From an uncultured virus (IMG/VR IMGVR_UViG_3300021958_000051) (lineage: Duplodnaviria > Heunggongvirae > Uroviricota > Caudoviricetes), in the IMG/VR virus record IMGVR_UViG_3300021958_000051, positions 1 through 64,000 of that record: a stretch of DNA of 64,000 nucleotides; one strand, 5' to 3'. The translations under genes and the position numbers were made by a program. Under the pieces are notes generated by a model, which did no database searches, was not told the origin of the DNA, and saw only the letters and a list, made by a program, of their open reading frames with translations. This document shows positions 1 to 64,000 of the stretch, in pieces (within the stretch, counting starts at the first letter, position 1; each line of letters opens with the position of its first letter).

Positions 1-1584
1 CTAAAACCAACAAGTGTTAGTCTTTCCTCTCCAGCAGGATCTTATCCTAGTGATTTAATATTTACTTCATCTTACTCATTAAAAAAGAATCATTGGCACC
101 ATGTTTTACTTCAATGGGATTCAAACAACGAAACCGGTGATGTTAATTTATATGTAGATTCCGGGAAAACAACATTTAATATACCGTCAAGCAGTTTAAC
201 AACATCAAACGAAATTATAGTTTTAGGAAACTACCTAAATACAGGATCACTTGCTGCAGCAAAACTTTTCAACACAACAACTGCAAACAATGAAGGCTTG
301 ACAGTTTTGGCTGCTGGATTGGAAGATGCACAAAATCATGATCAAATATTTACAAATCCTTTAAATGCAGAAATACACAATATTAGATTGTTTGATCGAT
401 ATTTAAGCGAAGTTGAAATATCAAAGTTTAAAAATAGTGGAATTACTAACGAAAAGGTTAGAAGTGTCAATGTTTATGATAGTTTGTTGTTTTATGTCCC
501 ACCTTTCTTTTATCCTATTACAAGAGAAAGAGAAGTAATCGTAACACCATTTCAAACAATTACATCAACAACTAACGATCCTTTTAATGTACAGTTTTCC
601 TTTGGTGTATCTGGCAAAATGATAAATTTGGAAAACTTTACAAGAGAATTTATTCAAGGCGAATTTCCTCGCCTAATGTCTTTAAGCGGATCTACATTTA
701 CAGAAACCATTGAAAATATCACAGCAGACTCTTACGTATATAATACCGGGTCTATAGTTAAGAGAAATACAACAGTATTACCCTGCGATAACGGATTATT
801 TACACCTGATTTCTATCCAATTGCAATATCACCTGCATCAAGTAGTGCAACATATAACAATAACAATGGGACGTACGATTATTCTAAGATTAATTTAAAA
901 GAATTAATTCCAACATCTTCGTTGTTTCCGGGTTTAGTATATCAGGCTGGGTCAATATTTGATGATATTGTTGGTGCAAGTCCGGAAAACCCAGGTGTAG
1001 CACCAGGTTCTGTATTGACAATTGCTCAAAGAACTAAAGACGTGTCTTCAAATGAGATTGTTTTATTTGATATATCAAATCTTTATTATGGTAATAGAAT
1101 CCACCCAGGTTCATTTGAAATAGTAGATTCAAATTTGACCGGATCAAATGGTAGATTATCAATTAAACTTAAAGATAATGAAAGAGGAAGCCTTTATCGC
1201 GCTGATGCATTAACAACACATGCAACATGGAATAATGTAGGCGATATACTTTATGATGAAGGTATGGTTTTGATTAAATCACCTCATTTATTTTACTATT
1301 GCAAAGACAAAACTGATATCACTTTCAGAGGTGAGCAAAATATTCATACAATGATATTAAATGTACCTTTTGAGAAAGATTCTTTTAACTCATCATCTAA
1401 TGAAACGTTTAAATCGATTGCGCCTAGTTATAGTACTTTTGATAAAAGTTTAGATTCTTTATACATCACTGCAGTTAACATTCATGACGATAACTTTAAT
1501 ATTATTATGAAAGCTCATTTTGCACAGCCCATTTTAAAAACTGAGGCTGATGAGTTTGTTGTACGTCTTAAAATGGATTTTTAA
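1..1584 (+). CDS. 5'-truncated virion structural protein, LamG/concanavalin-like domain (baseplate/tail associated)
   Basis: Frame 1 is open from base 1 (LKPTSVSL...KKNHWHHVLLQWD...VNLYVD), so the gene starts upstream of the window. WHHV and 'IHNIRLFDRYLS' are LamG-like motifs; S/T/G-rich beta composition. Confidence 0.6.
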   Translation, partial: LKPTSVSLSSPAGSYPSDLIFTSSYSLKKNHWHHVLLQWDSNNETGDVNLYVDSGKTTFNIPSSSLTTSNEIIVLGNYLNTGSLAAAKLFNTTTANNEGLTVLAAGLEDAQNHDQIFTNPLNAEIHNIRLFDRYLSEVEISKFKNSGITNEKVRSVNVYDSLLFYVPPFFYPITREREVIVTPFQTITSTTNDPFNVQFSFGVSGKMINLENFTREFIQGEFPRLMSLSGSTFTETIENITADSYVYNTGSIVKRNTTVLPCDNGLFTPDFYPIAISPASSSATYNNNNGTYDYSKINLKELIPTSSLFPGLVYQAGSIFDDIVGASPENPGVAPGSVLTIAQRTKDVSSNEIVLFDISNLYYGNRIHPGSFEIVDSNLTGSNGRLSIKLKDNERGSLYRADALTTHATWNNVGDILYDEGMVLIKSPHLFYYCKDKTDITFRGEQNIHTMILNVPFEKDSFNSSSNETFKSIAPSYSTFDKSLDSLYITAVNIHDDNFNIIMKAHFAQPILKTEADEFVVRLKMDF

Positions 1585-1586
1585 TA

Positions 1587-2138
1587 GTGATATTAGCATT
1601 AGATATATCTACCTCGATAACTGGGTTCTGCGTTTTTAACGAATTTGATAACATTCATATTGGTCATATTGATTTAAGAAAAGAAAAAGATTTTTTTAAA
1701 AAAATTGATTTAGTAAAAGAAAAAATAGAAGAACTACACAAACAATACAATTTTAAAGAAGTTGCGATTGAAGAAGCTTTTCAGTCGTTTGGCCGCGGGT
1801 TATCATCTGCTAAGACTCTGTTTACACTGGCGAAATTTAACGGAATCATCCAATATATTGTATTCTCATTAGGAATAAAGGCCACAGTGATTAATGTGAA
1901 TAATGCTAGAAAACTTGTAGGTATTAAGGTTAATAAAAAAGATAAAACAAAAAATACAAAAGAGCAAGTATTGGAACAAGTTAAAGCTTTAGATTCTAGA
2001 ATAATATGGCCAACTCGAGTTTTAAAATCAGGTCCTAGGAAAGGAATGAGAATCCAAGACGACTGTTGTTATGATATGGCTGATGCATATGTGATAGGTA
2101 AAGCATTTTTAATTGAAAATAAAGGTATTGCTAAGTAA
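1587..2138 (+). CDS. ruvC: RuvC-like Holliday junction resolvase
   Basis: ILALDISTSITG, VAIEE and C-terminal DMADAYVI match the RuvC acidic tetrad. Confidence 0.85.
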   Translation: MILALDISTSITGFCVFNEFDNIHIGHIDLRKEKDFFKKIDLVKEKIEELHKQYNFKEVAIEEAFQSFGRGLSSAKTLFTLAKFNGIIQYIVFSLGIKATVINVNNARKLVGIKVNKKDKTKNTKEQVLEQVKALDSRIIWPTRVLKSGPRKGMRIQDDCCYDMADAYVIGKAFLIENKGIAK

Positions 2139-2141
2139 AAT
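2113..2141 (+). promoter_or_regulatory. sigma70-like promoter of primase
   Basis: TTGAAA (2113-2118), 17-nt spacer, TAAAAT (2136-2141), just upstream of ATG 2151. Confidence 0.45.
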
Positions 2142-2150
2142 AACAGTATT

Positions 2151-3110
2151 ATGATTACTGTTAAAGAAAAAATTAGGCTTATTGAGTCATGTTTTGGCGA
2201 TGCAAAAATAACTGCCGACAATAAAAATGCTGTTGTTTTTTGCCCAATGTGTAAAGCAAAAGGTAAAGATAAAAGAAAACTTGCAATTGGTATTGATAAT
2301 GGTGTATACCATTGTTGGGTCTGCGAATCAAAAGGCAGGAATATAGGAAGAATTGCTTTAAAATATTCTATTCAAAAGAAGGCTGCAACTGATCTTTATA
2401 CTTATTTTAAAAAGGATACTAAAGATGATGACCAAATTGCAGAGGAAGAGAAAAAAGCTATTAGTCTACCTGAAGATTTTAGACTTGTTGCAAAAGATCG
2501 ATCAGCTCGAACAAGACATGCAGCAGTTTACCTTAAAGATCGAGGCTTTAAAGAAGAAGATTTATGGCGATTCAGAGTCGGAATAAGTGAAGAATATAGT
2601 TTTAGAAATCGTGTAATATTTCCTTCTTATGATGCAGAACAAAATTTAAACTTTTTTACTGCTCGAGCAACATTAAAAGACATAAAGCGAAGATATCATA
2701 ATTGTACAGCAAGTAGAAAAGAAGTAATATTTAGAGAATTTGATATTGACTTTTCAAAAGAATTAATATTGACAGAAGGTGTTTTTGATTTATTGCATAC
2801 ACCTGAAAATTCTACGTGTTTATTAGGTAGTTGGATGGATGAAAAATATGCTTTATTTAAAAAGATAGTTAAAAACAATACACCTGTTATATTATGTTTA
2901 GATGAAGATGCAATGTCAAAAACACAAAAAATAGCTAGTAAATTATATTCTTATAATATTGACGTAAAAATATCCCAGCACACAGGTAAAGATTTTGGTG
3001 ATATGGAAAAATCTGAAGTTGAATATTATATTAATAACGCAAAACCTTATGATAATGTTGATCGTGTGTCATATTTAATAAATACAATAAGATCCGGATC
3101 TATGTTTTAG
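2151..3110 (+). CDS. dnaG: DNA primase (Zn finger + TOPRIM)
   Basis: CPMC...HCWVC zinc-binding domain; YLKDRG, RVIFP; TOPRIM motifs LTEGVFD, LCLDED and KDFGD. Confidence 0.85.
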   Translation: MITVKEKIRLIESCFGDAKITADNKNAVVFCPMCKAKGKDKRKLAIGIDNGVYHCWVCESKGRNIGRIALKYSIQKKAATDLYTYFKKDTKDDDQIAEEEKKAISLPEDFRLVAKDRSARTRHAAVYLKDRGFKEEDLWRFRVGISEEYSFRNRVIFPSYDAEQNLNFFTARATLKDIKRRYHNCTASRKEVIFREFDIDFSKELILTEGVFDLLHTPENSTCLLGSWMDEKYALFKKIVKNNTPVILCLDEDAMSKTQKIASKLYSYNIDVKISQHTGKDFGDMEKSEVEYYINNAKPYDNVDRVSYLINTIRSGSMF

Positions 3111-3122
3111 GAGAGAATTAAT

Positions 3123-3725
3123 ATGACTAAGTTAAACAGATCAGCACTTAAACAACTGATTGTTAAAGAAATGAAAAAAATAATGGATGAAGAAATAATT
3201 TTTTCAAAAAATGCAGCATTAAATAGAGGAATGTTAGGCAGGCATGACGATCCAGGTCGTCAAACTATGTATACATCATGTTCAGAATGTGGAAGCAAAA
3301 TGTATGAAGGTGAGTCTGTATGTGAACAATGTGGTTCAATGTATGAAGCCGAGTTAAATGAAGGTGATTGCGGTTGTGGAACATGTTCAACATGCGCGCC
3401 GAATAATGCAGACCTAGACTATAATTTTATCCCAGATCACATGCAACATGATCTATTGAACCAATTTCCACAAATGAAGAATATTGAAGTTGAAGTTGAA
3501 TATGATGACGATGTCAAGATAGGTAATCATAAAATTTTTAAAGGGTCATACATGGCAAAAAGTCATCTTTATAAAGTACACAAATATGCAGAAAAGCTTT
3601 ATCATATGATACCTGATGGGCACAATCTTGAAGATTGGATGAGAACAAAATTAGCACAAATTGCTGATGATATTGGTGAAGTTTATCATGCATTAGATCA
3701 TGACATATTTGAAGGTGATGTATAA
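3123..3725 (+). CDS. hypothetical Cys-rich protein with shared N-terminal leader
   Basis: RBS AGGAG; leader MTKLNRSALKQLIVKEM; 8 Cys (CSEC, CEQC, CGCGTCSTC); helical C-terminal module. Confidence 0.75.
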   Translation: MTKLNRSALKQLIVKEMKKIMDEEIIFSKNAALNRGMLGRHDDPGRQTMYTSCSECGSKMYEGESVCEQCGSMYEAELNEGDCGCGTCSTCAPNNADLDYNFIPDHMQHDLLNQFPQMKNIEVEVEYDDDVKIGNHKIFKGSYMAKSHLYKVHKYAEKLYHMIPDGHNLEDWMRTKLAQIADDIGEVYHALDHDIFEGDV

Positions 3726-3726
3726 C

Positions 3727-5019
3727 ATGTTATCTTTGACGTCTCTTTTTAAAGAAACAAAAGAAACGCTGACTGAAGAACAAAAAAAGCACAGGGGTAG
3801 AGCTAACAAGTATATAAAGGATACGTCAGTTTTACCTGAACTTAAATGTCCTGAAGTGGGTAGTATTATTCATGATAGAGACGTCGAGATGATTAAACAT
3901 TATTTTTATAACAAGTCTCTCTCTGATGATTTTTTAGAGGCAGCTCATGATTCTTGTAAGAAAGTTTTTAAAAAGTTTTGCAAACAAAATAATTATAAGA
4001 TCAACTGGGAATTAATAGAAGACGGTCTTAAAGATTCCCATGCTATTATTTTTTCTCTTAAAAATAAGTTTAAAAGACCTAGACCTAAAGAATTATTAAA
4101 AATTGAAGATCCTGAATTTGACAATATTGTTGATATGGATTCTTATTCTTTTCCAAGCGGACACACAACAACAGCATTTTTTATAGCAACAGTATTATCT
4201 GATGTTTTACCTGAAGAAAAAAATCATTTCAAAACAATGGCAGAATTAATAGGTCAATCTAGGATTGAAAATTGTGTCCATTATCCGACTGACGTCATAC
4301 ACGGTCAATTGTTAGGTGAATTATTAGGTCAGCTATTTTTAAATGAAATTAGTAATAAAAAACATGATATAACTGAAATTAAGCTTAAAAGAAAAGATGA
4401 AAAAGTTTTATCACAAAAATTAAGAGAAAAAGCGTCAGAATTATATGATGAAAACTTTATCGAAAATTATTGTCATGACATGGCAGAATTTATTCAAATC
4501 TCTTGTAAAATTGAGCAAATAGATTTGCCTTATAATAAATGTTATGAGGCATGTCATGATTTTATAAGCGGATATCCTTTAAAAGATATCGATAATGATC
4601 ACATCAGATCACATTTACAAATGATGTGCATGGCAAACAAATTAGATGATTTAGATAGCGTATTTTCAATTATTAATCTTCATAAACAACTTGATGATAA
4701 AATTGTTGACAAAGGAAAACCTGGAATGCTGAGGTATTTTAATCGTGCCTCATCGTATGGAAATGAATATAGCTATCCTAATAATATTATAGTCGATATT
4801 CAGAAACTAAAAAAGATTGATAATCCTTATATTAAACATATAGTATATGAATGGATTCATCCATTTTGTGATGGAAATGGAAGGTCTGGTCGAATCAAGT
4901 TATTATTTGATTTAGGAATAGACTTTAGAGCAGTTAATCATTTTTGCGGCAAGGATTATTTAAATATCATACAAAAATTTGTTGACAAATATGAAACAAT
5001 TGATAATGTTTTAAATTAG
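3727..5019 (+). CDS. PAP2/haloperoxidase-type phosphatase fused to Fic domain
   Basis: PAP2 motifs KNKFKRPRP, SFPSGH and SRIENCVHYPTD; canonical Fic motif HPFCDGNGRSGR. Start set at ATG 3727, directly after the upstream stop (track gives 3700). Confidence 0.85.
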   Translation: MLSLTSLFKETKETLTEEQKKHRGRANKYIKDTSVLPELKCPEVGSIIHDRDVEMIKHYFYNKSLSDDFLEAAHDSCKKVFKKFCKQNNYKINWELIEDGLKDSHAIIFSLKNKFKRPRPKELLKIEDPEFDNIVDMDSYSFPSGHTTTAFFIATVLSDVLPEEKNHFKTMAELIGQSRIENCVHYPTDVIHGQLLGELLGQLFLNEISNKKHDITEIKLKRKDEKVLSQKLREKASELYDENFIENYCHDMAEFIQISCKIEQIDLPYNKCYEACHDFISGYPLKDIDNDHIRSHLQMMCMANKLDDLDSVFSIINLHKQLDDKIVDKGKPGMLRYFNRASSYGNEYSYPNNIIVDIQKLKKIDNPYIKHIVYEWIHPFCDGNGRSGRIKLLFDLGIDFRAVNHFCGKDYLNIIQKFVDKYETIDNVLN

Positions 5020-5026
5020 TATATGC

Positions 5027-5055
5027 GTGTAAATTTTATTAATTTTAGTTATAAT
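5027..5055 (+). promoter_or_regulatory. sigma70-like promoter
   Basis: GTGTAA (5027-5032), 17 nt, perfect TATAAT (5050-5055). Confidence 0.5.
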
Positions 5056-5079
5056 ATAAGCATAACCAAGGTGTAATTT

Positions 5080-5472
5080 ATGGCTAAAATTAAAAGAAGT
5101 ATTCTTAAAGATATTAAAAAGGCTGCTCGAGAAATTAAAAAACAAGAAAATAATTCACGAAGCAAACCTCAATATCAGACACAGTTATCTTACGATCAAA
5201 GGCGTCAAATAAGGCAAGAAGCTTTTAATGACCATAAAATTAAAGTAACTTGGAACATACATCCTGGTGATTTGGTTAAAATTAAATCAAATCATTCACC
5301 GACAGGTAATGTAATATACGGTTTAGTAACGTGGGGTGTGCAAGAAACATTCCAAAGAGCGCCTAGCTTAGGTCATAAGAAGAATTTATCTTGGTATGAT
5401 AATAAAATTAGAGTAATGTCATCCGCTGGTTATCTTTTCTTTCCAGCTAGCGGAATGACTGTAATTAGTTAA
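5080..5472 (+). CDS. hypothetical protein (possible SH3/KOW-like C-terminus)
   Basis: RBS AAGGTG; basic N-terminus; 'IHPGDLVKI' resembles a KOW/SH3-barrel start. Confidence 0.65.
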   Translation: MAKIKRSILKDIKKAAREIKKQENNSRSKPQYQTQLSYDQRRQIRQEAFNDHKIKVTWNIHPGDLVKIKSNHSPTGNVIYGLVTWGVQETFQRAPSLGHKKNLSWYDNKIRVMSSAGYLFFPASGMTVIS

Positions 5473-5480
5473 GGAGAAAC

Positions 5481-8400
5481 ATGAGAATTATTCATATCGC
5501 TGATGTTCATTGGCGCGGATTATCACGCCACGAAGAATATATTTTAGCATTTAAAGACTTTTTTAAAAAAGCAAAAGCACTCAACCCGGATATTATTTAT
5601 ATTGGTGGTGATATTGTTCATTCTAAAACACAAGGAATATCTCCAGAATTAATTCAGTGTTTAGCGTGGTGGTTTAATGAAATGGCTAAAGTTGCACCTA
5701 CTCACGTCATCCTAGGAAATCACGATGGGCTCATTTTAAACAAAGATAGGCAAGATGCAGTTTCTCCAATCATTAAAGCTCTAAATAATCCAAATATTTA
5801 TCTCTATAAAAATAGTGGAAATTATGAAATCCCAGGACACCCTGGTTTTTACTGGAATGTTTTTTCTTGTTTTGACGAAGAAGGCTGGAATAAAGTCTCT
5901 CCAATTCCTGACAATGTTAATATTGCCTTATATCATGGTGCAGCATATGGTTCATTAACAGATACAGATTGGCAACTTGAAGGTGAAATTTCAAAAGGTA
6001 TATTTAAGGGATTTGATTTTGCGCTATTAGGTGATATCCATAAACGACAATTTCTTAATGAAGAAAAAACTGTCGCCTATTGTGGATCTACAATACAACA
6101 GAATTATGGAGAAACCATCGATAAAGGGTTTTTATGCTGGGACATTAGAGGTAAAGGAGACTTCGATGTAGAGTTTCACAGTGTTCAACCAGTACATCCT
6201 TTCTATACAGTTGAATGGTTAGGTAGCGTAGAAGAAACACTTGATTATTGTGAAAATCTTCCTAGACAGTCAAAGATAAGAGTTAGAGCAGATAATTTTA
6301 TTTCACAATCTGATACACGTAGATTAAGAAAACTGTTTAAGAAATCTTTAAATGCCGCAGAAGTAGTTTATAAAATCGATTCTAAGTTTGATGCTGAGCA
6401 TGTTGTTGACGAAACAAATAAAAATGCAATTAATCTTCGCAATCCGGACACACATAAAGATTTGCTTAGAAATTATTATTCTTCTCAAAAATTTACTAAA
6501 GACGAATGGCAAAAAATAGATAATCTAGTTGATAAGTATATTGATCAAATAGGTGGAGCTGAAGACGGTAGAAATATAAAGTGGACAATTGATAATATAG
6601 GATTTGATAATGCATTTTCATATGGAAAAGATAACTACATTAATTTTAAATCTTTACCAGGAATTACAGGTATTTTTGGTAGAAACGCAAGAGGAAAATC
6701 ATCTATTATTGGAACAATTGCCTATGCTTTGTTTAATACTTCTGATAGAGGTTCAATAAAAAATCTGCACTTAATTAATACAAGATATAATAATTGCAAA
6801 GCTGAAATTGACATTACTATTAATGGTATACCACATCGAATAATTCGACAAACTGTTAAAAAGGTAACGAAGAAAAACGTGTGGGCTCCTACAACACTTA
6901 AATTTTACCGTTTAGATAAATATGGTGAAATAGTAGAGGACCTTACTGATGAACAACGTCGTGAAACAGAGAAAATAGTCAGATCTAAAATAGGCACTGC
7001 AGAAGAATTTATGATGACTTCTTTGGCTTCTCAAGGTGAAATGAACACTTTTGTCAAAGAAAAAGCAGCTGCCAGAAAGCTACATTTATCAAATTTTCTT
7101 GATTTAGGTGTATTTGATAAACTTTATGATTTGGTTAAAAAAGATTCGAATGAAACACGAGCTAGGGCAAATGCATTATCAGGCGAAAATTGGCAACAAA
7201 AAATAGATAAAAGTCAAGCAAGAATTGATGATTATTTAAAGAAGAAAGCTTTTAAAGAATTAGATGTTTCAGAAAACAAAAAGAGAATTAAAGAGTTAAA
7301 TAAAGCATATCATAAAAAAGATACAGCTGAGCTAATTGATGCTAAGACTATTAAGGAAATGCAAAATCAATTGATACAAATTGATAATCAATCAAGAAAA
7401 TTATCTCAATTAAAAGGTGAAGCTGAAGACAGTATATCAGAAAAAGAAGAAAAAATTAAAAAAATTAAAGACTTTTTAGCAACTATTGACATTGATGAAA
7501 TTAATAAAAAACGAGAAGCTAAAATCAAAATAGAGAAAAATCTAGCAGAGCTACAAGGTCTTTACAATTTAGAAAAAAGAGAATTAGAGATAATTGAAAA
7601 GTCTGTTAAAAAGTTATCTGAAGTACCTTGTGGTGATCGTTTTCCTTCTTGTAAGTTTATTAAAGAGTCTCATAAGAATAAGAAAAAATTAGATACGCAA
7701 GAAAAAAAGGTAACGTTATTGAGTGTAAAAATTGATGATATTTCTGAAACTTTTAAAGTGTATAGCAATGATAATTTGGATGAAAAGATTAGTAAATATA
7801 ATAAGTTATTAAGAAGAAAATCAGAGTTAATAACAGATGTTTCTGATGTTCGTATTAAAATTAGTCAATATACACAAAATATTGAAAGGTTAGCAGATCA
7901 GTATGAGGATAAACATTCTGAATTTATAAAACTTAGAGAAAAATTTGAGCTTCAAGAAGTTGATGATGAAGTTGCTGAATTATTAAAACTCATTAAAAAA
8001 GAAGAAAGAAGTCTAAAAGAAAATGAAAATAATTTGACTTCAATAATACAACAATTGGCAAATCACAAGGCAAATGTTAAGCTTTTTCAAAAGCAAAAAG
8101 ATGAATATGACAAAGCGAATGGTGAACTTAAAATGTATGATGTGTTTGCTCAGGCAGTATCTCGAAGAGGTATACCCGTACAGATAATTCATTCGTTATT
8201 GCCAAAAATTAATGCTGAAATTGCTAAAATTCTTAATGGGGTTGTTGGGTTTGTAGTTGAGTTAGAGGCAGATTTGGACTCTAATGCAATGGATATATAC
8301 ATCAATTATGGAGATTCACGTCGTATAATAGAATTAGGCTCTGGAATGGAAAAAATGATGGCGTCTTTAGCAATACGTGTGGCATTAATAAATTGTTCAA

Positions 8401-8612
8401 CTCTTCCGAAAACAAACATGTTAATGATTGATGAAGGATTTGGTGCTCTAGATGAAACAAACTTAGAAGCTTGTGGTAAACTTCTTCAATCATTAAAAAA
8501 ATGGTTTAAAAATATTCTTATAATTTCTCATATTGATGCAATTAAAGATGTTGTTGATAATACAATTGAAATTATGAAAAATGGAGTTGATTCACGTGTA
8601 TATCAAGAATAA
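5481..8612 (+). CDS. fused Mre11/SbcD nuclease - Rad50/SbcC ATPase (T4 gp47-gp46-like)
   Basis: Phosphoesterase motifs IADVH, GGDIVH, LGNHD and LGDIH; Walker A GRNARGKSS; Q-loop SQGE; long coiled coil with central Cys pair; signature GSGME; Walker B LMIDEGFG; H-loop ISH. Confidence 0.92.
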   Translation: MRIIHIADVHWRGLSRHEEYILAFKDFFKKAKALNPDIIYIGGDIVHSKTQGISPELIQCLAWWFNEMAKVAPTHVILGNHDGLILNKDRQDAVSPIIKALNNPNIYLYKNSGNYEIPGHPGFYWNVFSCFDEEGWNKVSPIPDNVNIALYHGAAYGSLTDTDWQLEGEISKGIFKGFDFALLGDIHKRQFLNEEKTVAYCGSTIQQNYGETIDKGFLCWDIRGKGDFDVEFHSVQPVHPFYTVEWLGSVEETLDYCENLPRQSKIRVRADNFISQSDTRRLRKLFKKSLNAAEVVYKIDSKFDAEHVVDETNKNAINLRNPDTHKDLLRNYYSSQKFTKDEWQKIDNLVDKYIDQIGGAEDGRNIKWTIDNIGFDNAFSYGKDNYINFKSLPGITGIFGRNARGKSSIIGTIAYALFNTSDRGSIKNLHLINTRYNNCKAEIDITINGIPHRIIRQTVKKVTKKNVWAPTTLKFYRLDKYGEIVEDLTDEQRRETEKIVRSKIGTAEEFMMTSLASQGEMNTFVKEKAAARKLHLSNFLDLGVFDKLYDLVKKDSNETRARANALSGENWQQKIDKSQARIDDYLKKKAFKELDVSENKKRIKELNKAYHKKDTAELIDAKTIKEMQNQLIQIDNQSRKLSQLKGEAEDSISEKEEKIKKIKDFLATIDIDEINKKREAKIKIEKNLAELQGLYNLEKRELEIIEKSVKKLSEVPCGDRFPSCKFIKESHKNKKKLDTQEKKVTLLSVKIDDISETFKVYSNDNLDEKISKYNKLLRRKSELITDVSDVRIKISQYTQNIERLADQYEDKHSEFIKLREKFELQEVDDEVAELLKLIKKEERSLKENENNLTSIIQQLANHKANVKLFQKQKDEYDKANGELKMYDVFAQAVSRRGIPVQIIHSLLPKINAEIAKILNGVVGFVVELEADLDSNAMDIYINYGDSRRIIELGSGMEKMMASLAIRVALINCSTLPKTNMLMIDEGFGALDETNLEACGKLLQSLKKWFKNILIISHIDAIKDVVDNTIEIMKNGVDSRVYQE

Positions 8613-8865
8613 AATTAAATTCGTAAATGAAGATACTACAAGTAAAAAAGAGTCTTTTTATTGTCAATTATGTAATTATCCTTTGATCACAATGTTAGAT
8701 TTTGAAAAAAGTAATGAATATAATGCATGTAACGAATGTTATCTTGAATTTATAGAGTCTAGAAGAAAAGATTGGAAAGAAGGTTGGCGTCCAGATAAAT
8801 CAGCATTGCATGAGTATATTTATTTACGTAAACAACTTGACAAAAGAATAAATAATAATAAATAG
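8581..8865 (+). CDS. small Zn-finger hypothetical protein
   Basis: CQLC...CNEC; fills the gap before the next gene; true start uncertain. Confidence 0.65.
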   Translation: MELIHVYIKNKIKFVNEDTTSKKESFYCQLCNYPLITMLDFEKSNEYNACNECYLEFIESRRKDWKEGWRPDKSALHEYIYLRKQLDKRINNNK

Positions 8866-8875
8866 GAGTATAATT

Positions 8876-9307
8876 ATGCCACTTAATTTTGAAGAAGTCA
8901 ACGTTTTAGGAAATATCATTAATGATACGTACGGAAAAGGATCAACAAATTACGGGGAGGGAGGAAGTAGATATACACTAGGAGGACCTGGAAGTCATTC
9001 TTCAGTCGTTACTAAATCCTCTTTGCAAGGAAACACACTTTCTGTTACGTCTTTGGCGGTTATTAATTTAACTCATCATAGCATGCAACACCAAGAAATT
9101 GCTAAATGTGAAAATGAGCTAAATCAACATATTAAAAAATATATTGCTGATATTAAGAAAGAATTTAAAAAGAAAGAAAATGCAGGAAGAGTTTTAAAGT
9201 GCAAGCAAGTTAAAAACTCAGAAAGAAATTCTGTTGAAATGATTAATCATTATAATGTTAATAGACCTGCAATAGTGAGAAGAACAATTGACTTTGAGGT
9301 GGATTAA
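8876..9307 (+). CDS. hypothetical protein upstream of terminase
   Basis: RBS AGGAG; stop abuts the terL start. Confidence 0.7.
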   Translation: MPLNFEEVNVLGNIINDTYGKGSTNYGEGGSRYTLGGPGSHSSVVTKSSLQGNTLSVTSLAVINLTHHSMQHQEIAKCENELNQHIKKYIADIKKEFKKKENAGRVLKCKQVKNSERNSVEMINHYNVNRPAIVRRTIDFEVD

Positions 9308-10933
9308 TTGGCAAAAGGAACCAAAAGATCGCAAGTTCAAGAAATTATTAAATGTGGAAAAGATCCAAACTATTTTTTTAAGCATTACTTAAAAATTCAG
9401 CACCCAGTAAAAGGTCTTATCCCGTTTGATACATTTCCTTTTCAAGATGATTGTGTTGATCAATTTAATGATCATCGTTTTAATATTGTTTTAAAGTCTA
9501 GACAGTTAGGTTTGTCAACTTTAGTAGCAGCATATTCTGTATGGATGGCAATATTTCAGCGTGAAAAGAATATCCTTATTATTGCGACAAAACTAGCTGT
9601 TGCACAAAACTTTATTATAAAAGTAAAGACAATGATCAGGTCATTACCAAAGTGGTTGTTAATACCTGAGATTATTGCGAATAACAAACAAGTAATTCAG
9701 TTTAATCACGGATCTCAAATAAAGGCAATACCAACCTCAGAAGATGCAGGTCGTTCAGAAGCATTGTCATTACTTATTGTTGATGAGGCAGCTTTCGTAA
9801 GAAACTTTGATACTATTTGGACAGGTATTTATCCGACAATCTCCACCGGTGGGCGTGTTATTATTCTTTCAACTCCAAATGGTGCAGGAGGACAATATTA
9901 TCAATTGTATTCCAAGGCTGAAGCGGGTTTAAATGAATTTAATGCTATAAAACTACCTTGGGAATGTCATCCAGAACGAGATGACGAATGGTTTGAAAAA
10001 ACTACTGCAAACATGTCAAAAAAGCAAATTGCGCAAGAGTACCTTTGTGATTTTGCAGCATCAGGCGAAACGTTTTTAGATAATCAGTCTATTGAATGGT
10101 TAAGAACATGTGTACAACCTCCAATAATGAGAGACGGATTTGATAAAAATGTATGGATATGGAAACAACCACTTTCAGAACATGATTATATACTTTCAGC
10201 TGACGTCGCTAGAGGTGATTCAAAAGACTATTCTACATTTCATATAATAGATAATGCAACTAATGAAGTTGTTGCAGAATATAAAGGAAAAATTAGACCT
10301 GATAACTTTGCTGATTTAATTAATGAATTCGGACTTCGTTATAATAAAGCATTAGTTTGTCCGGAAAATAATAGCTACGGTTTTGCCACAATTCTTAAAC
10401 TATTAGAAATGAATTACCCAAGAATGTATTACAGAAAAAAGAAAAATTCTGTTTATTTAGGTTCTTATGTTCCCAAGTCTTCTGCAGACTCTGCAGGTTT
10501 CAATACTAACGGAAAGACAAGAGGCACTATTTTAGCTAAACTTGAAGAGGTTATAAGAAACAAACAATTAATATGTTATTCTTCACGCTTTTATGAAGAA
10601 CTTAAAGTTTTTACATGGCAAAGTGGTAGAGCGCAAGCAAAGAGAGGTTTTAATGATGACCTGGTAATGAGCCTTGCAATTGGTTCATGGTTATTTGATG
10701 CATCTACTGATTATAGCAAATCTTCTCGTGCAATTAATGATGCGATGTTAAGTGCATTTAGTGTAAGAAAAAACGAATACAATGATACGCCAAATGCAGT
10801 CTTAGAAGATGTTTCTTCACTTCCACCTTTTATGCCATCTGGGCGTGGTGATAGAAATAATATAAAACAAAATATTAAAGATACATTAAAACGCAGTAAT
10901 ATACCTAAAGATATGCTATGGGTAATTAAATAA
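9308..10933 (+). CDS. terL: terminase large subunit (T4 gp17-like)
   Basis: Q motif FPFQ; Walker A KSRQLGLST; Walker B LLIVDEAAF; STPNG; nuclease motifs SADVARG..KDYS and NDDLVM. TTG start with GAGGTG RBS. Confidence 0.95.
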   Translation: MAKGTKRSQVQEIIKCGKDPNYFFKHYLKIQHPVKGLIPFDTFPFQDDCVDQFNDHRFNIVLKSRQLGLSTLVAAYSVWMAIFQREKNILIIATKLAVAQNFIIKVKTMIRSLPKWLLIPEIIANNKQVIQFNHGSQIKAIPTSEDAGRSEALSLLIVDEAAFVRNFDTIWTGIYPTISTGGRVIILSTPNGAGGQYYQLYSKAEAGLNEFNAIKLPWECHPERDDEWFEKTTANMSKKQIAQEYLCDFAASGETFLDNQSIEWLRTCVQPPIMRDGFDKNVWIWKQPLSEHDYILSADVARGDSKDYSTFHIIDNATNEVVAEYKGKIRPDNFADLINEFGLRYNKALVCPENNSYGFATILKLLEMNYPRMYYRKKKNSVYLGSYVPKSSADSAGFNTNGKTRGTILAKLEEVIRNKQLICYSSRFYEELKVFTWQSGRAQAKRGFNDDLVMSLAIGSWLFDASTDYSKSSRAINDAMLSAFSVRKNEYNDTPNAVLEDVSSLPPFMPSGRGDRNNIKQNIKDTLKRSNIPKDMLWVIK

Positions 10934-10943
10934 AGAGTAAATT

Positions 10944-13037
10944 ATGGCGAATGAGAAAAAAGGAAATCTTTTTAAACAATTAACACGTCTTTTTAGAAGC
11001 GGACCGGTTGTTAAAAGAAATATAATAAAAAGTAAAGCAGATACGAGAACTAGTTCTGCTTTTGAGCAATTTAGAAAAAATCAATCACAAGTGTATTCAG
11101 CAGCTATGTCAGCATACGGTGCATATGACAGAATGGCAAGATATTCAGACTTTAGTGAAATGGAATATACACCTGAGATTGCTTCTGCTTTGGACATATA
11201 CTCTGAAGAATCAGTTGCTGCTGATGAAAACGGAAAGACATTACATATATACTCTGAAAATTCTAAAATAAGACAAATATTAACAGAATTATTCTATGAT
11301 ACACTTAATGTAGAATTTAATATGTCGCCATGGATAAGAAACTTAGTTAAATACGGTGATTTCTTTTTATTCAATGATGTACATCCAGAGCAAGGTGTAA
11401 TTAATGCATATCCTCTTCCAATATCTGAAATAGAAAGAGAAGAAGGATTCGATCCTAATGATCCAATGGCAGTTCGTTTTAGATGGGTGACGCAAGGTAA
11501 TCAAATTCTAGAAAACTGGCAAGTTTCACATATGAGACTGTTAGGTAATGATGCATTTTTGCCGTACGGTTCATCAGTATTAGAGCCGGCTCGTCGAATA
11601 TGGCGACAATTAATACTCTTAGAAGACGCAATGATGGTAATGCGTGTTGTAAGAGCTCCTGATAGAAGAGTTTTTTATATTGACGTAGGCAATGTACCAC
11701 CTGAAGACATACCAAACTATATGGAACAAGCGCAATCTTCTCTTAAAAGATCTGGCGTTGTTGATAAAAGTACAGGACGTGTAGATTTACGTTATAATCC
11801 ACTTTCTATTGATGAAGATTATTTTATTCCAGTGCGAGGATCTGATAGCGGTACAAAAATTGATCAGGTAGGCGGGCAAGGAATTACAGGCGACACAAAT
11901 GATGTTGAATATATTCAGAAGAAACTTTTTGCTGCTCTTAAAATACCTAAGGCTTATCTAGGTTATGATGAAGGTTTAGGTGCAAAAGCAACGCTTTCTC
12001 AAGAAGATATACGTTTTAGTAGAACTATTGCAAGAATTCAAAGAACAATATTATCTGAGATGAATAAAATAGCAATTGTACATTTATATTGCCACGGTTT
12101 CACAGATGAAGATCTTGTCGATTTTACGCTTAAATTATCAAATCCGTCTACTATAGCACAACAACAAAAGCTAGAATTATTTAAAGGTAGATTTGAAGCT
12201 GCGAGCAGCGCATTAAGTACGCCTGGATTGATTGACAGAGCATGGGTACAGAAAAATATTTTAAGATTAAATGACGAAGAAATAAAAGCTGTCAAAAAAG
12301 GATTACTTGAAGATAAATTAACAGATTTAGAAATTGAATCTACGCAGCTTGTTGCTCCTGAAGGTCCAGAAGGAGCTCCTCCACCATTAGACTTAAACAT
12401 GGGCGGCGGAATGCCTATGCCACCCGATATGGGTGGAGGAATGGAATCAATGCCATCACCTGACACACCTCCTGTTCCAATGCCTGGCCTAGACTTAGGT
12501 GGAGGTCCAGCACTTTCAGAAAAAAATATGTTATCAATACAAGATGATGATATGCCAATAAAGATTCAAAATAAAATCAATGCAAGTTTAAATTTAATTA
12601 ACGAAGATGATAAAAAAAATGAAAATGAAGACGATACTTTAACAGAGTTTGAAAAATGGCAAAAAGATCAAGTAGCGTCAAAAGAAGTTAGTCGTAAAAA
12701 GAAAGAAAAATATGCTCGAAAAAATCATTTATTCTCTGATAATCATTTTAGTGAGTACCAGAGAAATAGAAGACGTGAAAAAGATGTCTTTTATGATGTA
12801 CATCATGATTTAAAATCTCCTGCTAAATATAAGGCAGAAAAATTAGATGAGCTAAGTGGTGATAATATTAACATTGACGAATATTTAGATAACAAGATTA
12901 TAAAAAATGCTGAATTAACAAATAGCATTAAATCAACCTTAAAAAGATTTGACAACAATTTTGGAGTTTCGCCAAAAAATAAAATTATAATTTCTGAGAC
13001 AAAAAATTCATCAGGAGAAGAAGGAAGCAATGAGTAA
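10944..13037 (+). CDS. gp20: portal protein (T4 gp20-like) with long C-terminal extension
   Basis: LLEDAMMVMRVVRAPDRRVFYIDVGNVP, EDYFIPVRG and KLFAALKIPK are gp20 family motifs; follows terL. Confidence 0.93.
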   Translation: MANEKKGNLFKQLTRLFRSGPVVKRNIIKSKADTRTSSAFEQFRKNQSQVYSAAMSAYGAYDRMARYSDFSEMEYTPEIASALDIYSEESVAADENGKTLHIYSENSKIRQILTELFYDTLNVEFNMSPWIRNLVKYGDFFLFNDVHPEQGVINAYPLPISEIEREEGFDPNDPMAVRFRWVTQGNQILENWQVSHMRLLGNDAFLPYGSSVLEPARRIWRQLILLEDAMMVMRVVRAPDRRVFYIDVGNVPPEDIPNYMEQAQSSLKRSGVVDKSTGRVDLRYNPLSIDEDYFIPVRGSDSGTKIDQVGGQGITGDTNDVEYIQKKLFAALKIPKAYLGYDEGLGAKATLSQEDIRFSRTIARIQRTILSEMNKIAIVHLYCHGFTDEDLVDFTLKLSNPSTIAQQQKLELFKGRFEAASSALSTPGLIDRAWVQKNILRLNDEEIKAVKKGLLEDKLTDLEIESTQLVAPEGPEGAPPPLDLNMGGGMPMPPDMGGGMESMPSPDTPPVPMPGLDLGGGPALSEKNMLSIQDDDMPIKIQNKINASLNLINEDDKKNENEDDTLTEFEKWQKDQVASKEVSRKKKEKYARKNHLFSDNHFSEYQRNRRREKDVFYDVHHDLKSPAKYKAEKLDELSGDNINIDEYLDNKIIKNAELTNSIKSTLKRFDNNFGVSPKNKIIISETKNSSGEEGSNE

Positions 13038-13890
13038 AATTAAGCACAATAAAAAAAGAAACGTAGGTATTATTTACGAGCTATTAGTAAGAAATATGAC
13101 CCGCGCTTTAGTGTCAGAAAACATTTCCAAAGTTAATAAAATCAAAGCATTAATCGAAAAACACTTTAATAAAAGTACTGAACTATACCAAGAATATAGA
13201 ATTTTTAATGCGCTCTCTAATGGACTTAAAAATTCCGAATACAGCAGAGAAACTGCAACTGCTTTGTTAAATGAATCTAAAAAAGTTTGCAATAAAATTA
13301 ATTCAAAAAAATTAGAAAGAGAAAAATCTTTTTTAATCAAAGAGATAAATTATTCTTTTGGAAAAAAGTTTTATTTTGAACATATTCCTAACTACGTTGA
13401 TTTGGCAACAATTCAAATCGTAATGAATGAATGGAAAAAAGATAATTTTAATATTAAAGATGCAGTTATGTTAGAAGAAAAAGTAATTAGCTCATTAGTT
13501 AATGCAAAAAAAGAAGATCAATATACTAATTTGACAGAATCAATTAATAATACTCAGTCTGATAAGATTGTTATGAATATCATGACGAAAAAGATTAATG
13601 AAAAATATAATCATATGTCTAATGATCAAAAAAACTTAATTAAAAGCTATGCCTTCTTTTTCGAAAAAGATAAAGATAGATTAATATCTTATTTGAGTGA
13701 ACAAAAAAATAAATCTGTTAAGTTGCTAGAAGGGTTTAAAGAAAAAAATGAAAGTGCTTACTTGGATAACAAAATTAATACTGTGATTAGTAATGTCAAA
13801 TCAATTAATGAAAATAACTTATCTGATGACACAATAATCAAATTTTTAACTGTATCACAGTTAATATCAGAACTTAGTTCGGAGGAATAA
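13030..13890 (+). CDS. hypothetical head-module protein
   Basis: Overlaps the portal stop; N-terminal KHNKKRNVGIIYELL; helical; sits between portal and protease. Confidence 0.7.
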   Translation: MSKIKHNKKRNVGIIYELLVRNMTRALVSENISKVNKIKALIEKHFNKSTELYQEYRIFNALSNGLKNSEYSRETATALLNESKKVCNKINSKKLEREKSFLIKEINYSFGKKFYFEHIPNYVDLATIQIVMNEWKKDNFNIKDAVMLEEKVISSLVNAKKEDQYTNLTESINNTQSDKIVMNIMTKKINEKYNHMSNDQKNLIKSYAFFFEKDKDRLISYLSEQKNKSVKLLEGFKEKNESAYLDNKINTVISNVKSINENNLSDDTIIKFLTVSQLISELSSEE

Positions 13891-13892
13891 AA

Positions 13893-14492
13893 ATGCAATT
13901 ACTCAGAGAATGGTGTGCTTTTAACATTACCAAAGAAATGATCAACGAGTCCAGAGATCGAAATGGTGGAAAGTTAATACTAAAAGGTCCGATCCAAAAG
14001 TCAAATACTCTTAATCAAAATGGAAGAATATATCCTAAAAACATTTTAGAAAGAGAGATTATGAATTATCAAAAGCTAATTCAAGAAAATAGAGCAATGG
14101 GTGAATGTGATCATCCAGATTCTTCTGTTGTTGAGCTTAAAAATGTTTCTCACGTTGTGAAGGAAGCCTATATGCAAGGTGATATAGTTTATGGAGCAAT
14201 AGAGATATTAGATACACCATCAGGTAAAATTATTCAATCATTAATTGAAAGTGGTGTGACGCTAGGAATATCTTCTCGTGGAGTAGGATCAACACAAAAA
14301 CAAGGAAATACACAAATCGTCCAAGATGATTTTCAATTAATTTGTTTTGATATGGTATCAGAACCTTCTACGCCAGGTGCTTTTGTTATGAAAGAAGGTA
14401 AAGAAATTTCTAAAAAAGAGCTTAATAAATTCTTTAACAAAACAGACAGAATTGATAGAATTTTTAATGATATTATTCGGTGGGATAAATGA
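13893..14492 (+). CDS. gp21: prohead protease (T4 gp21-like)
   Basis: NQNGRIYP, GECDHP, LDTPSGKI, GISSRGVGS and DMVSEPSTPGA motifs. Confidence 0.93.
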   Translation: MQLLREWCAFNITKEMINESRDRNGGKLILKGPIQKSNTLNQNGRIYPKNILEREIMNYQKLIQENRAMGECDHPDSSVVELKNVSHVVKEAYMQGDIVYGAIEILDTPSGKIIQSLIESGVTLGISSRGVGSTQKQGNTQIVQDDFQLICFDMVSEPSTPGAFVMKEGKEISKKELNKFFNKTDRIDRIFNDIIRWDK

Positions 14493-14950
14493 GCAAAATA
14501 ACAAAAAACGATCTTAAAGGCATTGTAAAAGAATGTTTAATAGAAATTCTTGCAGAAGGATTAATATCAAGCAATTCAAGATTATCAGAAGGCAGTCAAA
14601 AAAGAAACTCAAGAAAACAAGAACTTAAGTCTGAAATTATGAGAAGGCCTGCTTTAGATACTATATCATATGCTAAAAATCAACAACCTGCAGCAATAGA
14701 AAAAAGGCCTGCTCCAAGAATTAATACAAGTATTTCAGATGACCCAATCTTAAATGAAATATTCGCAGATACAGCTGCTTCTACACTTCAAGAACAATTA
14801 GCAGCAGAAAATAGAAAAGGACACACTGCAGCGAATGTGTCTGTTCAAGGCGATCAGGCAGCAAAAATAGTGGCAGCAAGTAACCCAGAAGATCTTTTTG
14901 GTGAATCCGCATCCAGGTGGTCAAGATTGGCATTTTCTGATCAAAAATAA
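14489..14950 (+). CDS. hypothetical protein with shared N-terminal leader
   Basis: ATGA overlap with gp21; leader MSKITKNDLKGIVKECLIEILAE. Confidence 0.75.
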   Translation: MSKITKNDLKGIVKECLIEILAEGLISSNSRLSEGSQKRNSRKQELKSEIMRRPALDTISYAKNQQPAAIEKRPAPRINTSISDDPILNEIFADTAASTLQEQLAAENRKGHTAANVSVQGDQAAKIVAASNPEDLFGESASRWSRLAFSDQK

Positions 14951-14975
14951 AAAAGAACCAAAATTAAAACTTTCG

Positions 14976-15024
14976 TCAAAACATGTTTTTGTGTATAATT
15001 ATTTAATGCAAAAACATGTTTTGA
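14976..15024. repeat. 16-bp perfect inverted repeat flanking a putative late promoter
   Basis: TCAAAACATGTTTTTG (14976-14991) and CAAAAACATGTTTTGA (15009-15024); each arm contains the palindrome AAAACATGTTTT. Confidence 0.8.
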
Positions 15025-15049
15025 ATTGTATTTAAAAGGAGTTATAAAA

Positions 15050-15310
15050 ATGTCAAATAGAAGAATTAGAAAACTAACACCTCAGCTGATTAAACGATTA
15101 ATTGCTGAAGAAAAGCAAAAGATTGCCGATTCTAAAAAGAGACAAGCTCGTAAAAAGAAAAATTTAAGTGAAGCAAAAGTTAAAAAAATTAAAAAGCAAA
15201 TCAAAGTATTAAATGAAACAAAAGAAATGCAGAAAGAGTTGGTTTTAAAATTTAAGAAGTTGTATCAGTTGAGACAAAAAATCAAAAATAATCTTATTAA
15301 GAGGGTATAA
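15050..15310 (+). CDS. small basic coiled-coil protein
   Basis: RBS AAGGAG before ATG 15050; RKLTPQLIKRLIAEE leader-like segment; Lys-rich. Confidence 0.7.
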   Translation: MSNRRIRKLTPQLIKRLIAEEKQKIADSKKRQARKKKNLSEAKVKKIKKQIKVLNETKEMQKELVLKFKKLYQLRQKIKNNLIKRV

Positions 15311-15314
15311 ATAA

Positions 15315-15824
15315 ATGGCTGAACAAAAAAGTATTTTAGTAGAACCACTAATCGTTAATGAGCAACCTAAAGGCACAAGAAATGATGCAAATCTTAAATC
15401 TGCATTTTACGCTTCCCCTATTCATAATAATGAATTGTCTGACGCTGAAAGATTTGAAACTTTTATAAAATTAACAAAAGGTGTAATTGTTAATGGTAAT
15501 GGAATTAATTCTTTTGACACAAGATATCTTGGTAATGATCAAAATCCATTACCAAATTTAGCAGACGTTGAAACTGGAGGTGGAGGTTTACCTTCAACAC
15601 CTTATACGCCTAATATTACTGCACCTGGACCAGGATCTTTAAACGCTGCAAATCAACCTGCATATGAAGGTGAATTTAAAGAGCCTAATAATGTTTCAAA
15701 CTTCGGATCCGGTCTTAATAGTTTAACATCTCCTAGCGAAACAGCTTCAAAAATAGCTGAGCAAACTACATTAGGTAATTATATCATGGGAAGATCTTAT
15801 CAAGGTTCCGACGGAAAAGCATAA
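15315..15824 (+). CDS. hypothetical head-module protein
   Basis: Tightly packed ORF; P/G/N-rich; TAATG overlap with the next gene. Confidence 0.7.
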   Translation: MAEQKSILVEPLIVNEQPKGTRNDANLKSAFYASPIHNNELSDAERFETFIKLTKGVIVNGNGINSFDTRYLGNDQNPLPNLADVETGGGGLPSTPYTPNITAPGPGSLNAANQPAYEGEFKEPNNVSNFGSGLNSLTSPSETASKIAEQTTLGNYIMGRSYQGSDGKA

Positions 15825-16438
15825 TGTATTTAGGCGGCGGTTATAAATTTGGCAATCTAGATTATTACGGGAAGGGCAGATATAGCCCTTCTTTAGGGAA
15901 ACAAACTACCGGAAGAGAAAGAATCATCCATACAGTCAATGTTGATGATATAGAAGAATATGATGAAGAAGAAGATGAAATAGACCAATTTGTTAATGAT
16001 CTGAATGATGAGGTTGGTTCACAGATTAAATCAAAGATTACAAATGGTTTACCTATGACGATCACTGATCCTTATGCTCCTCGTTCAACAGACAGAGCTG
16101 CAGGACAATTAAAAAATACTGGCGGGTCAAATATATTTGAGTTTGCTGGATATCACAGGAATCCGATAAGGAAAGGAATATCACCTTATAGACAACCAAA
16201 ACATTCCGGACCTCCATTAGGGACGGGAGGTTCAGGTCAGGCTTTTAGGACAACTGGTAATTTTATAGGTATTGGTACACAATATGGATCTTCAAGACCT
16301 CACAAGTTATTAACAAGTATAGAAGATAATAATATATTTAATCTTTCTGATATAGATGCTCCAATGTTTAGGGCATTTAAACGTCAACAAAATAAGATAA
16401 AAAAGGTATTATCTATAATTAAAGAATATTTATTGTAG
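15824..16438 (+). CDS. hypothetical head-module protein
   Basis: TAATG coupling; Gly-rich with acidic patch; precedes the scaffold gene. Confidence 0.7.
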   Translation: MYLGGGYKFGNLDYYGKGRYSPSLGKQTTGRERIIHTVNVDDIEEYDEEEDEIDQFVNDLNDEVGSQIKSKITNGLPMTITDPYAPRSTDRAAGQLKNTGGSNIFEFAGYHRNPIRKGISPYRQPKHSGPPLGTGGSGQAFRTTGNFIGIGTQYGSSRPHKLLTSIEDNNIFNLSDIDAPMFRAFKRQQNKIKKVLSIIKEYLL

Positions 16439-16466
16439 AAATTAAATTTTGCACGAGGAACAATAT

Positions 16467-17930
16467 ATGTCAAAATTATTTGAAGAAGCTTTAGCAGACG
16501 CCAAAAGATTAAAGGAAGTCGCTGAAGAAAATGCAAAGAAAGCAATTTTAGAATCGATTACACCTAAAATTAAAAGTTTTATTGATCAGCAGATCATTGA
16601 ACAAACTGAGCCTGAAATTGAAGAGGTTGAAGCTGAAGAGGAAGAAGAGGCAAACGAATATGCTAATTTGGACGAAGATTCAATTACATCTTTAATGGAA
16701 ATGTTAGGTGTCAAAAAGAATATTGCAGAATCTAATATTAAATCTGCAGTTAATAAAATGAGTCATCAACAACGTAAAAACCTTAGTGAGGCAGCAAAAA
16801 AAGCTAACTCTGATGATAAATTGACACGTAATGAAATAAATAATCAATATAGAAATTTACTTGAGGAGATATCAATGAATAAAGAACGTTATTACGAAGT
16901 TGACTTAAAGGCACTTCGTGAAGCTGTTGAAAAAGAAGCAGATGACATTGCTGCTAAAGAAGAATTAAAACACGAAATGAGTGATCTTTACGAAGAGGAA
17001 GAAGGATCCCATGAAGAAGGTTATGGTCTTGATGAAGAAGAAATCGACAAAGAAGCCATGGATCATCTTATAAATGAAATCAAGCTTGCTCTTGACTTAG
17101 GCGAAGATATCGAAGAAGATATGATTCCTGAGGAACTTAGAGGAATGATCATAGATGACGAAGATGAATCTGACGAAGAACTTGACATGGAAGATTCTGA
17201 AGAAGAGAGTGAAGAAGAAGGAGAGGAGGGCATTGAAGACATGCTTCCACCCCTTGAAGGCGAAGAAGGTGAAGATGCTGAGCCTGCACCTCTTGAAGAA
17301 GTTTTTGAAGTAGATCCTAATATGCTTCGTCAAGAATTAAGAAATATTAGAAATATGTTAAGTGAAGGAAAAGTTGATCATCATTTTGGTGGAAAAGGTG
17401 AATCTAATGCAGGTCATGCTAATGCATTTGGTGGAAAAGGTGCTAAAAAACTTGGACATCAAAAATCATTTGGTGGCGGAGCTCCTGGAAAGGATGTATT
17501 TGTTAATCCACCCGCTTCACTTAAGAAATTAAACGAAAATATTCGCAATCTGAGACGTCAAAATCGAGCTCAGCAAGAGAAACTGAATAAATACAGAGGT
17601 GCAGTTCAAACACTTCGTGAGCAGTTGGAAGATCTCAACCTATTTAATGCAAAGTTGCTCTACGTAAATAAACTTTTACAGAACAATACTTTGTCTGAAT
17701 CTCAAAAGAAATCAGTTATCAAAGCATTGGACGAAGCAAAAAGTTTGAGTGAAACTAAGTCATTATACACATCACTTACTGAATCTCTATCAGTTTCAGC
17801 ATCAAAGAAAACTTTGAGTGAATCAACTAGATTCGGTAGTTCTTCAAGAACAACAACTTCAGCTTCTACACATTCAGATAAAACCGTTGGTGAGTCTGAT
17901 CGTTGGGCAAAGTTGGCTGGTCTTAAATAA
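16467..17930 (+). CDS. prohead core/scaffold protein (gp22-like)
   Basis: Directly upstream of MCP; highly acidic coiled coil; N-terminal SKLFEEALADAK; C-terminal LNLFNAKLLYVNK and RWAKLAGL; many [LI]xE sites. RBS GAGGA before ATG 16467. Confidence 0.75.
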   Translation: MSKLFEEALADAKRLKEVAEENAKKAILESITPKIKSFIDQQIIEQTEPEIEEVEAEEEEEANEYANLDEDSITSLMEMLGVKKNIAESNIKSAVNKMSHQQRKNLSEAAKKANSDDKLTRNEINNQYRNLLEEISMNKERYYEVDLKALREAVEKEADDIAAKEELKHEMSDLYEEEEGSHEEGYGLDEEEIDKEAMDHLINEIKLALDLGEDIEEDMIPEELRGMIIDDEDESDEELDMEDSEEESEEEGEEGIEDMLPPLEGEEGEDAEPAPLEEVFEVDPNMLRQELRNIRNMLSEGKVDHHFGGKGESNAGHANAFGGKGAKKLGHQKSFGGGAPGKDVFVNPPASLKKLNENIRNLRRQNRAQQEKLNKYRGAVQTLREQLEDLNLFNAKLLYVNKLLQNNTLSESQKKSVIKALDEAKSLSETKSLYTSLTESLSVSASKKTLSESTRFGSSSRTTTSASTHSDKTVGESDRWAKLAGLK

Positions 17931-17971
17931 ACTGTTCAAACAATTAATTAATTTTATAGGAGATAAAACAA

Positions 17972-19888
17972 ATGTCTAGATCATTTAGTTTAAATCAACT
18001 GACAGAAGGAATTAGAGAACGCCACTTAGGCGCTGATTCTTCTCGTCTTGTGTCCAAGTGGACACGTACAGGTCTTCTTCGAGGACTTCAAGAAAACAAC
18101 CGCGAAAACATGGCTCGCATGCTTGAAAACCAAGCGTCTCAGCTCCTTCGCGAAGCAAACACTTTAGGTAGCGGTGGATCTGCTGGAAACATTGATGGTT
18201 TTACCAATATCGCTTTTCCAATCGTTCGTCGAGTATTCGGTGGATTGGTAGCAAACGAATTAGTTTCTATTCAACCTATGTCTTTACCTTCCGGACTTCT
18301 TTTCTATCTTGATTATTCATATGGAGCAGATGTTGGTGGTGATGGAACTGGTGATGGAAACACAGATGCTACTTATGCTTCAACTTACAATAGAGGTGAT
18401 TCTCTTTATGGAAATCCTGGTGGTTCTAGTATCCGTACTGGTGCATCTGCAGTTGGTGGTCAATATGATCTTGCAGGTTCAGGATATTCAAAAGTTCACG
18501 GAACTTATAAATTGAATGAAGGTTTGGCTCATATTGGTAAATTTGGAACCGGTGCTTCTCAATCAGGTGCAAATGGTGTAGCTGGTGTAGAAGGTGCTGA
18601 CGGTAAATTACTACAATTTGACCCACAGATCATCAAAAGAATTAATGATGGCGACGCAGAATATGCATTCTTGGTTGCTTCAGCTTCAGTTCTTGTTGAA
18701 GATGCTGCAACTGGACGTTCATTAGACCCAACACAAGTTAAGCAAATTGCTTTATTTAGTGCTCTTGGCACTACAAATGGATTTACAGTACCTCCTGCTA
18801 CTGTTCAAGGTGGAAGCAATGTATTGAACGTTCGTCGCCTTAATCAGTTAGGTACTATGGCAGGTGCACAGGACGCAATTACATTCACTCCTGATCCTCT
18901 TAAAGCACTTACTGATCTTGACGCAGGTATTCTTTTTGTAATGGAACTTGCTGATGGCGCAACTCCTGACGCGGATGCCGCTGGATTGGCAGCTGTAACT
19001 AATCTTACTGCTTCTTTCCCAGTTGCTGATTCAGTATCAGCTGAAGGTGGAACTGGTGGAACTCTTGTTATTCCAAGCTTTGAGTCAGATTTTGCAGCTT
19101 CTCCAAGCCCAGTTATTCCTGAGATTGATATTAAGATTGAGTCTATCGCGGTAACAGCGACCACACGTAAGTTAAGAGCTCGTTGGTCTCCAGAACTTGC
19201 GCAAGATCTTAATGCTTATCACTCAATGGATGCTGAAGTTGAATTGACTCAGATTCTTTCTGAGCAGATTGCACTTGAGATCGATCGTGAGATTCTTAAT
19301 GATCTTCTTACAGAAGCAAAAGCAGCTAACTACTACTGGTCACGTGCTCCTGGTAAATTCGTTAAGAAGGATACTGGTGTCGTTGCATCTAGCACTATTG
19401 GACCTAATTTCACGGGTACAGTTCGCGAATGGTACGAAACTCTTGTTGAAACCATTATCGACGTTGCTAACGAAATTCACAGAAAGACTCTTCGTGGAGC
19501 AGCTAACTTTATCGTGGTTTCACCTGAAGTAGCTACTATCTTCGAAGCTTCAGTTCTTTACAAGCCTTCTATCAAGATTGATGGACAAGGACAAGTTGGA
19601 ACTCCTTTCTCTATCGGTGCAGAAGCTATTGGATCTCTTTCAAATCGCTTTACGGTTTACAAAGATCCTTACTTCCCACGCAACAAGATCCTTGTAGGAT
19701 ACAAAGGTGGATCATATCTTGAGTCTGGATACGTCTATGCTCCTTATGTACCACTCATCGTTACTCCTACAATCTTCGCTCCTGAAGATTTCACACCAAG
19801 AAAAGGTGTAATGACTCGTTACGGTAAGAAAATGGTACGTGCCGATTTCTACGGAACAGTTACATGCCTTGACATGGACGTGATCTAA
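17972..19888 (+). CDS. gp23: major capsid protein (T4 gp23-like)
   Basis: FPIVRRVF, VSIQPMSLPSGLLFYL, TRKLRARWSPELAQDLNAYH, EIDREIL, YAPYVPL and FTPRKGVMTRYG; highly biased codon usage. Confidence 0.96.
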   Translation: MSRSFSLNQLTEGIRERHLGADSSRLVSKWTRTGLLRGLQENNRENMARMLENQASQLLREANTLGSGGSAGNIDGFTNIAFPIVRRVFGGLVANELVSIQPMSLPSGLLFYLDYSYGADVGGDGTGDGNTDATYASTYNRGDSLYGNPGGSSIRTGASAVGGQYDLAGSGYSKVHGTYKLNEGLAHIGKFGTGASQSGANGVAGVEGADGKLLQFDPQIIKRINDGDAEYAFLVASASVLVEDAATGRSLDPTQVKQIALFSALGTTNGFTVPPATVQGGSNVLNVRRLNQLGTMAGAQDAITFTPDPLKALTDLDAGILFVMELADGATPDADAAGLAAVTNLTASFPVADSVSAEGGTGGTLVIPSFESDFAASPSPVIPEIDIKIESIAVTATTRKLRARWSPELAQDLNAYHSMDAEVELTQILSEQIALEIDREILNDLLTEAKAANYYWSRAPGKFVKKDTGVVASSTIGPNFTGTVREWYETLVETIIDVANEIHRKTLRGAANFIVVSPEVATIFEASVLYKPSIKIDGQGQVGTPFSIGAEAIGSLSNRFTVYKDPYFPRNKILVGYKGGSYLESGYVYAPYVPLIVTPTIFAPEDFTPRKGVMTRYGKKMVRADFYGTVTCLDMDVI

Positions 19889-19911
19889 TCTTTAGGTAGA
19901 TTCTGTTAACT

Positions 19912-19938
19912 AAGGCGACCTTTTGGTCGCCTTTTTTA
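19912..19938 (+). terminator. intrinsic terminator after MCP
   Basis: AAGGCGACC-TTTT-GGTCGCCTT hairpin followed by a T run. Confidence 0.9.
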
Positions 19939-20019
19939 TTATACACTTATTAAAAATTTTGTATGATTATTTTGTATCATTTAGATACATTCACACACAA
20001 TACACACACGGAGAATATC

Positions 20020-20211
20020 ATGGCTAGTAATCCATATGAACTGCGCCAAGGTCTTTTAGGCCAAGCCCAACAAATTTTAGTAGAAGCATACCATAGTGAA
20101 GTGCAACGATGTCGAGATCAAGGTGTTGCTGCTCATAATGTAAAATTTCCTTCAACAGAAGATATTATTGCTGAAGCTGAAAAACTTTATGCTTTTGTTC
20201 AGAAAAAATAA
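20020..20211 (+). CDS. small hypothetical protein
   Basis: GGAG RBS before ATG 20020; MASNPYELRQGLL...FPSTEDIIAEAEKLYAFV; CA-rich leader. Confidence 0.75.
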   Translation: MASNPYELRQGLLGQAQQILVEAYHSEVQRCRDQGVAAHNVKFPSTEDIIAEAEKLYAFVQKK

Positions 20212-20269
20212 GAATAAATAAAGTTTATTAAAGCATACTTATTTTTAACAAGTTAAGTTAGGAGTAAGT

Positions 20270-20869
20270 ATGTTTTTTTTATTATTTTTGTTAAGTTTTT
20301 TGTCAATTGCAGGTGAACCCAAACCTGATATGTCGATTACAATAACTGCAGTCAAAGGCATCACAATATTTATTGACAAGCCAGTAGTAATAGGTGGTGG
20401 TAAAACATATCAGTCTTCAGAGATTGAATCTTTAATTACAGGTTTTGCAACTATTCATAAAGCAACATTTGTTAAAGACCCAAGAATGATTAATAGCATT
20501 TATAATGCATCATCAGCAACGTTTGTTAATGAAGATTGCAATTGGTTATCAAGGGCTGTGAAATGCGCAACTTCAGAATACATGTATGTGCTAAAAACAC
20601 AGGTAGTTATTAATCCTGTTAGAGCATATGTTACGATTACGCTGCATGATCATGAAATGAATGCTGTTTCATCAGCTACAGTATCTAATAAACACCAAAG
20701 AAGTGTAATACAGTTAACAAAACAGAAACAATCACAAGGTCTTTTAGGTAATACAACAACTACAACCGAGGAACAAATGCCTGAAATATTTAGTATTGAA
20801 CCTTATCTTTATGAAAAAGATTTTCGCCAGGCTGTTATTTTAATGTATAGTTCATTTCGATTAGAATAA
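20270..20869 (+). CDS. exported/periplasmic hypothetical protein
   Basis: Hydrophobic N-terminus MFFLLFLLSFLSIA resembles a signal peptide; AGGAG RBS. Confidence 0.65.
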   Translation: MFFLLFLLSFLSIAGEPKPDMSITITAVKGITIFIDKPVVIGGGKTYQSSEIESLITGFATIHKATFVKDPRMINSIYNASSATFVNEDCNWLSRAVKCATSEYMYVLKTQVVINPVRAYVTITLHDHEMNAVSSATVSNKHQRSVIQLTKQKQSQGLLGNTTTTTEEQMPEIFSIEPYLYEKDFRQAVILMYSSFRLE

Positions 20870-20902
20870 TTAATATTGTCCAAATTTTTAAAAGGAGAAA
20901 AA

Positions 20903-21349
20903 ATGAAATTAAATAGGAATTCACTAAGAAAAATGATTTTAAACGAAATTAGGAACTTACAAGAAGGTAGGTATACTAGCTCTGGACCTAATCTTAGCCA
21001 ACTTTTTGGCCATCTGTGGGGCAGAAGATTCGATTGGAATTTTGTTACAAATGCTTCAATCCAAAGTGCTATGAAAATGTCCGGGATGGATGCTATGACA
21101 TTTTTTGAAACTGTTAAAGCTGTTGGTCATGAATGGCAATTGAAAAAAGTTGCTGAAGCATTATCAGAAGTTGATACAAACTTTTATGATTATGCAAAAA
21201 GAGAATTAGGAACACAACTTTTCCATGATACGCCAGGAAGCAAGATAAGATTACCAAAACTTACAAAAAGCACATCACCCTTAGCAGATGATGAATTTGA
21301 CTTTGATGACGACGATGATGATGTTTATCCAGGTCCTTTAGTACCTTAG
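20903..21349 (+). CDS. hypothetical protein with shared N-terminal leader
   Basis: AAGGAG RBS before ATG 20903; MKLNRNSLRKMILNEIRNLQE; acidic tail. Confidence 0.75.
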   Translation: MKLNRNSLRKMILNEIRNLQEGRYTSSGPNLSQLFGHLWGRRFDWNFVTNASIQSAMKMSGMDAMTFFETVKAVGHEWQLKKVAEALSEVDTNFYDYAKRELGTQLFHDTPGSKIRLPKLTKSTSPLADDEFDFDDDDDDVYPGPLVP

Positions 21350-21684
21350 GAAAAATCACGCCATGCATGTGGTTTTCTTGTTTTAAGATAACCTAAATTT
21401 TTTTGATGCGTATATGCTTCTTTCTCAAATGGAATGGCATAATACGCATCAGCTCCGTTCAAACCTTTAAATCTTGCTTTAAGCCAATACCATATATAAA
21501 GAAGGTAAAAACCAACCACCCAGAGTTCTCTCTGTTGAACGAGGTGAATCTTTTCGTGGTTATATATAGTAATATCAAGCTGTTCTTTTGCAATAATAAA
21601 CGGGTATAACGTAATCGCATAAACATCAATAAAAAGGCTCATTGCTTTGCAAAAACGTGGGCTAATAATTACTTTAGGTTTCAT
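21346..21684 (-). CDS. small HExxH-motif membrane-associated protein
   Basis: NHEKIHLVQQ, hydrophobic aromatic helix and PFEKEAY; zincin-like; translationally coupled (TAATG) to the upstream minus-strand gene. Confidence 0.7.
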   Translation of the reverse strand: MKPKVIISPRFCKAMSLFIDVYAITLYPFIIAKEQLDITIYNHEKIHLVQQRELWVVGFYLLYIWYWLKARFKGLNGADAYYAIPFEKEAYTHQKNLGYLKTRKPHAWRDFS

Positions 21685-22613
21685 TACATTCTCCTTTTAT
21701 ATGGGTATTTAGGTCTAAGTGTATCAACCGCAAATCGACCACCCCTATTTGGGTCTTGAAGATATTGCAATGTTTTATAAAGGACTTCCATTGTCATTCC
21801 AATATCAGCAGTTGCTTCATGCCATGACTCATTATCAATTTCAAATGCTGTCGCCATCATACCAAGCCGGCTAGCAAGATAAGGTTTCCCTTTATAAGAT
21901 AGTGCCGTAATGCTGTCAATGATGTGTTTATCTTCAGCATTCATTTCAGCTTCATTTTTTTGTACATATTGCAGTACAGCTTTTAGATAATTATCAATAA
22001 TTGCAATTGAATCCATCACAGCAATATCTGGTGCGTTTAAACCACCTCTTTGATAAAAAAGATTTGTCATTTTTGCATCAAATGGAGAATTGTGGGCCCA
22101 AAAGACCAGCTTACCTGTTGGGCTGGCAGTTTTTTGTGCTTGTATATATTGATTAAACATTTCAGCACCATCTGCTTGATTAACGCGCGGTACATCTTCT
22201 CCGCCATAATAATCATTCATGTCTAAAAGACCTGGAATCGAGTATTTAGGATCGCCTTTATAAGTTCCTGCGTCTAGCTGTGCTTGTTGATTTTTTATTT
22301 CAGCTTCTGTGTCTGGTGTTAAGACTATTTTAACATTGAACATTCCGTCGTTTACAGGAGAAGGTATTTGGTCGAGATTATTTGTTTTGTATGCTATGGC
22401 TGCCAGTTGAGTTATTTGAACAAAATTTGGAACTGATCCGTCTTTATTTGGTAGACCTGTTGTTTCTGTGTCGAAGAAAACCCAGTTATGTTGTGCAAGT
22501 TCTTTAAGCTTTTTAATCATTTCAGAGAACTGAGGAGGATAAAAACTAGGATCGACTGATCTTTCGTTTAGGAATTTGCGCCATTCTGTCAAGATTTGTT
22601 TCATGTTATTCAT
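21684..22613 (-). CDS. DEDDh 3'-5' exonuclease (DnaQ-like)
   Basis: ExoI FFDTETTG, ExoII AHNSPFD, ExoIII WHEATADI; AGGAG RBS on the minus strand; leader MKQILTEWRKFLNE. Confidence 0.85.
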   Translation of the reverse strand: MNNMKQILTEWRKFLNERSVDPSFYPPQFSEMIKKLKELAQHNWVFFDTETTGLPNKDGSVPNFVQITQLAAIAYKTNNLDQIPSPVNDGMFNVKIVLTPDTEAEIKNQQAQLDAGTYKGDPKYSIPGLLDMNDYYGGEDVPRVNQADGAEMFNQYIQAQKTASPTGKLVFWAHNSPFDAKMTNLFYQRGGLNAPDIAVMDSIAIIDNYLKAVLQYVQKNEAEMNAEDKHIIDSITALSYKGKPYLASRLGMMATAFEIDNESWHEATADIGMTMEVLYKTLQYLQDPNRGGRFAVDTLRPKYPYKRRM

Positions 22614-22690
22614 ATACTCTCCTTTATAACTTTCTTTATTTATGATATAATTATATTTATTAACGGCTATTTTAACATAAGGAGAATATT

Positions 22691-22909
22691 ATGCCTACAA
22701 AAAAAGAAGAAGCAGCACACGATTGTAAAAAAGATTGTGAATTATTGCATAAAGAAATCGCAGCATTGAAAAAAGAAGTCGCAGCACTTAAAGCAGAACT
22801 TAAAAAAGCACCAAAAGGTGGTGGTGGAGCAGATCCAAGAGTTGACAAATTAATAGAAGCATTAAAAGACAATCCTAAATTTTTTCTTTCAAAAGTATTT
22901 TTAAGTTAA
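22691..22909 (+). CDS. small coiled-coil protein
   Basis: AAGGAG RBS; heptads EIAALKK EVAALKA. Confidence 0.7.
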   Translation: MPTKKEEAAHDCKKDCELLHKEIAALKKEVAALKAELKKAPKGGGGADPRVDKLIEALKDNPKFFLSKVFLS

Positions 22910-22921
22910 TAATTAATATTA

Positions 22922-22977
22922 GGCCCAACACACAGCATAAAGCTGATATCGCCAGCGTGTTGGAATCTTGCGAACAC
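22922..22977 (+). ncRNA. candidate structured RNA in 5' leader
   Basis: GC-rich island in an AT-rich intergenic region; CCAACAC/GTGTTGG outer stem and GCTG/CAGC inner stem; possible TCGC/GCGA pseudoknot. Confidence 0.4.
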
Positions 22978-23002
22978 ATAATCTCATTTTAAGGAGGAAA
23001 TT

Positions 23003-23470
23003 ATGCCAACAATTATAGTAGATAATAAAAAAGGTCTATTTCAAAAAGCAGCTACCACAGCAAATCCAGCAGGAACATTAGCAGGTCATAAATCAGTTGT
23101 TAAAACTGTTAACGGTGGCTTAGCTAATCAAACATTGTCTCAAGAAGACAGTGGAAAAATCTTTCTTGTCGGAGGAGACGCAGGACCTATTACATTTCCA
23201 GTAGGCGAAGCCGGATGGGAAGGAACTTTTGTTGCAACAGGATCATTTCATGCAGCATTGGTAATATCAGGAGCAGCAGCTGCTACAACATCTGGTGTTA
23301 CAGTCGTAGGACAAGAATTAGGTGCAGATGCAAGTACTGATGCCATTGCAATTACTGCAGGTGTTGGTGCAACTTTTGGAACATCAGCTGTAACTGCAGG
23401 TGACACATTAAAGGTAAAAGTTTTAAAAGCTAATTCTTTAATTTTAATGGAATCAAGAACTGCAACTTAA
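23003..23470 (+). CDS. putative virion decoration/fibre protein
   Basis: Strong RBS AAGGAGG; A/G/T-rich beta protein; 'TLSQEDSGKIFLV' resembles head-fibre repeats; followed by a terminator. Confidence 0.6.
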   Translation: MPTIIVDNKKGLFQKAATTANPAGTLAGHKSVVKTVNGGLANQTLSQEDSGKIFLVGGDAGPITFPVGEAGWEGTFVATGSFHAALVISGAAAATTSGVTVVGQELGADASTDAIAITAGVGATFGTSAVTAGDTLKVKVLKANSLILMESRTAT

Positions 23471-23493
23471 TCGGCTTGAAATGACTTGAAATT

Positions 23494-23521
23494 AAGGCAT
23501 CCATCTCGGGTGTCTTTTTTT
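23494..23521 (+). terminator. intrinsic terminator
   Basis: AAGGCATCC-ATCTC-GGGTGTCTT stem (with G-U pairs) and T run. Confidence 0.75.
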
Positions 23522-23611
23522 ATGTTTGCAAGAAGCTACTGCTTAGTTTATGTGATACTTTAAGGCATTAGGTGATAATTATTAAGGACATATATTTTGG
23601 AGGTTACAGAG

Positions 23612-23953
23612 ATGTCTCAGTTAAACAGAAAGCAGTTAAAAAGAATGCTCTTAAAAGAATTTAAAATGATGGGAATGGCACCTATGGGTGCAGCAATGAT
23701 AGGACATTCTCCATATCAAAACCCGCATGGGTGTGATGCATGTGGCAAGTCTCCTTGTGAGTGTGATGAATACGAAGATCATGGTGATCATAGCATGCAA
23801 TCATCACATGTTGATTATGTAGGTGGTCATAAAGGACAAGTTTCAAAAGAAGATTGCTGCAAGGCTGTTCTTTGCCTCATTGAATGTTGTGATTGTCCGG
23901 AAACTAAGGCATTGATTCGAGAATGCTGTGAAGATATTCTTTCTCGTTGTTAA
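23612..23953 (+). CDS. Cys/His-rich small protein with shared leader
   Basis: GGAGG RBS before ATG 23612; MSQLNRKQLKRMLLKEF; 13 Cys including three CC pairs. Confidence 0.75.
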   Translation: MSQLNRKQLKRMLLKEFKMMGMAPMGAAMIGHSPYQNPHGCDACGKSPCECDEYEDHGDHSMQSSHVDYVGGHKGQVSKEDCCKAVLCLIECCDCPETKALIRECCEDILSRC

Positions 23954-23961
23954 TTTTATAA

Positions 23962-25185
23962 ATGGAATTAACCGAGGCACAACTTCGTTTTTTAATTCGT
24001 GAGGTTATACGCAAAGTAAAGGGTGGGTGGAAAGTTTACCCTAAAAAACCTCGCAAGGGAGAGAAGCGTCGTCGTGCTTTGTCAAAAAAACCTTTAAGTT
24101 ATAAACGTGCATTGGCACAACTTCGTGCAATTGAAAGAGGAAAAAGTTTAAAGGAAGGTCGTGAACATACAATAGTATCCGGCGATTATCTTGGTAAGAT
24201 AGCGAAAAAATATGGCGTAACAACTAGTCAGATTCAAAAAGCAAATCCTGATTTAAATCCTAATTCATTACAGCTAGGTCAAAAAATAATAATTCCTGAT
24301 GCTTTAAAGCGATTAAATAAAGATTTAAAACCTAGTAAAAAATTAATTGACTGGATGAAATACGAAGAAGGAAAAGTTAATAGATTAGGAGTGGCCACGG
24401 GAGAACCTTATCTTGAATCTTATGATGACGGTGTAGGAAACTTGACAATAGGTTACGGTCGCAATCAAAAAAGTCAAAGAAAACAAACAATAGATACGGG
24501 TTATGCAGAAAATTTACTTAAATCTGATTTGAGCGATGCTGCTTCCTTATTGCAACAGTCAACTAAAGATTCTGTTAGCGAAAAAATAACAATTCCTTTT
24601 AAGTTAGATCAAAATCAATTTGATGCATTAACTAGTATAATTTTTAATGCAGGTAGAGGCGGATATATTAAGACGGGTTTACATCAAAAATTTATTAGTA
24701 AAGGAATAACATCAGGCAGTGAGTTTGAAAAAGCCTTTTTAGAAGCTAGAACTAGTAAAAAACTAGGTGGTTTAAAAGGAAGAAGAAAAAGAGAATTAGA
24801 AATATTTAAAAACAATAATTATCTTAACAAAAAAGATGATGAAAAAAGTGTTTTAAAAGAAGGTGATCCAAAAGTAGGAACAGGTAAAAAACCAAAAGGA
24901 TCAGGTCGAAGGTTGTATACAGACGAAAATCCTAAAGATACAGTTCCAGTAAAGTTTAGAACGGCTTCAGATATTAGAAAGACATTTTCGCAAAAAAGTT
25001 TTAAATCAAAATCACATAATAGGCAGTCTCAAATAATTAATTTGGTGCATCAAAGGGTTCGAGCAGCATATCAAAATGCTAAAGATCCGGATACAAAAAA
25101 GAGATTGAAAAAAGCATATGATTATGCAAAAAAACGAAAAGCAGCTAGCAAAAAGAAAACTCAAAGAATGAGAAAGAAAAAATGA
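23962..25185 (+). CDS. multi-module protein: leader + basic module + LysM + GH24-type lysozyme + basic C-terminal module
   Basis: LysM HTIVSGDYLGKIAKKYGVT...NPDL...LQLGQKIIIP; lysozyme YEEG...YDDGVGNLTIGYG, QNQFDALTSIIFNAG and GLKGRRKRE. Confidence 0.85.
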   Translation: MELTEAQLRFLIREVIRKVKGGWKVYPKKPRKGEKRRRALSKKPLSYKRALAQLRAIERGKSLKEGREHTIVSGDYLGKIAKKYGVTTSQIQKANPDLNPNSLQLGQKIIIPDALKRLNKDLKPSKKLIDWMKYEEGKVNRLGVATGEPYLESYDDGVGNLTIGYGRNQKSQRKQTIDTGYAENLLKSDLSDAASLLQQSTKDSVSEKITIPFKLDQNQFDALTSIIFNAGRGGYIKTGLHQKFISKGITSGSEFEKAFLEARTSKKLGGLKGRRKRELEIFKNNNYLNKKDDEKSVLKEGDPKVGTGKKPKGSGRRLYTDENPKDTVPVKFRTASDIRKTFSQKSFKSKSHNRQSQIINLVHQRVRAAYQNAKDPDTKKRLKKAYDYAKKRKAASKKKTQRMRKKK

Positions 25186-26315
25186 AAATTACAAAAAAAC
25201 AATTAAATTTACTTGCTGAGTCTGTTATTCTTGACTCAAAAAAAGAAGATACGATAGAAGATCTGGTTGAAAAAAGATTATCAATACAAGAAAAAAGAAT
25301 CCAGTTGTTAAAAGAAGGATATAATCTAGAATTGATAAAAGAGTTTAACGTTCAAGTGTCCGGTCCTAGAATCGAAACAGATGATATAACAGTTGAAGCT
25401 GGCAATGTGTCGATAGAGACAAATTTTGGAAAATGGGCAACTTACCTAGGCATAACAAAAGCAGTTTGTGCAACTGCAGTTCATATTGCATTGATATCTG
25501 CAGGCTGGGAAGGCGTATTAGCAATATTAATACCTGTTGCAATTCCTGTTTTAACTAGCCCAGTTATTATGGGTTCAATTGCATTGTTTTTATCTCGTTA
25601 TTCGTTTTTTAGAAAAATAGCAGGATTTTTATTTAAAATGCTAATAGGAAAAAAGAATTATCAAAGAATTAACAATATGATAGATAACATAACTAATATT
25701 ATGATGAGTTCAACTGATAATGCAATTGAAAAGAAAGATGCATTAACTTTGTTTGTACAATCAGCCGGTTATGTTTTAGGACAACCAGAATTTAGAAAAA
25801 AATTAAAAGAATTGGCATATGCTTACATGTCAAGAAATAAAGAAAAAGTTAAACAAATCATGTCTGAATTAGATGTGATGGTTAGAAGTTTTGCACCAAG
25901 CCAATCTTCTTTAACTTTAGATGTTAAAGAAGACGAATTAACATTACCAGATAATTCACCTAAGCATGATGATATTGAAAATTTAGAAGCTGAATTAGAT
26001 AAGTCTGAACTAATACAAGAAAAAAGAAAGAGTAAAAAGAAAAAGGTTGATTATAAAAAATCCTATAAGAAATATCATAGTTCAAAAAAAGCTAAGCGAG
26101 AACGTGCACAAAGAAACGCAGCTGGACGAAAGATTAAAAATGAATTAGGGATAGAAATACCAAAGGGATATGAAATTGATCATAAAACAGCTATAGCGCA
26201 CGGCGGATCTAACGATTTATCAAACTTAAGAATTATTCCTCGCAGCAAAAATAGGGCATTAGGCCAAAAAATAACAACTCGAAAAAGAAAAAAGAACGGG
26301 AGCTATAAAAAGTGA
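25182..26315 (+). CDS. leader + hydrophobic segment + C-terminal HNH domain
   Basis: MKITKKQLNLLAESV; hydrophobic helices in the middle; HNH EIDHKTAIAHGGSNDLSNLRIIPRSKNR. Confidence 0.8.
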   Translation: MKITKKQLNLLAESVILDSKKEDTIEDLVEKRLSIQEKRIQLLKEGYNLELIKEFNVQVSGPRIETDDITVEAGNVSIETNFGKWATYLGITKAVCATAVHIALISAGWEGVLAILIPVAIPVLTSPVIMGSIALFLSRYSFFRKIAGFLFKMLIGKKNYQRINNMIDNITNIMMSSTDNAIEKKDALTLFVQSAGYVLGQPEFRKKLKELAYAYMSRNKEKVKQIMSELDVMVRSFAPSQSSLTLDVKEDELTLPDNSPKHDDIENLEAELDKSELIQEKRKSKKKKVDYKKSYKKYHSSKKAKRERAQRNAAGRKIKNELGIEIPKGYEIDHKTAIAHGGSNDLSNLRIIPRSKNRALGQKITTRKRKKNGSYKK

Positions 26316-27451
26316 AATTATCTATAAGTAAATTAAGGCAATTAATTCGAGAAAGTTTGGAAAAAAGAATCGCTTTTGCTAACGATATGATTAAATTAGG
26401 ATTAACTCCGGAAGAAGCAGAAAAAAAAGGTGTTTTTAACATAAATCAGTTCGGAATGCCAGGGAAAAAAGAATTATCACCTTCAGGAAAATCTTTATTT
26501 GATGATAAAAAAGCAATATATGCAACTAAAGATGTTGAAAAAGAAACAACTTATATGGGAAAACCTTATAAATACATTGAATCTGAAGAAGCGTTATTTA
26601 TGGGTGCGATGGAAGCAATTAGAGCTGCGACTAAAAGAGGTAAAATGATGAAGCAGCTTTTTAGAAAATATGTTGATCCCAACTTTATGAATCAATTAAT
26701 TTTAATTCATTATGCTTCACCTGACCAGGTTTTAAAAAATATTAAGGCACAAAAAGGTAATTATGAATTAAGTTCTGTTGCATTAGCCCCTGAAGATTTT
26801 ACCAAAAATAAAATCCAAGTGTTAAAAACAGCAATGATTTTAGATGGACATATAACTTATTTTGCAAACAATCAAGATGACGTATATTCTGGAAAAGGTT
26901 CTGACTATGTTCAGGCATTTTCTTCTCAAAAGGGATATGAACCATGGATCGAAGGTAATCCTGATCTGCTAGACTGGGAAGATGAAGTGATAGAACGTGG
27001 AAGAGCTGAAAGGCCCTACGCAGGAACAGATAGAACTAAATCATCGGGTGTTAATAAAACAGTTGTTAATATTAGAGGTGTAGAGAGATTTAAATCTCCT
27101 GCAATGTCCAGGTCAAATTATTTGCAAGATCCGGGTTTCGAACATTTTAAACAAGCTCCTGATGCACCTCGAGGTGTACCTCAAACTTCACGTGGCGAAC
27201 CACCTGTTGTTTTAGACAAAGAAGACTATTTGCCTAGATTTGATCAAGCAGCCGGCTCAGATTCAGCAATACCTGGAAATGAAGCGTTAGTTGATAATTG
27301 GTCTGTGAAAGCAATTATTTTAAATCATGGTAAAGAAAACGAAAAATATGAAAAAATGTTTCGTGATGCAGGATATCAAGGACAGATAATGACATTTGAC
27401 GAAGCAGTTGCACAAAAATCATTATTAATAAATAAAGGACATAAAAGATGA
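26312..27451 (+). CDS. hypothetical protein with shared leader
   Basis: GTGA overlap; MKLSISKLRQLIRESLE. Confidence 0.75.
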   Translation: MKLSISKLRQLIRESLEKRIAFANDMIKLGLTPEEAEKKGVFNINQFGMPGKKELSPSGKSLFDDKKAIYATKDVEKETTYMGKPYKYIESEEALFMGAMEAIRAATKRGKMMKQLFRKYVDPNFMNQLILIHYASPDQVLKNIKAQKGNYELSSVALAPEDFTKNKIQVLKTAMILDGHITYFANNQDDVYSGKGSDYVQAFSSQKGYEPWIEGNPDLLDWEDEVIERGRAERPYAGTDRTKSSGVNKTVVNIRGVERFKSPAMSRSNYLQDPGFEHFKQAPDAPRGVPQTSRGEPPVVLDKEDYLPRFDQAAGSDSAIPGNEALVDNWSVKAIILNHGKENEKYEKMFRDAGYQGQIMTFDEAVAQKSLLINKGHKR

Positions 27452-28122
27452 AAATAACAAGAAGTGCATTAAGAAAAATAATTTTAGAAGTTGTTGTTGC
27501 AAGTAATGATACTAAAGAAAAAGTAGAAGATTTAGAAAAAAGTATTAAACAGGACAACCCAGAAGCGTCTGACGAAGATATTGATGATGCAATTAATAAA
27601 TTAACAAAAAAACAAATGCAGGAAGAGCTTAAGCGTTTGTCTTATGTAAGCAAAGAACAAGGCCATACATACGGACTAGAACATCTACCTGATCAATATG
27701 ACCAAAAGAAAGCAGATGATATCATAGGACACACCTGACTGACTCATGTTCGGAAGAAGGGTTCTTCTTTAAATGAAGTTGGTTATGTTCTTTGGCACTC
27801 TTTAAATGAAAGCGGTCACGTTGCTGTTTACGATGTTGAATGGCCTGATGGGACGATTGAAAGAAATATACCTGCACGTCTTTTAGAAAAAGTAAAAGAC
27901 AGCAATGATAATGTTGACGAACATGATGAACATGGTGTCGTTGGTCATGAAGAAGAATCGTTATTAGGTGAAAGAAAATACAAGAAAAGAAAAGGTAAAA
28001 AGAAAAAGAAAGCATCAAAGAAAAAGCCTAAGTATTGGTATTTAGGTGGTTATGGGATAGACCATGATCATGATTTTGCCGATTTTGGCGGCGACTTTGG
28101 TGGTGATGGAGGCGGAGAATGA
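27448..28122 (+). CDS. putative selenoprotein / UGA-readthrough protein (224 aa, UGA at codon 97)
   Basis: The frame stays open for 127 codons past TGA 27736-27738 (GHT-U-LTHVRKKG...LWHSLNESGHVAVYDVEWPDGTIERNIPARLLE...). It has no internal ATG/GTG/TTG and ends TGA 28120-28122 in an ATGA overlap with the next gene. A SECIS-like hairpin follows the UGA. Confidence 0.75.
27741..27779 (+). promoter_or_regulatory. bacterial SECIS-like stem-loop
   Basis: GGAAGAA (27752-27758)-GGG-TTCTTCT (27762-27768); lower stem TCAT/ATGA; G-rich apical loop 20 nt after the UGA. Confidence 0.6.
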
Positions 28123-28781
28123 AAATAAAAAGAAAAGATCTCAACATGTTAATTGAAAGATTCCTAAATGAAGAAGGAACAGATCCTAAAGGTGAAACAG
28201 TTGATGATGTATTGTCTGATGAGTTGGAGCAAACAGAAGTTGGTGATACTTTTATGGCTAATCAAATGAGACAACATGGCGGTAGGCAGCCAATGAGTCC
28301 TGAGAAAAGAGCACAAGCAATCACAGATTTTAGGAAAGGCAGTGATCGAGGACAATTTCCTCCTTTAACATTTGGGCCAGGCGTTGACGAAGAAGGAAAT
28401 TTGGAAGGTGATAAATTTACAACTGTTCATGATTACCATGATCCGGATCCTTATGATCAAGCTGCTGTTAGAAGATATAAAAAACAACATTATTTAGGAC
28501 CGAATGAAAAGTCTGTTGATGACCCTGAAATTACAATGCAAGGTCTAGGCGACTTTGATTTTGATGATGAAGATACTGAAGAAGATTTAAGATATCAGGA
28601 ACAAGAATTTTTTCAAGACGATGAAGATACAGAAGATTCGTATGAAGTTGAAGGCCCTAGTGTAATTACTTATGAAGACGAAGAAGGCGGAGAAAGAACG
28701 TTTATAGACGATGAAGAAGTAACGCCTGGTTATAATAAAGGAATAATTAGCAGGTTGCGAGATTATTTTTCAAAAAAATAG
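28119..28781 (+). CDS. highly acidic hypothetical protein with shared leader
   Basis: MKIKRKDLNMLIERFLNEE; D/E-rich; GGAG RBS lies in the tail of the readthrough ORF. Confidence 0.75.
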   Translation: MKIKRKDLNMLIERFLNEEGTDPKGETVDDVLSDELEQTEVGDTFMANQMRQHGGRQPMSPEKRAQAITDFRKGSDRGQFPPLTFGPGVDEEGNLEGDKFTTVHDYHDPDPYDQAAVRRYKKQHYLGPNEKSVDDPEITMQGLGDFDFDDEDTEEDLRYQEQEFFQDDEDTEDSYEVEGPSVITYEDEEGGERTFIDDEEVTPGYNKGIISRLRDYFSKK

Positions 28782-28879
28782 AAATAAATCTGTTTTTCGT
28801 TAATATATGTTAATGAGCTAAGTTGGTTGTGAAGTCTTGTTGTATGTGTCATATATAGTATTATATCAACGAGGTTTAA

Positions 28880-30037
28880 ATGGCTACATTTTCACAAATA
28901 TCAAATCCAACTCCTTTTGGAGTCTACGATAACGAATCAGACTTTCAAGGTGATGCTGATAACATGTATACCTTTGTCAAAAGAAGGTTAGGTGATGACA
29001 TATTATCAGTAGAATTAACAAAAAAACAAATATTTGCAAATTTTGAAGAAGCTGTATTAGAATACAGTTCTATATTGAATCAGTATCAGGCCAAATCTCA
29101 ACTGGTTAATTATTTAGGTTTTCCCACAGGGAGTGCATTAAGTGGAAGTGAAAATAAATTTCCACGAGAAAACTTAGAATATTTAACACGGTTCGCCGAA
29201 CCTTACGCAATGGAGGCTGGTATCGGAGGATCTTACAATTTTTCGAGTGGATCCATCACCCTCGAGAGCGGCCGACAGGACTATGATCTTTACACAGAAC
29301 TAAAAGATGCCTCAGGTACTGCTTTGTTTGACAACACAAAAGGAAAACTTAGGGTTGTTGAAGTATTTCATTATAATCCTCAAGCTGCATATAGATTTTT
29401 TGACACTACATCAGCAATAAACTATCTAAACAATGAATTCAGTTTTGAATCATTTACTCCTGAAACTATATTTTATGTACTCCCTGTCTTTGAAGATATT
29501 TTACGTGCAGGTCAGCTAGACCTTTCAAATAGAGTAAGAAGATCAAATTATAGTTATAAGGTGTCAGGAACTAAAATTAGAATATTTCCAATTCCCACAA
29601 CAGATACAAAACAATTATGGGTAAATGTTAGACAATATCCAGATCCTAATTCCCCTGCATATTCAGACCCATCAATTTATGGTGTGTCAAATATGAGCAA
29701 TATTCCGTTTGGCAATATTCCTTATTCTAATATTAATTCAATAGGACGTCAATGGATTAGACAATATACATTAGCAATATCAATGGAACTATTAGGATAT
29801 ATTAGAGGTAAATTTGGAAGCATCCCGGTTCCTGGTGATTCTGTTACGTTAAATAGCAGTGATATGATATCTAACGGTAGGTCAGATAAGGAAAAATTAG
29901 TAACGACTTTAAAAGAAATGTTAGATACAATGACTTATGATAAGTTAGCTGAGTTGCAAGCAACTAGAGCAGAAAACGTTCAAAAACAGTTGAGATATGT
30001 TCCTGTTCCAAATGGTTATGCAATCACAATTAAATAA
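28880..30037 (+). CDS. neck protein (T4 gp13-like)
   Basis: KRRLGDDILSVELT, WIRQYTLA..ELLGYIRGKF..IPVPG..VTLN resemble gp13; synteny with the sheath genes. Confidence 0.8.
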   Translation: MATFSQISNPTPFGVYDNESDFQGDADNMYTFVKRRLGDDILSVELTKKQIFANFEEAVLEYSSILNQYQAKSQLVNYLGFPTGSALSGSENKFPRENLEYLTRFAEPYAMEAGIGGSYNFSSGSITLESGRQDYDLYTELKDASGTALFDNTKGKLRVVEVFHYNPQAAYRFFDTTSAINYLNNEFSFESFTPETIFYVLPVFEDILRAGQLDLSNRVRRSNYSYKVSGTKIRIFPIPTTDTKQLWVNVRQYPDPNSPAYSDPSIYGVSNMSNIPFGNIPYSNINSIGRQWIRQYTLAISMELLGYIRGKFGSIPVPGDSVTLNSSDMISNGRSDKEKLVTTLKEMLDTMTYDKLAELQATRAENVQKQLRYVPVPNGYAITIK

Positions 30038-30048
30038 AGGAAATAAAA

Positions 30049-30717
30049 ATGGGAAGACTTTTTATTACACAAAGAGAAATAAATTTTATCAATGATGTTG
30101 CGAAAGAAGTCGTTAAAGATGTTATTGGCCAAAAAATATATTATTTCCCAATTAGTGAAATCAAATCAAATGTTCATGACATTTATGAAGAATCACCAGA
30201 AAAAATATTTGACAGCCCAATAGAAATAGAATGCCTAGTAAAATACACAGCTCCTGAAATTAGAGCAAATCAATTCGGTTTTGAAAAATACTTCACGGTA
30301 GAAGCATATATTCAGTCCAAAGATTTATTAGATAAAAATATTGAAATATTAGAAGGAGACTTTTTCTCATATGGGTCAGTATTTTTCGAAGTAATTCAAG
30401 CACCGGCATCTGAAGTTATTATGGGGCAAATAGAACACGGTAGATTTATTACAATAACAGGAAAACAGTCAAGAAAAGGACAATTCTTATCAAAGGTATT
30501 TGGACCTACATCAGATACTTACTCAGATGATGATGCTATTCAAGATACATTTGTCCAACAAAGAGGATTTGAAAATAATAGATTAGGTGAAACAGCAGAT
30601 GTTAGAGATTTACAAAAGAATGGTGTTTTAGAAGCTCCAATATCAGGACCAAAAGAAGTTTCTGAGAAAGGTGATGATACTTCAAGAGGCGCTTCTTCTT
30701 TTTATGGAGATGAATAA
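30049..30717 (+). CDS. neck/head-closure protein (gp14-like)
   Basis: Follows gp13; 'GQKIYYFPI...DIYEES..KIF' and 'EGDFF' pattern. Confidence 0.65.
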   Translation: MGRLFITQREINFINDVAKEVVKDVIGQKIYYFPISEIKSNVHDIYEESPEKIFDSPIEIECLVKYTAPEIRANQFGFEKYFTVEAYIQSKDLLDKNIEILEGDFFSYGSVFFEVIQAPASEVIMGQIEHGRFITITGKQSRKGQFLSKVFGPTSDTYSDDDAIQDTFVQQRGFENNRLGETADVRDLQKNGVLEAPISGPKEVSEKGDDTSRGASSFYGDE

Positions 30718-31907
30718 TGACAAAAAAAGGTGAACAAACGTTTACTAACTTTGATGGAACTAACACACCTGACGGTTTTGATTTTCCATCAATTGAAATC
30801 GAAGATATTGATCGCGCTGTTTTTAATTTATTCGACAAGCAACTTAGATTTGAAGTAGAACAAAGTGGAAAATCAAAAAAGATACCTGTTATTTTTTCAT
30901 CTGGTGAAAGATTTGCATTAACAAGAAGAAAAGATCCGATTAGAGATAGAAATGATGCAATTATTCTTCCTATTATTGCTGTTGAAAGAGGTACGATTGA
31001 TACTTCACATAATCAGCACGGAAAAGGAACAGCAATTGCATTCGGTGATCAGCCAGGTTATTATATTAAAAGAAAATTGGCAAAAAGCGATAGAAATTAT
31101 CAAAATATTATTAATAAAGCAGGATTAAAAAATCAAGATAATGTGTCTGCAAAGAAAAATTTTGGAGGCAGTTTAATTTATCCTGGATTTACAGCAAAAC
31201 CTGGTACAGTGGCGTCTAGAAGAAATAAAGCAAATGGTTATATACAAAAGAATATAAATTTAGAAGATAATCTTGGTGATAACATATTTGAAATTATTGA
31301 AATACCTTATCCTAAATTTGTAGCAATTCAATATGACGTTACTTTTTGGTGTCAATATATGACTCAAATGAATCAAGTTATTCAAAATATTTTTATTAAC
31401 TATCGCGGGCAAGGACATGAGATACCTATTAAAACTGATGATGGTTTTGAAATGGTTGCTTTCTTTTCCGATAATATTGTTTTAGACTCTAATTTTAGTT
31501 CTTTTACAGGTGAAGAAAGAATAATCAAGTATAAAACTCAAATAACAGTTAATGGTTATATGCTAAATCCTAAATCTATAAAAGGAGTACCAAATAATCT
31601 TAGGTCTTATTTTTCAGCTCCTAAGATAGATTTTGGTTATAAAGAGTTTTCAAAAGAAAGCAATATTGTTAATGTTCAAAATAGAGAAGATAAAAATAAA
31701 TTTATTTTAAGCGACATCAAAAATATTAATGAGTTAAAAGGGCCAGTTAAAGGAGAATCATCGGAATCTGTTGAATATTTTGTTGAAAATCCTTTTACTG
31801 GAGACAAGGAAAGAAAATTATCAAAAGTTATATCTAACAATAGGAGAACAGGTGAGTCTGTTATTTCCCCTTTAGTAATAAAGGAAATAGATAGACAATA
31901 TGAATAG
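30717..31907 (+). CDS. tail terminator/sheath stabiliser (gp15-like)
   Basis: KIPVIFSSGERF, IILPII, PKFVAIQYDVTFW...QMNQVIQ; position before the sheath genes. Confidence 0.7.
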   Translation: MTKKGEQTFTNFDGTNTPDGFDFPSIEIEDIDRAVFNLFDKQLRFEVEQSGKSKKIPVIFSSGERFALTRRKDPIRDRNDAIILPIIAVERGTIDTSHNQHGKGTAIAFGDQPGYYIKRKLAKSDRNYQNIINKAGLKNQDNVSAKKNFGGSLIYPGFTAKPGTVASRRNKANGYIQKNINLEDNLGDNIFEIIEIPYPKFVAIQYDVTFWCQYMTQMNQVIQNIFINYRGQGHEIPIKTDDGFEMVAFFSDNIVLDSNFSSFTGEERIIKYKTQITVNGYMLNPKSIKGVPNNLRSYFSAPKIDFGYKEFSKESNIVNVQNREDKNKFILSDIKNINELKGPVKGESSESVEYFVENPFTGDKERKLSKVISNNRRTGESVISPLVIKEIDRQYE

Positions 31908-31959
31908 TCTTTTCGTTTTTTAGTTGATAGTTATAATATGAATTTTAGGAGTTTTTAAT

Positions 31960-34900
31960 ATGGCAGAGAGAACCTTTAGATCCCCCGGAGTATTTGAAAG
32001 AGAAATAGACTTAACTGAGAGAACAACTAGTGTTTCTGGGACTCCAGCTGGTGTTGTAGGAACCGCTGAGAAAGGACCAGCATTTGTTCCAAAAACAGTT
32101 GGGTCTATAAATGAGTTTAAAAATAAGTTCGGAAAATTATCAGCAGAAAGATTTGGTCCTTATGCTGCAGAAGCATTCTTAAAAAACCAAAGTGCACTGA
32201 CTTATGTTAGAGTATTAGGTGCAGGTGCAAATTTAACAATTACAGATATACAAAATACAGCGGCAAAAGGAACAGTAAAAAATGCAGGTTTTCGATTAAG
32301 CGGGTCATTACCTACAGTTGCTCCAAGCGGAGAAGTAAGAGATGTTGGTGCTGTACAATTTCTTGCTGGTATTCATCAAGTTGATTCAGCTGAAGCAGCT
32401 GGTTATCCTATCTTTACTGATAATCAATCAAAAAGTCAAACTGACGTTCAATTAATTCGTTCGATGTTTTTATTAGCATCCGGTGCTAGATTAGAAGTAA
32501 TGGATGAAAATGAGTTTTATCCTGCGGGAGGAAAAACTGCAAATGATTCCGCACATATTAGATCTTATGACGGGACCCCTGAAGAAGGTATGTTCAAATT
32601 AGTTCTTTCATCTGCATTAGGGACTACATTTGGTAACGATGAAGGTAAAGCTGGTATTCGAATTTATACTGCTTCTTTAGATCCTAACAGTGTACATTAT
32701 GTTGGTAAAATATTTAACAAGAATCCAGACCGTTTTCAAGACGAACAACATCTTCTTTATGCAGATTTCCCAATGGAATCTGAAATTGCTAAAATTAAAA
32801 AAGACAGCACAAATGATGTTGTTGCTGTGGTATCCGGATCTCAAAATACATCATCAACTTCTGGAGATACGTCATTATACTTTAGAGAAATATTTGGTTC
32901 CTTTAATACAAGATATCAAACTGCTAAGTCGACATATTTTATATCTCAACCTTATGGTGATAAAGAATATGATTTATTTTATTTCGAAGCTTTAGACGAT
33001 GGCGAAGCAGGAAATCAAAGAGTTAAAATATCGATATCAAATATAAAAAGATCAACAGACTCAAATGATCCATACGGAAGCTTTACAGTTGAAGTAAGAG
33101 ATTATTATGATTCAGATTTAGATCCTGTTGTATTAGAAAGATATCCTCAATGTACCTTAAATCCTGGTGATGAAAACTATATTGCTAACAAAATTGGTGA
33201 TCTTAAAGAATACTACAATTTTGATGCTGAGTCTGAGTCTGAGCAAAGAATTAATGTATCAGGAAAAAGACGCAATCAATCAAATTATGTAAGAATTATC
33301 ATGTCAGCTGATGTTGAAGATGCAAAAATTCCTCAAGATGCAATACCTTTCGGATTCAGAGGATTGCCTGCATTAAAAACGTCTGATACATTAACTGATT
33401 CTACAACAACTTTAGCTTTAGGCGCAGATCAAAAAAGATTAAGTTTTGCAGCTGGAACAATGAGTAATAACTTTTTAGAATATGCAATTGTACCTCCAGT
33501 TCCATTTACATTTAAAGCAACAAGAAATAAAGCTAATTCTACATCTACATTTACAGGTTTCCCTGGCGACTTGGAATTAGCTGATTCCAGAATTTATTGG
33601 GGTATTAAAAATTCGCGAGTTCCTGTATTAAGCAAAACGACAGATCCTTTATTAAGATCAAATGCGGCATCAGATTTAAGAAACGAACTGATCGATTCCT
33701 ATAGTAAAATGTTAGGGATTGCAAAACTAGATGCTTTAGTCACTGGTTCGGCAGCAGATGAATTTCACAATAATAAGTTTACATTAGCAAAAGTTGCTTT
33801 AAATAATCAAAGCGATGCAACCGATACTCTTGAAACTGCTATTTCAACTGAAATTACAGGAACTATAGACTCACACATCAGAGAGGCTGCTTACATCAGA
33901 AATGCGTCTATTGTATCTCCTAATTATACCATTAATGATAAAGGAACATACACACGTCGTTTAACTCTCGCATCTCTAGCAGCTAGTAATTCAGCTACTA
34001 AGTTTAATCAATTCACTAATTACCTTAAGTTTACAAATATTCTTTTTGGTGGTTTTGATGGTGTGAATATTCTTGATAAAGACCAACGTTATATCAATGA
34101 TAAAGCAAGTTCACAAGATGCAGGAGGAAAAGCAGCTGGAGACGCATTAGGTTATCAAAATTTAAAGTCTGTTTCTTCACCTGGTGCTGGTACTGAGAAT
34201 AACGCAGTTAACTCGTATCGTGCAGGTATTAAAATAATAACTGATGAATTAGAATCAAGAGTTAATATTGTATCTGTTCCAGGTATTAGAGACTCAAACG
34301 TAACAGATTATGCAATTGACAAAGTTAAAGAGTATAGCAAAGCAATTTATTTAATGGATATTGCAAACTATGATTCTAGTACTAGTCGTCTTTATGATGA
34401 TTCTACAAATAGACCTAGCGTTAGAAAGACGATTGAGCAATTTGAAGGAAGAAATATTGATAACAACTATGTTGCAACATATTTTCCTGATATTATTAAA
34501 CTATATGCACAAGAAGATGGAGGTACAGTTAATTTACCTGCTTCTATTGCGGCGTTAGGTGCTTTAGGATATAATGATGCAGTTTCATTTCCTTGGTTTG
34601 CACCAGCTGGTTTTAATCGAGGTGGTTTAGAAAACGTTATTAATACAAAAGTAAGATTAAATACTGAGGATCGTAATTTACTTTATGAATCTAGAATTAA
34701 TCCAATTGCTAATTTCAATATTAATGACTTTGTAATTTTTGGACAAAAAACACTACAAAAAAGCAGATCAGCATTAGATCGAGTTAATGTAAGAAGAATG
34801 TTATTGGAAGTCAAGAGAATTGTTTCAAATGCAGCAAACAATATTATTTTCGAACAAAATGTAAAAGCTACTAGAGATGGCTTTGTATCGGTGGTGACAC

Positions 34901-35091
34901 CACAACTTGCATTAATTCAGTCCCAGCAAGGAATTGAACAATTTAGAGTTATAATGAATGATACAAATAATACTCAGGCTGATATTGAGCAAAATAAACT
35001 AAACGGAAGAATTGTTTTGGTTCCAACAAGAGCGGTTGAGTTCATTGCACTAGACTTTATTATAACAAATTCAGGTGTAAGTTTTGAATAG
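31960..35091 (+). CDS. gp18: tail sheath protein 1 (gp18-like)
   Basis: FRSPGVFEREID, GTAEKGPAFVP, WFAPAGFNRG, RINPI, GQKTLQ and DRVNVRRML. Confidence 0.93.
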   Translation: MAERTFRSPGVFEREIDLTERTTSVSGTPAGVVGTAEKGPAFVPKTVGSINEFKNKFGKLSAERFGPYAAEAFLKNQSALTYVRVLGAGANLTITDIQNTAAKGTVKNAGFRLSGSLPTVAPSGEVRDVGAVQFLAGIHQVDSAEAAGYPIFTDNQSKSQTDVQLIRSMFLLASGARLEVMDENEFYPAGGKTANDSAHIRSYDGTPEEGMFKLVLSSALGTTFGNDEGKAGIRIYTASLDPNSVHYVGKIFNKNPDRFQDEQHLLYADFPMESEIAKIKKDSTNDVVAVVSGSQNTSSTSGDTSLYFREIFGSFNTRYQTAKSTYFISQPYGDKEYDLFYFEALDDGEAGNQRVKISISNIKRSTDSNDPYGSFTVEVRDYYDSDLDPVVLERYPQCTLNPGDENYIANKIGDLKEYYNFDAESESEQRINVSGKRRNQSNYVRIIMSADVEDAKIPQDAIPFGFRGLPALKTSDTLTDSTTTLALGADQKRLSFAAGTMSNNFLEYAIVPPVPFTFKATRNKANSTSTFTGFPGDLELADSRIYWGIKNSRVPVLSKTTDPLLRSNAASDLRNELIDSYSKMLGIAKLDALVTGSAADEFHNNKFTLAKVALNNQSDATDTLETAISTEITGTIDSHIREAAYIRNASIVSPNYTINDKGTYTRRLTLASLAASNSATKFNQFTNYLKFTNILFGGFDGVNILDKDQRYINDKASSQDAGGKAAGDALGYQNLKSVSSPGAGTENNAVNSYRAGIKIITDELESRVNIVSVPGIRDSNVTDYAIDKVKEYSKAIYLMDIANYDSSTSRLYDDSTNRPSVRKTIEQFEGRNIDNNYVATYFPDIIKLYAQEDGGTVNLPASIAALGALGYNDAVSFPWFAPAGFNRGGLENVINTKVRLNTEDRNLLYESRINPIANFNINDFVIFGQKTLQKSRSALDRVNVRRMLLEVKRIVSNAANNIIFEQNVKATRDGFVSVVTPQLALIQSQQGIEQFRVIMNDTNNTQADIEQNKLNGRIVLVPTRAVEFIALDFIITNSGVSFE

Positions 35092-35125
35092 ATATAATTA
35101 TGAATATGAATCATGGAGACAATAA

Positions 35126-38100
35126 ATGGCAGAGTTAACATTTAAATCAGCTGGCGTTAGCACAAGAGAAATAGATTTATCCCAACCTTCTGTTTCCTCA
35201 CCTTCTGGAGTACCTGCAGGGGTAATTGGAACAGCTAATCAAGGACCTGCTTTTGTACCCATAACTGTTGGAAACTTTAATGATTTTACAACTCTTTTTG
35301 GTGCAACTGACGGTGCTAAATTTGGCCCTTTAGCAGTTAATGAATGGCTTAAAAATGCAGGTTCTGCCACTTTCGTTAGAGTTTTAGGCGCAGGAAATGG
35401 TCAACAAAGAAATACCACAACAGGTATCGTAACAAATGCAGGTTATTTTGTAGGTGATAGAAATCTTCAATTAAACGGTACAATTGGAAACAACCCTTAT
35501 GCAAATTCAGGTGCAGGAGCAGTAAAAGGAAGAACTTACTTCTTAGGCTGCTTTATGTCAGAATCAAATGGTTCAACAATATTTTCAGATGCTGGAATAC
35601 AAGTTAATAATGCGTTTGCATCTACAACATTAACAATTGGAAATGATACAACTTCGACTAATCTTCTTGCTGAAAATGATACATTAACATTAATAGATGC
35701 AACAGGAACATCAAAAACTTTTGAGTTTCTTGACAATGGAAGCTCTGCAACTGGCGATAATATTGCAGTCGAATCAGCTGCTGCAGTTACAGCTGATACT
35801 GGTGTAACGCTGGCTACAACTTTAAGTACAGTAATTTCATCAAACTTATCAATATCAGTTGATCGTACAGATAATGTATTAACGCTTACACAAAATATCT
35901 TTGGTCCAATTGGCAATACCTCATATTCAGATAGTGTTGCAGGCGAAGATAATCTAACAGGGTCTAATTTTTCTGGTGGCGCTGGAGGCGCTGCTCCTAT
36001 TCTTCGTGGTGTTCTTCTTGCACCAAGTGGAGTTATTCTTCATCTTAGCGGAAACTCAGCAGCAAATGGTTCTGATGCACCAGGTACTTCAGATACAGCA
36101 GCATCTGCGGCTGGCGTCATCATGGGAAGAGAAGGTTCTTTAACCGGGTCTATTGATTTAAGATCTGGAAAAGAAGAATTTGTCATGCTTTTAAATGGTC
36201 ATAAAAATACGTCAGCATATCCTAATGTTTTGACTGCATCTTTTGACCCTATTGCACCTAACTACCTAACACGTGTTTTAAATACTGATCCTTTAAAACT
36301 TGAAAAAGCAGGGCATTTACTTTATAATCACTATCCACTTCATGGTAATGTTGCAACGATTACAGGATCAGGAGTCGTTTCTGCAGGGCATTTTTCAAAA
36401 GGTTCAGCACTTGGTAATCATGAAGATATCGCATTTTTGTTGTCATCTTCTTTAGGGAGAGCTGCAGCAACAGATGGAAGCATACCTGATTATGAAGATT
36501 TTCAAGATAGATTCTCTCATGCTGAAACTCCATATGTAATATCACAGAAATTTGGTAATCGTCCTTATAATCTATTTAAAATTGTTGCTTTAAGTGCAGG
36601 TGCAGGATTTGCTGATGATTTTAAATTTTCAATTACAAATATTGTTAGATCAACTTCAAATGTTAATAAATTTGGTAAATTTGATCTCTTGGTCAGAAAA
36701 GGCGGAGATAATGATGACGAACAAGTAGTTTTAGAATCATTTAGAGGATTAGATCTAGATCCGGATTCAGTTAATTATATCGGTAGAAGAATTGGTGATC
36801 AATACGCAAAATTTGATTTTGATACTTCTTTAGATTCTCAAAAAATCGTTGTTGAAGGAACACATCCAGTTCTTTCTAGATACATAAGAGTGCAAATTCA
36901 CCCAGATGTTGCTAATAGAAATATTCCTGATGAATCTTTACCTGTTGGTTATCGAGGACCAAAACACTTAGTAACGTCAGGTTCTTTATTATCTGGTGAA
37001 TCTGATGGTCTTTATTCTTCAACTGATCTATTACAAAGAATTATTGAGCCTCCTGTACCTTATCGAGAAAATATAACTTTAGGTACCGGAATCAACAAAA
37101 AGGTTAATTCAAATCTTTTCTGGGGTGCTCAATCAACATTAAAAATTAATGCAACACAACCTAACTTAATTACAACTAATGACGCATTAGCTTCTTTAAC
37201 TCCTGTCACACAAAATTATCAGGTACATTTTCCAACGCATCGAAAAGATACAACTGCAGTTTTTGTAGGTGATAATGAAGGCGCTGCTAATGTTAACGGT
37301 TCTGTTTTAGACGCAGATTTGTTTAACTATAATAAGTTTAGTTTGGAAAATATTCAAGTTAGAACCGGTTCCAATTCAGATGCAACGCAAACAGCAGCGG
37401 ATTCTGAATATTGGGTTAGTGCTTCTTATGTAAGAGATGGTGTGATCGCTGTCAATGCTACTAATAAAACTCGTGCATTCAAGGTAGAAGATTTAGACGT
37501 AGTAGCAAATAGAAAGTTTGCTAAGTTTACATTCTTTGCACAAGGTGGTTTTGATGGAGTTAATATATTCAATCAAGAAAAAGCTAACTTATCAAATAAC
37601 GCTGCCAAATATGAAATTGATGATTCGACAAATCAAGGTGGAACTTCAGGACCTACAATTGCAGCATATAGAAAAGCAGTTGATATTATGGGTTCAACTT
37701 CAGATACAAATATTCAATTATTAGCAATACCAGGAATTAGAAACTCTGTTATTACAGATTATGCAATTTCAGCAGTTGAAAATAGATTTGATTGTTTATA
37801 CTTAATGGACATTGAAGAAAGAGATCAGGTTAACTCTGTGATTACATCTTCAGTTCAAACACCTCACGTTAAAAATACAATTAACAGCTTTAAAGATAGA
37901 AACCTTAATACATCTTTTGCAGCTGCATATTTCCCTGACGTTACCATAACAGATCCTGGTACAAATACATTTGTAAGTGTTCCTCCGTCAGTCGCAGTAT
38001 TAGGAGGTTATTCATTCAATGACAAAGTATCAGCGCCATGGAACGCCCCCGCTGGAAAAAGTAGAGGCGCTTTAAATGCTGTGGAAACAACATCGGTTAA

Positions 38101-38533
38101 ATTAAATCGATCAAACCTTGATGATTTGTATGATGCAGATATTAATCCGATCACTTCTTTTCCTGGTACTAATGTTATTATATGGGGACAAAAAACATTA
38201 CTCTCGAATGATTCTGCATTGGACAGAGTTAATGTTAGAAGATTACTTATAAGTGTTAGAAGATCAATTAGAACTATTGCTAATTCTCTCTTGTTTGAAC
38301 CAAATAGAGAATCAACATTGAGTAAATTTAGTGCTTTAGTTGAGCCGGTTCTTCAAAATGTTCAAGAAAGAAATGGTGTTTCAAGATATAAGGTGGTAAT
38401 TGATTCTACTACTACAACACAAGCTGATATTGAAAATAATACAATAAGAGGCAAAATATATCTTCAACCTACAAGAACAGTTGAGTTTGTTGCTTTAGAT
38501 TTTGTTGTTACAAATTCTGGTGCAGAAATTTAA
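35126..38533 (+). CDS. gp18: tail sheath protein 2 (gp18-like paralog)
   Basis: FKSAGVSTREID, GPAFVP, WNAPAGKSRG, DINPI, WGQKTL and DRVNVRRLL. Confidence 0.93.
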   Translation: MAELTFKSAGVSTREIDLSQPSVSSPSGVPAGVIGTANQGPAFVPITVGNFNDFTTLFGATDGAKFGPLAVNEWLKNAGSATFVRVLGAGNGQQRNTTTGIVTNAGYFVGDRNLQLNGTIGNNPYANSGAGAVKGRTYFLGCFMSESNGSTIFSDAGIQVNNAFASTTLTIGNDTTSTNLLAENDTLTLIDATGTSKTFEFLDNGSSATGDNIAVESAAAVTADTGVTLATTLSTVISSNLSISVDRTDNVLTLTQNIFGPIGNTSYSDSVAGEDNLTGSNFSGGAGGAAPILRGVLLAPSGVILHLSGNSAANGSDAPGTSDTAASAAGVIMGREGSLTGSIDLRSGKEEFVMLLNGHKNTSAYPNVLTASFDPIAPNYLTRVLNTDPLKLEKAGHLLYNHYPLHGNVATITGSGVVSAGHFSKGSALGNHEDIAFLLSSSLGRAAATDGSIPDYEDFQDRFSHAETPYVISQKFGNRPYNLFKIVALSAGAGFADDFKFSITNIVRSTSNVNKFGKFDLLVRKGGDNDDEQVVLESFRGLDLDPDSVNYIGRRIGDQYAKFDFDTSLDSQKIVVEGTHPVLSRYIRVQIHPDVANRNIPDESLPVGYRGPKHLVTSGSLLSGESDGLYSSTDLLQRIIEPPVPYRENITLGTGINKKVNSNLFWGAQSTLKINATQPNLITTNDALASLTPVTQNYQVHFPTHRKDTTAVFVGDNEGAANVNGSVLDADLFNYNKFSLENIQVRTGSNSDATQTAADSEYWVSASYVRDGVIAVNATNKTRAFKVEDLDVVANRKFAKFTFFAQGGFDGVNIFNQEKANLSNNAAKYEIDDSTNQGGTSGPTIAAYRKAVDIMGSTSDTNIQLLAIPGIRNSVITDYAISAVENRFDCLYLMDIEERDQVNSVITSSVQTPHVKNTINSFKDRNLNTSFAAAYFPDVTITDPGTNTFVSVPPSVAVLGGYSFNDKVSAPWNAPAGKSRGALNAVETTSVKLNRSNLDDLYDADINPITSFPGTNVIIWGQKTLLSNDSALDRVNVRRLLISVRRSIRTIANSLLFEPNRESTLSKFSALVEPVLQNVQERNGVSRYKVVIDSTTTTQADIENNTIRGKIYLQPTRTVEFVALDFVVTNSGAEI

Positions 38534-38573
38534 AATAAGATATATATATTTATAAACTGATAAGGAGATAGAA

Positions 38574-39065
38574 ATGGCAGAAACGCTTTCAGTAACAGAC
38601 TTACTTCCCAATAAATTCGAACCAAAAAGACAGTATCGATGGGTTCTTGCAATTGAAGGAATTGACAGCTTTTTAATTAAATCAGCAGCTAGACCTAGTA
38701 TTACTTTAGCTCAAGAAGAAATTAAGTATATTAACAGCTATAGAAAAATTGGCGGAAGAGTAACGTTTGGTAATATGTCTGTTACACTTCATGATCCAAT
38801 TGCTCCATCTGGGGCACAGCAAGTAATGGAATGGGTAAGAACTCATTACGAATCTGTTTCAGGACGTGCAGGTTATGTTGACTTTTACAAAAGAGATATA
38901 CAGATAAAAATGCTTGATCCAGTAGGAACTGTTATAGAATTATGGGATATTAAAGGTGCATTCTTGTCTAATGCTAATTTTAATCAACTCACCTATACGG
39001 GTGGTGAAACTCCAATGGAGATATCTTTGACAATTGAATTTGACAATTGTGTATTGCAATTCTAA
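38574..39065 (+). CDS. gp19: tail tube protein (gp19-like)
   Basis: 163 aa after the sheaths; FEPKRQYRW, QVMEW, YKRDIQI..LDPVG..IE.W.IKGAF. Confidence 0.88.
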   Translation: MAETLSVTDLLPNKFEPKRQYRWVLAIEGIDSFLIKSAARPSITLAQEEIKYINSYRKIGGRVTFGNMSVTLHDPIAPSGAQQVMEWVRTHYESVSGRAGYVDFYKRDIQIKMLDPVGTVIELWDIKGAFLSNANFNQLTYTGGETPMEISLTIEFDNCVLQF

Positions 39066-39082
39066 AATAATTTTTAAAATAT

Positions 39083-39111
39083 TTTACAGACAATATGTAA
39101 TTCCATACAAT
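39083..39111 (+). promoter_or_regulatory. sigma70-like promoter
   Basis: TTTACA (39083-39088), 17 nt, TACAAT (39106-39111). Confidence 0.35.
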
Positions 39112-39140
39112 TAGTATGGAATTTTTTTTATGGAGAATTA

Positions 39141-39968
39141 ATGTCGTCAGATGTTCTAAACACAGAAGTAGCACAGCATGTAATGAAAAACAATATCATG
39201 AAAGATGATTTTGGATGGGAAGTACCTGTTGAATCTGTTCCTTTACCTTCAAAGGGAGTTATATATTCACCTAATTCTATTTTGCATGGTAAAGAAACTC
39301 TTCAAATAAAAGCAATGACTGCGCAAGAAGAAGATATTCTTATGTCTCCTGCTTTAGCTAAGGATGGGAGTACAATTATTCATTTAATTAAGTCATGTTT
39401 AATTGATAAATCAATTGATGTAAATGAATTAATAGCAGGTGATAGAAATGCTTTAATGATATCAATACGCGTAACAGGATATGGTACACATTATCCGATC
39501 AATATTAATTGTGAAAACTGCAGTAAATTAAATGAAGTTGATGTTGATTTATCTACATTGGAAATTAAAAGACTTAATATTTCACCTATTGAAATAGGGA
39601 AAAATGAGTTTAGTTTCGATTTGCCTGTGATGAAAAAGCAAGTTATTTTTAAGTATTTAAACGCAAATGATGATAAAAATAGGCAGGCAAAAGTTGATTT
39701 TATTGAAAAGCACTCACAAGGTTTAAGAACCAATAACGTAACTTCATTTTTAGAAGAATCAATTGTATCTATTGATGGTATTAAAGACAAAAACAAAATT
39801 GTTCATTTTGTTAAAAACATGCCAGCATTTGATTCAAAGTCTTTGAGAAAATATATCAATGAAAATGCGCCAGGCATTAACATGAAGCAAGAGTGCACTT
39901 GTAGTTATTGCGGTCATAAAAACGAATTTAATCTTCCAATTAATTCTAATTTTTTTTGGCCTAGATAG
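39141..39968 (+). CDS. baseplate hub assembly / tail assembly chaperone (gp26-like)
   Basis: LPSKG, MTAQEEDIL, GDRNALMISIR..GYG, CENC and CSYC Zn pairs, terminal FFWP; lies between tube and tape measure. Confidence 0.8.
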   Translation: MSSDVLNTEVAQHVMKNNIMKDDFGWEVPVESVPLPSKGVIYSPNSILHGKETLQIKAMTAQEEDILMSPALAKDGSTIIHLIKSCLIDKSIDVNELIAGDRNALMISIRVTGYGTHYPININCENCSKLNEVDVDLSTLEIKRLNISPIEIGKNEFSFDLPVMKKQVIFKYLNANDDKNRQAKVDFIEKHSQGLRTNNVTSFLEESIVSIDGIKDKNKIVHFVKNMPAFDSKSLRKYINENAPGINMKQECTCSYCGHKNEFNLPINSNFFWPR

Positions 39969-40221
39969 TAGTTTTAAAGAATTACAACTTGAACAAATTT
40001 ATATTTTAGTTAAGCATCTTGGTTTTAATTATAGAGACGCAAGATGTTTAAACGTAGCATATCGGAAATGGTTTATTGATAGATATGTAAAAGAATTAAA
40101 AGAGATAAATGAAAAAAGATCCGGCGGCAGCGACGTTAATCAAGATGTAAATAATGACAATATAAGCAACTTGCGCCAATACGAATCATTATTAAATAAA
40201 AAATTCTCAAATGATATTTAG
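39958..40221 (+). CDS. start-less frameshift extension of the gp26-like chaperone (gp51/GT-like)
   Basis: 87 sense codons GLDSSFKELQLEQIYILVKHLGFNYRDARCLNVAYRKWFIDRYVKE... in the +1 frame; no usable start codon; begins at the T8 run 39950-39957. Confidence 0.7.
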   Translation, partial: GLDSSFKELQLEQIYILVKHLGFNYRDARCLNVAYRKWFIDRYVKELKEINEKRSGGSDVNQDVNNDNISNLRQYESLLNKKFSNDI

Positions 40222-40258
40222 TAATATATTATTTGTATTTATCAAGAGGTTTTAAGAT

Positions 40259-42379
40259 ATGTCTCCACCTGACGTTAATTTATCATCTGAGTCAATTGAC
40301 AAATTAGTTACCGCGATGATGGGCAGGCAACAATCTTTCAATAACGTAAATACTTCAGACCCTTCTAGTGCTTTTACCGGTGGTAATGTTAGATCTGGAA
40401 GAACTGACCAAGAAAGTTTAGCATTAAGTGCAACTTATTTTTCAGGTCTTGCAGGTAAAATGGAAACAGCAACTGACACATATCTTAAGGGTATCAATGA
40501 TATGTTTATGGGTCACGCTAAAAACTATGAAATGATTAATGAATCAATTGGCGGGTACTTAGATCATTCAAAATTAGCAGAATCATCAGCAACAACAATG
40601 AAACAGTATGTTGAAAGATATGATCAAATGATCGATGCATACGGTACTTCTACTGATGAATTTGTAAAATTGCAAAAAGATGCAGGTGTTGAAATAACTG
40701 CTGAACAAGAAGCTCGTATGGGTGAAGTAGGAACCGATTTTATAACAAAATACTTTAAAAGTGGAGAAGCGGCCGCTAAAGTCCAGAACGAAGTATTGAA
40801 TGAATTAGTAACGCAAAATGCGCAAGCCATTAATGATATGGATGAATTTTCAAGAATGGAGCTAGCTTTAATTAATAGAAATACAGGTATTGGCGCCAAG
40901 CGAATAGCTCAAATCATGGAAAACGAGTTAGTCAGAACAGGTGAGGCAACTAACAATGCAATGTTTAAGGTTGCTGGCTTTTCTAAAAAAATGTCAGAAG
41001 AAACTGGTTTGTCTCTAAAATTAATTCAGGACTCTACAACGCGTGTAATGGAAAATATTCAACAATTTGGCCATGTCACAGAAGAAGAAGCAACAAGAAT
41101 ATCAGTTCAAATACAACAGTTAGGAATGAAATTCGAGACTTTTGAAGGTTTGACTCAAAAATTTCAAGATTTTGATACAGCTGCTAGTGCAATGGGAGAC
41201 ATATCTCAATTGACAGGAGGCGCTGTACAATTTGATGCACAAGAAATGGCATATCTTGCTAGTGAAGATCAAGATGAATTTTTAAGAGTATTAAGGGGTA
41301 GCTTTCTCGAGTCTGGATTTGACAAAGATCAATTTCTTGATATGACTAATGCTGAGCAACGCGCAATTGCTGAATCTATGGGAATGCAAAGAAATGAATT
41401 CGCGATGTTAATTGATCGTGAAAGAGATATATCTTCAAAAGAACAATTAGATCAGATTATGAAAGAAGCAACTGAAGAAGGTTTAACGACTGAAAAAGGT
41501 GCTATGGAGGTGATTAAAGAACAGAAAAAAGCACTGGATAATTCTATTAAATCCTCACAAGAGCTAATGGATGCTGCAAGAAAAAGAGAAATGGACAGAA
41601 ATAGAAAATTTTCTACTGAAACTATAGAAAACATGGTTGATTTTAGAAAAAATGCTTTAATAGCTTTAGATGTTCCTGAAATAGCTGAGTCCATAAATAA
41701 AAGTATTGCTGGTGCCATGAAAAGCTCGTCAACAGTTTTAAAAGACGTAACAGAAAAAATTATCGACAAAGGTGGAATTATTAAAGGAATTGAGTCCATA
41801 GGTACAGATTTAATGCAGCCAATGTTCGACGTATTTAAAGGTGGAGGTGAATCAGCAGTTTCCGGCATGAAAGAAGGGTCAGTAGAATTACAGCCAAGTT
41901 CATTACCACCTTTATTTCAAAAAGTAGTAGATGAAACAGGAAAGTATTTAGGGCCTGGTTTTTATGACGTATTTAAAGTAGCCGGCGAAATGTCAGCAAA
42001 AGGAATGACAGATGGTTTAGGTGATATGGGTATTGATCCATTAACAGTTTTAAAAGGTGTTAAGGCTATTAAAGACATAAAGACAAAACCAATGATGTTG
42101 CAAAATAATATTGATAGAGTTTTAACAGCTTTAGAAGAGGTTAAAAAACAAGATATAGAAAAGTATGGAGCTGCAATTGAACAATTGACAGAAAATATAA
42201 AAATTATTAATGAAACCACAGGTAAGTTAAGTGATAATCAGACTAGTTTGTTGGAAATGTTAGGTAAGGGAAAAGAAATTGTATTAAATATTGATGGCAA
42301 AAAAGTAGGTGAAGCAATACTTGATCGGTCTCCTGATATAGAAAATATTGCTGGAATTAAATTTGTGACAGAGGGATAG
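40259..42379 (+). CDS. tape measure protein
   Basis: Helical A/M/E-rich 706 aa protein after the chaperone; C-terminal IVLNIDGKKVG. Confidence 0.75.
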   Translation: MSPPDVNLSSESIDKLVTAMMGRQQSFNNVNTSDPSSAFTGGNVRSGRTDQESLALSATYFSGLAGKMETATDTYLKGINDMFMGHAKNYEMINESIGGYLDHSKLAESSATTMKQYVERYDQMIDAYGTSTDEFVKLQKDAGVEITAEQEARMGEVGTDFITKYFKSGEAAAKVQNEVLNELVTQNAQAINDMDEFSRMELALINRNTGIGAKRIAQIMENELVRTGEATNNAMFKVAGFSKKMSEETGLSLKLIQDSTTRVMENIQQFGHVTEEEATRISVQIQQLGMKFETFEGLTQKFQDFDTAASAMGDISQLTGGAVQFDAQEMAYLASEDQDEFLRVLRGSFLESGFDKDQFLDMTNAEQRAIAESMGMQRNEFAMLIDRERDISSKEQLDQIMKEATEEGLTTEKGAMEVIKEQKKALDNSIKSSQELMDAARKREMDRNRKFSTETIENMVDFRKNALIALDVPEIAESINKSIAGAMKSSSTVLKDVTEKIIDKGGIIKGIESIGTDLMQPMFDVFKGGGESAVSGMKEGSVELQPSSLPPLFQKVVDETGKYLGPGFYDVFKVAGEMSAKGMTDGLGDMGIDPLTVLKGVKAIKDIKTKPMMLQNNIDRVLTALEEVKKQDIEKYGAAIEQLTENIKIINETTGKLSDNQTSLLEMLGKGKEIVLNIDGKKVGEAILDRSPDIENIAGIKFVTEG

Positions 42380-42380
42380 A

Positions 42381-42596
42381 ATGAGTAAGTTATTAGATGA
42401 ATCTTATAAATCTTTAAAAAACTTTACAAAAAATAATGATATGACAGATTCTGAATTAAAAGAACTTGATGAATTTATCAAATTAATCGATCAAAAGCTA
42501 ATAGAGATTAATTCTAAAAAAGATAAAAATTTTATTGTAAACTTAGGAAAAGCTTTTAAATATTTAATAGAGAGAGAGGATAAAGATGACAACTAG
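42381..42596 (+). CDS. small hypothetical protein
   Basis: Tightly packed between the tape measure and baseplate genes. Confidence 0.6.
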   Translation: MSKLLDESYKSLKNFTKNNDMTDSELKELDEFIKLIDQKLIEINSKKDKNFIVNLGKAFKYLIEREDKDDN

Positions 42597-45500
42597 AGAA
42601 ACATTAAAAAACTTTCTCAATAAACTAAATTTATCTTCTGATAAAATATCTTATCAAGTCAATCCTGCATCAGGAGATCCCAACGATACAGACTCATTAC
42701 TAGAAAGAGGATTATCTGACTTAGGCGCAGACCCAAATACTGGAAAAGAATTATTAAATTTTGAAAAAGAAGAAAGTTTACTCAATGATTATGTAAATTT
42801 TATAACAGATAGAAATGAATATTCTATCAACAAAGGAATTACACAAGGAATTGCACAAAAAAGAGGCGATAATTTATCATCAGATCATGGTGCAGAAACT
42901 TTTACAGATAATAATAGCGTATTAGAAGAGAGGTTAAGTAGTTATTCTAATTCAAAGTATTTTCAAAATTTATCAGAGATTGTCGATAAAACATCAAAGG
43001 AAAAAACAAATCACAATTTACTTAAGAATATACCTGGGAGTGATTTAAATGACTCTGGTGAAACTTTAATTCCTAATAACAGTGATAATATAGTTTTAAA
43101 TTCAGTTGATACTGTCTTGAAACAGAATAATCGTTTCGCTAGTGTTAAAACCGGTACTGCTTTTGCTCCTCGTGGTATAAATGAAGCAGATTTTGAAGGT
43201 GAATCTGAAAGTGGTAGTCATTTAATTCAAAATAAGTTTGGTACTTTTGATAAAAGAGAATTAAAATATGATATTGACATGCTTAAAAAAGTAGGATTAA
43301 GTATGTTATATAAATCTTCTGGTTATGATACAGGACAAATTCCTGGAGAAAGCATCGATCCTGAAAAACTGGAAGGTTCTGATGGTTATGGAGATATTGG
43401 AAATCAGACAGTTTTGCCAGACTTTATTTTAAATAATAGATTTGTCAAAAGAGACTTTAAAAGTGTAAGAGCTTTAAACTCAGAAAGTGCACCAAAAAAT
43501 AGTTCTGGTCGTCCTTTCAATGAAGATCCTGAAATTTTAGGTCAAGAAGAAGGAAACAATTCAAAAACTTTTGGTTCAGTTTACAATGATTCTGTACATT
43601 TTGACGGCAAAAATAGAAAAATTCTTATGATTAAAGCTTCAATTGCATGCAAATCTGTGATTAATATTGCAAAAGAATTTTATGAAGAAATTAAAGCTTC
43701 AATAACAACAACGCCAGACGAAACTAATCCGAGTTTTGCCAATTTAACTCAATCAAAAACAACTACTGGACCTTATTTTTTAGGAAGTTCAAGAGGGGTT
43801 CTGTCAGCCAATTTAGATTTAATTAGAAAATCATTAATTACTGCAACAAAACATGATTATACAAATTGTATAGATGCAGGAATTGAAGTAATGTTTGGTA
43901 ATCTAGAATCAGAAAATTTAGATAGTATCGTATTTAAACAGTCTCCAGGTCAGTTATTAGCAATTTGTTTATCAGCAATTAAGTCATATGAAAAAATGAT
44001 AGATTTAATTAATGAAAGAACTTTGAATCAACCTGAGAATATTGCATCATCTGTTATTGGAATTTTAAATACTTTAAAAGATAACAACCTTATTAAATTT
44101 TTAAATGTACTTGCTACAATTGGTGATCGAGCACTAATGGCTTCTGGTGGTAATAAAGACTTAAGCGTCAAACAATCTATTAGAAATGTAGATAGTTTAA
44201 GTGATGCTGCCGGTAATCGCCCTGGAAAACATAGAAAACGTAACGGGAGAACAATAACACAGGTTGCATGGAATCAAAACGAAACAATTAATTCCTATAT
44301 ATTACCTTTGAATATAGTAAGAGCTAGTGCAAAGTTATCACAAGGAAATAATTCTCCTAATCCTGTTAAATCCATGTTAGGTTCTGGACTTTATGAAAAT
44401 ACATATTTGTCTGTGAATAATGACGGAGCCGGCTCAAGAATACCAAATGAAGTAGTTAAAGAAATAGAAGATCGTCTAGACGCTGAATATGTTCCTTTTT
44501 ATATACAAGATTTAAGAACTAATGAAATCATATCTTTTCATGCTTTTTTATCATCTTTATCTGATACTATTACACCAAACTTTAACTCTACTCAAGGTTA
44601 TGGACGAATGGATCCAGTACAGATATACTCTGATACAAAAAGATCAATCACGGTTTCTTTTACTTTAATGGCGACTTCAAGAGAAGATTTTGATTTAATG
44701 TGGTATAAAATTAATAAATTAACAACATTAGTATATCCGCAATGGACACAAGGTACAAAAGTTTCTAATGGTGGCGATAATGTTTTTATTCAACCATTTA
44801 GTCAAGTTATTGGAGCATCACCATTGGTAAGATTAAGAGTAGGTGATGTTGTTAAATCAAACTATTCTAGGTTTAATTTGTCAAGAATATTTGGCATTGG
44901 TGATTCAAATATTACAACAAAACCTCAAGGTCAATCTTTATTATCACAAGGATTAGATTTTGTTGAAGATAATACACCGATTAATTTTGATGCAATCCAA
45001 GAAGCTGCAATTAAAACCCTAACATTGGCTTTTGGTTCTCCAGCACAATATTTAAATATAGGAAATGTTCAAGACACTGCATTGGATCAATTATCAGTTT
45101 TAAATTTTAACCTTGGAGCAGCTGCTCAGAAAACATTGTCAGCTGCTCAGGAAACATTGTTAACATTATTACACAATGGATTTGTTAATCCACTTTTGAT
45201 GACAGCAGTGATTAATAAAATAAGTACACCTAATCTAAGTATTGACAATTTAAACGAGGTAAATTTATTGGGTATCGGTAATGCGGCTGATATTGTAAAT
45301 GCCGCTTTGGAATCGTCAGGAGTATCTGATGCTTTAGATTTAATTGGGTCGACTTTTCAAAAGCCAGTGGTGAAAGCAAATACAAATCAAGGATATAGGA
45401 CACCAGATCAAAGAATAATTTATCTTTCAAAAAATACAACAATTAAAATTTTAGAAGATAGTAATACATCTGGAGAAAACCAAAAAATATTCAAAGCTCT

Positions 45501-46092
45501 AATATCAGATTCAAATTCTGATTTAGATGGAGAAGAAATATTTCTTCAATTTTCAGATTTATATTTTAGTCCTGATTATTTATTTAGAGCATCTGGTGTC
45601 GGTAATTTATTTTTTGCAGCAGAAGGAATAGAATCTTTTGCTGACGAAGGTGTTGACATACTTCAAGAAAACAATGCTAAATATGGTGCAACTCCAGGAT
45701 TAGCAGATTTAGCAAAAAATCTTTATAAGAAAGACGAAGTAATGTTTATGGAACCAAAAGAAAATCCATTTACACGTGCTTATGAAACAACAGCAGGAAG
45801 AGGTTTAGCAGGAACTTTAGGAGGATTAACATTTGACTGGGGGAATGGAGATACTTTTACATGGGAAATCGATCATAATGCACGTGCTCCAAAAGGTGTA
45901 AAGATTACTTTTAATCTGGCAGTCATACATGATATTCCACCTGGAATGGATCATAGCGGATATAATCGTGCACCTCTTTATAATGTTGGTGAAATAATGA
46001 AACATGTCGCCGGCGATCCTTATTCAGATGGAGCTGCTATGAGCAGATTTAGGTACGAGTCGGCAAGAAAAGACAAAAAATCTGGAGAATAA
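42586..46092 (+). CDS. large baseplate/tail-tube initiator-like structural protein
   Basis: Tube-fold-like segment FHAFLSSLSDT...GYGRMDPVQIYSDTKRSITVSF...LVYPQ...PLVRLRVGD; synteny after the tape measure gene. Confidence 0.6.
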   Translation: MTTRETLKNFLNKLNLSSDKISYQVNPASGDPNDTDSLLERGLSDLGADPNTGKELLNFEKEESLLNDYVNFITDRNEYSINKGITQGIAQKRGDNLSSDHGAETFTDNNSVLEERLSSYSNSKYFQNLSEIVDKTSKEKTNHNLLKNIPGSDLNDSGETLIPNNSDNIVLNSVDTVLKQNNRFASVKTGTAFAPRGINEADFEGESESGSHLIQNKFGTFDKRELKYDIDMLKKVGLSMLYKSSGYDTGQIPGESIDPEKLEGSDGYGDIGNQTVLPDFILNNRFVKRDFKSVRALNSESAPKNSSGRPFNEDPEILGQEEGNNSKTFGSVYNDSVHFDGKNRKILMIKASIACKSVINIAKEFYEEIKASITTTPDETNPSFANLTQSKTTTGPYFLGSSRGVLSANLDLIRKSLITATKHDYTNCIDAGIEVMFGNLESENLDSIVFKQSPGQLLAICLSAIKSYEKMIDLINERTLNQPENIASSVIGILNTLKDNNLIKFLNVLATIGDRALMASGGNKDLSVKQSIRNVDSLSDAAGNRPGKHRKRNGRTITQVAWNQNETINSYILPLNIVRASAKLSQGNNSPNPVKSMLGSGLYENTYLSVNNDGAGSRIPNEVVKEIEDRLDAEYVPFYIQDLRTNEIISFHAFLSSLSDTITPNFNSTQGYGRMDPVQIYSDTKRSITVSFTLMATSREDFDLMWYKINKLTTLVYPQWTQGTKVSNGGDNVFIQPFSQVIGASPLVRLRVGDVVKSNYSRFNLSRIFGIGDSNITTKPQGQSLLSQGLDFVEDNTPINFDAIQEAAIKTLTLAFGSPAQYLNIGNVQDTALDQLSVLNFNLGAAAQKTLSAAQETLLTLLHNGFVNPLLMTAVINKISTPNLSIDNLNEVNLLGIGNAADIVNAALESSGVSDALDLIGSTFQKPVVKANTNQGYRTPDQRIIYLSKNTTIKILEDSNTSGENQKIFKALISDSNSDLDGEEIFLQFSDLYFSPDYLFRASGVGNLFFAAEGIESFADEGVDILQENNAKYGATPGLADLAKNLYKKDEVMFMEPKENPFTRAYETTAGRGLAGTLGGLTFDWGNGDTFTWEIDHNARAPKGVKITFNLAVIHDIPPGMDHSGYNRAPLYNVGEIMKHVAGDPYSDGAAMSRFRYESARKDKKSGE
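45119..45160 (+). repeat. 21-bp in-frame tandem duplication
   Basis: CAGCTGCTCAGAAAACATTGT / CAGCTGCTCAGGAAACATTGT (1 mismatch), encoding AAQKTLS AAQETLL. Confidence 0.8.
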
Positions 46093-46094
46093 AT

Positions 46095-46397
46095 ATGGGA
46101 CTTTCAAGATACTCATTTTCAAAAAAAATTACCTTTAATGGTAAAACAATTTATGGAACAAACAGATTAAGTGCAAACATTTATAATGCTGTAGAAAATA
46201 ATTCAATTTCTTTTCAAACTTATACTTTAACTGAAGGTGAAAGATTAGATGTTATTGCTGGTAAGTTTTACGGAGATGCAAGTTATTGGTGGATAATTGC
46301 CGCGGCATCTGGTATCGGCTGGCCGCTTCAAGTTCCTCCCGGTACTTTTTTAAGAATTCCGCAAAATTTAAATGATGTATTTGGATTAATTTTATGA
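46095..46397 (+). CDS. LysM-like baseplate wedge protein (gp53/tail X-like)
   Basis: EGERLDVIAGKFYGDASYWWIIAAAS...PPGTFLRIP. Confidence 0.85.
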   Translation: MGLSRYSFSKKITFNGKTIYGTNRLSANIYNAVENNSISFQTYTLTEGERLDVIAGKFYGDASYWWIIAAASGIGWPLQVPPGTFLRIPQNLNDVFGLIL

Positions 46398-49300
46398 GCA
46401 GTGATTATATTTCAAACAACCCTAATGTAAGAATCAATATTCTTAGAAAAATAGCAAAAGAATATGAAGGTTATATAGCGGGAATTGGAGGAGATAATAC
46501 TTTATACAAGTTTTCACCAGACTCAGAATTAAAAGCATTATTAAAACCAGGTGAAGAAAGCAGAACAAAAAACAACATGTCTGAAGAACAAAAGCAGATA
46601 CGCCTAATTGAACAAGCTTTAAATGCAATATTAGATACTGCAAATGGAGCATATCTAACTAAAGATTATTTATCAAAAAGTAAAATATATAATGGTATTG
46701 ATATATCAAAATTAGGTGATAATGCAACCTCATCAGAAGAAGCTTTATTATTAGGTAAAAGTTTAAAAATATTAACTCAAAAAAAGTTAATCAATAGTAT
46801 TATAGATGCTCCATTGAATTTAACGCCTAGTACAGGTATAATCACTACTAGTACATCTCCGTTTAATGATGTATCAGAAAGAGGATTAATATTTACACCA
46901 ACAGAAGCTTCAAAAAAAGAATCAGATTTAACTGAAGAAGAGAAAAAAGATAGAAAAAAACAATCAAAAATTGATAAGCTAAAAAGCAAATATAACACTT
47001 TCGATAAATTTAATGAATTAAAGCCAGATCAAAAAGAAGCAATTGCAAAAGATTTAGATTTAAAAGTTTCTGAAATAGAGTCAGCACTTAAAAAAAGAGA
47101 TGCAGAAAAAAACACATCTCAAAATGCAAAAGAAAAACTAATTCAAGCAAGAAAAGATGCTGTTGCAAAATCAAATAATGGTTCTTTAAGAACTGACAAT
47201 GTCAATATTGCAGACATTGATAATTTTATTTTAGAAAACCCAGGAAGACAAACAGAAGAAGTAAAAGACAACTCAGGAAAAGTAATCAGTTCAAATTCTG
47301 CAGTACTTGTTTCTTTACCGATTAATAATGATCAATCAGGAAATCAAAAAAATCCTAATTTTGCAATGAGTGCATATGTTTTTTGCAACCAAAGTATTCA
47401 AAGGTCTGGAAAATCAAAAGATTACTTGAGTCTTTTTCTAAATGGAATTCCTCCTATTGAAATGTCAAGATGTACTCCCTATCTAGATATTACTGTATAT
47501 CATAAAAACAAGTCAAAAAACAAAAAAAGGTTTTTAAATCATGAATATCATATGCGATTTATTAAACAAGAAAACGGAGAATTTGTTTTATCTGAAGGTG
47601 CAATATCTAATGCAAAAAGATTAAATGGAGCTCCAAGAGAAAGTGGTCTAGATTCAAGTTTTATGTCGATTTTTACATCCCCACAGACCATGGCAAATGG
47701 AAATATTAATAAAGGCGTAAATGCAGACAATATATTTAAAAACTACACAACTTCAGATAAAAATTCTATAGGGGACCAAAGATTTTTAGAACCTATTGTT
47801 CCTTTATTAACTTTAAACTCTTTTCAGGTCACGATTGCTGGCATGGGATATGGAATGGTTTCCTCCAGAAAAGGAAGTATGTCTTTGGTGTTGCATGATA
47901 GAAGTCGATTGCAAGATTTTGCACCTTTGATTAGTTTAAATCAATTATCAGGTACTAGCATAAGGGTAGAATTTGGTTGGAGTCATCCAGATGGTAATCC
48001 TTTGACTAGTAAAAACGAAATAGGTAAATTTTTAAATGCAATGAGAGATGTCCAGTTTTATAATTTGCTAGGGTCAAATCTTTCATTTCAAAATAATTCT
48101 GTAAATATTGAAGTTCAATTAGCTTCTGCTGGATTTGAGTTCATGTCAGACGTATCTGCTGCAGCAGGTTATTATTCTCCGCTCAATTTTATTAATAAAA
48201 AGCTTAATAAAATTATTAATGACATTATTGAAAAAGAATCAAATACCAATCAGCCAATAGAAAATTCTCCTCAAGAAAAAGTGCTTAAACAAATGAAGAT
48301 AATAAGGACAGCAATTACTTCACAAACAGCTGTAGTAAAGTCTGAAGATTATAAAAAAGTTTTGTCTGAGTTAGAATCAGATAAATCAAACATTAGCAAG
48401 TTAAATACAGTGTTGAAAACATTGGGATATGTCAATGATGAATCAAAAGAAGTTAAAAACGCAAGTGAATTAATTAGTTTAATTAATGAGGATGAACTTA
48501 AAAAATCTTCAAAAGAAAGATCTTTGTACACATCCAAGCTAATAAAAGATAAAATTGCAATTGCAAGATTGACCGAAGATTTTGACCTTTTAGAAACAAC
48601 AAACACAGCTTTTCAAAATAAAATAATGAATTCAGGAGATTTGACAAAAGCACCAGATGAAGCAAACGTATTAGATGATTTAGGTTTAAGATTTAGTGAA
48701 ACAATAAGCTTTGGAAAATTAGTGCTAATGTATTGTGCATTACCAATGATGTCAACTTGTGAATTTGCTGATGTTCAAGTTTTCTTTTATCCGATTAATA
48801 ATAGAGCAGGTGGAGCTAGAAGATTTACAACTGCATCTTTACCTATTGAATATAGCATTGTTCGTAATGCTATTGATGAAAGATTTAAAAATGAAGGAAA
48901 TATTTCTGTAAAAGGTATGTTTAATTTTTTAGCAAATCTTTTTGAAGACACAGGTTTAAAAACTTATGGCATCGGAGAAACTTTTGACTTTGACAAAGAA
49001 AACGAAAAGCTTTCAAAAGAAGATCAAGAAAAGAAAAAACAGGAAGCAATCGATGATTATTTAAAAGATAATCAAGAAAAATTAACTCCCGAAGAAGAAG
49101 CAAAAGGTAAAAACAAAGAATTGACTGAAGAGAAAAAAGAAGCAATTTATAAATTAAGTCTTAAAAAAGCTTTTAGAAATCGCTCAAAAGAAAAAATAGC
49201 ACAATTTTATGAAAATGATAATTTGCCTGCTGAAAATTCTAATGAGTTAGTTTTACCTAATTTGCAAATGCATATGGAAGTCTTGCCTGCAATTGATCCG

Positions 49301-50056
49301 GAAATTTCAGCTAAAAGCGCGTCAACAATTGAAAATTTCTTTTTTGGTGCAATCAAAAAGCAAAATGAAGACGGATACTTGGATGATAAAAAAATATTAA
49401 GAATTCATGTTTATGATACTAGATCGAATGGAAATCCTCGTGGAGAGTTATTAAACAAAATATTAAATGATGATGTTGCAAATTTTTTAACAGGAAACTT
49501 ATCTCATGTTGCAAATGATACTGATAAAGTAAAAATAGTAAGAGAAGATACTAAGTCGTCAAAACTTGTTAGTAAGATACCTACAAGAGAACTTAAATAT
49601 TATGTTAAAAGAAGTTATCCTAACGTTACATGGGGTGCATCAAGCTCTGTGATAAAATCATTATCAGTTTCAAGTAATACTAGCGATAAAGTTTCAAAAC
49701 TGATAATGATTAGAAGGCAAGCAGACGAGAGAGCCGCGGGCGGAGCAAAAAATAGAGTAGGTCCAGAAGAAGAAGTTTCAATTAACCCATCATCAATTAG
49801 TTTAGAAATATTAGGATGTCCTTTTATTGATAGAGGAACTCAGATATTTGTAGATACTGGAACCGGAACTGATTTAGATAATGTTTATACTGTAAATAAT
49901 ATAACACACAGTGTAAACTCAGGTATGTTTATGACTAGTTTAAGTTTAACTTTAACTGCGCAAGGTGCAATATCTAGTACGAGGAAAAATCTTGCAAATA
50001 AACTTAAAACTGCAGTCAAAGTAATAGAAGAAAACTCTGAAACAAAAACAACATGA
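46394..50056 (+). CDS. baseplate hub protein (gp27/GpD-like), enlarged
   Basis: IRVEFGWSHPD; C-terminal SLEILGCPFI..GTQIFVD..TG..LDNVYTV..ITHSV..G.F.TSL; synteny. Confidence 0.65.
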   Translation: MSSDYISNNPNVRINILRKIAKEYEGYIAGIGGDNTLYKFSPDSELKALLKPGEESRTKNNMSEEQKQIRLIEQALNAILDTANGAYLTKDYLSKSKIYNGIDISKLGDNATSSEEALLLGKSLKILTQKKLINSIIDAPLNLTPSTGIITTSTSPFNDVSERGLIFTPTEASKKESDLTEEEKKDRKKQSKIDKLKSKYNTFDKFNELKPDQKEAIAKDLDLKVSEIESALKKRDAEKNTSQNAKEKLIQARKDAVAKSNNGSLRTDNVNIADIDNFILENPGRQTEEVKDNSGKVISSNSAVLVSLPINNDQSGNQKNPNFAMSAYVFCNQSIQRSGKSKDYLSLFLNGIPPIEMSRCTPYLDITVYHKNKSKNKKRFLNHEYHMRFIKQENGEFVLSEGAISNAKRLNGAPRESGLDSSFMSIFTSPQTMANGNINKGVNADNIFKNYTTSDKNSIGDQRFLEPIVPLLTLNSFQVTIAGMGYGMVSSRKGSMSLVLHDRSRLQDFAPLISLNQLSGTSIRVEFGWSHPDGNPLTSKNEIGKFLNAMRDVQFYNLLGSNLSFQNNSVNIEVQLASAGFEFMSDVSAAAGYYSPLNFINKKLNKIINDIIEKESNTNQPIENSPQEKVLKQMKIIRTAITSQTAVVKSEDYKKVLSELESDKSNISKLNTVLKTLGYVNDESKEVKNASELISLINEDELKKSSKERSLYTSKLIKDKIAIARLTEDFDLLETTNTAFQNKIMNSGDLTKAPDEANVLDDLGLRFSETISFGKLVLMYCALPMMSTCEFADVQVFFYPINNRAGGARRFTTASLPIEYSIVRNAIDERFKNEGNISVKGMFNFLANLFEDTGLKTYGIGETFDFDKENEKLSKEDQEKKKQEAIDDYLKDNQEKLTPEEEAKGKNKELTEEKKEAIYKLSLKKAFRNRSKEKIAQFYENDNLPAENSNELVLPNLQMHMEVLPAIDPEISAKSASTIENFFFGAIKKQNEDGYLDDKKILRIHVYDTRSNGNPRGELLNKILNDDVANFLTGNLSHVANDTDKVKIVREDTKSSKLVSKIPTRELKYYVKRSYPNVTWGASSSVIKSLSVSSNTSDKVSKLIMIRRQADERAAGGAKNRVGPEEEVSINPSSISLEILGCPFIDRGTQIFVDTGTGTDLDNVYTVNNITHSVNSGMFMTSLSLTLTAQGAISSTRKNLANKLKTAVKVIEENSETKTT

Positions 50057-51087
50057 CCTGGATAAAACCTATTATGAATATTGGTATAAAAATAACTAAA
50101 GGATACAATTTCTCAGATAACACACTAGTAATAGGAAACAAAAAAAATATATTATCCCTAAACGAAATAAACGAAATAAACAGATTGTTAAATCTGAAAC
50201 AAATTAAAAACAAAAAACAATATTTTGATAAATTATTAACTTCTTTGAATGCATCAAAACAGGATGTGAATCGTTTAATTAACGTAAAAAATAAAAATAT
50301 TTATTTGAAATACCTAAAAGAAGAAATAGAAAAGTCTAAAAATTACATTACTAGATATTTTTTTGAAACTTTACCATTAAGACTAGAATTATTTGAAAAG
50401 ATTATAACACTAGAAAATTGTAAACCAACTATTTATGATCACAATACAACGACAGGAAGACTAAAAGTAATTGGTGGTACTAATTTTTTAACAATGAAAA
50501 GTGAAGATAGAAATAGATTAAAACATAAAGATGATAAAAAGATCATTCAAGAAATAGACTTTAAATCTTGCGAACCTAATTTTTATTTAAAAAGTAAAGG
50601 AATAGAATTTAATGGATCAGATGTTTATAATTTTTTAATGAAAAAATTAAATATTGAGTGTGAAAGATCAAGCTTTAAAAGAGGCGTACTTTCAATAATT
50701 TATGGTGCAAATGAAATAACAGTATCAAAAATATCTAAAATACCTGTTAAGAAAATAAAAGAAATAAAACAAATATTCGATATTGATAATTTTTCAAATA
50801 GTCTAGAAAAAGAATATAAAGAAAAAGGTTATATTGAGAATTATTATGGACGTCCTTTATTCTCAAAAAACAATTTAGTAAATCACTGGATTCAATCTTC
50901 TGCAGCTGATTATTGTTGTTTAGCATTTAGAGAATATTTAAATAAAAATACATCAATCGAATTGCACGGAGTAATTCATGACGCGATTATTGTTTCTGAT
51001 TATCAAAAAATAGATATTAATACAATAAAAGAGTCAATATCAAATATAGAAATCCCAGTATCAATTAAGAGTTTAGGAGATAATTAA
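50053..51087 (+). CDS. minimal family-A DNA polymerase-like protein (polymerase domain only)
   Basis: TTTGRL; motif A EIDFKSCEP; motif B FKRGVLSIIYGA; NYYGRP; NHWIQSSAAD; motif C IHDAI. Confidence 0.8.
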   Translation: MTWIKPIMNIGIKITKGYNFSDNTLVIGNKKNILSLNEINEINRLLNLKQIKNKKQYFDKLLTSLNASKQDVNRLINVKNKNIYLKYLKEEIEKSKNYITRYFFETLPLRLELFEKIITLENCKPTIYDHNTTTGRLKVIGGTNFLTMKSEDRNRLKHKDDKKIIQEIDFKSCEPNFYLKSKGIEFNGSDVYNFLMKKLNIECERSSFKRGVLSIIYGANEITVSKISKIPVKKIKEIKQIFDIDNFSNSLEKEYKEKGYIENYYGRPLFSKNNLVNHWIQSSAADYCCLAFREYLNKNTSIELHGVIHDAIIVSDYQKIDINTIKESISNIEIPVSIKSLGDN

Positions 51088-51091
51088 TATT

Positions 51092-51586
51092 ATGAAAAAA
51101 TTAAAAGAATTAAATTTAAACGTAGGCAGATCACCTGCAGAATACCCAGGAACGTCAACTAAATTTCCAATTGGTTATAATGGACAATTTATAGGAAATG
51201 CTGATACTTCAAATAGTAGAAGAATGCAAGTTGTGGCTAATTCAAATGAAGAAGCCGGTTTAGAAGAAGAAGAATTATTAGAGCAAGAGGATGACATGAT
51301 AAAAGAAATTTTAAATGCTAGAGTTAAAAAAGAAAACAAATATTCATTATTAGAAACTTTAGAAAATATATCTGAAGTTGAGTCAGAAGAAGTTGAAGAA
51401 GAATCATATGAAGAAGTTAATTTAGAAGAGTTTTCAGGATCTGCGGCTGTTGTTGGTGCAACCGGTCCATTTGGTGACGAAAAAAGAAAAAATATATCAT
51501 CAGCAGAATATCTTCAAAAAGAACAAATTGAAAGAATGAGAATATTGGAAGCTTATCATCAAAAAACTTCAAATAGATTAAAATAA
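51092..51586 (+). CDS. acidic hypothetical protein
   Basis: E-rich with many [LI]xE sites; ATAATTA motif upstream. Confidence 0.65.
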   Translation: MKKLKELNLNVGRSPAEYPGTSTKFPIGYNGQFIGNADTSNSRRMQVVANSNEEAGLEEEELLEQEDDMIKEILNARVKKENKYSLLETLENISEVESEEVEEESYEEVNLEEFSGSAAVVGATGPFGDEKRKNISSAEYLQKEQIERMRILEAYHQKTSNRLK

Positions 51587-51588
51587 TT

Positions 51589-51617
51589 TTGTACCTTACA
51601 CACACACACTATATAAT
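51589..51617 (+). promoter_or_regulatory. sigma70-like promoter of ssb
   Basis: TTGTAC (51589-51594), 17-nt CA-repeat spacer, TATAAT (51612-51617). Confidence 0.6.
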
Positions 51618-51687
51618 TGCTAAGCAATTAAAAATTAAAAATTAAACATTAACAATTGCAAATTAAACATTAAAACGGAGAAAAATC

Positions 51688-52473
51688 ATGGCTATTGATT
51701 TTGAAGCTATCAAGCGCAAACTAGAACGACTCAGCGGAAACAATAAATCACAAAATGTAATGTGGAAACCACAACCAGATGAAGAATATAATGTTCGTCT
51801 TATGAGTTTTCCAGATAATGACGGTCAACCCTTTAAAGAGTTGATGTTTTATTACAATATTCCTGGGCAACGTGGTCTTTTGGCACCATCTCAATTTGGT
51901 GAAAGAGATCCAGTTCAAGAATTAATTAACAAACTTCGTGATGAAGGTACAAAAGAAAGCTATGAAATGGCAAAGAAATTGTATCCTAAAATGCGAGTTT
52001 ATGCCGCAGTAGTTGTAAGAGGCGAAGAAGATAAAGGTGTACAGCTTTGGGGTTTTGGAAAGCTTGTTTATCAAAAACTTCTTGGTATTATGCTTGACGA
52101 AGATTACGGAGATATCACTGACCCCAAATCAGGTCGTGATATTAAAGTAATTTGTTCTAAACCACCCGGTCAACAATGGGCAAAAACAGAAATTCTTCCT
52201 CGTGGACGATCAACAAAACTATCTGATGATACATCAAAAGCAAAGGAATGGATGACTAATATTCCTGACATTAAAGGTATATTTAAAACAAAGTCTTACG
52301 ATGAACTTAGTAAAATTGTAAATGACTGGCTCAATGGCGACAACGAAGATGATGAAGGTACTGAAAAGTTTGGAAGTAATACTTCTAACGATGATGATAC
52401 ACCTAAATCAGGCGGTGGAAGCGGAAAATCTTATAATGACTTAGACGATGCATTCGCAGACTTGATGTCATAA
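51688..52473 (+). CDS. single-stranded DNA-binding protein (gp32-like)
   Basis: WKPQ...VRL, LWGFGK.VY, DITDPKSGRDIKV; acidic tail ending DLDDAFADLMS. Confidence 0.85.
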   Translation: MAIDFEAIKRKLERLSGNNKSQNVMWKPQPDEEYNVRLMSFPDNDGQPFKELMFYYNIPGQRGLLAPSQFGERDPVQELINKLRDEGTKESYEMAKKLYPKMRVYAAVVVRGEEDKGVQLWGFGKLVYQKLLGIMLDEDYGDITDPKSGRDIKVICSKPPGQQWAKTEILPRGRSTKLSDDTSKAKEWMTNIPDIKGIFKTKSYDELSKIVNDWLNGDNEDDEGTEKFGSNTSNDDDTPKSGGGSGKSYNDLDDAFADLMS

Positions 52474-52505
52474 ATAAGCAATCAATAAAAGATTAATCTT
52501 TTTTC

Positions 52506-52536
52506 GGGGAAGTATGAAAATACTTCCCCATTTTTA
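52506..52536 (+). terminator. intrinsic terminator after ssb
   Basis: GGGGAAGTAT-GAAA-ATACTTCCCC followed by ATTTTT. Confidence 0.85.
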
Positions 52537-52574
52537 TATTTATGTAGTGATAGATTACTAAAAAAGAGAAACAA

Positions 52575-54728
52575 ATGAATAATGTCACTGCAAATAGTAT
52601 CGATAGACGTTTATTAAGAGAACAAATAAAAAGAAAGATGTTGACTGAAGCAAGACACAATCTTGCGCAAAAAGTAATAGAAGAAAGATATGAAAAAGGA
52701 ATAACTAGCCTGTCTATATTTGATTTTGCGCCAAAAGAAGATATAAAAGAAATTATTAATTTTGCGCAGGAAAACTTAAATGAAGTTAAATATGCTGCAA
52801 GAATATTAAGAGAGCAAGTATACTCAGGTCAGTTAACCAATTCTAAGCATAAAGTAAGTCAAGTATTAAGCAATGATATAGAGCTTAAAGGTCAAAAAAT
52901 TAGACTTCATGAGATATCAGACTTTGCATTAGATATGCTTTTTGGTTTCGGTCCAATGTTAGGATTAATTCCTTTGCCGGGTTTTGAAATAGCAGGTAGT
53001 GGTATTGCTATAGCAGGATTATTGTATTATGGATATAAGTTATATCAAGCAGTTAGAGCTGAAGATGGTTTGGAAATATTCATACAGGGAATATCAGTTT
53101 TATTTGCAGCTGCTGCTGTCTTTCCAAGAGTTGGAGCAGCTTTTGCTGCAGCAGCAAAAAAGGTATTTGATTTCTTTAAAGGCTTTAAAGGAGTCGCTTC
53201 AAAATCTTTATTGTCTGTTGCAACAGGAGGTGTTTCTAATGTGGTTGCAAAATTTGGTAAAGAAGCAGTAGAACAAGGGGCCAAGGAAGTAATTGAACAA
53301 GGAACAGTAAACGCTATGAAAGAACTTGGGGAAGAAATTATCACAAATCAAGAAACCCTTAAAAAAGGTGCTGAAATTGCTTCTAGCGGCGCGAAATATT
53401 TAGATTATGCCAAAGACTTATTAAAAGGAATGAAAGATGGTGCTGCAACAAAATATTTAGGAAAAATACCTGTTATTGGTCCTAAATTAAGTAGTATAGT
53501 TGATAATTTATTAGAAGTCTTCCTAGCGGGTGGGTCTAAATTAAAAGATATAATTATTAAGAATACAAAAACAATGGCAGAAGTTTCAGAAGTAGCTGTA
53601 AAAGAAGGTGTTGATAAAGTAGGTACTGGTGCATTGACAACAATTGCAGTTGCGACTACCCAAGCTGAAAAAAAGGCAGCACAAGAAACTTTAGAAGCTT
53701 TAGCAAAAGAAAGTGATGAGCTAGCGGCCGCAGCACGTCAATTAGGTTATTTAGATGAAGCTTTCGAAACAGCAGCAAAAGCCACAACAAAAGGAAAATC
53801 TGGTGCCAAAGGAATTCACAAAGCTGGAGAAAAACTTCTTGGTGAGTTTGATGTAGTAATGTCAAAAATGAGTCAAGAAGCTGCCAGTATAGGAAAAAAC
53901 GCTAGTGGTGATGCAATTGAATTAGTACAAAGAGAAATATTTAAGGCAGGAGAAAAATTAGCAGGGGTTGGAATAAAAAATAAGTCAACATACGCAAGTG
54001 TAACAAAAATATATAAAGGACTATTTCAAACAGCACAAGATATTGCTGTTATATCAAAAACAAGTATATCATCTGCGATTAAAGAATTACCATCAGCGGC
54101 AAAAACTATAAATTTTGGGAATTTAAAGATAACTGGTCAAGCCGTTACGAAAGGCGGATCTAAAGTTGTAATTAAAGAAATAGTAGAAGAAGAAGGTAAA
54201 ATTATGGTGAGGGCAGTAGCAAAAAATGGTAAAGTATATGCAAGAGAAATGACAGGAGATATTGCCAAACAATTGTCTGATAAAGGTATTTTTAAATCTA
54301 TTTTTGGTAAAATGAATAATAATTTAGGTCGACAAGCAAAAGTTTTGGAAAGAAGAACTTTAAAAGCATCATTTTCAAGAACAGCTGCAAAAGAAGCAGA
54401 AGAAGCATCACTTAAACTTGCTGACGATATAACAACACAAACAGTAGGTGAAATAACTGAAGAAGTAGGTCAAGTAGCAGCAAAAGTTACTGCAGAAAAT
54501 GCAGACAGCGTTATTAAAACGCTTATATCTCCTGAAAAATTAATGAAGGCTGATTGGTGGGTAAAATTAACAGGAGGCCTCTGGAATACTTTCTTAAGCG
54601 GGCTAGATGTTTCTGGAAAAACTAAACTTTCTAGAGTTGTAGATTCACAATCTTCAGATTATTATAATGTGGATCGATCAGAACTTGATGAAACCCTTAG
54701 ACGGAAAAGTTTAAAATTTTTATATTGA
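52575..54728 (+). CDS. large Ala/Gly/Lys-rich helical protein with hydrophobic hairpin
   Basis: Hydrophobic segments (FGFGPMLGLIPLPGFEIAGSGIAIAGLLYYG; ISVLFAAAAVFPRVGAAFAAAA); N-terminal LLRE/MLTE/LNE sites. Confidence 0.7.
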   Translation: MNNVTANSIDRRLLREQIKRKMLTEARHNLAQKVIEERYEKGITSLSIFDFAPKEDIKEIINFAQENLNEVKYAARILREQVYSGQLTNSKHKVSQVLSNDIELKGQKIRLHEISDFALDMLFGFGPMLGLIPLPGFEIAGSGIAIAGLLYYGYKLYQAVRAEDGLEIFIQGISVLFAAAAVFPRVGAAFAAAAKKVFDFFKGFKGVASKSLLSVATGGVSNVVAKFGKEAVEQGAKEVIEQGTVNAMKELGEEIITNQETLKKGAEIASSGAKYLDYAKDLLKGMKDGAATKYLGKIPVIGPKLSSIVDNLLEVFLAGGSKLKDIIIKNTKTMAEVSEVAVKEGVDKVGTGALTTIAVATTQAEKKAAQETLEALAKESDELAAAARQLGYLDEAFETAAKATTKGKSGAKGIHKAGEKLLGEFDVVMSKMSQEAASIGKNASGDAIELVQREIFKAGEKLAGVGIKNKSTYASVTKIYKGLFQTAQDIAVISKTSISSAIKELPSAAKTINFGNLKITGQAVTKGGSKVVIKEIVEEEGKIMVRAVAKNGKVYAREMTGDIAKQLSDKGIFKSIFGKMNNNLGRQAKVLERRTLKASFSRTAAKEAEEASLKLADDITTQTVGEITEEVGQVAAKVTAENADSVIKTLISPEKLMKADWWVKLTGGLWNTFLSGLDVSGKTKLSRVVDSQSSDYYNVDRSELDETLRRKSLKFLY

Positions 54729-54753
54729 AAATTATTCCGGAATAATGTATAAT
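54725..54753 (+). promoter_or_regulatory. sigma70-like promoter of the recA-exonuclease-helicase-nrdJ block
   Basis: TTGAAA (54725-54730), 17 nt, TATAAT (54748-54753). Confidence 0.65.
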
Positions 54754-54782
54754 TCTTTATGTTAATAGATAAAGGAGAATAC

Positions 54783-55937
54783 ATGCCAAGTGATGATTTT
54801 ACTAAAGACTTAATTAAGTCTCTCAATAAAGAAAAAGGAGCAAGAGTAGCTTATAATCTTGCAGTTGATGATAGCCCAACCCATGTTAAACGTTGGATCA
54901 GTACTGGTAGTCAAATGTTAGATTATATTTGTGCCAATCAAAAAGATGGCGGTTTACCTGAAGGTCGTATTGTAGAAATATTTGGACCTCCCTCAATTGG
55001 TAAGTCCCATATAGCAACACAACTAGCTCGTTCGACCCAACAAATGGGAGGAATTGTTGTTTATATCGACACAGAAAATGCAACATCAGTTGATAATCTT
55101 CGTGCTTTAGGGGTAGATGTTTCTTCTCGTTTTGTTTATGTTGATACACATTGTACTGAAGAGGTGTTGTCAATAGCAGAAAAAACAATCTTAAAAGCAA
55201 AAGCTCTTGATAAAGACGTTCCCGTTACAATTATTTGGGATTCTGTTGCTGCAACTTCACCAAAAGCTGAATTGTTGGGTGATTATGACAAAGAATCAAT
55301 TGGACTTCAAGCCCGGGCAATTTCAAAAGGTATGCGGAAAATAACAGGTGTTATTGGGCAAACTAATTCACTTTTGATATGCCTTAATCAAATCCGAACT
55401 AAAGTAGGTGTAATGTATGGTGATCCAACAACGACACCAGGTGGTAAGGCAATTCCATTTCATAGTTCGATCCGGATTAAATTAGGCGCAGGACAACCGA
55501 TTAAAGATGGTGATGATGTAATTGGTATTAATGTATCAGCAAAAACAATAAAAAATAAGGTTGCACCACCTTTCCGGGTTGCAAAGTTTCAAATACATTT
55601 TGGAAAAGGGATTGTTGAGCACGAAGAGCTTTTTGATTTGTTAAGAAAGCATGGCGAAGAGATAATTAATAATAAATCAATCAAGGTGTCAGGAAGTGGT
55701 CAATGGAAGAATTTTCAAGTTGTTTGTTGCGAGTCTGGTGAAGTTTTGATTGAGAAAAAATTTAGAAAAACAGCTTTTAATGAACTAATGAAAGATCCGG
55801 ATTACAAACCTTATTTAGATCAGTTAGTAGAAAAAGCAATGGTAAAAGTTATGACAACAACTGACGGCGTTGATATCGATACAGAATCATTAGCAGAATT
55901 AGAAGCATTACAACAGGAAATGTTTGATAATGAATAG
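54783..55937 (+). CDS. recA: RecA/UvsX recombinase
   Basis: ISTGS..LD, GGLPEGRIVEIFGPPSIGKS, YIDTE, IWDSVAA, LNQIR and TTPGGKAIPF; AAGGAG RBS before ATG 54783. Confidence 0.95.
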   Translation: MPSDDFTKDLIKSLNKEKGARVAYNLAVDDSPTHVKRWISTGSQMLDYICANQKDGGLPEGRIVEIFGPPSIGKSHIATQLARSTQQMGGIVVYIDTENATSVDNLRALGVDVSSRFVYVDTHCTEEVLSIAEKTILKAKALDKDVPVTIIWDSVAATSPKAELLGDYDKESIGLQARAISKGMRKITGVIGQTNSLLICLNQIRTKVGVMYGDPTTTPGGKAIPFHSSIRIKLGAGQPIKDGDDVIGINVSAKTIKNKVAPPFRVAKFQIHFGKGIVEHEELFDLLRKHGEEIINNKSIKVSGSGQWKNFQVVCCESGEVLIEKKFRKTAFNELMKDPDYKPYLDQLVEKAMVKVMTTTDGVDIDTESLAELEALQQEMFDNE

Positions 55938-56880
55938 ATGTCTTATAATAGACGCATACAATCTTTTTATAAGACATTATGTTGCGAATCCTGCAATGTC
56001 AAAAAACGGCGAACAAGTCGGTGGCATTGTAGGATTTTACAATAACATGACAAAGTTAATTGACAAATGCAATCCCACAGATGTTTATGTTATTTGGGAA
56101 GGTGGCGGTTCTATTAGAAAAAAAGCAGTGTATAAAGATTATAAGCGTCAATCTCGTCCGGTTAAGTTGAATCGATATTATGATGATATACCCGATACAA
56201 TGGAAAATAGAAATTATCAAATTAAAACATTGATAAAACTTCTAGATAACTTTCCGATCACACAGTTGTATGTAGAGGGATCCGAAGCCGATGATGTTAT
56301 TGGATACCTATGTAAATATCGTTTTAAATCCAGGCCTAAGGTAATCCTTTCCTCTGATCATGATTATTATCAGCTGCTTGACAATTTGACGATAATTTAT
56401 TCACCTACACTCAAGACATTTGTTAATGAAAAGTTTGTAATTGATAAATTCGGAATACATCCACAAAATTTTGCATTGGCAAAGGCAATTGTTGGTGATA
56501 ATTCAGATAATATCCCAGGAGTTCCAGGTGCAGGATTTAAGACTTTAGTTAGAGAATACGGTCATCTATTTCAAAATCCTGAGTTTGATTCGAATCGATT
56601 TGAACTTTTTATTGAGAATTCTGTTAAAATGGAAAAATCAAAAAAGAAAATATATAAATCAATTAAAGAAAATGAAGATATGATTGAAAGAAATTTTAAA
56701 GTTATTAATCTAGATGTTGACAATTTGGCACATTACCAAGTAAATAAGATTGAACAAAAACTTGAAAACCATCAAAAAACATATAATAATATAAACATAC
56801 ACAAACTACTAAATGAAAATGCAATTAATAGCATTGACGTCTACAACACAAAAATAATTTATAATAGATTATTGAGGTAA
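55930..56880 (+). CDS. 5'-3' exonuclease / flap endonuclease (T4 RNase H-like)
   Basis: LIIDAYNL, YKRQ, EADDVIG, SSDHDYYQL and GDNSDNIPGVPGAG. Confidence 0.92.
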   Translation: MNRCLIIDAYNLFIRHYVANPAMSKNGEQVGGIVGFYNNMTKLIDKCNPTDVYVIWEGGGSIRKKAVYKDYKRQSRPVKLNRYYDDIPDTMENRNYQIKTLIKLLDNFPITQLYVEGSEADDVIGYLCKYRFKSRPKVILSSDHDYYQLLDNLTIIYSPTLKTFVNEKFVIDKFGIHPQNFALAKAIVGDNSDNIPGVPGAGFKTLVREYGHLFQNPEFDSNRFELFIENSVKMEKSKKKIYKSIKENEDMIERNFKVINLDVDNLAHYQVNKIEQKLENHQKTYNNINIHKLLNENAINSIDVYNTKIIYNRLLR

Positions 56881-56884
56881 AAAT

Positions 56885-58273
56885 ATGAATATGACCCCCG
56901 ACCATGTGGAAAGTTATTTTTCCAAATATGGAAGAACGTTTCAAGAAAAAATCTTCCAAGCAATGTTAACAGATCACACATGGTCTGCGCAAATGATTGA
57001 AGTAATGACCCCTGAATACTTTGAATTAAAGTATCTATCTTATCTTTGTGATCGTCATTTTAATTTTTATCACAAATATAAGAATTTTCCAACAATGCAG
57101 CTTCTTGTTTCTATTATTAGAGATGAATTAACAACAGGAGATGACGTCGTTTTACGTGAGCAAGTAATTGAATATCTTTCACGTGTTAAAAATTCGCCAA
57201 ATCAAGGTGATTTAGAATTTGTTAAAGAAAAAACTCTTGATTTTTGCAAAAAACAAGTATTACGTCAAGCTTTAGAAGACTGCGTACAAGCAATCACAGC
57301 AGAAAATTATGAGTCGGTTTTGAGTATCATGAAAGATGCTGTTTCTAAAGGTACACCTGCTACAATTGGTCATGATTTCTTTGAAGATTATGAAGCACGT
57401 TTTACTCGTTTAACTCGTATTTGCTGCCCAACAGGACTTGATGCATTGGACAAAAAAGAAGTTTTAAATGGAGGTCTTGCACGTGGTGAAATTGGAGTTA
57501 TAACAGCACCAACAGGAGTTGGAAAATCTCACTGGTTGGTTCACTGTGGTGCTGAAGCTCTGAAGCGAGGCAAAAATGTTTTGCATTATACATTCGAGCT
57601 AACTGAAACAGCTGTAGGTGTTCGATATGACTCTCACCTTTGTGGTATTAACTCAACTGATGTGATCGAGAAAAAAGATGAAATTTTGAGTAGGTATGAA
57701 GGTAATGATTACGGTCGATTGATAATTAAAGAATACCCAACTGGATCAGCAAGTATCGTGACTATTAAAAATCATTTAGAAAAATTGGCAATGAGAGACT
57801 TTAAACCTGGATTAATTGTAATTGATTATGCGGATATTATGAGGTCAACACGTCAATATGATTCTTTGCGTCATGAACTTAAGTTGATTTATGAGGAATT
57901 AAGAAACTTAGCGATGGAACTAAAAATACCAATTTGGACAGCATCGCAAGCAAATAGAGAAGCCTCTGATAAAGAAGTTGTAGGACTTGGCAATATGTCT
58001 GAAGCATATGGAAAAGCTATGGTTGCCGACGTTGTTCTTTCAATATCACGCAAACAATTAGAAAAAGCAACAGGAGCTGCACGCCTGTTCGTTGCAAAAA
58101 ATCGTGCGGGACAAGACGGAATTCTATTTCCAATTAGAATTGATACAGCAAGAAGTCATTTTGAAATAATTGACGATCCTAATTCACTTTCTGTATTGGA
58201 CATGGTAGAATCCGCGCATACAGGCACCAAAGACATGCTTAAGTCTAAGTGGAAAGAAATAACAGGAAAATAA
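56885..58273 (+). CDS. dnaB: replicative helicase (DnaB/T4 gp41-like)
   Basis: PTGLDALD, Walker A APTGVGKS, YTFEL, IVIDYADIM, WTASQANR and KNRAG. Confidence 0.93.
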   Translation: MNMTPDHVESYFSKYGRTFQEKIFQAMLTDHTWSAQMIEVMTPEYFELKYLSYLCDRHFNFYHKYKNFPTMQLLVSIIRDELTTGDDVVLREQVIEYLSRVKNSPNQGDLEFVKEKTLDFCKKQVLRQALEDCVQAITAENYESVLSIMKDAVSKGTPATIGHDFFEDYEARFTRLTRICCPTGLDALDKKEVLNGGLARGEIGVITAPTGVGKSHWLVHCGAEALKRGKNVLHYTFELTETAVGVRYDSHLCGINSTDVIEKKDEILSRYEGNDYGRLIIKEYPTGSASIVTIKNHLEKLAMRDFKPGLIVIDYADIMRSTRQYDSLRHELKLIYEELRNLAMELKIPIWTASQANREASDKEVVGLGNMSEAYGKAMVADVVLSISRKQLEKATGAARLFVAKNRAGQDGILFPIRIDTARSHFEIIDDPNSLSVLDMVESAHTGTKDMLKSKWKEITGK

Positions 58274-58292
58274 AATTTATTGGAGAAATTAG

Positions 58293-60779
58293 ATGTACGA
58301 TTACAACGAAGTGTATCAAGCCAGCCTTGAATACTTTAACGGAGATGAATTAGCGGCTAGCGTGTTTGCCGGAAAATATGCCTTGCAAGATGCTGAAGGC
58401 AATTATTTAGAAAAAACACCAAAAGACATGCACAAAAGGCTTGCTAAAGAATTTGCAAGAATTGAGGATAAATACCCAAATCCAATGTCAGAATTAGAAA
58501 TATTTAGATTGCTGCATAATTTTGAATATATCGTTCCTCAAGGTTCTCCAATGAGCGGTATTGGAAATGAATCAAAGATACAATCTTTATCCAATTGTTT
58601 CGTAATACAGGCTCCTTATGATAGCTACGCAGGTATTTTAACAGCAGATCAAGAACAAGTTCAAATCATGAAGCGTCGAGGTGGTGTAGGTTTTGATGTT
58701 TCTACAATCCGTCCAAAAGGATTGTCTACTTCAAATGCTGCGAAAACAACTGACGGTATTGAAGTCTTTATGGAAAGGTTTTCAAACTCATGTCGTGAGG
58801 TCGCACAAGGTGGTCGTCGAGGCGCCTTAATGTTGTCTATCTCAGTTCATCATCCGCAAGTTATGGATTTTATTAAAATTAAGCGTGATCTTAAAAAGGT
58901 AACCGGTGCAAATATATCAGTTCGTGTAACAGATGAGTTTATGAATGCGGTTAAGCATGGTGATCATTATCAGCTTCGATGGCCTGTTGAAAGTATAGCT
59001 GAAGGTGGCGGTGTTCCTGAAATCGAAGAGAAGGTACTTGCTCGAGATGTTTGGGATTCTTTAATTGAGTCTGCACATGCATCAGCAGAACCTGGTGTTT
59101 TATTTTGGGACACTGCAAAAAGGAACACGCCTTCTGACGTTTATGAAGGACAAGGATTTGGTTCTGTTTCTACTAATCCTTGCGGTGAAATTATACTTTC
59201 TCCGTATGATTCGTGTCGTTTAATGCTTGTTAATCTTACATCTTTCGTACAAAATGCTTGGACACAAGAAGCTTATTTTGAATGGGGTAAATTTGCTAAT
59301 ATAGTTCAAAAAGCCCAACGTCTAATGGATGATATGATTGATTTAGAAATAGAACAAATTGACAAAATCATGGACAAGATACGTCGTGATCCCGAACCTG
59401 ATGATGTTAAAGAAATCGAACTTAGGTTATGGCATAAAATAAGACAAGCGGCAGGTGTAGGTAGAAGAACAGGATTAGGTATAACAGGTTTAGGCGATTG
59501 TATTGCAATGCTAAACCAGCAGTATGGAGATCCAGAATCGATCAAAACAACCGAAGAAATCTACAAATGGTTGGCTTTGAATTCATACGAGTCTTCAATT
59601 CAATTGGCAAAAGAACGTGGAGCATTTACATGTTGGATGCACGAAAAAGAAAAAGATCATCCGTTTCTTCAAAGAATTATTTCAAACTTGTTGCCTGAGC
59701 GTCAAGAAGATTATAAAAAATATGGAAGACGTAATATTGCAAATACAACAACAGCCCCTGCCGGATCTGTTTCATGCTTGACACAAACAACAAGTGGCAT
59801 TGAACCAGCTTTTATGCTTTACTATAAGCGTCGTAAAAAGGTTCAGAATAATGAAGAAGTGACTTTTGTTGATGACCTAGGTGATAAATGGACAGAGTTT
59901 TTGGTGTATCACCACAAATTTAAGGAGTGGATGGATCATTGGCATCTTGGAGACAATGAAGTTGACGATGTAATTCAGAATAGTCCGTATGCCGGAGCAA
60001 CTGCAAATGAGATTGATTGGGTTGCAAAAGTAGACCTTCAAGCAGCAGCACAAAAATGGGTATGTCATGCTATTTCAAATACAACTAACCTCCCTAACGA
60101 TATCGATGTAGAAACTGTTAAAAAGGTATATATGAAAGGTTGGGAGACTGGCTGTAAAGGAATAACAGTTTATCGAGACGGTTCTCGCTCCGGTGTTCTT
60201 GTCTCTGCTGATGAAAAGAAAGAAACAAAATTTGAACAACGATCTGCTCCAAAAAGACCTGAAGTTTTAGAATGTGATATTTTTCATACAAGTGTCAAAG
60301 GAGAACGCTGGGTTGTTATGGTTGGACTTTTGGAAGGTAAGCCTTATGAGGTATTAGGAGGTGAAGCAAAATTAATAGAAATACCACGCAAGTTAACTAA
60401 AGGAACATTGTCAAAACGTGTCTTTAAAACGACAAACAGCAAGTATGACTTAACTGTAGGTGAAGGTGACGGAGAGCTTTCTATTAAGGATGTTGTTTCT
60501 GTATTTGATAATCCTAATCACGCAGGTTATACGCGAGTTATTTCAACTTCTTTACGTCATGGTGTACCAGTACAATTCCTTGTTGAACAAATGCAAAAAG
60601 ATAAAAATGCAGATTTGTTTTCTTTTAGCAAGGTTATTTCACGTTGTTTAAAGACTTATATTAAAGACGGTACTAAGTCAAGTGTCAAGATATGTCAAAA
60701 TTGTGGAGCAGAAGATAGTATAGTTTATCAAGAAGGCTGCGAAATGTGTAAATCTTGTGGAAGTTCCAAATGTGGATAG
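58293..60779 (+). CDS. nrdJ: class II (adenosylcobalamin-dependent) ribonucleotide reductase
   Basis: SLSNCF, GGVGFD, QGGRRGA, TNPCGE, SCRL, RRTGLG, APAGSVS and GCKGITVYRDGSR; C-terminal TSCPD-like domain and Zn ribbon (CQNC...CEMCKSCGSSKC); no nrdB beside it. Confidence 0.9.
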   Translation: MYDYNEVYQASLEYFNGDELAASVFAGKYALQDAEGNYLEKTPKDMHKRLAKEFARIEDKYPNPMSELEIFRLLHNFEYIVPQGSPMSGIGNESKIQSLSNCFVIQAPYDSYAGILTADQEQVQIMKRRGGVGFDVSTIRPKGLSTSNAAKTTDGIEVFMERFSNSCREVAQGGRRGALMLSISVHHPQVMDFIKIKRDLKKVTGANISVRVTDEFMNAVKHGDHYQLRWPVESIAEGGGVPEIEEKVLARDVWDSLIESAHASAEPGVLFWDTAKRNTPSDVYEGQGFGSVSTNPCGEIILSPYDSCRLMLVNLTSFVQNAWTQEAYFEWGKFANIVQKAQRLMDDMIDLEIEQIDKIMDKIRRDPEPDDVKEIELRLWHKIRQAAGVGRRTGLGITGLGDCIAMLNQQYGDPESIKTTEEIYKWLALNSYESSIQLAKERGAFTCWMHEKEKDHPFLQRIISNLLPERQEDYKKYGRRNIANTTTAPAGSVSCLTQTTSGIEPAFMLYYKRRKKVQNNEEVTFVDDLGDKWTEFLVYHHKFKEWMDHWHLGDNEVDDVIQNSPYAGATANEIDWVAKVDLQAAAQKWVCHAISNTTNLPNDIDVETVKKVYMKGWETGCKGITVYRDGSRSGVLVSADEKKETKFEQRSAPKRPEVLECDIFHTSVKGERWVVMVGLLEGKPYEVLGGEAKLIEIPRKLTKGTLSKRVFKTTNSKYDLTVGEGDGELSIKDVVSVFDNPNHAGYTRVISTSLRHGVPVQFLVEQMQKDKNADLFSFSKVISRCLKTYIKDGTKSSVKICQNCGAEDSIVYQEGCEMCKSCGSSKCG

Positions 60780-60811
60780 ATAATTAAACTTATATTACAT
60801 GGGAGCCAAGA

Positions 60812-61318
60812 ATGAATCTTACGAGAAATAAATTAAGAAAACTAATTTTAGAAACACTTGAAGAAGCAAGATACACTGATCAAACTGCAGCGAGATACGG
60901 ACAAGCAGGGGCTTTTGGCGGAGGAATGCTTGGCACAATTCCAGCTCCTGTTGCAATTGCAACAGCACCAGTAGGTGCTTATTTAGGCGAAAAAATTGGA
61001 ACAATGATCGCAAATTACCGAGGCTTTAAGACGGGTCCAGTCCCAGCGGATGACCCTTTACACCCAGCTAATTTATTTGAGTTTGCACAAGCTGCTGAAT
61101 TTAACCTTCAAAGAATTGAACAAAACATAAGAGAAAACGGAGGATTTGAAAATAAGATAGTTTACAGTGTAGATGATTTTGACATATTAGAAAATCCAGA
61201 CACAGCGCTTCTTGTTACAATTATTGAAAAGTTAGGCCTAGCAGATCCTTCACCTATCATTTCAAAAGCAGTAAATTTTGTAAGCAAAATACCGGTAATT
61301 GGACCGATGCTTACTTAG
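60812..61318 (+). CDS. hypothetical protein with shared leader and glycine zipper
   Basis: MNLTRNKLRKLILETLEE; GQAGAFGGGMLG...VGAYLGEKIG. Confidence 0.75.
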   Translation: MNLTRNKLRKLILETLEEARYTDQTAARYGQAGAFGGGMLGTIPAPVAIATAPVGAYLGEKIGTMIANYRGFKTGPVPADDPLHPANLFEFAQAAEFNLQRIEQNIRENGGFENKIVYSVDDFDILENPDTALLVTIIEKLGLADPSPIISKAVNFVSKIPVIGPMLT

Positions 61319-61341
61319 TTTTTAAATTTAAATTTAATCTT

Positions 61342-61377
61342 AAGGCACATGTACATGTGCCTTTTTTTGTGTATAAT
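61342..61377 (+). terminator. intrinsic terminator overlapping a sigma70-like promoter
   Basis: Perfect 22-bp palindrome AAGGCACATGTACATGTGCCTT then T run; ATGTAC (61349-61354), 17 nt, TATAAT (61372-61377). Confidence 0.8.
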
Positions 61378-61402
61378 AAAAGTATAACACAAAGGAGTAA
61401 AA

Positions 61403-62005
61403 ATGCTTTGGACATTTAATACAGATCAAAGAATTAAAGAATGTGAGTTAAGAGACAACCCAATTATTATCCGGGTAAATAAATTTGACGAACAAAGCGC
61501 ACAAGAGTTTTGCACTAACATGTCTCTTGCGCATTGTACAGGACAAGAAATCATACCTATCGTAATCGATTCATATGGTGGTCAAGTTTATAGCCTAATG
61601 AGGATGATTGGGGCAATTAAAGCATCTCGACTTCCTGTTGCAACAATTGTAGAAGGTAAAGCAATGAGTTGTGGGGCTATCTTGTTTTCTTTTGGCGAAG
61701 AAGGCAGAAGATATATGGATCCTCATGCAACTGTCATGATTCATGATGTTTCGTCTGGTGCAATTGGAAAAATTGAAGAAATCAAAGCAAACGCTAAAGA
61801 GTCAGAAAGGCTAAACGATCAAGTTTACGAAATGATGGCACGTAATTGCGGTCAACCTGATGAATTCTTTAAAAATAAAGTCCATGAAATTGGTCATGCA
61901 GATCTCTATGTGCCACCAAAAGATGCAAAAGAATGGAATCTGGCAAATCACCTAAGAATGCCAAAATTTGATATCAATATCAAAGTTGAGATGCAGTTTT
62001 CATAA
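61403..62005 (+). CDS. clpP: ClpP-like protease
   Basis: IDSYGGQV, GKAMSCG (Ser), VMIHD (His), ADLY (Asp) and AKEWNLAN. Confidence 0.88.
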   Translation: MLWTFNTDQRIKECELRDNPIIIRVNKFDEQSAQEFCTNMSLAHCTGQEIIPIVIDSYGGQVYSLMRMIGAIKASRLPVATIVEGKAMSCGAILFSFGEEGRRYMDPHATVMIHDVSSGAIGKIEEIKANAKESERLNDQVYEMMARNCGQPDEFFKNKVHEIGHADLYVPPKDAKEWNLANHLRMPKFDINIKVEMQFS

Positions 62006-62048
62006 TAAATTAATCATATCCTCCTAATTATAATAAAAGGGAGGAAAC

Positions 62049-62501
62049 ATGATTTCTGATTTATTATTAACATATATTGCTTGTACAAAAGCAACAGAAA
62101 TGTGGTTCCATGCAGCTCATCACGTTACCAAAGGTAAAGGGTTTGCAGGGGACCACAATATTTTATATTCAAAAATATACGAATTGTTAGGCGATGACTA
62201 TGATTCTTTAGTTGAAAAAGGTATCGGTCTTTTTGATGAAGAACAACTTGCTTGTCCTATATTAATATCTCAAATAGCATCTAAATTGTTGTCAAATTTC
62301 CAGTCTCCTGTTAATTGTAGTGATCATGAAATAGCAACAACAGGTTTACAGGTTTTAATTGATCATTTGCAAAGCTTAGAATACTTGTACGATGAGCTTG
62401 AAAATAGTGAATCGTTTACTATTGGATTTGATGATCTTTTAGCTTCGATGGCAAATGAATATGAGAGATATATATACATGTTAAAACAACGTATTAAGTA
62501 G
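62049..62501 (+). CDS. ferritin/Dps-like four-helix protein
   Basis: FHAAHHVTKG..FAGDH.LY..IYE...DYDSLVEK and terminal ERYIYML resemble the Dps ferroxidase pattern. Confidence 0.7.
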   Translation: MISDLLLTYIACTKATEMWFHAAHHVTKGKGFAGDHNILYSKIYELLGDDYDSLVEKGIGLFDEEQLACPILISQIASKLLSNFQSPVNCSDHEIATTGLQVLIDHLQSLEYLYDELENSESFTIGFDDLLASMANEYERYIYMLKQRIK

Positions 62502-62509
62502 GATAATAT

Positions 62510-63409
62510 ATGGCAATAGATAAGGTATTTTATAACGAAGCTTCTGCAGCTAAATTAGGTTGGACACCTGAATGGTTTGGAGTCGAAGAATTTGATCAAA
62601 AGCTTGTAAAGGCAATTAGAGAATGGCAAAAAAAAGCAGGAATTACTCCTGATGGAATGTGTGGGCCTGGAACCCATAGAAGAATTATGGCAGAAAGATT
62701 GGCCAATATTGATGACTATGAGCCTGATTTAATTCTTGAAAAAGATGAAAATTTTATTGTTCATCAAGGTAATTTTATTCCTATTGATTGGAAAAAAGTT
62801 GTTCTCTGGTCAGAACCCAATGGTTTGGCAATTGAAAAAGCTTATACACCTTATTTTGAAAAAAGAAAAATTAACATGTTTGTTAATCACTGGGACGTCT
62901 GTTTAGACTCTAAATCATGCGCAAGAGTTTTAAATAATCGCGGCGTCTCAGTTCATTTCTGTATTGATAATGACGGAACAATATATCAACTACTTGATAC
63001 AAATCATGCAGCGTGGCATGGAAGCACTAGAAAAGTTAATCATAGTTCAATTGGTGTAGAAATTGCCAATGCTTATTATCCAAAATATCAGTCTTGGTAT
63101 AAGAAGAAAGGATTTGGAGAAAGACCTCTTATGGAAAATGCTGTTGTTCATGGAGGAAAACTTGATCCTTTTACTTGGTTTTATCCGGAACAAATTAAAG
63201 CCCTTCAGGCTTTATGGAAAGCAGTTCATGATGCAACAGGCATACCTTACGAATGTCCTGTAGACGCTAATGGAAATACATCAACAACAGTAGATAGAAA
63301 AGTAGCTGGCGGAACTTTTAAAGGTTTTGTTAGTCATTATCACGTGACAAAAAAGAAAATAGACTGTGCAGGATTAGATATCAAAAACTTGCTTAATGAA
63401 ATTAAATAA
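62510..63409 (+). CDS. N-acetylmuramoyl-L-alanine amidase with peptidoglycan-binding domain (endolysin candidate)
   Basis: AIREWQKKAGITPDGMCGPGT (PG-binding); VNHWD, SVHFCIDNDGTIYQ, AWHG, SIGVEI, SHYH and KIDCAG (Amidase_2). Confidence 0.88.
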   Translation: MAIDKVFYNEASAAKLGWTPEWFGVEEFDQKLVKAIREWQKKAGITPDGMCGPGTHRRIMAERLANIDDYEPDLILEKDENFIVHQGNFIPIDWKKVVLWSEPNGLAIEKAYTPYFEKRKINMFVNHWDVCLDSKSCARVLNNRGVSVHFCIDNDGTIYQLLDTNHAAWHGSTRKVNHSSIGVEIANAYYPKYQSWYKKKGFGERPLMENAVVHGGKLDPFTWFYPEQIKALQALWKAVHDATGIPYECPVDANGNTSTTVDRKVAGGTFKGFVSHYHVTKKKIDCAGLDIKNLLNEIK

Positions 63410-63554
63410 AAGCAAGTCTAGGTTATAATTATTAAACGAGTAAATATTTGCTCATTTAAGTTTAGTTTGTTGAGTCATGAATGTTGCAGTTAGTCTTAGT
63501 TGAAAATATTAGTATGCGATGTTTTCTAAAATATTTTTTAGGCAGAGGTAGATA

Positions 63555-64000
63555 GTGCCTAAAATTAATAGAAGAAAACTAAAAACTAATGACAAAATAA
63601 TTGTAAAAGATAATTTCACAGGGGTTATAAGAAAAATAATCTTTCCCCACGAAACAGATTTTGGCATTGAAGGCGATTCAGAATTTGCTGAAAAAATTAG
63701 ATTTTTTAACGGACTTAGTGGATCATTAACAAACTTGACAGATGGTACGTCTTATTTAATTGCCGGTGCTGGAACTTCAATAACAACCGGTTCAAATGGC
63801 GCAATAACAATTGAAGTAGATGGAACTGGTGGTTCTGGTACAATAACAGGTGTCACGGCAGGATCTGGATTATCAGGTGGAGGAATATCTGGTGGAGTAA
63901 CTCTTGATTTAGCCTTTGATGAACTATCATCAGTTACACCAACATTAAATGATACTTTAGCAACATTAGATTCTGACGAAACAACTCATCAGAGAACAAC
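63555..64000 (+). CDS. 3'-truncated tail fibre/structural protein
   Basis: GAGGT RBS, GTG start, open to the window end: GLSGSLTNLTDGTSYLIAG...ITGVTAGSGLSGGGISGGVTL, fibre-like Gly repeats. Not in the ORF track. Confidence 0.7.
   Translation, partial: MPKINRRKLKTNDKIIVKDNFTGVIRKIIFPHETDFGIEGDSEFAEKIRFFNGLSGSLTNLTDGTSYLIAGAGTSITTGSNGAITIEVDGTGGSGTITGVTAGSGLSGGGISGGVTLDLAFDELSSVTPTLNDTLATLDSDETTHQRT

Follow-up and report, generated by a model that had tools for sequence, protein, structure and literature searches.

A gene in the head region of an uncultured tailed phage, a marine giant phage (IMG/VR record IMGVR_UViG_3300021958_000051; the window analysed here is the stretch of 64,000 nucleotides from positions 1 to 64,000 of that record) is interrupted by a TGA codon, and this raises the question of whether the codon ends the protein or is read as an amino acid, and if so as which one. 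The annotated open reading frame (27448..27738, plus strand) encodes 96 amino acids and stops at TGA 27736-27738. Beyond this codon the same frame stays open for 127 further codons, up to TGA 28120-28122, which is part of an ATGA overlap with the next gene starting at 28119. The whole gene (27448..28122) has 224 codons, and codon 97 is its one in-frame UGA. None of the 127 downstream codons is ATG, GTG or TTG, and the start-like codons among them are limited to CTG 27739, ATT 27856, ATA 27868 and ATA 28057. An earlier note on this DNA had described this arrangement, including the lack of a canonical start in the downstream part, and all of its coordinates hold. It had also called the free-standing UGA anomalous; on the plus strand of the window seven other TGA stops were counted, six as part of an ATGA or GTGA overlap and one, 54728, free-standing. 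We argue that the gene quite probably encodes selenocysteine (Sec) at UGA codon 97 by way of a bacterial-type SECIS element and host machinery. The analysis shows that the UGA is conserved, that the frame beyond it is under selection, that a hairpin is coupled to the UGA and that homologues bear cysteine; no sel genes or tRNA-Sec were found on the five related phage records searched.

Independent assemblies agree on the TGA, the authenticity of which had been a point to be settled. Contigs of four other public runs span positions 27736-27738 with no difference listed there, and three other IMG/VR contigs carry an identical gene sequence; an assembly error is therefore dismissed. The TGA was also seen in 24 runs from 24 studies. 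Judged by its codon-position pattern, the frame past the TGA is under coding selection just like the part before it: entropies at the first, second and third codon positions amount to 0.43/0.33/1.47 upstream and to 0.72/0.23/1.28 downstream of the TGA, the hairpin described below being excluded. Furthermore, most strain variants in run X7 are at third codon positions, and homologous database proteins extend across the TGA site.

All 122 related loci with readable DNA, viral and metagenomic, have TGA at the equivalent codon. The main clade contributes 36 viral loci (36 of 36, down to an identity of about 37-43%), a third subfamily five and a fourth 80 metagenome loci (80 of 80); locus L120 is the remaining one. 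Distant relatives have a cysteine codon (TGT in 22 and TGC in 5 of 27 domain copies on 26 viral loci), and C is found in 18 of the 34 database homologues that span the site. Neither TGG nor any sense codon beyond TGT and TGC occurs in the 149 copies. Loci L066 (motif not found) and L127 (a partial 44% match) were excluded from every count, smaller subsets replaced alignments A5 and A6, which were too diverse for locus searches, and the DNA locus search for P0117 yielded none. Conservation of the TGA and cysteine at the position of codon 97 are thus what the earlier note had hoped to see in relatives, whereas it had regarded Trp or variable residues as evidence against selenocysteine. Database proteins do show Trp at the UGA position. 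This is a product of gene calls translating TGA as Trp, because in the same proteins the terminal TGA, too, appears as W ('...GGGEWK'), and wherever the DNA of a W form was recovered it has TGA. Many other database entries stop at the UGA or begin right after it. In our sample, which was seeded from Sec forms, these outnumber Cys forms by 122 to 27, whereas Sec forms are rare in most known selenoprotein families according to PMC1794560. The TGA forms cluster in a tree of 115 domain sequences, a quick version with weak deep forks, on which four changes were counted; the starred branches force at least two of them, and no direction of change between Cys and Sec was drawn from this tree.

A further line of evidence is the SECIS-like hairpin GGAAGAA-GGG-TTCTTCT, which was confirmed at its previously assigned place (27752..27768, plus strand). 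The 7-bp stem GGAAGAA/UUCUUCU is formed by 27752-27758 and 27762-27768 and carries the loop GGG at 27759-27761; its base lies 13 nt and its loop 20 nt after UGA 27736-27738. Among the 3138 TGA trinucleotides on both strands of the 72,233-base record, this site is the single one followed after 19-21 nt by a GGR loop on a stem of at least 7 bp. By itself the folding energy does not stand out (-9.3 kcal/mol, z -0.91), with 36 of 200 shuffles folding equally well, and the significance of the element therefore rests on conservation, not on energy. Across single sequences the hairpins reach -9 to -11 kcal/mol (z -0.9 to -2.8), which is modest, and the variant in L174 is no better than shuffles. The third-position entropy drops to 0.29 in the hairpin, and rare codons (CGG, AAG, CTG) are used in this region. 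The criteria for bacterial SECIS elements applied here are taken from PMC1794560 and PMC13326102; in the latter, a 3-nt GGC loop 17 nt past the UGA serves as a canonical BSepDB example.

The hairpin is tied to the TGA. If we require a stem of at least 6 bp, a loop whose first base lies 18-20 nt past the codon and a G at one of the first two loop positions, a hairpin of 6-8 bp accompanies 110 of 122 TGA sites vs 0 of 27 Cys sites; in 12 of the 80 fourth-subfamily loci just 4-5 uninterrupted pairs are found. The stems are unrelated across the four subfamilies (GGAAGAA or AGCGGAA with loop GGR; AAGAUUCA with GGA; GUGGAA with GUC; AAAGCUG with AGUU) at an equal distance from the TGA, and the spacing between UGA and hairpin is 11-14 nt across loci. 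Covariation analysis, as suggested beforehand, revealed conservation with compensatory changes in both large subfamilies. In the main clade none of the seven pairs is broken among 31 distinct sequences, compensatory changes occur at two pairs, and pair types include AU19/GC10/GU2, CG17/AU14 and GU13/AU10/GC8. The covariation score is 0.352 vs 0.172 for shuffled alignments, with 0 of 500 shuffles as high, and slid controls pair to 42-62% vs 94% for the hairpin. In the fourth subfamily (64 sequences), three pairs have changed on both sides (0.248 vs 0.110, 0 of 500). An Rfam search at E up to 10 gave nothing at the hairpin and five chance-level matches elsewhere. Two other structures were rejected. 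One is a small hairpin around the UGA itself (columns 28-32 of the alignment paired with 40-44), whose fifth pair is broken in 9 of 31 sequences and whose four invariant pairs sit at first and second codon positions of conserved residues. The other is a lower-stem extension suggested by single-sequence folds, which RNAalifold dropped and in which one pair would be C·A wherever the sequence has CAC (13 of 31).

A hairpin coupled to the TGA is also what would be found if it aided programmed read-through, with a near-cognate tRNA inserting a standard residue (Trp, as in Qbeta A1) and products of 96 and 224 residues arising without any selenium. UGA followed by C is a weak terminator in E. coli, and in the main clade the base after the UGA is always C (CTG 23, CTA 6, CTT 2) although CTN makes up a minority, about 34%, of the Leu codons in the window's genome; the lack of Sec machinery on the phage records searched fits read-through as well. 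We nevertheless hold this explanation to be improbable. Relatives with a sense codon should carry Trp if Trp were acceptable at the site, but 27 distant copies have Cys and TGG is found in 0 of 149. Rather than marking a domain boundary, the UGA is part of the motif that is most conserved in a single domain, and the short product would in many relatives consist of about 45 residues, that is the leader and half a motif. Moreover, the spacing of 11-14 nt and the G-containing loop fit SECIS geometry, and to our knowledge no hairpin-stimulated read-through signal has been described in bacteria. In Qbeta A1 the UGA is read as Trp and the stop lies at a domain boundary. The two cases are alike in that a phage structural gene is extended beyond a UGA; cysteine homologues and a SECIS-like hairpin are present here and are not known to be involved in Qbeta.

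Considerably less probable is that UGA has a sense meaning throughout the host (code 4 or 25), or that the part of the phage not yet sequenced carries a suppressor tRNA gene, with Trp or Gly then inserted without any special signal. Gene callers picked a TGA=Trp code for many homologues, and the window's phage has been sequenced to about 54% only. Most TGA stops of the window are imposed by ATGA/GTGA overlaps, and each TGA stop has a TAA or TAG within the next 1-10 codons, so a UGA-reading host would do little harm. On the other hand, the 72-kb record contains 160 TGG codons vs a single credible in-frame TGA, and likewise this in-frame TGA is the only credible one in relatives of 141 kb and 115 kb; a general code change is therefore excluded. 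Neither the many in-frame TGA codons nor the suppressor tRNA expected of stop-codon reassignment were found in these records, and a tRNA with a UCA anticodon is missing from five relatives, one of them rated complete. Recoding of this kind would also render the conserved hairpin superfluous, and relatives carry Cys, neither Trp nor Gly.

Slightly less probable still is that the UGA is a true stop and that the beta-barrel following it is made separately by restart at the next codon (termination-reinitiation), with the hairpin holding the ribosome. An ATG directly follows the TGA in most loci of the 'HK*MKEG' subgroup, and the next codon in the window is CTG, but no start codon is conserved at this position (the main clade has CTG, CTA or CTT, the third subfamily GCG, and some 'HK*' loci ACG or AAG). 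Furthermore, Cys forms are continuous proteins, and the upstream His and the downstream residues belong to one conserved motif. A ribosomal hop from ACN (Thr96) to ACN (Thr99) was rejected because codons 98 and 99 vary like translated codons, that is synonymously only (CTG/CTA/CTT and ACT/ACA/ACG/ACC). A recent nonsense mutation, pseudogene or assembly error, to which the truncated 96-residue ORF of the standard annotation might point, has a negligible probability, since the TGA recurs across many samples (122 loci), across 24 runs from 24 studies and in the contigs of four runs, and since the downstream frame is conserved at the protein level.

In the selenocysteine reading, one protein of 224 residues would be made from 27448-28122, the hairpin 27752-27768 would direct selenocysteine to UGA codon 97, and the infected host would supply tRNA-Sec, SelA, SelB and SelD. 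The proposal of a phage selenoprotein dependent on host Sec machinery, made in the earlier note, gains support from the conserved TGA, the coupled and covarying hairpin and the Cys relatives. In agreement with its statement that the window lacks tRNA-Sec and sel genes, no tRNA gene was found there. Likewise, neither tRNA-Sec nor sel genes were found on the window's own phage record (about 54% complete), family models detected no tRNA-Sec, suppressor tRNA, selA, selB or selD on five related phage records, one of which is rated 100% complete, and ARAGORN found no tRNA gene in G000, G001 and G003. Extrapolated from 141 kb at 54%, the closed genome of the window's phage should measure about 260 kb. 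As to the host, a scan of genome contigs with the family gave nothing, and the match of the phage GroEL to one Clostridia MAG at 41% is uninformative. The samples stem from oxic estuary and sea water, and the hosts of the nearest cultured capsid relatives are Flavobacterium, Microcystis and Rhodothermus.

The prototype of bacterial selenoprotein genes is fdhF of E. coli with a SECIS within the open reading frame that is read by SelB; in its loop, G and U occupy positions 23 and 24. The phage gene resembles such genes in having an in-frame UGA at the Cys site of its homologues and a stem-loop just downstream within the coding sequence with a G in the apical loop. Its UGA-to-loop spacing is similar to that of fdhF; numbered from the U of UGA onwards, the loop of the fourth subfamily likewise has its G and U at 23 and 24. 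In contrast to bacterial selenoprotein genes, it is phage-borne, lies in a head-structural module, encodes an uncharacterised protein family and has very short hairpins of 6-8 bp. Selenocysteine insertion is known for cells and for a few eukaryotic viruses, the glutathione peroxidases of molluscum contagiosum and fowlpox viruses being the examples. Like these, the phage gene is proposed to be a viral UGA-Sec gene wholly reliant on host Sec machinery. The eukaryotic-virus genes, however, have their SECIS in the 3'-UTR and are captured host enzymes, whereas we are dealing here with a phage-specific structural-module protein and a bacterial-type SECIS. That a few viruses redefine UGA as Sec is mentioned in the abstract of PMC8310308.

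Full-text literature searches brought up no bacteriophage selenoprotein. The words 'phage' and 'virus' do not occur in a 2022 review of prokaryotic selenoproteins or in the 2026 BSepDB paper (PMC13326102), the family motifs are absent from the GOS selenoprotein datasets, and a 2021 survey reported few if any viral members in the selenoprotein families it examined. If the selenocysteine reading is true, a bacteriophage selenoprotein family would be widespread in sea water (122 or more loci), phages would exploit the 21st-amino-acid pathway of their hosts for a structural-module protein, and standard gene callers would systematically break the gene or mistranslate its UGA as Trp. Minimal SECIS elements of 6-8 bp with loops GGR, GUC and AGUU at 18-20 nt after the UGA would widen the range known for bacterial SelB. 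Since the host must decode Sec, the gene would also be a host-range marker and thus offer a sequence-based handle on the hosts of uncultured phages.

The peptide around the UGA reads ...IIGHT-U-LTHVRKKGSS..., and the His two residues before U in the motif H-T-U-L-T-H (27730..27747, plus strand) is invariant in the family. Among 115 family members, H39 of the domain is invariant, C/U41 nearly so, and H61 and H106 are invariant or nearly so, which makes a metal or redox site formed by His and Sec plausible. The proposed His-x-Sec differs from the usual redox motifs UxxC, CxxU and TxxU (PMC1794560). The family appears to be phage-specific, with a His-x-(Cys/Sec) motif preceding a small beta-barrel and with Cys replaced by Sec in one large branch. 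AlphaFold models place this barrel (SH3/Tudor/KOW-like, core pLDDT 75-86) at 27745..27891 on the plus strand, directly after U. Matches to it are generic and weak (best Z of 4.9 in VIA-align), Foldseek returned no match at E up to 0.001, and Tudor/Agenet repeat proteins match the family profile; from such model-based matches no function follows. No family for the gene product was found in Pfam, PHROG and NCBIfam, a sequence profile search of the PDB gave 0 hits at E up to 1, neither blastn of the region nor tblastn of the read-through protein matched GenBank phages, and the Cys-form relative P0158 falls among viral hypothetical clusters only in the ESM Atlas.

The genomic neighbourhood is a T4-like head module with portal, gp21-type protease and gp23-type capsid genes, among them a T4-type prohead core serine protease (13893..14492; PF03420, E 3e-26) and a gp23-type major capsid protein (17972..19888), both on the plus strand. 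Five adjacent genes (starting at 23962, 25182, 26312, 27448 and 28119) share the N-terminal pattern M-[KE]-[IL]-x-x-x-x-L-x-x-[LI]-[IL]-x-E: three upstream genes for a LysM-lysozyme, an HNH-tailed protein and an unknown protein (23962..27451, plus strand), the gene studied here, in which the leader reads MKITRSALRKIILE (27448..27489), and one downstream (28119..28781, plus strand). Because these five genes share the leader, which ends in [LI]-x-E, and a T4-type prohead protease gene is present, a capsid-targeting role of the leader as a propeptide that the protease would cleave is plausible by analogy, and the protease would process leader-bearing head proteins. In T4, the internal head proteins IPI-III and Alt carry a capsid-targeting sequence that is cut by the gp21 protease, and we know of no selenoprotein among them. 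The likeness to these proteins lies in the location in a head module and in the short leader ending in [LI]-x-E common to adjacent small genes. It suggests loading into the capsid as an internal head protein, in which the His and Sec residues would probably form a metal or redox site. Insertion of Sec by host SelB, packaging and the chemistry of the site are inferred. Whether giant marine phages build a selenoprotein with a His/Sec centre into their capsid and pass it on along with their DNA to the next cell, where it might serve, say, as an effector with metal-binding or redox activity or in counter-defence, we judge to be evenly balanced. If the selenocysteine reading is right, the conserved pattern His-x-Sec ... 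His ... His would point to an unexplored selenium site in a virion protein. The C-terminal tail (27964..28119, plus strand) is Lys-rich, then Gly/Asp-rich, and variable or absent in relatives. The DNA encoding the leader is 81% identical at the nucleotide level to positions 60812-60853.

The gene at 27448-28122 on the plus strand consists of 96 codons followed by TGA (27736-27738, codon 97), beyond which the frame stays open for 127 codons up to a second TGA (28120-28122) that overlaps the next start codon as ATGA. The hairpin GGAAGAA-GGG-TTCTTCT occupies 27752-27768. Each of these elements, on which an earlier note had founded its proposal of a phage selenoprotein, was borne out. The N-terminal leader, M-K-I-T-x-x-x-L-x-x-I-I-x-E, is common to five adjoining genes (starts at 23962, 25182, 26312, 27448 and 28119), and a sixth gene bearing it lies at 60812 (81% nucleotide identity over 42 nt). 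In one relative (G003:C1:84507-85739; L034/L015) the candidate Sec domain is joined to a much longer N-terminal part, giving a frame of 410 codons with the TGA at codon 283, while in other relatives the leader alone precedes the domain.

A word-indexed search yielded 77 homologues, and the 21 that were aligned all have W at position 97, inside an invariant IIGHT-W-LTHV motif. Several homologues end in '...GGGEWK', the terminal TGA being likewise translated as W; the calls were made with a code in which TGA encodes Trp. The tryptophan of the database homologues is an artefact of such gene calls, and the argument against Sec that the earlier note had foreseen in a Trp at this position fails, as the underlying DNA is TGA wherever it was recovered. 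Among 37 viral loci located on DNA with the family profile, the motif is present in 36 (L066, in which it is not recognisable, is left out of this set), and all 36 carry TGA. They comprise 31 distinct sequences of 111 nt and extend down to about 37-43% protein identity.

Searching 1.84 billion representatives exhaustively with a profile brought up 145 matches, 46 of them at E values up to 1e-10. Many of the 145 stop exactly one profile position before the TGA or begin soon after it, the trace that code-11 gene calling leaves on genes with such a TGA. The 34 matches that span the site have Cys in 18 cases, within H-[DSNA]-C-[AP]-x-H motifs, and 'W' in 16. At the DNA level, the Cys forms are represented by 27 domain copies on 26 viral loci (TGT 22, TGC 5), and three further 'W' subfamilies proved to have TGA throughout: L120, on a 288-kb contig; L122-L126; and metagenome loci related to the database protein P0146 (80/80; a tblastn walk gave 79, and the last, L170, was an alignment offset with its TGA 12 nt further on). 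Over all recovered loci, to which the proteins P0109, P0117 and P0195 do not belong, the tally is 122 TGA versus 27 TGY, with no TGG or any other codon; cysteine thus aligns with a UGA that is conserved in relatives, as had been anticipated for a selenoprotein. A quick tree built from 115 domain sequences groups the TGA forms: 74 TGA sequences and two database 'W' sequences make up one cluster, and a separate cluster of four sits among the Cys forms. The starred branches require at least two changes between Cys and TGA; deep support is weak.

The hairpin is coupled to TGA and not to Cys sites. For the main clade, made up of the 36 viral loci located with the family profile, RNAalifold predicted a 7-bp stem unaided. 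No pair is broken in the 31 sequences, and the pair types vary (AU19/GC10/GU2, CG17/AU14 and GU13/AU10/GC8). Covariation scores 0.352 versus 0.172 for shuffled alignments (0/500 as high), and sliding the 3' arm lowers pairing from 94% to 42-62%. Both encoded residues differ after the compensatory substitutions (e.g. RKKGSS to KRKDSA), so the peptide sequence tracks that of the RNA. Third-position entropy is 0.29 in the hairpin versus 1.28-1.47 elsewhere, and the hairpin uses codons that are rare in the genome (AAG 19% of Lys, CGG 1.2% of Arg, CTG 2.4% of Leu). The other three TGA subfamilies possess stems unrelated in sequence at the same distance from the TGA: L120 has a 12-nt spacer from TGA to stem, stem AAGAUUCA and loop GGA; L122-L126 have 14 nt, GUGGAA and GUC; and the P0146 type has 11 nt, AAAGCUG and AGUU. 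In the last, 64 distinct sequences show both-sided changes at three pairs and a covariation score of 0.248 versus 0.110 (0/500 shuffles as high). A stem of at least 6 bp, with the loop starting 18-20 nt after the codon and G in its first two bases, occurs at 36/36, 1/1, 5/5 and 68/80 TGA sites of the four subfamilies and at 0/27 Cys sites; twelve P0146-type loci have just 4-5 uninterrupted pairs. Folded singly, the sequences have unremarkable energies (z -0.9 to -2.8; L174 +0.2). The main-clade pattern fits one of the 3138 TGA trinucleotides of the 72,233-b parent record. On G001, a longer record of the same phage, a second fit to TGA, 21 nt and a GGR-loop hairpin (101472, minus strand, 20 open codons upstream) is probably due to chance.

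A conserved UGA at a Cys position, translation past it, and a coding-region stem-loop with an apical-loop G at a fixed short distance give the gene, as judged from its sequence, the anatomy of a bacterial selenoprotein gene. The same marks are employed in parts of the selenoprotein literature (PMC1794560; PMC2398784; PMC13326102), and in one SECIS example from BSepDB the loop, GGC, is 3 nt long and lies 17 nt after the UGA (PMC13326102). Our findings of a conserved TGA, Cys homologues and a coupled hairpin support the interpretation of the earlier note, and we consider it probable that host machinery, directed by a bacterial-type SECIS, would decode UGA codon 97 as Sec. The hairpin on its own would also be compatible with stimulated read-through of the UGA; this is nevertheless unlikely, since Cys and UGA alternate with no TGG in 149 copies and the UGA sits midway in the most conserved motif. 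A host that reads UGA, or an unseen suppressor tRNA, is highly improbable given 160 TGG codons versus one credible in-frame TGA in the 72-kb record; in the 141-kb and 115-kb relatives the sole credible in-frame TGA again falls within this gene. The remaining 'internal TGAs' were discounted, since they either fall in antisense frames that hold multiple TGAs or immediately precede a start codon. No ATG, GTG or TTG occurs among the 127 codons after the TGA, and termination with restart at the UGA is scarcely to be expected. Sequencing error or a pseudogene has a negligible chance of accounting for the interrupted frame, because other contigs and runs share the TGA: the gene is identical in three other IMG/VR contigs, three more at 86-88% protein identity retain the TGA, the stretch occurs in public runs of metagenomes from estuary, marine and seawater sources (24 runs, 24 studies), contigs of four runs span 27736-27738 with zero differences, and a co-occurring strain in one run, X7, differs downstream mostly at third codon positions, its T to C change at 27768 converting the hairpin's closing G·U pair to G-C.

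For the preferred Sec reading, the five related records (135-284 kb; one rated 100% complete) offer neither selA, selB or selD nor a UCA-anticodon tRNA, and no tRNA-Sec match above the family cut-off; the best matches to the model are ordinary tRNA-Ser and tRNA-Leu according to ARAGORN. No tRNA gene was found in 141 kb of the phage itself. The host would therefore have to supply the Sec machinery. For Actinomarina, an abundant lineage of marine surface water, a 2026 preprint gives selA/B/C/D for all 84 complete genomes, and it states selC to be absent from 135 Pelagibacter genomes; it links these phages to no host (10.64898/2026.04.03.716425).

H39, G56 and H61 (domain numbering) do not vary among 115 family members, and C/U41, G67, Y72, D73 and H106 are almost as constant; a His/Sec(Cys)/His/His site for metal or redox chemistry is a reasonable guess from this pattern. 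An 'HK-U-MKEG' subgroup lacks the second His of the motif, three residues after U; in most of its metagenome loci (L143-L207) ATG directly follows the TGA, the exceptions being ACG in L170, L197 and L202 and AAG in L204. AlphaFold places a small beta-barrel directly after U (core pLDDT 75-86, whole model 61), whose fold matches are generic (SH3/Tudor/KOW-like, Z up to 4.9); Tudor/Agenet repeat proteins also match the family profile. The family has no match in Pfam, PHROGs, NCBIfam or PDB, nor among GenBank phages. Full-text searching found no bacteriophage selenoprotein reported in the papers covered, a 2022 review and the 2026 BSepDB paper (PMC13326102) nowhere use 'phage' or 'virus' in their main text, and none of five family motif strings turns up in the GOS selenoproteome paper's four supplementary files.

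The parent record, whose first 64 kb make up the window, has 33.5% G+C, and a near-identical 141-kb contig is rated 54% complete, which implies a genome of giant-phage size. The region is a T4-like head module with large terminase (9308-10933), gp20-type portal (10944-13037), gp21-type prohead protease (13893-14492) and gp23-type capsid protein (17972-19888), followed downstream by a head-tail adaptor and two giant sheath paralogues in tandem (31960-35091 and 35126-38533; unusually long at 1043 and 1135 aa). The shared leader, which ends I-L-E, and the presence of a gp21-type protease suggest that the 27448-28122 product may be an internal head protein in the manner of T4.

One ORF (3700-5019) combines PAP2 phosphatase and Fic/DOC domains, and another of 1043 aa (5481-8612) calcineurin-like (Mre11/SbcD-type) phosphoesterase and Rad50/SbcC-type ATPase domains. 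ARAGORN predicts tmRNA-like genes outside the window on G001 (117285-117652) and on L067 of record G006 (630-993), with tag peptides ANNNKHFALAA and ANDNVEYDYALAA. The same phage also encodes a GroEL-type chaperonin, a sigma-70 factor, a DnaE-type Pol III alpha, an Fe/Mn superoxide dismutase domain and a histidine kinase/response regulator pair (L021:4943-6562, L021:7276-8022, L020:4848-8360, L020:13289-13990, L022:1128-2562); its GroEL gave a single match, at only 41% identity, in a scan of genome contigs.
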